From assembly GCA_964480775.1 (NCBI GenBank), contig CAYZRF010000009.1, positions 34,364 to 66,363 on the forward strand: 32,000 bases of DNA, read 5' to 3'. This stretch comes from an uncultured Nitrososphaerota archaeon. Lineage in GTDB: Archaea > Korarchaeota > Korarchaeia > Korarchaeales > Korarchaeaceae. Of this stretch, positions 1 to 32,000 are shown one piece after another (the first letter of the stretch is position 1; each line of letters begins with the position of its first letter). The notes under the pieces were generated by a model. The model searched no databases. It was not told where the DNA came from and saw only the letters and a list, made by a program, of their open reading frames with translations. Position numbers and translations under genes: made by a program.

Positions 1-933
1 CCTATGTAGAATATCCAACACCGTTGAGGTTATGTCTTCCATCCCTTCTGGGGGCTGAACGACTTTTAGCCTCACCAGCCCATTTTCAGGAAAGGCTTCA
101 CATGGAGCATCTATTAGCGATCTTACTGTTTCTATAAGTGAAGCAACAGAAACTTTGGCTGGTGGAGCTGCAATGATCTCCAATGAGATCTTACCCGCTA
201 AACGTCTTTTTAGTTTCTCTACTTCATCGAGAGCTACTATCTTACCCTCATTTATGATGGCCACCCTATCGCACAAGATCTCAGCTTCAAACATGTTGTG
301 AGTCGTTATGAGCACGGTTTTTCCATCTTTATGAGCTAACTTTACTAAAAGCTCCCTCAAAGTTCTCGCTGATGGAGGATCTAACCCCAGTGTTGGTTCA
401 TCGAGAATTAATACTTCGGGATCCGTTATCAAAGCTCTAGCTATGCTTAACCTGGCTTTCATTCCTAAAGAATACTCTTCATATAGCTTGTCCGCCACTC
501 CCAAGCTAGTTAACCCAACGATTTCGAGACATCGTTGTACACTTGTCCTTAACTCTTCGCCATCAAGCCCATAGAGCATTCCAAAGTAAGAAAGGTTTTC
601 TCTCCCTGTAAGCTTCCAAAAGAATCCTTTCTCAACTGATAACGAAACCCCAATTAATTTTCTAACTTCAGGAGCTTCTTTTACGACATCATAACCCAAT
701 ATTCTAGCTTCTCCACTATCTGGAAGAAGAAGTGTACTGAGAATCTTGACAGTCGTAGTTTTTCCGGCACCGTTTGGTCCTAGAAGACCGAAAACTTCTC
801 CTCTTTTTACCAAAAAGGAGACTCCTTTTAGGGCGTGGACTTCTTGTCTCTCCCTTCTAATCAGCCCCTTTCTTAGATAGGTCAAGTAGATCTTTCTAAG
901 ATCTCTTGCTACTATCACATCTTGTTCTAACAT
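1..933 (-). CDS. ABC transporter ATP-binding protein (ABC-2/DrrA-like), partial; the C-terminus runs off the left edge
   Basis: Not in the ORF track because there is no stop codon in the window. My reverse-strand translation from the ATG (complement of 933-931) reads MLEQDVIVARDLRKIY...VHALKGVSFLVKRGEVFGLLGPNGAGKTTTVK. Walker A lies at complement 754-780. Also present: ABC signature YSLGMKARLSIARAL (about 430-474), Walker B LILDEPTLGLD and H-loop TVLITTHNM. No stop was noticed in the stretches I translated by hand, down to position 1 (the full frame was not scanned codon by codon). Confidence 0.9.
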   Translation of the reverse strand, partial: MLEQDVIVARDLRKIYLTYLRKGLIRRERQEVHALKGVSFLVKRGEVFGLLGPNGAGKTTTVKILSTLLLPDSGEARILGYDVVKEAPEVRKLIGVSLSVEKGFFWKLTGRENLSYFGMLYGLDGEELRTSVQRCLEIVGLTSLGVADKLYEEYSLGMKARLSIARALITDPEVLILDEPTLGLDPPSARTLRELLVKLAHKDGKTVLITTHNMFEAEILCDRVAIINEGKIVALDEVEKLKRRLAGKISLEIIAAPPAKVSVASLIETVRSLIDAPCEAFPENGLVRLKVVQPPEGMEDITSTVLDILHR

Positions 934-1179
934 TGAATATCCCCTGTTTCGAAGCCCTATTAAGGCATAACTTGTGTCCCAATTTTAACAGTTAGTCACT
1001 AAACATCATTACTTTAAGTTAACTAAGTACTCAAATCTTATGATCTTCTCTGTTACGTAGAGTTCTCAGTTGATATTTGGCAGTCAAACCCATTTTCATG
1101 GCAAAATCTGTAGCTGTGATAAGTGATCTATCGTTCAAACATTAGACTCGCATAAATTACTGCAACTGGGTTAATCGAA

Positions 1180-2529
1180 TTAGTAAACCAGTAGTTGTTT
1201 AAGGCTTGGATTTAGCTCGATGGCTCTTTGCGTTAGATCTCTTGCTGCTTCAATACCCAAAGATATAATTGAACCTACATCGTGCTTAGTGAGAGATCCT
1301 TTCTTAACCACAATCTTGCCATCAACTATAACGGTGTCTACATCATTTCCATTAGCATTGTAGACCACATTGGCACGAGGGTCAAACCTAGGGTTCATAT
1401 GGGGCTTTTTCATATTTATTAGAATCAAATCTGCTATTTTTCCTTTTTCTAAGGAGCCTAGCTTGTCTCCTAAGCCCAATGCCTTAGCAGAGTCAATAGT
1501 TGCCATTCTTAACAGATTTTTAAATCCCATTGCTGAAGGATTTCCAGTAAGTTGCCTCTGAGTCATGGCTGCTGCTCTCATCTCTTCTATCATATCTGCT
1601 GGCCTGGCGTCAGTTCCTATTAGGACCCTAATTCCCAATTCTAACATTTTTGTAGCTTTTGCGTAGCTTCCTCCCAAAGCATATGTTGAGGGGCAATAAA
1701 CAACATTTGTGCGGGCCTGAGAAAGAAGTTTTAGATCTTGTTCGTCTACATGTATGCAGTGTGCAGCAATCAGATCTGGTCCGAGGATTTTAAGCTTATG
1801 AAGTAGGTCAACGGGGCTTCTAGCTCCCTTCCCCCATGCTCCTCTAACTTTACTAACTTCCCTTCTCGATTGGGAGAGATGCATATGGATCTTGACGTTT
1901 TGTTCACTTGCTATCTCTCTTAGTTCCGCTAACCAATCAGGACTAACCGTATCTGGAGCATGAGGGGCTAAGCAAGGGATTACTAGCGGATGCTTCCCCT
2001 TCCATCTCTTAACAAAGCTAACTCCCTTCTCAAATTCGGCTCTTCCAGTCCAAGGGCCATCTTCTGTCATTATTGTGTGTCCTAAGACACCTCTGATTCC
2101 TAACTCCGTCGTAGCCTTAGCTATTTCTTCCATAAAGAAGTAATGATCAACTATACAAGTAGTTCCAAAGAGAAGAGCTTCTGCTGCCCCCATAAGAGCT
2201 GCTTTATAACAATCCTCAGGAATCCAAGCTTTTTCCATCGGCCAATAAACTTTGTACAACCTGTCTTTTTGCTCTCTACCAAGCCTCGATATAATACACA
2301 TTGCTATGTGGGTGTGGGCATTGATAAAACCCGGGAGGACTATCATATCGCTAGCATTGATCTCTTCTTTTGCATCATAAGATGCTATAATCTCTTTTGA
2401 AGGACCTATATCTAAGATCCTATTTCCTTCAATCGCTATAGCTGCGTCCTTCAAAATCCTATCATTCGAGTCCATAGTCACTACATATGCATTTTTGATG
2501 AGGATATCACACATTGGGCGGTTCTTCAT
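1180..2529 (-). CDS. Amidohydrolase-superfamily deaminase/chlorohydrolase (MTA/SAH deaminase MtaD or SsnA-like)
   Basis: 449-aa ORF. Metal-binding HxH motif in PGFINAHTHIAM, later His/Asp ligand motifs (IHMHLSQS, AAHCIHV, LIGTDA), and an N-terminal beta-sandwich start ILIKNAYVVTMD. Overall colinear with MtaD-type enzymes. Substrate not assignable. Met6 (2514) is an alternative start. Confidence 0.8.
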   Translation of the reverse strand: MKNRPMCDILIKNAYVVTMDSNDRILKDAAIAIEGNRILDIGPSKEIIASYDAKEEINASDMIVLPGFINAHTHIAMCIISRLGREQKDRLYKVYWPMEKAWIPEDCYKAALMGAAEALLFGTTCIVDHYFFMEEIAKATTELGIRGVLGHTIMTEDGPWTGRAEFEKGVSFVKRWKGKHPLVIPCLAPHAPDTVSPDWLAELREIASEQNVKIHMHLSQSRREVSKVRGAWGKGARSPVDLLHKLKILGPDLIAAHCIHVDEQDLKLLSQARTNVVYCPSTYALGGSYAKATKMLELGIRVLIGTDARPADMIEEMRAAAMTQRQLTGNPSAMGFKNLLRMATIDSAKALGLGDKLGSLEKGKIADLILINMKKPHMNPRFDPRANVVYNANGNDVDTVIVDGKIVVKKGSLTKHDVGSIISLGIEAARDLTQRAIELNPSLKQLLVY

Positions 2530-2645
2530 AGGCTAAAAGATAATCTTTGACGCTAAAGCTAAGGGTTGATACTGCTATCCAAAAGGTCCATGACCCCCCA
2601 TCTTTTTCAATTAAATCTCAAAGCATGTTAGCGGAGGGTTAGCCC

Positions 2646-3512
2646 TTGGAGTTTGAAGTGAATTGGGCTCGTAAGTTTTATGGCAAGAGGATGAAGTCGA
2701 TTTCGGAACTTTTCGAGGTTGAAAAGGCTATTATAGGAATGGTTCATTTGCCACCGCTACCGGGTTCTGTTGCCTACGAAGGAGAAAGCATGGACTCAAT
2801 TATTGAATTCGCCCTTAAAGACGCAAGATTGCTTCAGGAAGGGGGAGTAGACGGCCTTATAGTAGAGAACATGTGGGATTTACCTTATTTTGTTGGAGAA
2901 AATGTTCCTCCAGAAGAGATAGCATCAATGGCGGTAGCTACGAGGGAAGTAATTAAAGAATCCTCAGTTCCTGTTGGAGTCAACATCGTACACAACGGGT
3001 GGAGAGGAGAGCTTTCCATAGCCGTTGCTTCTGGAGCCAAGTTCATGAGAGTTTGTTTACTGGCTGGAGCTCTTGTTTGGGACACTGGAGAATTTGATCA
3101 TGGAGTATGTGCTAAGCTACTTAGGATGAGAAAGTTCTTGCATGCAGAACATGTTAAGCTCTTTGCAGATGTGACTAAGAAGCATGCGGTCATGTTTCCT
3201 GGAATAGATCTGAAGAAGCACGCAGAATGGTTAAATTTTTACATGGCTGATGCTCTTATAGTAACAGGAACAATGACCGGAAAGTCTCCAAGTGTAGAAA
3301 AAGTCAAGAAGGTTAGGGAGTACCTGCCAGACAGGCCTATACTGGTCGGAAGCGGAGTTAATCCTTCAAATGTCAGGGATTTCTTTAGGTACGCAGATGG
3401 TGCCATTGTTGGCACGTACTTCAAAGTTGGCGGCTTAACCCAAAATCCTGTGGAATTAGATAGAGTTAAACGATTGATGGAAGAAGTAAGGCGTATAAGA
3501 AGGGGGGAATAG
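2646..3512 (+). CDS. BtpA/SgcQ-family TIM-barrel protein
   Basis: Hallmark N-terminal motif IIGMVHLPPLPGS, then GVDGLIVEN and VGSGV. Same family as cyanobacterial BtpA and E. coli SgcQ. The track start is TTG 2646; ATG 2691 (MKSISELF...) is the more likely start. Confidence 0.85.
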   Translation: MEFEVNWARKFYGKRMKSISELFEVEKAIIGMVHLPPLPGSVAYEGESMDSIIEFALKDARLLQEGGVDGLIVENMWDLPYFVGENVPPEEIASMAVATREVIKESSVPVGVNIVHNGWRGELSIAVASGAKFMRVCLLAGALVWDTGEFDHGVCAKLLRMRKFLHAEHVKLFADVTKKHAVMFPGIDLKKHAEWLNFYMADALIVTGTMTGKSPSVEKVKKVREYLPDRPILVGSGVNPSNVRDFFRYADGAIVGTYFKVGGLTQNPVELDRVKRLMEEVRRIRRGE

Positions 3513-3615
3513 GTTTCTGAATGAATTCTTTCTTATCCTAGGAGACATAGACGTCGACATCATCTTATATGGAGAAAGCTATCCAGGAAGGGGAAGCATA
3601 GCCGTATCAGATGAT

Positions 3616-4458
3616 GTGAGAATCTGTAGCGGGGGTGTTGGCGCCAATATCGCTGTAGCTCTAGCGAAACTGGGGGCAGAAACCCGACTTACTGGGGCAA
3701 TAGGAGACGATTCATGGGGTAACCTTGTAATTAGAGAAATGACAGAGAAAGGGGTTAATTTAAATCTCCTACAGATAAAAAAGGGTGAATTAACAGGCTT
3801 TATGTTTATTTTTGTTGATAAAGAAGGAGAGAGAACAATCCTAGGATATAGGGGTGCAAACAAGAGATTTAGGGCCACAAGAGAGGTTTTGGAGGTAGCT
3901 TCCAGAGCGTCACATGTTCACGTATCAGGTTATTCTTTAATGGACTCAGAAGAATTCCCTCATGCATTTTCACTACTTAAGACTGCAAAGAAGTTTGGTA
4001 GGACCACTTCAGTTGACATTGAAGGCATTGCATTTCAAGGAAAAGCAAAAGTCCTTCAATTAAAGGGACTCATTAATTATTGCTTCTCAAACGAGACAGA
4101 AGCAAAAGCTCTGTGTGGAAAATTTGACAACAAAAGGTTTGAATCTTTTAGGAAAGAATTAGGGGCAGAAGTATTTGTAGTCAAAACAGGCAAAGAAGGG
4201 TGTCTTGTACTATGGGACTGCGGCATAGAATTGGTATCTGCCATGAAAATAAAGGTAAAAGATACAACTGGCGCGGGAGATGCTTTCAACGCAGGTTTCT
4301 TATTTGGAATTTCGAAAGGTCTGAGTCCTAGCTCAGCATGTAGGCTAGGAAATGCTGTGGCTGGGTATAAATGTGAAGGAGAAGGAGCCCAGCACCTTCC
4401 GAGCATAGAACAGTTAGTTAAAAGGTGGCCAGAATTGAAATCTATGCTATTAAAATGA
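3616..4458 (+). CDS. PfkB-family (ribokinase-like) carbohydrate/nucleoside kinase, with a start-codon problem
   Basis: Contains GGVGANIAVALAKLG (the sugar-binding GG motif) and the C-terminal DTTGAGDAFNAGFLFG (catalytic Asp/anion hole). The conserved first beta-strand FLILGDIDVDII is encoded in frame upstream (3529-3564), but no ATG, GTG or TTG exists in that frame between the TAA at 3496-3498 and GTG 3616. See findings. Confidence 0.8.
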   Translation: MRICSGGVGANIAVALAKLGAETRLTGAIGDDSWGNLVIREMTEKGVNLNLLQIKKGELTGFMFIFVDKEGERTILGYRGANKRFRATREVLEVASRASHVHVSGYSLMDSEEFPHAFSLLKTAKKFGRTTSVDIEGIAFQGKAKVLQLKGLINYCFSNETEAKALCGKFDNKRFESFRKELGAEVFVVKTGKEGCLVLWDCGIELVSAMKIKVKDTTGAGDAFNAGFLFGISKGLSPSSACRLGNAVAGYKCEGEGAQHLPSIEQLVKRWPELKSMLLK

Positions 4459-4563
4459 TCAGGGTCAAACACTCTTATTCTTGTTGCAGAAGCATTAATG
4501 TGATTAATGCACTAATAATTGGTAAGCTGTATCTATCCTCTTCTGCTAGTTTTGGGTGATAGA

Positions 4564-5511
4564 ATGAAAGCGTGCAGAAAGAAGTTTCTAGCGTTAGGCC
4601 ACCTCACAATAGATGAGTTATTTCACGAAGGAAAGAAAATTAGAGAGAGAATGGGTGGCTCTGTTGCATATGGCTCTTTAGCTGCTGCCTCCATGGGATG
4701 GAAAGCAAGCATAGTTTCAGTTATTGGAGAAGATATGCCAGAGAGCTTTCTTCATAAGCTTCATTCCAGCGGAGTTGATCTTTCTAATGTAAGGATGAGT
4801 GGTAAGCACAGTACAAGATTTCAAGTCGAAGTATCAGGTTCAAGAAGAGTTCTTTCGAAGCCAAGAAGCGCTCCAGCTTTACAATCCTTCGACATTCCAA
4901 GAGATCTAAAGGACTATGACATCTTCTTCTTTGGTCCAATAGGAGGAGAAATTGGTGTGGATCTCATAGATAAAATCAGAAAAGAAGCAAAAGGTATTTT
5001 TGCCGTCGATTTGCAAGGTTTCCTAAGGAAATTTAGTCCTAGTGGGGAGATGATTTTGGTAAAGAACGAAGATGCTCTCATAGCCTGTTCTTATTGTGAT
5101 GTTGTTCACCTAGGCTTAGAAGAATATTTTGCTCTAACAGGAACAGCAAAGTTGTATAAAGGAATAGAAATGCTTCTAGACGTGGGAGCCATAGTAATTT
5201 CCATAACTATGGGAGAAAGGGGAGCTATAGTTGCTGACAAAGAGAAAATCCTTCACATACCAGCAATTAAACCTAAGAGAGTAGTAGATGATGTTGGAGC
5301 TGGAGACGTATTCTTAGCAGTTCTTTCTGTGTGTATAGCAGAAAATAAGGGTCTTGTGGTTTCTTCAGCTATAGCGACTGCCGCCGCATCTCTATCAATA
5401 GAACTCGACGGACCACACCTACTTAACAAGAACGAGATAGATAGAATGTCAAAGATCGTTATACCCTTGATAACTCGCGCTTCTGATAACTTTCAATTTT
5501 CGAATTTATAG
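4564..5511 (+). CDS. PfkB-family carbohydrate kinase, second paralog
   Basis: The ORF opens at TTG 4519; the probable start is ATG 4564 (MKACRKKFLALGHLTIDEL). Contains GGSVAYGSLAAASMG and DDVGAGDVFLAVL, the PfkB signature motifs. Substrate not assignable. Confidence 0.8.
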   Translation: MKACRKKFLALGHLTIDELFHEGKKIRERMGGSVAYGSLAAASMGWKASIVSVIGEDMPESFLHKLHSSGVDLSNVRMSGKHSTRFQVEVSGSRRVLSKPRSAPALQSFDIPRDLKDYDIFFFGPIGGEIGVDLIDKIRKEAKGIFAVDLQGFLRKFSPSGEMILVKNEDALIACSYCDVVHLGLEEYFALTGTAKLYKGIEMLLDVGAIVISITMGERGAIVADKEKILHIPAIKPKRVVDDVGAGDVFLAVLSVCIAENKGLVVSSAIATAAASLSIELDGPHLLNKNEIDRMSKIVIPLITRASDNFQFSNL

Positions 5512-5625
5512 GTGGTTATTGGTGAGTTTCTCTTCTCATTGAATTTACTTATAACTAAAAGACAATATAGGAGAGAGGAAACTGAATATTGCAAGCTTTT
5601 AGGTGAACAGGCGAGTTGTAAAGTG

Positions 5626-6087
5626 ATGTCAATACCAATCGAGATCGTTGAGGTTGAGGGAGAAAGCTGGTGTACAGTACTTAAACAAATGGCTAAACAA
5701 CTGGTAGATAAAGGATATGTCAAGGAATCTTATGTAAATGCCCTTATCGAGAGAGAAAAGAACTATCCCACTGGAATTAAAATCCCTTCAGGGATCAATG
5801 TTGCCATACCTCATGCCGATATAGAACATGTCTTGAGACAGGCACTAATAATTGGTGTACCTAAGAATCCCGTTATCTTCCACAACATTGAGGAGCCGAA
5901 GGAAACTATTAGCGTAGAACTCATTCTTCTACTTGTTATTAAAGAACCAGAGGGTTATGTTAGCTTTCTCTCAAAGTTAACTCGACTCTTTCAGGATAAA
6001 GACTTTATAACATTTGCAAAGGGGAAATTATACAAAAAACTTGCTGATCTAATAGTAGAACGATGTCTTAAAGGAAAAAGTAAGTGA
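5626..6087 (+). CDS. PTS Enzyme IIA, type 2 (mannitol/fructose/galactitol/Ntr-type; SgcA/GatA/PtsN-like)
   Basis: EKNYPTGIKIPSGINVAIPHADIEHV matches the EIIA-2 phospho-His loop (..G.AIPH..). A start at ATG 5626 (MSIPIEIVEV) gives about 153 aa, typical for the family. The track extension back to 5512 encodes atypical sequence. Confidence 0.75.
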   Translation: MSIPIEIVEVEGESWCTVLKQMAKQLVDKGYVKESYVNALIEREKNYPTGIKIPSGINVAIPHADIEHVLRQALIIGVPKNPVIFHNIEEPKETISVELILLLVIKEPEGYVSFLSKLTRLFQDKDFITFAKGKLYKKLADLIVERCLKGKSK

Positions 6088-6191
6088 TCTCGATTTCTGC
6101 CAAGGCAAAACCCTCCTCATAAAACATCTGTTTGAAATTAGCCTTCTTTTCTGTTTAAATCAGGTTTACAACATTAGATTGCTTCTCTTAG

Positions 6192-6206
6192 TTATAATTT
6201 AAAATA
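6192..6206 (+). promoter_or_regulatory. Archaeal TATA-like box upstream of the larA homolog
   Basis: ttataatttaaaata is centred about 32 nt upstream of ATG 6231, in an AT-rich gap after a T-rich tract. The spacing fits a near-leaderless transcript. Confidence 0.45.
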
Positions 6207-6230
6207 GAGGCGCTTTATTCATCTTTCAAG

Positions 6231-7493
6231 ATGCGAGTTTCCTTTCCATATGGAGAAAAGATCCTAAAAGCCGAGATATCTTGCGAAGTACTTGTTTCAA
6301 AAGAGATGCCAACAATCAAGAATCTTGAGCAAAGCATTTGTGACTCGCTTGAGAAACCGATTAATTCTCAACCCCTTCCTAAGCTCGTTAAGAATGCTAA
6401 AAATGTGTTGATAATAATTCCTGATATTACAAGAGCATGCCCGACTGAAATACTCTTAAGAAATGTTATTTCAGTTATTGAAAGATGTTCTAATGCGGAG
6501 ATTAGAATACTGATTGCCACGGGACTCCATAGACCCGTTAATGAGATGGAAAAGGAGAGATTAGTCGGAAAGGAAATAAAGAGCAGATACGAAGTTTTAA
6601 ATCACAGTGCAGACGGATCTGAGGACTTAATTGATCTGCAGAAGAAGACATTCTATGGTACTCCAGTTGAGGTCAATAGATACGTAATGGTTAGCGATGT
6701 AGTTGTAGCAATCGGGCTTATAGAGCCCCACTTCTTCGCAGGTTATAGCGGAGGAAGAAAAGCATTGCTCCCTGGCGTTGCAAGTGCAAGCGCTATTTTC
6801 AACAATCATGGATACAAAATGATAGGGCATCAGTTCTCTAGGTGCGGGATATTAGATGGAAACCCTGTTCATCAGGATATGATGGAGTTTATGAAGGTTA
6901 CAAAGCTTGATTTTATTGTAAATGTTATATTAGACAAGGACAAAAGAATTTCTGGAATATTTTCTGGAGATCCCATGGTTGCTCATCTCACTGGAGTTAG
7001 AGAATTGGACAAGTATGTTAGAATACCTTATGAAAGAGAGGCTGAAATAGTAATAACCACTAACGGTGGCTATCCTCTTGATAGAGATATTTATCAGACT
7101 GTAAAAGGCATGGATACAGCGTCATATGTGGTCAAAAAGCAAGGCGTGATAATAATCGCATCAGAGTGCAGAGACGGTTTAGGAGGTCACGAAAGTTTTC
7201 TCAAAATCTTGGAAGGAACAAGCAATCCAAAGGAAATCCTGGAACGAATTAAAACATTAGAACCCATCTATGACCAATGGGAAGCCCAAGTTTTGGCCAG
7301 AGTCCTGTCCAAGGCACGCGTTATTGTTGTCACAGAAAATATATCTGAGAAGACACTCAGAACTCTACAACTAATGCATGCAGATAATTTAGAAGAAGCA
7401 TTAGAAATAGCTTATGGCATTGTTGGAAGAGATGCTACAGTAGTATCAATTCCAGAAGGTCCCTACATAATTCCCAGCAAGTCTACAATATAG
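6231..7493 (+). CDS. larA: LarA-family nickel-pincer (NPN) dependent 2-hydroxyacid racemase/epimerase homolog (DUF2088)
   Basis: 420 aa. Contains IIIPDITRACP, ATGLHRP and EPHFFAGYSGGRKALLPGVASASAIFNNH. The spacing His-10-Lys-16-His equals the His174/Lys184/His200 spacing of L. plantarum LarA, and the GLHRP His corresponds to His108. Confidence 0.8.
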   Translation: MRVSFPYGEKILKAEISCEVLVSKEMPTIKNLEQSICDSLEKPINSQPLPKLVKNAKNVLIIIPDITRACPTEILLRNVISVIERCSNAEIRILIATGLHRPVNEMEKERLVGKEIKSRYEVLNHSADGSEDLIDLQKKTFYGTPVEVNRYVMVSDVVVAIGLIEPHFFAGYSGGRKALLPGVASASAIFNNHGYKMIGHQFSRCGILDGNPVHQDMMEFMKVTKLDFIVNVILDKDKRISGIFSGDPMVAHLTGVRELDKYVRIPYEREAEIVITTNGGYPLDRDIYQTVKGMDTASYVVKKQGVIIIASECRDGLGGHESFLKILEGTSNPKEILERIKTLEPIYDQWEAQVLARVLSKARVIVVTENISEKTLRTLQLMHADNLEEALEIAYGIVGRDATVVSIPEGPYIIPSKSTI

Positions 7494-7530
7494 ACATTAG
7501 TAGAAGTAGAAAATTCCTTATAACAAGTAG

Positions 7531-7989
7531 CTAACTAACCAATATTTCGCCAACGACCTCAACTGGAATACAATGCTCTATACTCCTGGAGATATGACAG
7601 TAAGCTATTGCTAAGTCTAAACACTTTTTCGCGCCCTCAACATGCTCTTTCGGAGCATATCCTTTAACCTTAACCTTCATTTTTTTCAGCAAGTAGGCCC
7701 CTTTGACAAGTTCTACGTCAGACTCAGCCTCTAAATTAATGTCTTTTATCTGAATTCCTCTTTTCCTTATGAACCAAAGGAACGTTGTTAGGACACACCC
7801 ACCTACCGAGGCCAAGAACAATTCATCTGGGCACACTCCTTCTCCAAATCCACCAAAGTCCTTAGGTGTATCTATTGTAAATGACTTTCCTCCCTCTGTT
7901 ACTACAGAGGCACCAGTTCTACCATCCCACTGGATTTTAACCCTAAATTTCAATTTTTCTGCGAGTCCTGCCATGTTCTCCCCCTCCAC
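7531..7989 (-). CDS. OsmC/Ohr-family peroxiredoxin-like protein
   Basis: GVCPDELFLASVGGCVLTTF and AIAYCHISRS carry the two conserved Cys regions of the OsmC fold. A TATA-like TTAAATTAATTT (complement of 7999-8010) fits a leaderless start at Met6 (7974) better than at 7989. Confidence 0.8.
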   Translation of the reverse strand: MEGENMAGLAEKLKFRVKIQWDGRTGASVVTEGGKSFTIDTPKDFGGFGEGVCPDELFLASVGGCVLTTFLWFIRKRGIQIKDINLEAESDVELVKGAYLLKKMKVKVKGYAPKEHVEGAKKCLDLAIAYCHISRSIEHCIPVEVVGEILVS

Positions 7990-8078
7990 CCAAGCATCAA
8001 ATTAATTTAAGGGTAAATTCTCATAGCTGAAAAAGACAGACTACTTTGTAAGACAGTTACTCCTATAGTATCTAAGTT

Positions 8079-9176
8079 TTAGCTTTTAAGAACCTCTGGA
8101 TCTTCTAATTTCTTCTTTATTTTTCCTAAGAACTCAGAGGCTGGAACTCCATCAACAACTCTGTGGTCAAATACAAGGGATATATGTATGGTCGGTTTCG
8201 CACATAATTTATTCTCTACCACAGCAAGACTATGTGTAAGTGTTCCTACTCCCAAAATTGCTGATTGAGGAGGGTTTATTATTGGTATAAAGAATTTAAC
8301 GTCTTTAGCTCCCAAGTTAGAAACCGTAAAGGTGCCATTGGCTACATCCTCAGGAGACAAACCCTCTTCTCTAGCCTTTTTTGATAGATTTTCGATCTCG
8401 TTGCTGATCTCGACGAGCGATTTCTTGTCGGCGTTCTTTATCACAGGAACCACAAGACCTTGGGGCAAACTTACTGCCACTCCTACGTTTATATCTTCAT
8501 ATACTATTATCCTGTCTCCTTCTACACTGGAGTTTAGCATTGGATCTTCCCTTAGAGCTAAGGCGACGGCTTTAACTATCATGGCCGTAATAGAAATTTT
8601 CTTTCCATCTCTTGTTAGTCTTTTTCTCATTTCTAGCACTTTGGTCATATCTACCTCAGCGATTATAGCAACACTTGGGATGGTTTGATGACTTTCAGTC
8701 ATCCTTCTGGCTATTGTTTTTCTCATTCCTTCTATTCTAACTATTTTCATTATCTTTGGACCTTTTTCCTCCTTCTGTGCCATTTCAAGAGCTCTGATAA
8801 CATCTTCTCTAACAATTCTTCCACCAGGGCCAGTACCCCTTATTTTTGAGATATCTAAACCATATTCCTTAGCTAATCTTCTTGCAGCAGGTGATATTTT
8901 GATCTTCTCCTTTGGAGGCAACTCTTCGCTCATTTCTTCGCCAGGAGCTGCGATTATAGCTATCGTCTCCGTAACAGGAACTTCATCTCCCTCTTTTGCT
9001 ATTATCTTTCTTAATATGCCAGAGGCAGGGGCTTCTACGGAGAAAATGGTTTTTTCGCCCTCAACTTTGACTATCGGTTCTCCCTCTTTAACTTCATCTC
9101 CCTCTTTTTTGAGCCATTCCACTATCTTTCCTGTCTCCATTCCAGGATCTATCCTTGGTAGGATCACTTTCTTCAT
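8079..9176 (-). CDS. 2-oxoacid dehydrogenase complex E2 (dihydrolipoamide acyltransferase)
   Basis: One lipoyl domain (VKVEGEKTIFSVEAPASG), the peripheral-subunit binding domain (ISPAARRLAKEYGLDISKIRGTGPGGRI), and a catalytic domain ending in the active-site motif FDHRVVDG. Confidence 0.9.
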   Translation of the reverse strand: MKKVILPRIDPGMETGKIVEWLKKEGDEVKEGEPIVKVEGEKTIFSVEAPASGILRKIIAKEGDEVPVTETIAIIAAPGEEMSEELPPKEKIKISPAARRLAKEYGLDISKIRGTGPGGRIVREDVIRALEMAQKEEKGPKIMKIVRIEGMRKTIARRMTESHQTIPSVAIIAEVDMTKVLEMRKRLTRDGKKISITAMIVKAVALALREDPMLNSSVEGDRIIVYEDINVGVAVSLPQGLVVPVIKNADKKSLVEISNEIENLSKKAREEGLSPEDVANGTFTVSNLGAKDVKFFIPIINPPQSAILGVGTLTHSLAVVENKLCAKPTIHISLVFDHRVVDGVPASEFLGKIKKKLEDPEVLKS

Positions 9177-9186
9177 TATATCACCG

Positions 9187-10158
9187 CTATACTATCTCTT
9201 TAATGGTTTTCACTATGTCATCACTCCAAACCATATATTGTTTTTCCAACGGAGGAGAAAAGGGTATAGGGACGTCAGGGGATGTAACTCTCATTATTGG
9301 CGCATCTAAGTAATCAAATGCTCCCTCCACTATGGTTGCTGTGAGTTCTGCTGTCACACTTCCTGTTTTGTGATCGTCTGCGGCTACTACAGCTCTGCCA
9401 GTCTTCTTAACAGAATCTACGATTGTTTTTCTGTCTAGTGGGCTCAAAGTCCTTGGATCTATGACTTCAACGCTAATTCCATCTCTTTCAAGCTCTTCAG
9501 CTGCTTTTAATGCTTCAACAACCATTCTAGAAACAGCTACCACCGTAACATCTTCTCCCTCCTTTTTTATGTCTGCAGAGCCTAATGGAATCTCATAAGG
9601 TTCTTCTGGCACTGGTCCTTTGGATCTGTATAGAAGGCCACACTCTATAAACAGAACTGGGTTATCATCCCTTATAGCGCTTATTAGCATTCCTTTGGCA
9701 TCATAAGGCGTAGAAGGTAGCGCCACCTTAAGCCCTGGTACGTTCATGTACCAAACAGGGAAGAACTCAGAGTGTTGAGACGCATGAGCTCTTCCTAAGC
9801 TATATTGAGTTCTAACAACTATTGGGACTCTTAGCTTTCCTCCAGAGGTAAAGGACATTTTAGCTGCCTGGACCACCAGTTGTTCGGTGGCAATCGGCAG
9901 AAAGTCCATGTACATTATCTCGGCTACTGGCCTTAAGCCCATAAGAGCTGCTCCTATTGCTGCTCCAACTATCGCTGCCTCTGAGATGGGGGTATCCCTG
10001 ACCCTCTCCTGACCGAACTCGTCCAATAGACCTTTTAATACTTTAAAGGCGCCCCCATAAACCCCAATGTCTTCTCCAAGAAGAAAGACATTTTGATCTC
10101 TTTGCATTTCCTGCCTTAAAGCTTCTCTTATTGCTTCTGCATAGGTGATTTCCCTCAT
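9187..10158 (-). CDS. 2-oxoacid dehydrogenase E1 component, beta subunit
   Basis: 323 aa with the typical E1-beta N-terminus (ITYAEAIREAL..EDIGVYGGAFKVLKGL..RVRDTPISE) and a transketolase C-terminal-like domain. Overlaps the E1 alpha stop by 4 nt. Confidence 0.9.
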   Translation of the reverse strand: MREITYAEAIREALRQEMQRDQNVFLLGEDIGVYGGAFKVLKGLLDEFGQERVRDTPISEAAIVGAAIGAALMGLRPVAEIMYMDFLPIATEQLVVQAAKMSFTSGGKLRVPIVVRTQYSLGRAHASQHSEFFPVWYMNVPGLKVALPSTPYDAKGMLISAIRDDNPVLFIECGLLYRSKGPVPEEPYEIPLGSADIKKEGEDVTVVAVSRMVVEALKAAEELERDGISVEVIDPRTLSPLDRKTIVDSVKKTGRAVVAADDHKTGSVTAELTATIVEGAFDYLDAPIMRVTSPDVPIPFSPPLEKQYMVWSDDIVKTIKEIV

Positions 10159-11183
10159 CTAAATGTCACCTCCTCAAGAATGTCGAAAGGTGGAAAATCA
10201 CTTCTTTTAGAAAATTCCACGGCTTCTTCTATCTCTTCTCTAACCTCGCGCTCAAGTTTTTTGAGTTCTTCGCTGGATAGTATTCTGAGTTCCAATAACA
10301 ATCTTGAGAACCTATTTATGGGATCTAGCTCTTGCCATCTTTTTTCCTCTTCTTTAGATCGATACTCAGCTTTGTCATAAACTCCATGGCCTTTCATTCT
10401 GTAGGTTAAAAACTCAATTAACGTCGGACCTTCTCCTCTTTCTGCTCGCTCTTTCGCCTTTATAGCAGCCTTATAGACCGATAGAACGTCATTTCCGTCC
10501 ACGATCATACCTGGAATCCCGTATGCAATAGCCCTAAAAGCAACTCTTCCGCAAGTAACTGCCTTGTTCGCAGGCATCGATATCGCATATTGATTATTTT
10601 CACATGCAAAAATTACAGGAAGCTTCCAAAATGAAGCAAGATTAAGGGCTTCGTGCCAAGCACCAGTGTTTGCCGCTCCATCGCTAAAGAAAGCTACTGA
10701 AACTCCTGATTTTCCGCTGTATTTTAAAGCCAAGCCCGCTCCTACAGCAATAGGCACGCTGCTACCAACTATTGCTGATGCCCACATCGCTCCTTTTTCA
10801 GGATCTATGCATGCATGCATAGATCCGCCAAGCCCTTTGCAAACACCAGTAACTTTGCCAAACAATTCGGCCATCACTTCTTTTGGAGAAATATCCATTG
10901 CTAGGGCGTGACCATGACCTCTGTGTGTGCTAAAAACATAGCCATTTCCCTTTATCGCAGAACAGACTCCAACTGCTATTGCTTCCTCGCCAAAATAGAG
11001 GTGAGCCGCTCCCTTTAAGGCAGCTTCGTATACATAGAGTTTTTCTACTTTTTCTTCAAATATCCTTATCTCTAACATTTTTCTGAGCATTTGAATCAAT
11101 TCACTTTTCTCTAATCCTATTTCGTAAATTTCCGAAGGATCTATCCCTTTTATTTCCTCTATTTCCCATTCTAGTTTAGTCAA
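10155..11183 (-). CDS. 2-oxoacid dehydrogenase E1 component, alpha subunit (TPP-dependent; PDH/BCKDH/acetoin family)
   Basis: 342 aa with a TTG start. TPP-binding region VAFFSDGAANTGAWHEALNLA...ENNQYAIS, plus HRGHGHALA. First gene of the E1alpha-E1beta-E2 operon. Confidence 0.9.
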   Translation of the reverse strand: MTKLEWEIEEIKGIDPSEIYEIGLEKSELIQMLRKMLEIRIFEEKVEKLYVYEAALKGAAHLYFGEEAIAVGVCSAIKGNGYVFSTHRGHGHALAMDISPKEVMAELFGKVTGVCKGLGGSMHACIDPEKGAMWASAIVGSSVPIAVGAGLALKYSGKSGVSVAFFSDGAANTGAWHEALNLASFWKLPVIFACENNQYAISMPANKAVTCGRVAFRAIAYGIPGMIVDGNDVLSVYKAAIKAKERAERGEGPTLIEFLTYRMKGHGVYDKAEYRSKEEEKRWQELDPINRFSRLLLELRILSSEELKKLEREVREEIEEAVEFSKRSDFPPFDILEEVTFR

Positions 11184-11388
11184 GACCTTATCCCAAGGTG
11201 ATTTCAGGCCTTTACTATTATATTTTTGTGATAATGGTTTTCAGCAACCATTAACTCGAAGGTAAAGGTAAAAAGATCCAAAGGATACATTGATCGTCCT
11301 TACAGTTAAAAGTGCTTTAACAGGAATGATAATGTAGGATACTAGGTAGAAGAACGAGGCCCCGAGATGATGTCAAGGAGGGACAGAG

Positions 11389-11664
11389 ATGGCTAGGGTG
11401 GAAACGACTGTAAAGCTCCTGAACAAGGTAGGACTACATGCCAGACCAGCATCGTTATTTGTTCAAGCCGCAAAGAAGTTTAAGTCTCAAATCAAAGTCA
11501 AGAAAGATGGAAATGAAGTTGACGCAAAGAGCATCCTAGGAGTTTTATCCTTAGGGGCTGAATGCGGACATACCATAACAATTACTGCAGAAGGACCTGA
11601 TGCAGAAGAAGCGATTAATGAGCTTGTCTCTTTGGTTAAGAACAAGTTCGGGGAGGAAGAGTAA
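11389..11664 (+). CDS. ptsH: PTS phosphocarrier protein HPr
   Basis: 91 aa. The active-site His15 motif is in NKVGLHARPAS, and the Ser46-region motif is DAKSILGVLSLG. A Shine-Dalgarno-like AGGAGGG (11376-11382) lies 6 nt upstream of the ATG. Confidence 0.9.
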   Translation: MARVETTVKLLNKVGLHARPASLFVQAAKKFKSQIKVKKDGNEVDAKSILGVLSLGAECGHTITITAEGPDAEEAINELVSLVKNKFGEEE

Positions 11665-11666
11665 CA

Positions 11667-13388
11667 GTGGAAAAACTAAAAGGAATACCAGCATCGCCAG
11701 GCATAGCAATTGGAAGGGCCTTCATATTCAAGAGTGAAAGGAGGGAGGTTGTGAAAAAAGAGATTCCTCCCGAGCTTATTGATACGGAAATAAATAGATT
11801 TAATCAAAGTTTAGGGAAAGCAAAAGAATTTCTAACAGAATTGATGGAAAAAGTTAGAAGAGAGGTAGGAGAGGAGGAGGCGAAGATTTACGAGGCTCAA
11901 CTAATGATGCTTGAGGACGAATCTTCATTTATCGAACCAGTGAAGAAGATGATTTCTAATAAGAAAGTTTGCGCAGAGTTTGCCGTTGAAAAAGTTCTCG
12001 ATGAGATTATTGCCATATTCAAGAAAATGGATAACGAGTACATGAGAGAACGCGCAACTGACGTTAAAGACGTAAAAGAACTCGTAATAAGCTTTCTGTC
12101 TGGAAAAAAGAGAGGAGTCAAAGAATTAACAACAAAGTGTGTTATAGTAGCAAGTGAACTCTTACCGAGCGACATAGCTGCTCTTAACAAAAGAATGGTC
12201 TTGGCGTTTGTGACAGAGACTGGAGGATCTACCTCTCATGTCGCGATAATAGCTAGGACTCTTAAGATTCCAGCAGTGGTAGGGATAGAGAACCTGTCTA
12301 ACAGGGTTAAAGAAGGAGACATGCTTATCGTTGATGGATATGAGGGATTATTATTACTCAATCCAACAGAGGAGATTGTGTCTCTCTATCAAAAGAAGAA
12401 GAAAGAAGGGGAAGTAATGTTCGTTGAACTGGTTAAAGAAGCAAAACTACCAGCAACTACAAAAGATGGATTTAGATTTAAGGTCTTTGCTAATGTTGGC
12501 AATTTGGAAGATGTAAAAAAAGCAATTGAGTATGGGGCTGAAGGCATAGGTCTTCTTAGGACGGAATTCATGTATACGGAAAGAGAAAATATGCCTACCG
12601 AAGAAGAACTCTTTCAAACCTTTCTCGAAATAAGCAAGTTAATGGGCGACAAACCAATCATCATCAGAACTTTGGATATCGGGTGTGATAAGCCGCTTCC
12701 ATATCTTGAAATGCCCAAGGAAGCAAACCCTTTCCTTGGCTGGAGGGGTATTAGATTAACTCTAGAAAACCCTGAGATACTAAAAATCCAGTTTAGAGCG
12801 GTCTTGAGAGCTTCAACAAAAGGGACCTTCAAGATTATGTTTCCCATGGTAACAACGTTGGAGGAAGTCGTAAAGGCAAAAGAAATTTTAAAAGAAGTCT
12901 CAAAAGAGTTAAGTATCGAAAAAATCTCTTTTAAAGAAGTTAAAGTAGGAACTATGATCGAAACTCCAGCTTCAGCTATGATTGTAGATATCCTTGCTAA
13001 GGAGGTGGATTTCTTTAGCATTGGAACTAATGATTTGGTTCAGTATCTAATGGCTGCAGATCGAGGAAACGCAAGAGTTTCAGGACTCTATAGGCCTTTT
13101 CATCCAGCAGTTTTAAGGATGATACACAAAATAATTGAGGATGCTCATAAAGCTGGAAAAGAAGTTGGAATGTGTGGAGAAATGGCATCAGATCCAAAAG
13201 CAATTCCTATCCTTGTAGGAATGGGTTTGGACGAGTTTAGCATGAGTCCGTCTTCGATTCCGAGGGCTAAAAAAGTGATAAGGTCCATAAGTAAAAAGGA
13301 GGCTGTTAACCTCCTGCGAGAAGTCTTAAAGGCTAAGACTATTTCAAATGTATTAGAAAAAGTTTCAAAATTTAGAATTGAGTTTTGA
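11667..13388 (+). CDS. ptsI: PTS Enzyme I (PEP-protein phosphotransferase)
   Basis: 573 aa with a GTG start 2 nt after the HPr stop. Phospho-His motif TETGGSTSHVAIIARTLKIPAVVG, a PEP-utilising TIM barrel (LGLLRTEF, SIGTNDLVQY) and the catalytic Cys in GMCGEMASDP. Confidence 0.93.
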   Translation: MEKLKGIPASPGIAIGRAFIFKSERREVVKKEIPPELIDTEINRFNQSLGKAKEFLTELMEKVRREVGEEEAKIYEAQLMMLEDESSFIEPVKKMISNKKVCAEFAVEKVLDEIIAIFKKMDNEYMRERATDVKDVKELVISFLSGKKRGVKELTTKCVIVASELLPSDIAALNKRMVLAFVTETGGSTSHVAIIARTLKIPAVVGIENLSNRVKEGDMLIVDGYEGLLLLNPTEEIVSLYQKKKKEGEVMFVELVKEAKLPATTKDGFRFKVFANVGNLEDVKKAIEYGAEGIGLLRTEFMYTERENMPTEEELFQTFLEISKLMGDKPIIIRTLDIGCDKPLPYLEMPKEANPFLGWRGIRLTLENPEILKIQFRAVLRASTKGTFKIMFPMVTTLEEVVKAKEILKEVSKELSIEKISFKEVKVGTMIETPASAMIVDILAKEVDFFSIGTNDLVQYLMAADRGNARVSGLYRPFHPAVLRMIHKIIEDAHKAGKEVGMCGEMASDPKAIPILVGMGLDEFSMSPSSIPRAKKVIRSISKKEAVNLLREVLKAKTISNVLEKVSKFRIEF

Positions 13389-13403
13389 TCTTCTTATTGG
13401 GTT

Positions 13404-13435
13404 ATCTAGCCGAGCATTCATTTTTAAAGCTAGAT
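13404..13435 (+). terminator. Hairpin with an internal T-run downstream of ptsI
   Basis: atctagc (13404-13410) and gctagat (13429-13435) are perfect 7-nt inverted repeats. They flank cgagcattcatttttaaa, which contains a T5 run, and lie 16 nt after the ptsI stop. Confidence 0.35.
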
Positions 13436-13496
13436 ATGCAAGCAAGTACAAAACAGTTGAAGCATTGTTTATTACGAGAGCAATGTACAATAAGCT

Positions 13497-13745
13497 ATGC
13501 CTAAATTTCATGTACGCATCCAAAGAGAAGAGTGCATTATGGATGGTGTTTGTTGGTCGTTGTGTCCTGATGTATTTGAAGCTAATTCTGAGGATGGGAA
13601 GTCCCAAATAACGAAAAAATATAGGATAAATAACAGGATAGATGATGGAGAGGTTCTAGAGAATTTGGAAGCTTGCGTTAAAGAGGCTTCTATGGCTTGT
13701 CCTGTACAGATAATACGCGTTGAGGAATTCGGAGACAATGATTAA
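13497..13745 (+). CDS. Small monocluster ferredoxin (Pyrococcus furiosus Fd type)
   Basis: CIMDGVCWSLCPDVFE ... ACPVQIIRVEE. The pattern C-x2-D-x2-C-x3-CP plus a distal CP matches the P. furiosus ferredoxin arrangement, which has Asp in the second ligand position. The extra Cys pair (SLC / EAC) is also present. Confidence 0.75.
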   Translation: MPKFHVRIQREECIMDGVCWSLCPDVFEANSEDGKSQITKKYRINNRIDDGEVLENLEACVKEASMACPVQIIRVEEFGDND

Positions 13746-13930
13746 ACGTAGAACTCATCATAAGGGCTAAAAGTTCTAGAAAATAAGAACTTGAAAATCT
13801 TTAATTTTCCATTTAGAGAGCCGAGTTCTAACAGATGTGTTAAGATTATTAACTTATTACTAATCGCATGTAGAAGCCAATAAGCCAAAGACCCAGATAG
13901 AAACCGAACATGGGAATTGATTAATGGCGG

Positions 13931-13946
13931 AAATTTAAATAAAATA
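13931..13946 (+). promoter_or_regulatory. Archaeal TATA-like box of the giant surface-protein gene
   Basis: aaatttaaataaaata is centred about 27 nt upstream of GTG 13965, the spacing expected for a leaderless mRNA. Confidence 0.5.
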
Positions 13947-13964
13947 GGGGAAAAGTGATCAAAT

Positions 13965-16900
13965 GTGCCAGATGTAGAGAGAGGTGTTGATATAAGACTT
14001 CTCGTTGTATCTTTGGTGCTATTTTTATTTGTACTTAATTCTTTTTCCTTATACGTCTATACTTACGCGCAGTCTTCTTCTAGAGGAAATTTTGGACCCT
14101 CTCTTAGTATTAACCCTAGAAATCAAGGCCATATTCCCTTTCTTCAAAGGATCGAGGACATCTCAATTGAAGTCGATCTAGATGCACCTCAAGAGGTTGG
14201 AGAGTGCTCTCCTTCTACTTTTATCATAGAAGTTAAGAATACAGGGAATGAGACGGCAAAAAACCTGAATGTAACTAATGTAATGCCTGAGGGATTCTTT
14301 TATCAAGAAGGCAGTTCTTCAATAAATGGAACCCCCCATGAGCCCACCCAGAGTGGTAGAAATCTTACTTGGAGCATAGGAGATGTTACTCCTAACCAGA
14401 CTTTTATCTTAGAATTTAACTTAACTGCTGGATGTGAAGCACATACCGGGGCAGTAGACAAGGCCGTTGTAGAATATTCAAATGGGACTCACACAGATTA
14501 CAGGGAAGATGAATCGTTGGGAATTAAAGTCCTTCATCCTTCTCTTGTCGTTTACAAAGAACCTATTGTGATTCCAGCCCATAAAGGGGACATCGTGAAC
14601 TGGACCGTCAGGGTCAAGAACGAGGGATTTTTCGCAGCCTCAAACGTGACGATTTTAGATTCTTTGGGGAGTGGTCTTTCCCTTAATTCTTCGAATCCAT
14701 CTTATAACGGTTCTTTCCCTAATGGGACCATCTATTGGACCAATATCTCCCTAGATGTGGGTGAAGAGTTTGTTATTCAGCTCAAAGTAAAAGTTGTAGG
14801 TTGCGAGAATCTTACCAACGAAGTTAGAGCCTATCCCACGTGCAATGGTCAAGTTTGTAGAAGGGTTGATGGGGTCCTAACAGAGCTTCCAAACACTCTT
14901 GCTTCCATAGAGTTTCTCAAAAGAGTTCCAAACATACAAATTACTTCATCCACATTAAATCCAAGTCTAATAGGACCATGTAGTCCCTCAAACTTCACAA
15001 TTTTCTTGGAAAATCAAGGAACCGGAGCTTCTTATTCAACCAACGTTACACTTGAATTGAGAGGTGGATTACAGTATGTAAACGGGAGCGGAAATCCAAC
15101 TCCTACTGTTAATGGCGAAGTCTTAACGTTTCATATAGGTACAATAGAGCCTGGAGGAACCAGTAAGATATCCATGAACTTGTCCATCCCTTGTGGGACA
15201 AGCGGGACAAAACAGATTTTGATTCATATGAGATATTTCGATGAATGTGATAATCTTTGGCTCCCTCCAAGCACTTACCTTGGTGTTGATACATCTTCGC
15301 CATCGGTAAGCGTCAGCAAAACTGGACCTCATGAAATAATCAACACAAGTTCTGGAGAGGTTTATACGGTAGATGTGGCTTGTAACGGCCTTAATCTCTG
15401 TCAAAACGCCCATGTGATTGTTAATGATTCAATACCTTCAATGCTCACTTACGTGAACAGCACCCCTCCGGGAAATTACGATCCAGTCAAAAACACCGTA
15501 ACCTGGAATCTATCTGCAGGGAACTATACACTAAACATCACATTGAAGCCCTCTCCTTCAGCAGGATGTGGGGATCATGGGATGAACGAAGTTACTGCAA
15601 CGCTATTCTGCTGTAAAAATTGTAGCATTTCGGATTCCTCTTCCATATCCATAAGAGTAACCTGTTCTGAAATTCCGTCAGATTGTTTTCAAATAAGGTC
15701 ATTCTCAAATCAGTCCTCTGTAGAACCCTGTAAAGGGTTGAACTACACCTCGACCATCAATTTTCTGGTCGATGGTATAAATTCCACTCGTTCCAACATG
15801 ATATATTTCCATTACAATGAAAATGGGTTGAAGGAGGAGTACGTTGGTCCAGCTTACCTCTACCTTCCAAACGGGACTCAAGTTGCATTAGGTCCGCCTT
15901 TGCAGAATTCAACATGCCTGAGCTGGAATCTCAGCTCTTTGAACTTCATAGTCAATTCCGGAGACTCCATAAACATAACGTATGTCCTCAGAGTGAAGTG
16001 CAACGCTTCTTCATACATTCACGACGTCCAAGGATTCTCAATGACAGCAAGGGACTCTGCTGGAAACGACCTTAATTGCTCCGGTGTTGCGAGATGGGCA
16101 GCCTATATCTTGATCATAAGGGCCTCTATGTCGATTTCTGAGGAAATACCTCCCCTTCTGGACTTGTGTAGGGAGAGAGAGTATGAGGTGAGAGTAGAAG
16201 GTGCCACCAGCGCAAATCCGGGGTATAATGTTACCGTGGCAAAATACGTTCCTCCTAACTTCATTTATAACTCTACTACAGAAGTAGAGTTCTCGAACGG
16301 AACTATAGTCCAAGTCACTCCTTATTTTGAGAACAGATGGCTAATTTGGAATAAATCAATCGTTTCCCAGCTTTCTAAGGTTGACTGTGATTTTTGGATA
16401 AGAGTAAATATGACTGCATGCTACAACAGGACCCCTGGCTTCCACTTTAAGGCAAATCTTACATGGGATGATTACTGTTTATATATTGGAGGGTGTACAC
16501 CGGATTGTACTTGTAGACGTACGGACATATATGACAGCGGTTCAATTCTCATCCTGAAACCTGAGTTCGTTATACTTAAGACTCCAGAGGTTATTTATGC
16601 TATACAACAAGAAGTAAAATGGAGGATTCAGCTCTCAAATGTAGGAAACGGCTCTGCATATTCACCAGCTTTCAAGCTTGTCGATCTCCTTGGAGAGGGT
16701 CTCGTATGCGTTGGAACTGACTTGCCAACTGGTTGGTCTGCAACTATCTCGCCTGACAGAAGAAACGTGACCTTTACTGCTCAATCCCTTGACGCAGGGG
16801 AGACTGTCGAGTTTAACTTGACCGCTAAGATGGTTAAGTGTGAGGGACTAACGAACAATGTCTCTGCTTTGTGGGGATGCTGCGGTAAATGGTTCCAGAT

Positions 16901-19900
16901 GGATTTCGATAACTCTTCCGTAGAGGTCCCATCGGCAGCAGTATCAATCACAGATCACTTAGAACCGCAAGCAGCCAAACTTTGTTACGATCAAAAAGTA
17001 ACAGTTAAGCTGAAGAACGTAGGTAAAGTTGCCATCTATAACTGTACCTTAAACTATACGCTTCCAAATTGCTATGTCTACAATAGCAATGTCCAGGCCT
17101 ATGTGAACGGAACTCCATTTAATCCAAATCTCTCAGGCAATAGATGGGCGCTCTGGAACTTCACGCAAACAACATTCGATGAAATTCTTCCGAATGAGTT
17201 TACAGAAATCGTTTTTAACGCAACAGCAACGTGTCCATGCGACATAGATAATTCTGGTGGCTACTCAGCAACGTTACTTTCCTATGCCAAAGCCTGTGGA
17301 CAAGTCGTCGGTCCATTCAATTACACTGGAACTGCGCTTTACACAGTAGATGCTCCGGACATCTACCTTGTAGTCCCATCCTATATCTGTGGGGAGGCCG
17401 GAGATATTGTATGGTGGAATTTAACAATTAGAAATAGAGGAAGTGCTACTGCAGAGCTTGTTAATGTTACGGTCGAGATTCCGGCAAGCGTTTCAGTGAT
17501 ATCTACGATTCCTGCTCCAGACTCAGTTGCAGGCAACATTTACACCTGGTTAACTCAGTCAGTTGGTGGTAAGGTTCCTGACATACCCCCGAACGGGGAA
17601 TTTGAGATAGACATGCGCGTTAGGGTTGATGATTGTGATCCTCAAGATTATCTTAAAGTGAAGATAGAAGATGGTTGCCCTGGATGTTTCTTTGAAAGGG
17701 AATGGTACAATAATACTACCTATGTCCACAGTCAACCATTCCCACCCGAAATACATCAAGACTTAGAACCTGTTAACGCGTGTGGAAATGCAACATATAA
17801 AGTGCAAGTAGCAAACGAAGATCCCTGTCTCTCGTTGTACGCAACTCAACAAGGCGCAAATTATGTCCTAACTTTCCTCGATTATCTGCCAACCGGGATA
17901 TCATACAGAGGCGAGTCAGGCGACTGGGATGTCCTATTCCATGATAATGAGACGGGATCAAACACTAGCATGAATGCCAATACGATTTTTTCTTATGATC
18001 AGGTTAATAACGTCATAAACTGGACGATCGTCCTCTCATCTTTTGAGATGACACCTGGAGATTATTTCATATTCACCTTCAACGTTACATCTCAGATCTG
18101 TGATCTTTCGTCAGGAAATAACGTGTTTCAGGCTACAAAGTTCAAAGATTCTTGCGGATATGATATTTCAGCAAGTAACACCGCTAGAGCACCGATTTTA
18201 TTACCAGATCTATCGATATCCAAGACTCCTAGCGTTCAATACGGTGATCTTTACGATCAGGTTTGCTGGAACATACGGGTCACCAACAACGGTAACGGCA
18301 CTGCCTACAATGTTACAATATGGGATGTACTCTGCCAAGCTTTGTCTTTTGATGAGAATGCTCAAGCATCAACAACGCCCTGGGACCTAGTTTATCTCCC
18401 TGGGGTTAATGCGTCCGGGGCTGAGACGACTATAGTCTGGAAGAATAGAGTTATACCACCTGGAGGTTATGTCACATTAGTCCTATGCGCAAATATCTCG
18501 GCTTGTCCTGTTCCTCCACAACACCCATACGATGATGCTTATGCGAACTGGGGGTGTGACTCCTACTGTAATTACTCAACTCCAGTCCATGCTCATGCCG
18601 ATGTCTACATGTATGGAGTTCCAAGTCCACTCTCGAAGTCTCCGACGTCATTTAATGTTTGTGGAAATGAAACGATAGAAATTTCAGTAACCAACGCAGG
18701 CGCGACGATGTTTGGAATATGCATAAATGAAACGCTTCCGTATGGTCTTGATCCCATTTTCATTGACACCTCAGGAAATGTTCTTGCAAACGTTACCTTA
18801 GGGACGACTACCTACTATAACGTGCCGAGTAACTATACTGTAAGTGTTTCAGGGCTGTACGAAAGAATAATTTGGAATCTAACGAAAATTAATGTTTCAC
18901 AAGGTCAAACACTATATTTGAGATTTAGGGTTCATGCAAATTGTAGTTTTGATTTCTCTACTGAGACAGTTAACATCACGTATTGGGACTCCTGTGGAGA
19001 AGTTTATTCTATGGAGAGAGAAGATCTCCTCAGGCCCCTCAGACCAGATTTATCGATAAGCTATAAGACTAAAACCCAGCCAGCTGGTAGACCCGATAGA
19101 TTTGAACTTGTTGAGTGGGAAATTCATGTGATAAACTCTGGAGACGGGGATCTTTACTTCTTAAACGTTTCAGACAAGTTGGGATCTCAATTCAAATTTA
19201 TTTCATCATCACCCTCTCCAGATTGGGTTGATGACCCATTAGACCCTCACATCCTAAAGTGGAGTTTTGACTGGAGTAGCAGTCCGTTATCTCCTGGAGA
19301 TGAATACGTAATAACTATCAGGGCGAACCTTACTGGTTGTGCAGAGCCCGGATGGAACAATGCATCTCTAGTTTGGGGTTGTGATTCTGTAGCTTGTGCA
19401 CCAATTTCTTGGGCAAATAGCTCCGTTGAGAGAGCAAAACCCGACCTAGTTGTTTCTTATTCATCTCCGCCCTTCTTGATCTGTGGAAATACTACTGTCA
19501 ATTTCTACGTTACAAATATTGGTGATGGGTCTGCTTTTGGATTTAACTCCAGCCAGCCATTTAAATTGAGATATCTCTTCCCTGTAAGAGCTCCAAATCT
19601 TGATTGCATGAAATATGTTTCCGGAAGCACGAACATCTCGTTCTCAAACGGGACCATAATACATCCAGAGCCTCAGATATTGATGGTTGGGGGAGAGAAG
19701 TTCCTTGAATGGAACCTGTATTGGATACAAGTTGGACCTGGAGAACGGATAAATGTCAGCTTTAAGGTCATTGCCTCTTGCTGTTTCCAAAAAGGAGACA
19801 ATGGTTCGGCATATGCTAGCTGGTATGACTTATGTGGTAATTTCGGTGAAGACGAGGATATAGATGCGGCCTCTCAAATACTAATTCCGGACATTTCCTT

Positions 19901-22871
19901 GAGTAAAACGCCAACCACTGTTGGGGCAGATCGTTGGGATAACGTCTCTTGGCTTATCGAAGTGCGGAATGATGGGAATGGAACTGCTAATTTTGTGAAC
20001 GTCACGGAAGTATTTGGATCGGGACTTACATATATCACAGATAATGCCTCTCAATACAGAGTTTATTCAGACCATAACAAGGTTGTCTGGAACTTAACAG
20101 AAATACCTGCAGGAGATAGGATTCTCATAGTATCGTGGGCAAATGTCTCAGGATGTAGTGGACTGACAAACGATGTTTACGCAAGCTGGGGATGTATTGG
20201 GGCAATTTGTCAGGAGAAGAATAGCTCAACAACAGTTTATTTGATTTGGCCAAACATATCAATAAGCAAAAAACCGGTTGGGGGTACTTGCCCAGTTAGA
20301 GTTGAGCCAGGAGATGTTACCACATTTGAGATTTTGTTAAATAATTCTGGAACAAAAGGCACGGGGTATAACCTCACAGTAGAGGACGAAATGCCTTCGT
20401 TCATGGAGTTTTTAGACGCAAGCGATGGAGGTACTTACAACGCTAGTACCCACAACGTCACATGGAAGATCTCAAAGCTAGGAAATGAGACTATGATGTT
20501 AACCTTGACTATGCGTGTTAAACCTGGAACTCCAGACGGAGCTGCTGAAATTAACAACGTTACTGTCACTTACTTTGACGCCTGTGGCAATACTAAGAAC
20601 CCAGACACTGGCGCTCCTTATTGGGACAAAGCAGAGTGTAAGATGATAACTGTTGCTGCTCCAGAGTTAAGAATCAATAAAACAATATCAGAAAATCCAA
20701 TAAATGCTTGTCATAACGTCAGCGTCATTTTAACAATTAGAAACATTGGACATGGAACTGCATATTCTGTAAATGTCTCAGATATTCTTCCACCAGGAAT
20801 AGAGTATGTCAAAGGATCAACCGAGGTAAGAAACTCTTCTACAGGTGCCATAATATCAACGGCAGATCCTGTGGTAACCACGATGGGAACTTCTGGGAGA
20901 ACTAACCTTACATGGCCTCTTAATTTAAAGATGAACGGAAAGGAGAATATAACCATAAGCTTTAATCTAACTGCTGGGTGCGGGCTTAAAGCAGGGTTAG
21001 AAGAGTTTTCTGTTGTTGGTAAGGATGGAGGAGGGTTCATTAAGAGAGACAGTGGTTCTATGGATATTTTGGTCGTAATACCAGTTCTTGAAGTCGAAAA
21101 AGAGCCAGAATCACAGACAAAGTCCCTCGGGAGCGTTGTAGAATGGACGATAACCGTCAGAAATGTTGGAAACGGGACCGCACACAACGTGACGTTAGTA
21201 GATCAGCTTGGTCCAGGTTACGAATTTGTTTCTGCAAACGGTTCTTACAGCATATCAGGAAACACAATAACGTGGACTAACATCTCTTTGACTTCAGGAT
21301 CCTCTCAGAGCTTTAACATTAAGGCGAGGATCTCCAAGTGTTCTGGTCTAAAGGAGCACGTTGAAGCCAGTTGGTGGTGTAGAAACGTATCTTGTGCCTC
21401 ATCCGAGGCAGAGGCAAGGGTTTCTCTTAGAGCTCCCAAATTAACGGTTGAAAAGCAATTCAATGCCAGTTTCGTTAAGATAAGAGAGCCAGTTCTTGCA
21501 ACGATCAGGGTCAGAAACGTTGGAAATGAAGGGGGAACAAATCTAATGGTTTTTGAACCTCTACAAGAATGTTGGACTTTCCTTGGAACGGTTAGTGTTC
21601 TGGACGAATCGGGTAGGCCAGTTGGATACAAAGAAGAAATCACTACAGAGGGAGTGGTTTGGAGGATAAACTCCTTAGGCAAAGGAGAGGAGGTCGAGAT
21701 AAAATTCGTTATAACTTATGATTGCAATTCGCTTCCAGGATCAAGACGTCAGCACAACTTCACAAACTGTGTTCTAGCAAATCTTACAGGAAGTTGTGGT
21801 CCAGTGTCGGCGACCAATTGTTCATGGATTGTCGTGGAACTCCCATCGAGAACACCGACACCTACTCCGACTCCCACTGTTACTCCGACTCCAACACCCA
21901 CAGCCACACCAACCCCAACACCGACACCTACTCCGACTCCCACTGTTACTCCGACTCCAACACCGACGCCTGCCCCACCGATCAAACTGAAGGTTTCAAA
22001 AGCCTCTAAGAAGATCATAATGTGGGGAGATCTGGTAAACTACACGGTTATAGTAAGGAATGAAGGAAATACCAACCTAGTAAACATAGCGGTGACAGAC
22101 AATCTTCCTTCTTACCTTGAATACATACGTGGAACTTCTACGATAAATGGTCATAAATCTGAACCAAAAATTGAGCAAGATTCGCTTATTTGGATAATTT
22201 CGTCTCTAGCTCCAGGAGAAGAAGCCATCATAAAGTTCAGTTGTAGGATGCTTGAATACCCAAGAGGAGGCATCATAATCAATCCTGTGAATGTAAGAGG
22301 GTTCGAGACGTACGCACGGTCTCTAATATATGCCCCAATTTCATTACTTCTATTAATACCGTTATTTGTACTGACAACAAGGAGGAGACCTGTAGTTGTC
22401 GACTTTGAATATCTAAAAACGCTATTCAAAGCAACGGATTTCTTCCTTCCGTTTCTCTTCGGAAAAATTATAATCTCAAAATCTACATTTGAAAAGGCTA
22501 CAAGAGATAAGAAAATCAGCAACATAGTTGAAGAACTCGTTTCAAGAGGTCTAATTCAAGTTCACGAACTATCACAAGAAGCTAGGGAACTCTCAGAAGA
22601 AATTACAAGCATCTATCAGGTAGAAAAAGAGGAAGGCGATGCTATAGCACTATCACTTCAATGCGAAGCTGAGAAAGCTCTGTTAGGTAGAATTAAGACA
22701 AGAGAGGTTGCTATTTCATTGGGTATAAGAGCGTTGGGGTGTGGAGGTTCGATATTTTATCTAATCGAGAAGGGCTTGATCACCAAAGAGGAGGGGCGAG
22801 TCCTTCTCGATTTTTTAGTTTCTGAGGGATATCTTACAAGTTCCGAAGATATAAGTTTGGGAGGGGTGTGA
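13965..22871 (+). CDS. Giant (2968 aa) secreted, membrane-anchored surface protein: signal peptide, about 18 DUF11-type conserved repeat beta-sandwich modules, Thr/Pro linker, C-terminal TM helix, cytoplasmic PIN-like tail
   Basis: GTG start 27 nt from a TATA-like box. N-terminal signal/TM ([27 protein letters not shown]). Module-start motifs recur (e.g. PDLSISKTP...VxWxIxVxNxGNGTAxNVxxxDxL). NxS/T sequons are very dense and Cys motifs are conserved. The linker [18 protein letters not shown]... is followed by one more DUF11 module, then [22 protein letters not shown] + RRRP, then a 159-aa tail. Confidence 0.9.
21851..21964 (+). repeat. Two perfect 48-bp direct repeats (21851-21898 and 21917-21964, period 66 bp) encoding the Thr/Pro linker
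   Basis: The sequence aacaccgacacctactccgactcccactgttactccgactccaacacc occurs twice, identically and in frame ([16 protein letters not shown]). Confidence 0.9.
22320..22379 (+). other. Predicted C-terminal transmembrane anchor of the giant protein
   Basis: A 20-residue hydrophobic stretch, [20 protein letters not shown], is immediately followed by RRRP (positive-inside rule). Confidence 0.7.
22392..22868 (+). other. Cytoplasmic tail domain resembling a PIN / DUF3368-type domain (partly degenerate)
   Basis: [11 protein letters not shown] resembles PIN strand 1 with its Asp. EGDAIALSL resembles [47 protein letters not shown] resembles the DUF3368 consensus GT.G.L..A...GLI......LL..L...GF.IS.EL. 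The expected LLxDD..AR is replaced by LLGRIKTR. Confidence 0.5.
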
Positions 22872-22872
22872 A

Positions 22873-23337
22873 ATGATAAGTCTAGATGAGAAAGAATTAG
22901 AGAATATGAAAAAAGAAAGGTTAGATAAGCTCATAAAAAGATCGGAGGAAGTGAGAAGAACTCAAAGAACTCGCAAACTGATAGCGTCCGTACTTATCAT
23001 AGTTTCTGTGTTTCTAGTAGTGGTTTCGTGGGTGATACTAGGGTTCACATATAAATACACCATAGCAGGAGCTATTGGTTCTGTCTTACTTGGAATAGGG
23101 TTTTATCTACTTTTCACTGAGCCAGGGCTTAAGCCCAAAGCGACTTTGATAGATGAAGTACAGTTAGCAGTAACACAATATGAAGGAAAAAGATTGAAGG
23201 AAGAAATCAGAGCCGCCATTGGAAGACATAGAGATGAACCGCACTTAGCTGCAAGACTTGAATCCATTCTTTCTACTAAAGATGGAGAAGAGCTTACTAA
23301 GGCATTAAGAGAGTTAATAAGCGCCTTTAAGGGCTAA
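22873..23337 (+). CDS. Small 2-TM membrane protein with charged helical cytoplasmic termini; function unknown
   Basis: The ATG lies 1 nt after the TGA of the giant gene and is preceded by GGAGGGGTG (22859-22867). Two hydrophobic helices (LIASVLIIVSVFLVVVSWVILGF and TIAGAIGSVLLGIGFYLLF) are joined by a 4-residue loop. The N- and C-terminal segments are K/E/R-rich. Confidence 0.7.
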   Translation: MISLDEKELENMKKERLDKLIKRSEEVRRTQRTRKLIASVLIIVSVFLVVVSWVILGFTYKYTIAGAIGSVLLGIGFYLLFTEPGLKPKATLIDEVQLAVTQYEGKRLKEEIRAAIGRHRDEPHLAARLESILSTKDGEELTKALRELISAFKG

Positions 23338-23361
23338 TTGGACTATAATGGCCTCCTAGCA

Positions 23362-23369
23362 TTTTTATT
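23362..23369 (+). terminator. T-rich tract downstream of the giant-protein / 2-TM operon
   Basis: tttttatt lies 25 nt after the stop at 23337. Archaeal termination typically occurs at oligo-T tracts. Mirror-image A-runs (23491-23496, 23522-23527, 23544-23548) would serve the convergent fbp gene. Confidence 0.35.
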
Positions 23370-23558
23370 CTGCTAAAAACTTAGGATGTTTAGAAATTTA
23401 GCCGTCATATAGCCCAATCTATGGCAAGTTGATTAGAGACCGAGAACATCTCTCTTACAACCCGAATAACGCGTTATAATTGACTATGTCAAAAAATAAT
23501 TGACATTATACCTTTAGAATCAAAAAAGAAGGAGAGATATCATAAAAATATGTTGTCA

Positions 23559-24659
23559 TTAAATCGATTCGAATCTGTCCTTTAATTTCTCCAACACTTC
23601 TGGTAGAGTTGTATATTCCATTTCTGTAGATCCAAGTCTATGCGGCATAAATGGTCCATGCCTCCTGAGATAATCGGCAATTTCGTTTGCAATTTTCCTT
23701 GCCCTGTCAAATGAAACGTCAGAAAGTAAGTCACTAGGTCCGATCAGTTTGCCATTCTTAACGTTAAACCCCAGACCCACAACTCGCGGAGGGCCATCAA
23801 ATCTACTCGGTCTAGCGTCTTTAAGCGAAACAGGCATTAATGGACCATGATGCGAACCCCTCATCCAGCCAGCAACGAGATGGGACATGGCAAATGGTTC
23901 TAAAATCTCTCCCAACGCAGGGAATTGGCTTTGTGCACGTACAATTGCTACTGGATCATCCTTTCCGACGTATTTTCCTGCTATGAGGCTTAATTTTGTC
24001 GTACTAATGGCTGCTGCAATATCCTTCTTCTCTCCCTTTGTATAGACCCTTCTCACGATATATCTGCTGGGAGTACCAATAAGGGCCAGTATATCATACA
24101 TCTCCTCGGGACTTGATAACTCAACCTTTTTCCCTTCATGAACATCCAAAACCTCGAAGATGAAGCCATCATGAAGTTTAGGCGAGATTACCAGTCCGGC
24201 TGTGTTGAAAGGATCGGCAAATATCTTGAACATGGGCAGGTTGAAGGCTCCGGGTTCTGTTTTATCAGCCATAAATACGACAAATGGCTCCGCTGGTCTT
24301 TCTTCGATTTCTATCTCGGCAAAGCCAGGTCCCATTCCACGTAAATTTCCTGAAAAGGCATCTGAAAGCAAATCTTGGCCAGCTCCATATAATCCAAGCT
24401 CTTTCGAGACATCTGTTGCTTTCTTGAAAATCTCCCAAGCGAGACTGTGTATATCTGAGGAATTCTCTCCTTTCTTGTGAGTCATTATGAGTTGTAAGTC
24501 GTCTCCTACCGCAGTCACGAAATAGTCAACTACTTCTCTTTTTCTCTTGGCTTCTGCTAACAAAGTCCGAGCAACTTCTAGCAGTTGATCTGGAACGATG
24601 TGATGTCCCGCTAAACTTCCAATATCGGCCTTAATTACAGAAATCGTTATCTTGGCCAT
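23559..24659 (-). CDS. fbp: Bifunctional fructose-1,6-bisphosphate aldolase/phosphatase (archaeal class V FBPase)
   Basis: MAKITISVIKADIGSLAGHH... is the hallmark N-terminus of this family. WMRGSHHGPLMPV and the length of about 366 aa also fit. The track ORF extends 10 codons further upstream, to 24689. Confidence 0.92.
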   Translation of the reverse strand: MAKITISVIKADIGSLAGHHIVPDQLLEVARTLLAEAKRKREVVDYFVTAVGDDLQLIMTHKKGENSSDIHSLAWEIFKKATDVSKELGLYGAGQDLLSDAFSGNLRGMGPGFAEIEIEERPAEPFVVFMADKTEPGAFNLPMFKIFADPFNTAGLVISPKLHDGFIFEVLDVHEGKKVELSSPEEMYDILALIGTPSRYIVRRVYTKGEKKDIAAAISTTKLSLIAGKYVGKDDPVAIVRAQSQFPALGEILEPFAMSHLVAGWMRGSHHGPLMPVSLKDARPSRFDGPPRVVGLGFNVKNGKLIGPSDLLSDVSFDRARKIANEIADYLRRHGPFMPHRLGSTEMEYTTLPEVLEKLKDRFESI

Positions 24660-24752
24660 TTTTCGATCCCTGAACAATAGTTCATGCACCTAAAAAAGGA
24701 TTTGTCATGTTGAAGTAATCTGTTAGCAAATATTCGGAAATCTGTCTTAAGG

Positions 24753-26597
24753 TTGGTATATCGGAATGATTATGATTATAATGGCTTTTATGTAGTTATC
24801 TGTGACTTGAAGTTAGTAAGGATAACAGCAGTGTTCCTTATTTCCGCTCTTGCAATTTGTGGAGTGGTAGAGCCCATAGCTTCCTCGCTTTCTCAAGAAT
24901 TTAGGATATTTCATGGCTTAGACGTCAAAAAACCAATATTGATTGTTTATAGAGACAAGTTTTCAATGCCTGCCAATCTAATGGCTCTTTCCATAAGATA
25001 TTATGCAGTTAGGCCAGAGGATCTTAGAAACATAGATATATTCGATTTTTCAGCCGTTATATTTGATTATGGTGTCGGGCACGAAGACGTCAGCGGCTGG
25101 ATCATATCAAACAATTGGAAACTCATAAAGTGGCTTGAAAATGGTGGAGCTTTTTTAGATTTCACATCTGGAGAAAGAGTTGTTTTCTTTGATTTAGAAA
25201 TAGCTATTCCCGAAAATTTTGAGGTAAAGATAGTAGAAGATCACCCACTTCTGCATTGCCCTAATGTTCTAACTGATGTATCACCCGTGGCGCAAGTTGC
25301 ATTCACTGGAGGCTCTGATCTGCAGAATTTTAAGGTTATAATGGAAGCAGGAAGCAAGCCAACCTTATTGGTAAGGGAAATAGGGAGAGGGAGAGTTGTA
25401 ATTTGTGGTCTTTACGGGGTTGGACCTTGGTTTAAGGGAGGTTTTATTGAAAATGCTCTTTATTGGGCTACAAAAGGCCAATTTTGGTCATCAACAGTAT
25501 ATGCGATGAGAAAAGATACTGAACACTTTGCTGTCCTCTATCCTCCTTTTGCGAACAAGTCAATACCGTTAATTTTGCCTTATTTGGATCAGGTGTACAA
25601 TCTATTGGCCAAACTCTCAAGAAGACATCCATATAATGGAGATAGAATTGTATTGGACTTTACCAAAGACATTTACTGGAGACTTGGTATGCCGGTGTCT
25701 GCTCTAGGAGGAAACCCGACTTTCATCGATATATGGATGCTTCCTGAGGTTGGAGGCGATCAAGAAAGGCTGATCTCTGTAATCTTCCATGAGATGGGTC
25801 ATGTTTTCTTAGGAAGTTACGATTTCTTGTATGGGGACTTCTCGGAAATGCTTGCTGAGGTATCAAAGCTCTATCTACTCGAAAACCTTGGATTCAATGA
25901 ACTTTTTGAGAAAGAGGTGAACGAGGCTTTAACTGCGCTTGAGATCTACGAAATAAATGGCGCAAATTTCTCCGAAATAAATGTGGAGGTCCTTACAGGT
26001 ATGATGTTTAAGTTAAAGGAGGAGTACGGGTGGGAACTCTTCTCAAGATACTTCAATCTTGTGGATAGATACGCTGTTTTTCCAAGGATTTCCTTCGATA
26101 GAAAAGTAAGTGCATTCGTTTATTTAATTAGCATAGCAGCTGGAGAGGACTTAAGTGACAAATTCAAAGAGTGGGGTTTCCCCATTATAAAAGCTCGGAT
26201 CTCGTGTAATTTAGACAAGGTTTGGGGGCAGACAGGAAAGCCCATTAGAGTAGTTGGAGTTTTGGAGCCCCCAGTTGTGGGAGTAATTTTCATTGATTAC
26301 AGAGTGGAGGGATCTAATAGATGGAAAGTGTTAGGAGTGACATCTACAGATGAATATGGATATTACAAATTTGAGTGGACGCCTTTTATTGAAGGGAGGT
26401 ATGAGATAAGAGCTAGATGGGTGGAAGGTGTTGACAACGAATTAGCGAGGTCTGAAATAAAATCCCTCACCACAGCCAAAAGCTTTCCTCTTAGTGAGCT
26501 GGGGGTTGGAAAGGTATTAATTCTTCTACTAAATCCTTTAGGTGCCTCTATCCTTTTGCTTTTCCTTCTTTTCATACACAAGAAGTTAAAACGCTAG
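24753..26597 (+). CDS. Membrane-anchored extracytoplasmic protein: N-terminal signal, GATase1/ThuA-like domain, HEXXH-x18-E gluzincin-like domain, Ig-like domain, C-terminal TM
   Basis: The probable start is TTG 24807 (MKLVRITAVFLISALAICG, a signal-like segment). LLVREIGRGRVVICGL resembles class-I GATase-like folds. HEMGH lies at 25788-25802, and a Glu 18 residues after the second His (25857-25859) matches the M1-type spacing. YGYYKFEWTPFIEGRYEIRARW looks like a CarboxypepD_reg/Ig-type strand pattern. The C-terminus is VLILLLNPLGASILLLFLLFIHKKLKR. Confidence 0.6.
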   Translation: MVYRNDYDYNGFYVVICDLKLVRITAVFLISALAICGVVEPIASSLSQEFRIFHGLDVKKPILIVYRDKFSMPANLMALSIRYYAVRPEDLRNIDIFDFSAVIFDYGVGHEDVSGWIISNNWKLIKWLENGGAFLDFTSGERVVFFDLEIAIPENFEVKIVEDHPLLHCPNVLTDVSPVAQVAFTGGSDLQNFKVIMEAGSKPTLLVREIGRGRVVICGLYGVGPWFKGGFIENALYWATKGQFWSSTVYAMRKDTEHFAVLYPPFANKSIPLILPYLDQVYNLLAKLSRRHPYNGDRIVLDFTKDIYWRLGMPVSALGGNPTFIDIWMLPEVGGDQERLISVIFHEMGHVFLGSYDFLYGDFSEMLAEVSKLYLLENLGFNELFEKEVNEALTALEIYEINGANFSEINVEVLTGMMFKLKEEYGWELFSRYFNLVDRYAVFPRISFDRKVSAFVYLISIAAGEDLSDKFKEWGFPIIKARISCNLDKVWGQTGKPIRVVGVLEPPVVGVIFIDYRVEGSNRWKVLGVTSTDEYGYYKFEWTPFIEGRYEIRARWVEGVDNELARSEIKSLTTAKSFPLSELGVGKVLILLLNPLGASILLLFLLFIHKKLKR

Positions 26598-26753
26598 TCG
26601 CTGGTTCCTTAGCTAATAGAATATTTTTAGACAGAGAATCTTTCTTATATGGGGGGATGAGCCTTAACTCCCGGCACTGACCTTGGGAATGAGGAAGCCG
26701 GCATTGAGGCGACCCTTCTTCCGACTTCCCAGCCAAATCTGAACTTGACTTCC

Positions 26754-26764
26754 TTTTAGAATTA
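26754..26764 (+). promoter_or_regulatory. TATA-like box upstream of the proteasome-beta-like gene
   Basis: ttttagaatta lies about 34 nt upstream of GTG 26793. Confidence 0.35.
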
Positions 26765-26792
26765 CCTAGTACTAACAAAACATGGTGATTGG

Positions 26793-27494
26793 GTGACTCT
26801 GCTAGTAGGTGTTAGGTGTAGAGACGGAGTTGTTGCTGGTGCTGATTCTAAAATCCTTAGAGGGGGCGAGGTAGAGTACTCAGATAAGATTTTTGAAAAG
26901 AACAACGTGGTCATGGGAATTGAAGGACTTACTGGATTGAGAGATGATTTTCTACTGCTTTTAGATGCTGAGATCGCAAGGAGAGGGGAGAAGATAACAA
27001 AACTGTACGAAATGAAGGTCGTCGTTGAAGACATAATTTCAGATCTTACTAAGAGATATGCAAGCAGGGTTGGTGATTCTTCCCCAATTGGGGTCCTTTT
27101 GGCTGGTCTAGAGAAAATAACTGGAGGGAAGGCTATCCTATACTTTATACATGGAATAGGATACGGTGAGAGGGTTAACTTTATCTGCAGCGGACACGGC
27201 GGGCCTTACGCGACCGCTTTGGCGAAATATCTTTTATCACCCGGTCTTAGCGTTGAAGAGAACGCAAAGTTGATAGCTTTCGTGATATCTTGGGTTAGCG
27301 AAGAGCTTGATGCAACGGTTGGTGGAAGACCGCTTGTGGCGATGATAAAAGACGAAGATGCTAGCATAACATATCTAGACGATAGCGTAATAGATGATAT
27401 GATGGATAAAGCCCAAATTGCTAAGAAAGAGCTTAGAAAACTCTTTCCACTTGGATTTTCTGGGAATGATGGCCCTAAAGGAGTGAATAGATAG
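26793..27494 (+). CDS. Proteasome beta / HslV-like N-terminal-nucleophile (Thr) hydrolase without a propeptide
   Basis: A GTG start is followed directly by Thr (MTLLVGVRCRDGVVAGADSK). The sequence is colinear with archaeal PsmB. Thr1 (26796-98), Asp17 (26844-46), the Lys of DKIF (26886-88), SGHGGPYA (equivalent to GSGS.YA) and LDATVGG (equivalent to the Asp166/Ser169 region) are all present. An in-frame TAG lies at 26757-26759 and there is no alternative start between it and the GTG. Confidence 0.75.
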   Translation: MTLLVGVRCRDGVVAGADSKILRGGEVEYSDKIFEKNNVVMGIEGLTGLRDDFLLLLDAEIARRGEKITKLYEMKVVVEDIISDLTKRYASRVGDSSPIGVLLAGLEKITGGKAILYFIHGIGYGERVNFICSGHGGPYATALAKYLLSPGLSVEENAKLIAFVISWVSEELDATVGGRPLVAMIKDEDASITYLDDSVIDDMMDKAQIAKKELRKLFPLGFSGNDGPKGVNR

Positions 27495-27523
27495 AATAGT
27501 TGGGGAAAACGAGTTTCAGAAGT

Positions 27524-27781
27524 TCAAGGCATGTCCCGATTTAACTTGAGCTTGAGTTCTTCCAGTCTAACAAACAGCTCCACTATTGCGCTCATCATCA
27601 AAACCTCTCTTGCATCGGCTGGAGGATCAACTGAGTACGCATCCAACAACCTGTTAGCGGAAGTTATTAGCTCCTTAAGGGCTTTTTTGGTATGTGGATC
27701 TCTCTCAACTCTAGCTATCTTCTCAATTCTCTCAATCTCTCGTCTTAAAGCCATTCGGAGAGTAGGTGCTGACCTTCCCAT
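27524..27781 (-). CDS. Small (85 aa) charged alpha-helical protein, unknown function
   Basis: The K/E/R/L-rich composition is typical of real thermophile proteins, while the opposite-strand ORF is S/L-rich shadow. It overlaps the stop of the upstream RadA-paralog gene (by 37 nt, or by 10 nt if Met10 at 27754 is the start), which implies co-transcription. Confidence 0.55.
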   Translation of the reverse strand: MGRSAPTLRMALRREIERIEKIARVERDPHTKKALKELITSANRLLDAYSVDPPADAREVLMMSAIVELFVRLEELKLKLNRDMP

Positions 27782-28515
27782 TTCAAACCCTCCAGTTCTC
27801 TCTTCTTTATCAGAGCTAAGGCAGGAGGAAGTGAGGGGTGCTTCACTAGCCTGATCTTAACGGTTCCTCTTCCACCTATGGGGTCCAGTCTTACGAGTAT
27901 GTGCACAGAATGGGCATGATAGTTCCCACCCTGGGGAGAAAACCTATCCTCTATGGGCCTATTGAATACGATTACGGTTCTATCATTAGAGGGCAACTTC
28001 ATGAGCCAAGTAAGCCTTGAAGCACTCTGTAAATCGCGGAATTCAACGTGCAAGTAAGGATCAAACACTAAGAGGAATTCAGAATTCTCTTTAACTGCAG
28101 AGTTAACAAGTTCTAAAGCATCCTCAAACTTAAACGCTCTAGCGATCTTGAGGTTGCTATCTACTAGACTCCAAGAGACAGATAATCTTTCAGCCATTGT
28201 TTTTAGGAGGTATGGATCCAGCCCACCAAACTCCTGGATATAGAGCAAGAGCGTCTTTCCTTTTTCTGCTGATAAAACCGCAAGCCGATGGCATAAGAGC
28301 GATAAAAGCTCGTTATCTGGAGAGTAAAATTCTGTAAGTGAATTTTCTTCTATACCTCCCCCAAGTAAATTATCTAGTGCTCCTATTCTAGTGGATAAGG
28401 CTATCCCCCGGCATGTCACTTGGGCTAACATAACCCAGAGTGCGCTAGCAATCACCGTTGAAAAAGACTGAGGAACTTTTTGTAAGTACAGAGATATCAG
28501 AGAAAAGTTTTCCAT
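27745..28515 (-). CDS. RadA/RadB-like recombinase paralog with the Walker A P-loop destroyed
   Basis: LSTRIGALDNLLGGGIEENSLTEFYSPDNELLSLLCHRLAV aligns without gaps to the RadA consensus ISTGS.[34 protein letters not shown]. The equivalent of GEFGSGKTQ is SPDNELLSL (complement of roughly 28297-28323). A Walker-B-like LLVFDP, GGNYHAHSVHILVRL and VKHPSLPP (equivalent to DSPHLPE) are retained. Met29 (28431) is an alternative start. Confidence 0.7.
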   Translation of the reverse strand: MENFSLISLYLQKVPQSFSTVIASALWVMLAQVTCRGIALSTRIGALDNLLGGGIEENSLTEFYSPDNELLSLLCHRLAVLSAEKGKTLLLYIQEFGGLDPYLLKTMAERLSVSWSLVDSNLKIARAFKFEDALELVNSAVKENSEFLLVFDPYLHVEFRDLQSASRLTWLMKLPSNDRTVIVFNRPIEDRFSPQGGNYHAHSVHILVRLDPIGGRGTVKIRLVKHPSLPPALALIKKRELEGLKWEGQHLLSEWL

Positions 28516-28551
28516 AAAGATTTTTTAAGTTACTCTAGTGTCCATTATTTA

Positions 28552-28568
28552 CCATTAAATACAAAATA
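28552..28568 (+). promoter_or_regulatory. TATA-like box of polB, in the 67-bp divergent gap shared with the RadA paralog
   Basis: ccattaaatacaaaata is centred about 25-31 nt upstream of TTG 28583 / ATG 28589. On the other strand, gtaaataatgg (complement of 28542-28552) sits about 27-37 nt upstream of ATG 28515. Confidence 0.4.
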
Positions 28569-28582
28569 CCTCACATTGAGGT

Positions 28583-30637
28583 TTGATTATGCTGGAAGGA
28601 TGGTTTCTGGACGCAGAGCTGACGAGGGACTTGGTATCGGTGAAGCTTGTCTCTGACTCCAGTGAAATCATTAAAGCTGAGATACCTTGGTCTGAAAGGC
28701 TGTATCTAACCCCGAAGAACGGATTTTGTCTAGAAGAGTTGGTAAATGTACTCAATCAGGCAAATGGAGTTAAGAGACTAAATGTTGAAAGGTGGTACCT
28801 TCCTCCTCGCTATAAAAAGGAAGCTAGTGTCCTAGTAGCTGAAATCAAGCCCTCTGAGTCAAAGAAAATTCTCAAATATCTCAAGGAAAGCGGGGTAGCA
28901 GAAATATGGAATCTATTCCCCTCAAGAATCCAGAGGGCATTGAAAAGCCTAGGAATTACAGCTTCATCATACATTTGTATAGAAAAAAGCGCAGTTAAAC
29001 TATTGGAGGAACCAGACTCCCTAGAGTACTCTTTGCCTGAGCTTCGACCTCTATGGCTAAGATTTGAGGGTTGGGTTGGAAGACCAAACAAGCCATCTTG
29101 GCATGCCATCGACAGGATTGTCTTGGAATCAGATAGCTGGTCAAGAGTTATTCCTGTAAGTAGGATGGAGGAAGTTATTGATCTGTTGGTGGATCTGAGT
29201 CCACACTTGCTTATTTTCGAGGGAAAGGGTTGGAGAAGGTTAATGGAGGAAGTACCTGGTTTCAAAGCAGCCGTAGATGCCACGAAGCTCGTGGTTCTAG
29301 ACAAACCTCCTCCTTTAGATGTGGACCTGCTTGGACTTATCGAGTGGAGCAGATTATCTGCGATTCCCCTGAGGATAGCTGTTTCTACATCAATAGGGAA
29401 GGTTCTCACGAGTATTGAGGCATTTAAAGCTCTTGAATGGAGATATCTGGTACCGGAAGTAAGGGTAACGATCGAAGGCTGGAAGAGTCCTAGCGAGCTT
29501 TTGAGGGCAGACAGAGGAGGGGTTGTTCTAACCCCTAGGCCAGGAATCTACTGGGATGTTGTCCAGATTGACTTCAACTCGTTGTTCCCTTCGATAATGG
29601 CAAAGAATAACATAAGCCCAGAAACTGTCAACGATCTTGAATGTTCGGGCCCCAAGTTAGAGGTTCCGGAAGTAGGACACACGATTTGCCTCGGACGCAG
29701 AGGGCTTGTGGCTGAAGTGGTGGGCAAGCTAGTTGAGAGAAGAGCACAATTGAAGGCATTGGCCAGGTCTGCTTCATCAGACGAAATCGGGAGGTATGAT
29801 TCAGCCCAAAAAGCAATTAAATGGATCCTTGTTGCCTGCTTTGGTTATCTAGGATATAGAAACGCGAGGTTCGGGAGCATAGAGGCGTATGAATGTGTAA
29901 CTGCCCTTGCGAGGGATATAATGTTCAAATCGATTCGAATAGCTGAAAGGATGGGTTTTAAAGTGCTTCATGCCCTCGTAGACTCTCTTTTTGTCCAAGT
30001 TAGCTCAAAGGACCGAGAAAGTGTCCAAAAGCTTATCAGAACTATGGAAAAGGAGACTGGGTATGATCTCAAGGTGGAGGCCGATTACACCTGGATTGCT
30101 TTTTTCAGCGACGTCTCCGGCATTTCGGGAGTTCCTTCCAGATATCTCGGCAGATTAAGAGAAGGGGGAATTAAAGCTAAGGGCTTAGAACTTTGTAGGA
30201 AGGATGCTCCTCCTCTGATTAAAAGGACGATGGAGAAATGTCTTTTGATGCTATCTCAGGCAACAAGTGAAGCGGAGCTTAAAGAAGCCCTAATAAAGGC
30301 CTTGGGGCTAGTAGAGAAGCGCGAAACTGAGCTTTATTCCGGGCTTGTGGAGGAAAACGAACTGGTTATTGAAAGGAGGATATCTAAACCTCTTGAAAAG
30401 TATTGCAAGAGAGTATCGCATGTTTTAGTCGCTAAGAGACTTGCTTCAGTTTCAGAAAGGGTAAGATACATAGAGTCCCAGATTCCTTATCCTGTTGACT
30501 TTGGATTCATGGGTTATTCTGTCGATAAGTATGCCTCTTGGCTTAGAAGGTCCGCAGAACCATTAAGACAGATGTTAAACACGGTTTTTCATGAAAATCA
30601 AGAGCTTCACAATCAAAGCAAATTAATGGCTGAGTAG
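28583..30637 (+). CDS. polB: Family B DNA polymerase with degenerate 3'-5' exonuclease motifs and a variant motif C (PolB2/Dpo2-like)
   Basis: Motif A is DFNSLFPSI (29570-). It is preceded by RGGVVLTPRPG, the equivalent of Y.GG.V..P. Motif B is QKAIKWILVACFGYLGY, versus the consensus QKALKILANSFYGYYGY. Motif C is VLHALVDSLFV, versus VIYGDTDSLFV. KGLELCRKDAPPL is the equivalent of KG.E.VRRDW. Exo I FDIE is replaced by LRFE and Exo II N...FD by EGKGWR. The likely start is ATG 28589. Confidence 0.8.
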   Translation: MIMLEGWFLDAELTRDLVSVKLVSDSSEIIKAEIPWSERLYLTPKNGFCLEELVNVLNQANGVKRLNVERWYLPPRYKKEASVLVAEIKPSESKKILKYLKESGVAEIWNLFPSRIQRALKSLGITASSYICIEKSAVKLLEEPDSLEYSLPELRPLWLRFEGWVGRPNKPSWHAIDRIVLESDSWSRVIPVSRMEEVIDLLVDLSPHLLIFEGKGWRRLMEEVPGFKAAVDATKLVVLDKPPPLDVDLLGLIEWSRLSAIPLRIAVSTSIGKVLTSIEAFKALEWRYLVPEVRVTIEGWKSPSELLRADRGGVVLTPRPGIYWDVVQIDFNSLFPSIMAKNNISPETVNDLECSGPKLEVPEVGHTICLGRRGLVAEVVGKLVERRAQLKALARSASSDEIGRYDSAQKAIKWILVACFGYLGYRNARFGSIEAYECVTALARDIMFKSIRIAERMGFKVLHALVDSLFVQVSSKDRESVQKLIRTMEKETGYDLKVEADYTWIAFFSDVSGISGVPSRYLGRLREGGIKAKGLELCRKDAPPLIKRTMEKCLLMLSQATSEAELKEALIKALGLVEKRETELYSGLVEENELVIERRISKPLEKYCKRVSHVLVAKRLASVSERVRYIESQIPYPVDFGFMGYSVDKYASWLRRSAEPLRQMLNTVFHENQELHNQSKLMAE

Positions 30638-30638
30638 C

Positions 30639-31211
30639 CTATAGGGACTCTATCCATCTTATGAATGGTTCTTTTCTTGGGGGTGGTCTTGGAACCTTTT
30701 CTGGGTATCCTACAGCTATCAAGGCCACAAGTTCCTTGTCTTCAATTCCAAAGAATTCGTTTATTTCCTTAGCTACCCACAAAGGGCCTGTCATCCAGCA
30801 CGTCCCCAAACCTTCTGCGTAAGCCAAGAGCAAAAAATTCTGTATAGCTGCTGAGCAACTTTCTATTGCACCCGTCTGGTATACCGGTTCCTTCAATCGA
30901 TCAGTGTATACTGCTACTATCAAAGGCGCACCACCTAAAGTGGAGAAGAACCATCTCACGAATTCAACATGCCTATCGGAAAAGAGTTCCCTTAGCCTCT
31001 TTTCCAATAAATTGAAAGATTGGCTGCAAATTTCAACGAGTTTCTCTCTCGCCTCTCCAGTAACCACATAGAAATACCAAGGTTGAGTGTTCATGGCTGA
31101 TGGAGCCCAAGTACACTCCCTTAGAATTTTCTCAACAAGATCTTTGGGAACAGGTTTATCTAAGAACCTTCTTATGCTTCTCCTTCCTCTTATAGCATCA
31201 AGAAGTTCCAT
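30639..31211 (-). CDS. Nitroreductase-family FMN oxidoreductase
   Basis: MELLDAIRGRRSIRRF..PSAMNTQPW...GLGTCWM are classic nitroreductase motifs. The start is taken at Met22 of the track ORF (31211); the track ORF extends to 31274. Confidence 0.85.
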   Translation of the reverse strand: MELLDAIRGRRSIRRFLDKPVPKDLVEKILRECTWAPSAMNTQPWYFYVVTGEAREKLVEICSQSFNLLEKRLRELFSDRHVEFVRWFFSTLGGAPLIVAVYTDRLKEPVYQTGAIESCSAAIQNFLLLAYAEGLGTCWMTGPLWVAKEINEFFGIEDKELVALIAVGYPEKVPRPPPRKEPFIRWIESL

Positions 31212-31287
31212 TTTAGCTCGACCGCTATCAATACCTAATTGGAATTTATTAAAGGCAATAAGAGCAAATATCAAGTGCTATCAAACG

Positions 31288-31986
31288 TTAGTGATTTTTC
31301 AACAAGCTTCCGAGACCTTCTAGCTTCTTTTTGACTCCTATCTTCCTCATCATGTACCAGAAAGTTGCCGTGTTGCTCGATATTACTGGTACTCCTAGTT
31401 CTCTTTCAAGCGAGGCTATAACCTCAATTGTCCTGAAGTTTGTGCAGCTAATGAAAATTCCGTGGGTTCCTGAAACATAAACCTCCTTCGCTAGTTTATA
31501 GGCCGATCCTGGATCCATTCTCCCTACCTCAATGTTATCGACCATGCCCAGCCCCTTTATTCTCAAGACTTTTATCCCGTTTTCCTCGATGAACCTTTCC
31601 TCAAGATCGTTTATCTCCTTAGTGTAAGGGGTAGCTACGCACACTCTCTCTACCTGAAGTTTTTTCAAAGCCTTGATAACGGCCCTTGCTGTGGTTATAG
31701 CAGGGATTCCAGTTTTCTCCTTTATTTTTCTCTCTATCTCCACGTCATGATCTTTTCCCCTGAAGAGACTTCCTGAAGTGCAGCCATATCCTATTACATC
31801 TACATTTGCATCCGCCAGACGTAAGGCTGCTTCTAACATCCGCTGCTCCATCTCTTCTAACTCATCCACCGTTATTCTTTTGAGCCTCATCCTTGCGGTG
31901 TGTACTGTTGCCCATCCAAGAGCCATTCTCCAAAACTCAGCTTCCATAGTCGTATTTGAAGAAGGGACAATCAACCCAAGCCTCAT
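31288..31986 (-). CDS. Asp/Glu racemase superfamily protein, maleate isomerase / arylmalonate decarboxylase family
   Basis: LGLIVPSSNTTMEAEF, the first catalytic Cys in GYGCTSGS and the second in FISCTNFRT, then PVISSNTATFW. Both Cys motifs of the maleate cis-trans isomerase family are present. Confidence 0.8.
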   Translation of the reverse strand: MRLGLIVPSSNTTMEAEFWRMALGWATVHTARMRLKRITVDELEEMEQRMLEAALRLADANVDVIGYGCTSGSLFRGKDHDVEIERKIKEKTGIPAITTARAVIKALKKLQVERVCVATPYTKEINDLEERFIEENGIKVLRIKGLGMVDNIEVGRMDPGSAYKLAKEVYVSGTHGIFISCTNFRTIEVIASLERELGVPVISSNTATFWYMMRKIGVKKKLEGLGSLLKNH

Positions 31987-32000
31987 ACTCAGTCAGCAAG

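Follow-up and report, generated by a model that had tools for sequence, protein, structure and literature searches.

Gene layout and membrane topology

The window, by which we mean the whole stretch of 32,000 nucleotides that was analysed, contains a gene for a giant surface protein and, immediately behind it, a small gene for a protein with two transmembrane (TM) segments. The features of this locus are as follows.

13965..22871, + strand: giant surface protein gene, a single ORF of 2,968 aa plus stop (ORF list and translation)
13965..14072, + strand: N-terminal signal-peptide-like segment (hydropathy maximum 2.37)
14073..21851, + strand: ectodomain of tandem CLIPPER/DUF11-type Ig-like repeats, at least 15 (Pfam and composition)
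21852..21980, + strand: Pro-Thr-rich linker ending in APP, aa 2630-2672 (sequence composition)
21981..22328, + strand: last, membrane-proximal CLIPPER domain, aa ~2673-2788 (DUF7507/DUF7619 at aa 2671-2743; TIGR01451 at aa 2680-2729)
22329..22379, + strand: single C-terminal TM helix, aa 2789-2805 (hydropathy maximum 2.22)
22380..22391, + strand: RRRP basic stop-transfer cluster, aa 2806-2809 (R(R/K)(R/K)(P/H) in relatives)
22392..22868, + strand: tail of 159 aa, aa 2810-2968, starting VVVDFEYL; predicted COG2405/DUF3368-type PIN-fold domain, catalytically degenerate
22860..22866, + strand: Shine-Dalgarno-like GGAGGGG in the final codons of the giant gene, 7-13 nt before the partner ATG
22873..23337, + strand: partner gene encoding a 154-aa protein, with syntenic homologues after the fused giant gene

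The giant protein is a type I membrane protein in which a signal peptide, CLIPPER/DUF11 repeats, a Pro-Thr linker, and a TM helix are followed by a PIN-like tail that is predicted to lie in the cytoplasm. Pfam scans of the protein detect CLIPPER/DUF11 in 15 stretches (E 6.7e-121) together with DUF7507, DUF7619, and CARDB, and the NCBIfam scan detects TIGR01451 (E 1.2e-58). CLIPPER has been described as an isopeptide-stabilised stalk domain of fibrillar adhesins (PMC12617251), and the tandem repeats, N-terminal export signal, and C-terminal TM anchor seen here are those of a fibrillar surface protein of the CLIPPER/DUF11 type. Kyte-Doolittle analysis with a 19-aa window finds only two hydrophobic segments in the entire chain (aa ~10-33 and aa 2789-2805), and signal-peptide cleavage probably takes place just before the residues QSS.

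Because the signal peptide is followed by a single TM helix and the RRRP cluster, the positive-inside rule suggests that the tail is located on the cytoplasmic side of the membrane, where the preliminary description had also placed it. The distribution of N-X-S/T sequons fits this topology, with 116 being present in the ectodomain (4.2 per 100 aa, in a segment containing 2.9% Cys) versus none in any of the five known tails. Translation of the ORF and the hydropathy profile confirm, moreover, that the protein continues for the claimed 159 residues beyond the TM helix and the RRRP cluster. No linker separates the anchor from the PIN domain, strand 1 of which begins one residue after RRRP. The first in-frame ATG, GTG, or TTG past the TM helix is a TTG at tail codon 110. 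In neither the window nor a related locus, L008, is there a usable internal start, so that the tail can be made only as a fusion, as had been proposed. A Logan assembly of run SRR15988952, which may share the window's sample, reproduces positions 21935..24845 with 0 mismatches, and variants of 97-99% identity in JGI and ENA metagenomes likewise contain a continuous ORF. The junction is also intact in four other lineages (see below), with no stop codon or frameshift between the TM helix and the tail. Searches for promoters and terminators near the junction gave chance-level results only, and an Rfam search of the window gave no match.

Homology, predicted fold, and active site of the tail

Direct scans of the tail against Pfam and NCBIfam returned nothing but noise below threshold (TrmB and phasin, for example), and the Pfam DUF3368 and PIN models, including PF11848.13, gave no match at E ≤ 1; a match to PF11848.14 is on record for P0001, a 99% identical protein, at a strength that the record does not give. 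In a word-indexed protein search nothing was retrieved from the tail, and the tail alignment recovered only this same 99% variant. Profile-profile comparison (hhalign) of the tail with standalone DUF3368 proteins, however, gave a probability of 99.4% (E 7.8e-22 over 149 columns), and the PADLOC models for PDC-S70 match the tail with an E-value of 7e-8. The relationship of the tail to DUF3368 proteins is thus missed by direct Pfam and NCBIfam scans but is clear from hhalign and the PDC-S70 models.

The full HMMER/phmmer scan of 1.84 billion representatives identified 12 standalone proteins of ~160 aa that match the tail with E-values of 1e-5 to 9e-4. PF11848 is detected in 9 of 10 standalone relatives tested, 6 of them being above the gathering score, and the C-terminal helices of the tail align with the part of standalone DUF3368 proteins that PF11848 covers, in agreement with the resemblance originally noted for this part of the sequence. 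When a plasmid collection was searched with the tail using tblastn, all matches were DUF3368 proteins. Among sequences in the PDB, the best match to the tail profile is the PIN protein 2lcq, a weak one (E 0.04), and the profile of the standalone proteins has no match. Two large proteins from the HMMER scan, P0003 (3,098 aa) and P0006 (2,078 aa), were rejected as unrelated repeat proteins whose spurious scores arise from the summing of six short matches.

An AlphaFold2 (AF2) model of the tail alone has a pLDDT of 90.5 and a pTM of 0.85, relying on a 16-sequence alignment made up mostly of standalone DUF3368 proteins; without an alignment, AF2 gave an uninformative model (pLDDT 56). In the model, strands at tail residues ~1-3, 26-29, 55-58, 95-97, and 114-115 alternate with helices, yielding the three-layer alpha/beta/alpha arrangement with a parallel, five-stranded sheet that characterises the PIN superfamily. 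Almost all of the top Foldseek matches to this model are PIN, VapC, Nob1, or SSO1118 structures (2lcq, 3h87, 4chg, 5h4g, 2fe1, and 2mdt) with probabilities of ~1.0 and TM scores of 0.5-0.7, the COG2405 representative 2mdt giving a TM score of 0.71 when normalised by target. The matches also include the structure of Nmd4 bound to the helicase domain of Upf1. On the basis of the profile comparisons and the confidently predicted PIN-like fold, we conclude that the tail is a COG2405/DUF3368-type PIN domain, which upholds the assignment that was made when the sequence was first described.

Alignment of the tail with its relatives shows that it keeps Asp-2813 (after strand 1) and Glu-2890 (at the N-terminus of helix 4), as well as the invariant Arg-2913 and a family-invariant glycine; a family-invariant aspartate is located at position 2848. 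Lys-2844, on the other hand, takes the place of the glutamate after strand 2, and Gly-2908 (nt 22686..22688) that of the aspartate after strand 4. All five fused tails have glycine for the strand-4 aspartate and lysine or arginine for the post-strand-2 glutamate, whereas both acidic residues are invariant in the standalone proteins. The suggestion that the usual DD pair is replaced (LLGR versus L(I/L)D(D/E) in standalone relatives), and that the domain may be an altered or non-catalytic PIN, is therefore strengthened by a second catalytic substitution and by the occurrence of both losses in five lineages. Because only two of the four catalytic carboxylates expected in an active PIN nuclease are left, canonical nuclease activity is unlikely, and these substitutions lead us to infer that the tail is catalytically inactive. 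Residual or altered activity, or the binding of metal or RNA, may nevertheless be retained because Asp-2813, Glu-2890, and Arg-2913 are still present and Asp-2848 could, in principle, compensate for the lost carboxylates.

A canonical UPF0175–DUF3368 toxin–antitoxin pair includes the closest standalone relative of the tail, and the idea of a captured toxin gene, put forward in the preliminary description, fits with this fact. The tail does not form a COG2405–UPF0175 module of its own, given that it has no start codon, is preceded by the rest of the giant ORF, and lacks UPF0175; the ORFs upstream of the giant gene include a ferredoxin and no UPF0175. A still-active, membrane-tethered toxin, in which a COG2405 RNase with a non-canonical site is paired with the two-TM protein as antitoxin, seems to us quite improbable since the upstream antitoxin position and the UPF0175 family are both missing, the partner shows no relationship to that family (hhalign 0.1%), and the standalone relatives keep the invariant glutamate and aspartate that every fused tail has lost. 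These observations have to be set against the homology to COG2405 toxins, the presence of a probably co-transcribed small partner, and the fact that 2-5 active-site residues are given for the members of COG2405, which include both predicted active and predicted inactive proteins (PMC5499597).

Related loci and the two-TM partner

The fusion is rare: the scan of 1.84 billion representatives yielded four clusters, and five lineages are known, namely that of the window, P0002/L003, P0008/L006, P0004/L007, and L008. The metagenomes that contain them are of hydrothermal and sediment type, and the only relative with a name is a Thermoproteota MAG recovered from the Guaymas Basin. The tails of the four others are 83, 46 (L003), 34, and 29% identical to that of the window, and each of these giant proteins has the tail rather than a stop codon after the TM helix. 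The junction CLIPPER–TM–R(R/K)(R/K)(P/H)–VV(V/M)D(Y/F)xxL–tail is common to all five lineages, and a similar Pro-Thr linker is present in L003/P0002 and L007. The tail frame is open in all five lineages. Comparing the window with L008 gives dN/dS values of 0.16 for the tail, 0.24 for the adjacent ectodomain, and 0.06 for the partner gene; the tail is kept under purifying selection. Some copies of the giant gene may be decaying because a frameshift (L006) and an in-frame TGA (L007) are present further upstream in two relatives.

Such lesions, and the fact that all known examples are metagenome-derived, are what might be expected if the fusion were an artefact or a decaying remnant produced by misassembly, by a sequencing error in which a stop codon was lost, or by a pseudogenising fusion of recent date without function. 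The junction recurs in several separate assemblies and in all five lineages, the tails of which are as little as 29% identical, and this, with an open tail frame, a low dN/dS, and a confident predicted fold, makes the explanation extremely improbable.

We also considered whether the locus might encode an archaeal polymorphic toxin, in which a giant exoprotein delivers a PIN toxin to competitors and the downstream gene confers immunity. The huge repeat protein, C-terminal nuclease-fold domain, and adjoining small gene do recall such systems (PMC3482391). The tail, however, follows a TM helix and a positively charged cluster, which puts it on the cytoplasmic side, and its family and the downstream gene are constant across the lineages. 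Moreover, identity between the window and L003 is 46% in the tail, 31% in the last CLIPPER domain, and 22% in the TM helix, so that the tail is more conserved than the segments that flank it, and there is no cassette-type break. In addition, the catalytic residues are degenerate, Pfam detects no pre-toxin or processing domain, and archaea rarely have classical systems of this kind or the matching immunity families (PMC3482391). We reject the polymorphic toxin reading, which is very unlikely, on the basis of the identity profile, the absence of cassette replacement, and the cytoplasmic topology.

The protein encoded by the partner gene starts with a charged helix (12 K/R in 36 aa), which is followed by a two-TM hairpin (aa ~36-57 and 62-82) with an outer loop of 4-5 residues and by a helical C-terminal region of ~70 aa; both of its ends are predicted to be cytoplasmic. 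Full homologues lie directly downstream of the giant gene in L003 (47% identity), L007 (37%), and L008 (87%), and the first 19 codons of the gene are seen in L006, where the contig ends. The two-TM gene is thus present in every locus whose contig reaches far enough. The Shine-Dalgarno-like run overlaps the end of the giant gene, the stop codon of which (TGA, 22869..22871) is separated from the partner ATG (22873) by 1 nt, and this arrangement suggests that the two genes are translationally coupled. No Pfam family matches the partner above threshold, a weak match to DUF3040 being seen in 3/3 members (best E 0.006). Weak SLATT, Cas11, and CorA matches are seen for the window partner only, those to SLATT (E 0.005-0.04) being below cut-offs. 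We discarded the assignment of the partner as a SLATT-type two-TM effector since these matches are TM-driven and absent in the L003 and L007 homologues.

The partner is of interest in considering a module that works from the outside in, rather like an abortive-infection system: the surface protein would sense virus attachment, partner-cell contact, or envelope damage and relay the signal via its TM helix to the tethered PIN domain and the two-TM protein. In response, the PIN domain would cleave RNA with an altered activity or bind it, or else the two-TM protein would be set free to disrupt the membrane. In favour of such a module, PDC-S70, the family to which the tail belongs, is a candidate defence gene enriched in archaea and encoding a PIN nuclease (PMC12988326), two carboxylates and the invariant arginine are retained, and the two-TM partner, with its weak SLATT-type matches, is tightly coupled. 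Set against these features are the loss of two of the four catalytic carboxylates in five lineages, the sub-threshold nature of the SLATT matches, and the status of PDC-S70 itself, which is a candidate without experimental validation (PMC12988326). Furthermore, the protein has no known signalling domain, and the neighbouring genes are housekeeping or metabolic rather than defence genes. The outside-in coupling to an RNA-targeting activity raised in the preliminary description, in particular, is speculative and is weakened because the active site appears to be dead. All in all we find this module unlikely. Similarly doubtful is a more specific version, a surface-coupled immune or contact sensor: docking of a virus, contact with a neighbour, or mechanical pull would be signalled across the membrane by the ~2,800-aa fibre, and the PDC-S70-derived PIN domain tethered to it, together with the two-TM partner, would answer by binding or cleaving RNA with an altered active site or by permeabilising the membrane.

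A proposed cytoplasmic foot and its relation to known systems

The explanation that we favour, with moderate confidence, is that a captured VapC-like toxin has been domesticated as a non-catalytic cytoplasmic foot, which docks the two-TM partner and anchors or organises the fibre. The loss of the antitoxin partner and of catalytic carboxylates, in a domain that is nonetheless under purifying selection, is what leads to this pseudo-nuclease reading. In such a model, the giant ORF would encode a glycosylated CLIPPER/DUF11-repeat surface fibre, of the adhesin or envelope type, in a probable Thermoproteota archaeon; the N-terminal signal peptide would direct its export, and one TM helix at the C-terminus would hold it in place. 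The cytoplasmic domain would descend from a VapC-like PIN toxin of the COG2405/DUF3368 (PADLOC PDC-S70) family, the gene for which was presumably captured at the 3' end of a surface-protein gene and then lost its UPF0175 antitoxin partner and two of the four catalytic carboxylates. The foot and the translationally coupled two-TM protein might then assemble into a membrane-embedded base complex, with the foot docking the cytoplasmic helices of the partner and the three TM helices forming a bundle. This complex could rivet, oligomerise, or position the fibre in an envelope that offers no wall to which it might be anchored. Docking of the partner by the tail, and the part given to the complex in holding or organising the fibre, are inferences.

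Comparison with described proteins places the foot reading in context. The tail resembles COG2405/DUF3368 (PF11848)/PDC-S70 proteins in its homology over almost the whole 159 aa, its predicted fold, and its C-terminal helical hairpin, and it retains their strand-1 aspartate, helix-4 glutamate, and invariant arginine and glycine. Those proteins, however, are standalone, cytosolic, and ~160 aa long, with an upstream UPF0175 antitoxin (PMC5499597), whereas the tail is the end of a 2,968-aa protein, has no UPF0175, lacks the post-strand-2 glutamate and strand-4 aspartate, is followed by a two-TM gene, and falls below the Pfam threshold. The remainder of the giant protein, with its signal peptide, tandem repeats, stalk-like linker, and C-terminal TM helix plus basic cluster, is like CLIPPER/DUF11 adhesins and the TM-anchored surface and S-layer proteins of archaea. 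TM-anchored archaeal surface proteins are usually taken to stop shortly after the helix, with just a few basic residues. Thermoproteota S-layer proteins, for example, have a short basic tail after the TM helix (bioRxiv 10.64898/2026.08.21.746120), and a survey of CLIPPER proteins rarely detected co-occurring domains in those of archaea (PMC12617251). A folded domain of 159 aa after the anchor of a giant protein distinguishes the present case from these described surface proteins.

PIN.COG4956 proteins also have a PIN domain at the inner face of the membrane, but they represent another PIN subfamily, have four N-terminal TM helices and no extracellular part, keep 3-4 active-site residues, and contain a TRAM RNA-binding domain (PMC5499597). 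The non-catalytic, binding PIN domains of Utp23 and Nmd4 have likewise kept the fold and lost the catalytic carboxylates; these proteins are eukaryotic and soluble, and have an unrelated context, so the likeness is one of possible working and not of family. With polymorphic toxin systems the locus shares only the linear gene layout, the tail differing in being cytoplasmic, not variable from one relative to another, and catalytically degenerate. The preliminary description had stated that no system with the architecture giant fibre–TM–PIN tail was known, and our searches of the literature found no description of one.

In the tail, a PIN domain of toxin type from the PDC-S70/COG2405 group, which is enriched in archaea, would have been captured, disarmed, and reused, and pipelines for annotating defence genes would probably count it as one of them in error. 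Because the architecture is rare, occurring in five lineages, its impact would be niche unless its function is signalling; the outside-in reading, if true, would mean that one polypeptide links the envelope to the cytoplasm, for which we have found no description in archaea. More generally, the locus offers a handle on how wall-less archaea hold and organise very large surface fibres, and on whether such fibres communicate with the cytoplasm.

Layout and topology of the giant surface protein

The following features are located on the window:
13965..22871, + strand: giant surface-protein ORF, uninterrupted, 2,968 codons
21852..21980, + strand: Pro-Thr linker of 43 residues, upstream of the TM helix
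22329..22379, + strand: hydrophobic segment, TM helix (aa 2789-2805)
22380..22391, + strand: RRRP basic cluster, directly after the TM helix
22392..22868, + strand: tail of 159 codons in the frame of the giant ORF, then TGA
22873..23337, + strand: 154-aa ORF with two TM segments (2-TM gene), 1 nt after the stop of the giant gene and preceded by GGAGGGG

Pfam scans of the giant protein identify 15 DUF11 stretches (E 6.7e-121) together with DUF7507, DUF7619 and CARDB, and the DUF11-type repeat model TIGR01451 is matched in the NCBIfam scan. DUF11, renamed CLIPPER in 2025, is described as a stalk domain that isopeptide bonds stabilise in fibrillar adhesins, and it occurs in archaeal surface proteins as well (PMC12617251). 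The last CLIPPER domain sits between the Pro-Thr linker and the TM helix, which is one of only two hydrophobic segments, the other being N-terminal and signal-like. The factual statements of the preliminary description are all correct: the ORF runs continuously through the TM helix, RRRP and the 159-codon tail, and the first in-frame ATG, GTG or TTG past the helix is tail codon 110. As a result, the tail can be made in this genome only within the giant protein.

A cytoplasmic location of the tail is predicted by indicators that agree with one another, namely the signal peptide, the single TM helix and the basic cluster read by the positive-inside rule. The distribution of N-X-S/T sequons provides an independent indicator in agreement, with 116 in the ectodomain (4.2 per 100 aa, Asn 8%) and none in the window tail (Asn 0.6%) or in four homologous tails. 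Moreover, PIN strand 1 starts one residue past RRRP in the AlphaFold2 model of the tail, so that the domain has to lie immediately against the inner side of the membrane. Judging by the fold topology, the former active-site face, at the carboxy-terminal strand ends, would be directed away from the membrane. A terminator-like hairpin followed by a T-run is present at 22788..22808 (+), within the tail coding region and some 60 nt ahead of the stop codon; the 2 such sites found in that region are within the shuffle expectation of 1.2 +/- 1.0.

Conservation and rarity of the fusion

Computational and metagenomic evidence is used throughout. The Logan assembly of run SRR15988952, which may come from the window's own sample, reproduces 21935..24845 with 0 mismatches, and the same continuous frame is present in 97-99% identical variants from JGI and ENA metagenomes (P0001 and L009). 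When 1.84 billion representative proteins were scanned exhaustively with HMMER, the tail as query recovered three further large CLIPPER proteins sharing the C-terminal arrangement: P0002 (a fragment of 1,808 aa, tail 45-46% identical to that of the window), P0008 (1,122 aa, 34%) and P0004 (a fragment of 327 aa, 29%). A fifth lineage, L008, with a tail 83% identical, was recovered by searching with the downstream gene. All lineages have the layout CLIPPER – TM – R(R/K)(R/K)(P/H) – VV(V/M)D(Y/F)xxL – tail, and comparison of the window with L008 gives an omega of 0.16 for the tail (dN 0.094, dS 0.587), 0.24 for the adjacent ectodomain piece and 0.06 for the downstream gene. The shared junction and the low omega reveal the tail to be a conserved coding part under purifying selection. 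We therefore reject a read-through artefact, and an artefactual origin of the fusion in general is hardly credible given the conserved junction and the selection on the tail.

The architecture is rare, being represented by four clusters among the 1.84 billion representatives plus L008; one relative comes from Guaymas Basin, as a Thermoproteota MAG. In Thermoproteota S-layer proteins, the TM helix is followed by a short basic stretch that ends the protein (bioRxiv 10.64898/2026.08.21.746120), whereas a 159-aa domain follows it here. Domains accompanying CLIPPER were seldom found in the archaeal proteins of the CLIPPER survey (PMC12617251). In the PIN classification (PMC5499597), the membrane-tethered family PIN.COG4956 has four N-terminal TM helices, and no PIN is listed as attached to a surface protein. 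We found no description in the literature of a giant fibre–TM–PIN tail architecture, which brings together a CLIPPER fibre and a PIN pseudo-enzyme, both of them known kinds.

Two of the giant genes contain upstream irregularities. In the P0008 locus (L006; GCA_033582115.1, JAVQRZ010000176.1), a +1/-1 frame change at ~3020..3085, shortly after an A-run (ggaaataaaaactc), splits the gene into two called genes, and beyond it the protein runs on stop-free in the downstream frame; both an assembly error and a real frameshift are possible. In the P0004 locus (L007; ENA ZHAO22-1 scaffold_3174), an in-frame TGA at ~6503..6507 stands at a conserved Cys (GSCGPVSA in the window, GGCGVYSA in P0002), past which the frame runs on through the PT linker, TM helix and tail. 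This codon could reflect a sequencing error, a pseudogene or recoding.

Identity of the tail and state of its active site

Direct Pfam and NCBIfam scans of the tail give no family match, and a word-indexed protein search gives no match. In a plasmid collection, tblastn finds only two genes, both from Nostoc and annotated 'DUF3368 domain-containing', with matches that span 96% of the tail. The HMMER scan also returns 12 standalone proteins of 125-178 aa (E 1e-5 to 9e-4), and PF11848/DUF3368 is present in nine of the ten tested. A profile of four fused tails aligns with the standalone profile over 149 columns at an hhalign probability of 99.4% (E 7.8e-22), and the tail is matched at E 7e-8 by PADLOC models of PDC-S70, a mostly archaeal candidate defence gene with a PIN nuclease domain, not yet validated (PMC12988326). 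AlphaFold2 with a 16-sequence alignment, dominated by the standalone DUF3368 proteins on which the model depends, gives five beta strands alternating with helices (pLDDT 90.5, pTM 0.85); a single-sequence run is poor. Foldseek matches of this model in the PDB are almost only PIN domains, including Nob1 (2lcq), the VapCs 3h87, 4chg, 5h4g and 6a7v, PAE0151, PAE2754 and the COG2405 representative SSO1118 (2mdt; TM 0.71 normalised by target), and 2lcq is the best PDB sequence match of the tail profile (E 0.04). Assignment of the tail to the PIN/DUF3368 type, as first proposed from sequence, is thus well supported.

Two other HMMER hits, P0003 and P0006 (E 3e-9 and 2e-5), were rejected as additive repeat artefacts: each has six short matches to tail residues ~105-146, and their own repeats appear BspA/leucine-rich and plakin-like. 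In addition, the precomputed annotation of P0001 (JGI Ga0164310_10035658), 99% identical, lists PF11848.14 beside PF01345, and PF11848.13 has no match to the window tail at E <= 1. The tail lies right at the edge of Pfam model detection, and whether the architecture shows up may depend on the database.

PIN domains usually have a fourth acidic residue after S2. In a joint alignment consistent with that of hhalign, the standalone proteins have D or N after S1, the E of 'VYxE' after S2 in every sequence covering the region, an invariant E of 'GEAE' at H4 and an invariant D of 'L(I/L)D(D/E)' after S4. Of these four positions, two are still acidic in all five fused tails, with Asp after S1 (Asp2813) and Glu at H4 (Glu2890). 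The other two are replaced: the residue after S2 is Lys/Arg (Lys2844), and the one after S4 is Gly (Gly2908, within LLG(R/K)). The S4 loss had led to the suggestion of an altered or non-catalytic PIN, which holds and is extended by the post-S2 loss; left with two of four carboxylates, the domain is not expected to work as a canonical PIN nuclease. These losses also disfavour a tethered toxin that is still active, a distinctly improbable reading. A polymorphic toxin, in which a giant exoprotein carries a C-terminal PIN toxin followed by an immunity gene (PMC3482391), is very improbable given the degenerate active site and the predicted cytoplasmic position. Moreover, identity to the P0002 locus (L003) shows no cassette break (ectodomain 63%, last CLIPPER domain 31%, TM helix 22%, tail 46%).

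The 2-TM partner and a proposed function

The 2-TM protein begins with a highly charged helix, continues with two TM segments that a loop of 4-5 residues connects, and finishes in a helical C-terminal part of ~70 aa; its N- and C-termini are both predicted to lie in the cytoplasm. At three loci a homologue directly follows the fused gene: it is 47% identical in L003, 37% in L007, where it overlaps the stop of the giant gene, and 87% in L008. In L006 only its first 19 codons are visible before the contig end. More distant genes are not common to the loci compared, so the conserved unit consists of the giant gene and the 2-TM gene. The partner has no Pfam family at threshold, SLATT-type matches are weak and confined to the window copy, and comparison with UPF0175 reveals no relationship. 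P0005, the closest standalone relative of the tail, is in a classical overlapping UPF0175–DUF3368 pair; COG2405/DUF3368 proteins are placed in the VapC group as potential toxins pairing exclusively with UPF0175 (Matelska et al., PMC5499597).

Elsewhere in the window, a 614-aa ORF at 24753..26597 (+), which lies ~1.4 kb downstream from the module, has a match to Peptidase_M60 (enhancin-like; E 1e-5) just under the Pfam cut-off (25.7 vs 25.8 bits) and may be a glycoprotein-directed peptidase near the sequon-rich surface protein. Upstream of the giant gene are three genes for a 2-oxoacid dehydrogenase (E1 alpha, E1 beta and lipoyl-E2; 8079..11183, -) and a small single-cluster 4Fe-4S ferredoxin gene (13497..13745, +). 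The otherwise archaeal-looking window also has parts of a phosphotransferase system, an EIIA-2 domain protein (5512..6087; PF00359, E 7.5e-27) and, complete with its PEP-utilisers N, mobile and C domains, a PtsI/Enzyme I-like protein (11667..13388); to our knowledge, such components are uncommon in archaea.

On the most economical account of its origin, the tail would have begun as a VapC-like toxin gene of the COG2405/PDC-S70 type that the giant gene captured at its 3' end; the two carboxylate losses would then have disarmed it, and it would have been kept after parting from its antitoxin. Among the readings that remain, an outside-in sensor or abortive-infection module is the most interesting, albeit an unlikely one. 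Non-catalytic PIN domains serve as binding modules in eukaryotes, as in Utp23 (PMC5499597), and Nmd4 bound to the Upf1 helicase domain, another such module, is among the Foldseek matches of the tail. We read the tail as a probable pseudo-nuclease that acts as a cytoplasmic foot. It would dock the helices that its co-translated 2-TM partner is predicted to have in the cytoplasm, with the three TM helices of the two proteins forming a bundle, and this would provide a sturdier or organised base for the fibre, which is very long, glycosylated and of the isopeptide type, in a wall-less cell.

Follow-up and report, generated by a model that had tools for sequence, protein, structure and literature searches.

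The question raised by this locus is whether a RadA-like gene with a replaced P-loop, a gene for a small helical protein and a gene for a family-B DNA polymerase devoid of exonuclease residues, on either side of a short divergent gap, form a damage-tolerance cassette of a new kind or belong to a system already on record. The three genes lie near one end of the window, i.e., the whole 32,000-nt stretch of DNA analysed here. The trio is an ordinary member of a published cluster, here organised in two divergently transcribed units, namely the PolB2-iRadA-PPB2 cluster, which comprises a damage-tolerance DNA polymerase and two helper proteins and is already known rather than new. The association of PolB2 with an inactivated RadA (iRadA) and with arCOG07300 (PPB2, Pfam DUF8156) is documented in several studies (Makarova and Koonin, 2013; PMC4104785; PMC11791011), as a conserved predicted operon (Makarova, Krupovic and Koonin, 2014, PMC4104785) and as a modelled PolB2:iRadA:PPB2(3) heteropentameric mutasome likened to Pol V (Timinskas, Timinskas and Venclovas, 2025, PMC11791011). 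As such, a preliminary description of this DNA was wrong in stating that the gene neighbourhood matched nothing described.

With high probability, the locus belongs to this so-called PolB2 mutasome; the host is an uncultured, Korarchaeota-like archaeon of the Thermoproteota from hydrothermal sediment. The three proteins fall in three families whose genes are linked in archaea and bacteria alike, and they show the hallmarks published for the interfaces and for catalysis. The value as a discovery is small, the gene-neighbourhood prediction being more than a decade old and the structural modelling dating from 2025; what the locus adds is a clean extra member, of a Korarchaeota-like lineage that has been poorly sampled, with a conserved divergent layout and all the published interface motifs, the D(K/R) segment by probable assignment.

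Gene boundaries and the two minus-strand genes

The three open reading frames (ORFs), of 85, 256 and 684 aa, were found where the preliminary description had placed them. Their divergence stands, while the 67-bp promoter gap given for them does not, because the longest ORFs had been taken. The longest iRadA ORF (256 aa) reaches 28515, with the true start at Met29 (ATG at 28431); the 28-codon N-terminal extension thus discarded contains in-frame stops or has no start codon in four relatives. The longest PolB2 ORF (684 aa) opens at a TTG at 28583, and the ATG at 28589 was taken as the start. From the unconserved extension and the gene calls in relatives (227-228 aa for iRadA, 682 aa for PolB2), it follows that the genes extend over 27745-28431 (minus strand) and 28589-30637 (plus strand), and that the divergent intergenic region, delineated from the sequence and the alignment with relatives, measures 157 bp (28432-28588). 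As judged by eye, this region would hold both promoters: A/T-rich stretches occur at about 28516-28531 and 28541-28566, and a Shine-Dalgarno-like GAGGT (28578-28582) precedes the polB2 ATG by 6 nt. Direct or inverted repeats were searched for within the gap and none was found. The gap is 155-157 bp long in two relatives (L085 and L087).

The iRadA gene encodes a 228-aa inactivated RadA/Rad51 core, as judged from Pfam, NCBIfam, PDB and Foldseek matches. The 256-aa ORF matches Pfam Rad51 (E=1e-12) as well as the NCBIfam RadA/RadB/Rad51 models, the latter at 29-48 bits and hence far below their cut-offs of 172-478; the AlphaFold2 model (pLDDT 71.7) retrieves Rad51/RadA cores in Foldseek with E of about 1e-13 and TM of about 0.7. 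The RadA/RadB fold proposed at the outset is therefore borne out by these matches. The N-terminal helical domain is absent, profile matches beginning at the core and the alignment running from Rad51 residue 79 on. Nor is the intact ATPase site of an active RadA/RadB recombinase present, given the sub-cut-off scores and the absence of Walker A: the whole protein is devoid of GxxxxGK[ST] and, as also claimed at the outset, the P-loop is replaced, SPDNELLS (28300-28323, minus strand) aligning with GEFRTGKS of yeast Rad51. The SP of this segment is conserved among relatives, and the Walker A pattern finds no match in 64 of 65 PolB2-linked iRadA ORFs.

At its C-terminus, iRadA carries a putative PCNA-binding tail, the PIP-box-like QHLLSEWL (27748-27771, minus strand), recognised by pattern match. 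Residues L224, W227 and L228 are invariant across 12 relatives, and Qxx[LIMV]xx[FWY][LFM] ends 12 of 36 archaeal iRadAs, the window copy included. PCNA-binding motifs have been reported in iRadA, and a clamp-binding motif in iRadA or PolB2, rarely in both, is a trait of the family (PMC11791011); by sequence pattern, the window agrees with it, since the iRadA tail matches and the PolB2 C-terminus has no PIP-like match.

The iRadA gene overlaps by 37 nt the gene for PPB2 (arCOG07300/Pfam DUF8156, PF26485; 27524-27781, minus strand), an 85-aa protein for which AlphaFold2 predicts three helices (residues 5-25, 29-51 and 57-82), so that both the overlap and the helical nature described earlier were recovered. 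The assignment draws on the ORF, on HMM searches and on the precomputed annotations of close homologs, which include PF26485/DUF8156; a local Pfam scan (E up to 10) against a library devoid of PF26485/DUF8156 gave no match for the window PPB2 or other PPB2s. With iterated HMM searches, the family was found next to PolB2 in 68 loci, and a narrow five-sequence profile retrieved 21 representatives in a library of 1.8 billion proteins, which is an underestimate for such a short, fast-evolving family. The N-terminal arm MGRSAPTLR (27755-27781, minus strand) corresponds to the so-called MGRT motif, the role of which has been described (PMC11791011), and has Arg at positions 3 and 9; (M/V/L)G(R/K)(T/S/N) is N-terminal in 68 of 68 detected PPB2s, and Arg9 is present in 33 of these 68.

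Linkage and layout among relatives

Linkage was assessed on 63 testable PolB2 loci, each from a different species and each preceded by 1.2 kb or more of upstream DNA. Both iRadA and PPB2 are found at 56 of them, spanning many archaeal and bacterial phyla, and at least PPB2 at 59, so that the adjacency is recurrent and not unique to the window genome. The order iRadA>PPB2>PolB2 on the same strand prevails (51 loci), in line with the same orientation "in most cases" reported previously (PMC11791011), and three loci are divergent like the window. Relatives whose PolB2s are 96%, 89%, 86%, 82% and 51% identical to that of the window have the divergent layout as well, the gap measuring about 155-164 bp. 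The arrangement <PPB2<iRadA | PolB2> is thus a lineage-typical but minority layout of the usual iRadA>PPB2>PolB2 operon.

In sister populations, iRadA-PPB2 is retained with no adjoining polB2. Two loci from independent metagenomes (L001 and L091) keep the synteny of the window with iRadA and PPB2 intact and polB2 absent, 231 bp standing in place of 2,129 bp in the window; in a third locus (L002), the place upstream of iRadA is taken by a different gene. The three genes are consequently not strictly inseparable. A mobile element was considered as the origin of this presence/absence difference, and neither an integrase nor repeats were seen. Two candidates were discarded in the course of these comparisons, namely a probably spurious tblastn match of 23 aa to PolB2 in L002 (E=8e-4), where the flank matches the OsmC region of the window (7685-8014), and an extra 93-aa ORF before PolB2 in another relative (L089), which is not a second PPB2.

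From these loci arises the reading in which iRadA-PPB2 is an autonomous two-protein module, functioning independently of the adjacent PolB2 with another polymerase, in recombination or in fork processing, the adjacency being convenient rather than obligatory. It draws on the polB2-less synteny and on the different upstream gene in L002, on stand-alone arCOG07763-arCOG07300 pairs in haloarchaea (PMC4104785), and on purifying selection, dN/dS being 0.13 for iRadA and 0.17 for PPB2 in the polB2-less comparison; these values, though, average both lineages and do not isolate the polB2-less branch. The linkage to PolB2 is, on the contrary, overwhelming across archaea and bacteria, and PolB2 still has the invariant segment to which both partners are proposed to bind. 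In addition, a solo PolB2, 69% identical and with ADRGG retained, occurs in the same metagenome as a polB2-less locus, and the partner of that locus may simply be encoded elsewhere. The autonomous module is thus judged quite unlikely, and the iRadA-PPB2 pair is best regarded as part of the PolB2 mutasome.

The solo PolB2 belongs to a clade present in the same samples. This clade is accompanied by a conserved, unannotated 148-aa Cys/His-rich protein, and DUF72 and MarR genes sometimes adjoin it. That the module is being taken apart and reshuffled in the Korarchaeota-like lineage, into a selected iRadA-PPB2 pair on the one hand and a solo PolB2 with the 148-aa protein on the other hand, is an unlikely scenario at present. 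Were it true, and should iRadA-PPB2 work without PolB2 or swap between PolB2 paralogs, the pair would act as an adaptor for polymerases or forks in general instead of being a subunit dedicated to PolB2, and the 148-aa protein could then be an alternative PolB2 partner. Natural sister populations with and without polB2 could help to test the dependence of iRadA-PPB2 on PolB2.

The polymerase and its catalytic residues

PolB2, a Dpo2-type family-B DNA polymerase of 682 aa (28589-30637, plus strand), was identified from Pfam DNA_pol_B, alignment to PolB structures in the PDB and the gene calls in relatives; a PDB sequence search for solved structures of the PolB2, iRadA or PPB2 families returned none. 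In a Pfam scan of the 684-aa ORF, DNA_pol_B alone matched and the exonuclease domain (PF03104) did not, as in the PolB2s of relatives. Four matches bearing the exonuclease Pfam domain were considered as canonical Exo references and proved to be PolB2-like themselves (DRGG, no clear Exo motifs), so a profile alignment to the PDB sequence of Pyrobaculum calidifontis PolB (5mdn) was used instead. Along the decayed exonuclease region (29039-29242, plus strand), with LWLRFEGW and FEGKGWRRL as Exo I and Exo II equivalents, Arg or gaps align with the acidic positions of Exo I and II, and Exo III has no counterpart, which agrees with the loss of all three motifs initially described.

The polymerase motifs, too, are as initially reported, with motifs B and C altered and the Asp of motif A and the second Asp of motif C retained. 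By alignment, motif A is DFNSLFPS (29570-29593, plus strand; Asp328), the PolB2-type motif B is KWILVACFGYLGYRN (29819-29863, plus strand; Lys411 retained) and motif C is HALVDS (29969-29986, plus strand), where the first Asp of DTD is replaced by Leu and Asp465 is kept. Motif B is identical across archaeal and bacterial PolB2s and, together with ALVDS of motif C, matches 29 further PolB2s, among them those of Caldisphaera, Sulfolobales and bacteria. Upstream of motif A, LLRADRGG (29498-29521, plus strand), with D308-R309 preceded by LxxA, probably corresponds to the published D(K/R) motif, as suggested by its conservation, D308 and G311 being the same in all of 30 PolB2s, and by a distance of 155 aa from motif C that matches the 148 aa of Sulfolobus islandicus. 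This segment has been proposed to bind both iRadA, like the FxxA motif of Rad51, and the PPB2 arm (PMC11791011). An LDK at about residue 236 was discarded as the D(K/R) motif, being unconserved and wrongly spaced from motif C, where D308-R309 fits.

Loss of the exonuclease motifs, the altered motif B and the Asp-to-Leu change in motif C would also suit the original inactivated-polymerase hypothesis (PMC4104785), in which PolB2 is catalytically inactive and the trio structural or regulatory in replication initiation or fork handling. However, S. islandicus and Saccharolobus solfataricus Dpo2, with IID for DTD, are robust polymerases (PMC8764526; PMC11791011), the still-needed D328, K411 and D465 do not vary among 30 diverse PolB2s, a sign of selection for catalysis, and no orc1/cdc6 gene lies nearby within the window; an inactive PolB2 is accordingly very improbable. 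As for a coincidental adjacency of three unrelated neighbour genes, with which the opposite strands (hence not one operon) and the varying presence of polB2 among close relatives might be reconciled, it is effectively refuted by the recurrence of the same three families at 56 of the 63 testable loci in many phyla and by a divergent layout conserved down to 51% PolB2 identity.

Proposed mechanism and comparison with known systems

An active PolB2 within a mutasome is thus retained, and studies of Sulfolobus Dpo2 together with AlphaFold models from the literature allow its mechanism to be sketched. Dpo2 is an active, exonuclease-free extender of mismatches and lesions (PMC8764526), and has been described as damage-inducible and mutagenic (PMC7390963); damage induction and extender activity are known only for the Dpo2s of Sulfolobales, distant relatives of the window PolB2, with which Sulfolobales and Caldisphaera sequences share only about 32-37% identity. 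By analogy, PolB2 would be an active proofreading-free polymerase extending mismatched or lesion-opposed primer ends in translesion synthesis. Following the models, one iRadA may dock on the LLRA-DR segment of PolB2 as Rad51 subunits dock mutually, and one of the MGRS arms of a PPB2 trimer may reach in between PolB2 and iRadA, close to the DNA. The putative tether to PCNA would be the iRadA tail QHLLSEWL, to which this role is assigned because the window PolB2 has no such tail, and the 157-bp bidirectional promoter region would permit co-regulation of both transcription units. According to a 2026 review, the PolB2:iRadA:PPB2 complex is still a prediction to be verified.

The window shares with the published PolB2 mutasome the three adjacent families, the MGR(T/S) arm of PPB2, an iRadA without N-terminal domain and Walker A but with a C-terminal motif of the PCNA-binding type, and a PolB2 without exonuclease motifs, with the first Asp of motif C replaced and with a probable counterpart of the conserved D(K/R) segment. 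It differs in having two divergent units where one operon on a single strand is usual, and no nearby orc1/cdc6, DUF72 or SRAP gene, as a hint of damage regulation, was found within the window. Besides, the experimentally studied polymerase is Sulfolobus/Saccharolobus Dpo2 from Sulfolobales, whereas the window host is of a Korarchaeota-like lineage. The Escherichia coli Pol V mutasome (UmuD'2C-RecA-ATP) similarly combines a translesion polymerase with an oligomer of small proteins and a single subunit of recombinase fold (PMC11791011), but its polymerase is of the Y family, its RecA subunit is the active recombinase, drawn from a filament, and there is no homology between the accessory proteins.

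That a dead recombinase paralog and a small adaptor aid an error-tolerant polymerase, as the preliminary description proposed in likening the locus to ImuA-ImuB-DnaE2 (ImuC), is partly supported and essentially the published reading of the trio. In that bacterial cassette, the adaptor ImuB is an inactive polymerase of the Y family, and the polymerase DnaE2 belongs to the C family. Both cassettes associate a degenerate RecA-fold protein, an adaptor and an error-prone polymerase for damage tolerance, and the mutasome-like logic is upheld by the neighbourhood and motif tests. Homology is not, being limited to the RecA/RadA fold: the window polymerase is of family B, the 85-aa three-helix PPB2 has no Y-family similarity, and no Y-family or C-family polymerase gene was found within the window, so that the two systems resemble each other in logic alone. 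Finally, eukaryotic DNA polymerase zeta (Rev3-Rev7-Pol31-Pol32), while differing in its unrelated accessory subunits and in having no Rad51-fold subunit, is likewise a proofreading-free B-family extender of mismatched or lesion-opposed termini working with accessory subunits, and Dpo2 has been likened to it (PMC8764526).

Gene starts and the divergent gap

Three open reading frames were found at exactly the positions assigned to them in the preliminary description, namely an 85-aa ORF (27524-27781) and a 256-aa RadA-like ORF (27745-28515, longest frame), both on the minus strand, and a 684-aa polymerase ORF (28583-30637, plus strand, longest frame). The trio they form had been taken to match no described gene-neighbourhood system, but it is already described in the literature as the PolB2 mutasome. 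In archaea, and in bacteria that acquired PolB2, the linkage of PolB2 genes with inactivated RadA-family genes (arCOG07763, arCOG04294 and arCOG08101) and with a gene for a helical protein of ~90 aa (arCOG07300) was reported together with the proposal of a damage-repair complex (Makarova, Krupovic and Koonin 2014, PMC4104785). The names iRadA and PPB2 come from later work, where a PolB2:iRadA:PPB2(3) heteropentamer was modelled (Timinskas, Timinskas and Venclovas 2025, PMC11791011).

For the RadA-like protein, most homologs have a length of 206-233 aa. Its 28-codon N-terminal extension is interrupted by in-frame stops in three related loci (L085, L001 and L002) and is without a start codon in a fourth (L087), while Met29 is conserved across the relatives compared. 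Where these genes have been called in relatives, the iRadA product has 227-228 aa and the PolB2 product 682 aa. The PolB2 start is most likely the ATG at 28589, just downstream of a Shine-Dalgarno-like GAGGT (28578-28582). With both starts corrected, the divergent gap spans 28432-28588 and is therefore 157 bp long, instead of the 67 bp first proposed; in closer relatives, it measures about 155-164 bp. The overlap of the RadA-like gene with the 85-aa gene is real and amounts to 37 nt. A search for repeats in the 157-bp gap found none. A hairpin-capable CCTCA-CAT-TGAGG (28570-28582) overlaps the GAGGT; its stem is kept in L005, another related locus, and in L085, where the loop is different, and is degraded in L087, and with a stem of only 5 bp it may be a chance occurrence.

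Protein families and motifs

The RadA-like protein matches Pfam Rad51 (E=1e-12) and thus the RadA/Rad51 superfamily, and scores 29-48 bits against the NCBIfam RadB, RadA, Rad51 and Dmc1 models, the cut-offs of which lie at 172-478 bits. In its AlphaFold2 model (mean pLDDT 71.7), Foldseek matches the cores of Rad51, RadA and Dmc1 (E about 1e-13, TM about 0.7). Alignment with yeast Rad51 opens at the ATPase core, which shows that the N-terminal helical domain is missing, and the protein has SPDNELLS where Rad51 carries Walker A GEFRTGKS, in agreement with the replaced P-loop noticed earlier; a Walker A match is likewise absent in 64/65 PolB2-linked iRadA ORFs. Clamp-binding motifs are commoner on iRadA than on PolB2 (PMC11791011). 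The window iRadA ends in a PIP-like QHLLSEWL-stop, where L224, W227 and L228 are invariant in 12 relatives; such an end, Qxx[LIMV]xx[FWY][LFM], occurs in 12/36 archaeal iRadAs, and a pattern search of the window PolB2 tail found no PIP-like motif.

The 85-aa protein has three predicted helices (5-25, 29-51 and 57-82). No match was obtained against the local Pfam and NCBIfam profiles, the local Pfam copy being without PF26485 (DUF8156), the family precomputed for close homologs. The published hallmark of PPB2 is an 'MGRT' arm with Arg3 and Arg9 (PMC11791011). The window protein begins MGRSAPTLR, and (M/V/L)G(R/K)(T/S/N) opens all 68 detected PPB2s, 33 of which have Arg9.

The 684-aa protein matches DNA_pol_B, and the profile search found no exonuclease domain. 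When a 30-sequence profile of PolB2 relatives was compared with Pyrobaculum calidifontis PolB (5mdn), the window PolB2 (LWLRFEGW, GKGWRRL) had gaps or arginines opposite Exo I FDIE and Exo II FD of 5mdn, and the Exo III segment fell in a stretch of ~100 residues missing from the PolB2 family. Motif A (DFNSLFPS) retains its Asp (D328), motif B reads KWILVACFGYLGYRN and retains K411, and in motif C (HALVDS) the first Asp is replaced by Leu and D465 is retained. The alignments thus bear out the loss of the exonuclease acidic residues and the altered motifs B and C described initially, although the window enzyme is not unusual in these motifs, which are nearly invariant in 30 relatives drawn from Korarchaeota-like, Desulfurococcales, Sulfolobales, Caldisphaera and bacterial genomes. 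The published hallmark of PolB2 is a D(K/R) motif following a Rad51-oligomerisation-like element proposed to bind iRadA (PMC11791011). Spacing and conservation point to LLRADRGG as this motif: D308 is invariant and precedes motif C by 155 residues (S. islandicus: 148), and crenarchaeal PolB2s show DR, DK or DM at D308-R309. The LxxA ahead of it appears to resemble the Rad51 FxxA element.

Linkage, layout and surroundings

A species-representative genome collection was scanned with the PolB2 alignment, giving 584 relatives, and 80 loci were kept. Partners were detected with iterated HMMs on six-frame ORFs, seeded only with the window proteins and close homologs, and arrangements were counted wherever the contig reached at least 1.2 kb beyond the PolB2 start on the upstream side (63 loci). 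The adjacency does recur: iRadA, PPB2 and PolB2 follow one another on the same strand at 51 loci (24 archaeal, 27 bacterial), three are divergent as in the window, two have another order or orientation, three have only PPB2 beside PolB2, and four have neither partner. The divergent layout is typical of the window's lineage. It is found in a Guaymas 'Thermoproteota archaeon' MAG, probably of the window's species (L005, 96% identical PolB2), at L085/L086 (89%), at L090 (86%), in a 'Candidatus Korarchaeota' MAG (L087, 82%), and at L089 and L007 (about 50%).

Two orthologous loci from independent metagenomes, namely L001 (hydrothermal vent, ERZ940666) and L091 (Guaymas sediment, JGI 3300003332), show the synteny of the window and intact iRadA and PPB2, and in both no polB2 separates iRadA from the nitroreductase gene; 231 bp (L001 4186-4416) stand in place of window 28511-30639, and the L091 site is 4694-5000. 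Their iRadA and PPB2 are evidently under purifying selection (dN/dS between window and L001 of 0.13 and 0.17, respectively, and about 0.05-0.06 for flanking genes). At L002, a third relative, the DNA upstream of iRadA (L002 39-369) matches the OsmC-like gene region of the window (7685-8014) in place of polB2, which makes the iRadA 5' end a recurrent rearrangement breakpoint. A 'solo' PolB2 clade (L092 1305-3986; L088 1-2478), 69-71% identical to the window PolB2 and retaining all PolB2 motifs, has no iRadA or PPB2 detected on its contigs. Directly upstream is the gene of a conserved Cys/His-rich protein of 148 aa (L092 1305-1751; HDCADWSRCAPxxxFCKHxGK; 81% identical between the two), which belongs to no Pfam family, and the L092 gene adjoins DUF72 fragments and a MarR-type regulator. 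L092 shares a metagenome with polB2-less L091, and L088 shares a MAG with L090. Contig GBSed_10001448 carries iRadA-PPB2 and lacks polB2, and contig GBSed_10005214 carries a solo polB2. A PolB2 fragment at L008 (6001-6735; residues about 311-548 only, 78% identical to the window PolB2), from the MAG that holds full-length L086 on another contig, may be what is left of a pseudogene, or may reflect masking of the sequence or contamination of the bin. At L089, an extra same-strand 93-aa ORF (4723-5004), neither PPB2-like nor matching Pfam, overlaps the polB2 start (51% PolB2 identity).

The remaining window genes are metabolic or encode surface proteins, with no orc1/cdc6, SRAP or DUF72 gene in the window. 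Directly adjoining PPB2, a 233-aa proteasome-subunit-like protein (26793-27494; Pfam Proteasome, E=4e-12) scores far below the NCBIfam alpha/beta subunit cut-offs and is possibly a diverged, proteasome beta-like paralog; it is kept in L001 and L087 and missing in L085. Two relatives have broken genes (L085 7051-8405; L090 2478-3050): the nitroreductase gene is fragmented in both, and in L085 the arylmalonate-decarboxylase-like gene that lies downstream of polB2 is too, reflecting either pseudogenes or assembly frameshifts. A 2,968-aa ORF (13965-22871) with nine DUF11 repeats and CARDB, DUF7507 and DUF7619 domains probably encodes a giant surface or adhesin-like protein. A PTS EIIA-2-like protein (5512-6087) and a PEP-utilising enzyme (11667-13388), the latter resembling PTS enzyme I in its domain architecture, are encoded in the vicinity of PfkB kinases and of a LarA-like gene; components of the phosphotransferase system are not known to be common among archaea.

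Proposed mechanism and comparison with known mutasomes

Family membership, linkage and motif conservation are established here by sequence comparison, and the mechanism is drawn from cited work. Dpo2 of Sulfolobus has polymerase activity but no exonuclease, and extends mismatches and lesion-opposed termini (PMC8764526); it is damage-inducible and mutagenic (PMC7390963). According to a 2026 review, the PolB2 complex still awaits experimental verification. In the mechanism so drawn, PolB2 would act in translesion synthesis as a proofreading-free extender polymerase, onto the LLRA-DR segment of which iRadA would dock, while a PPB2 trimer would put one MGRS arm into the PolB2-iRadA-DNA junction and the iRadA tail would bring in PCNA; a bidirectional promoter region could plausibly coordinate both transcription units. 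The functional logic first suggested for the trio agrees with the published view (PMC4104785, PMC11791011); the modelled complex has been likened to the Pol V mutasome (PMC11791011). As to the proposed counterpart of ImuA-ImuB-DnaE2, a system of C-family and Y-family proteins, profile searches found neither in the window, and the likeness therefore holds as an analogy only.
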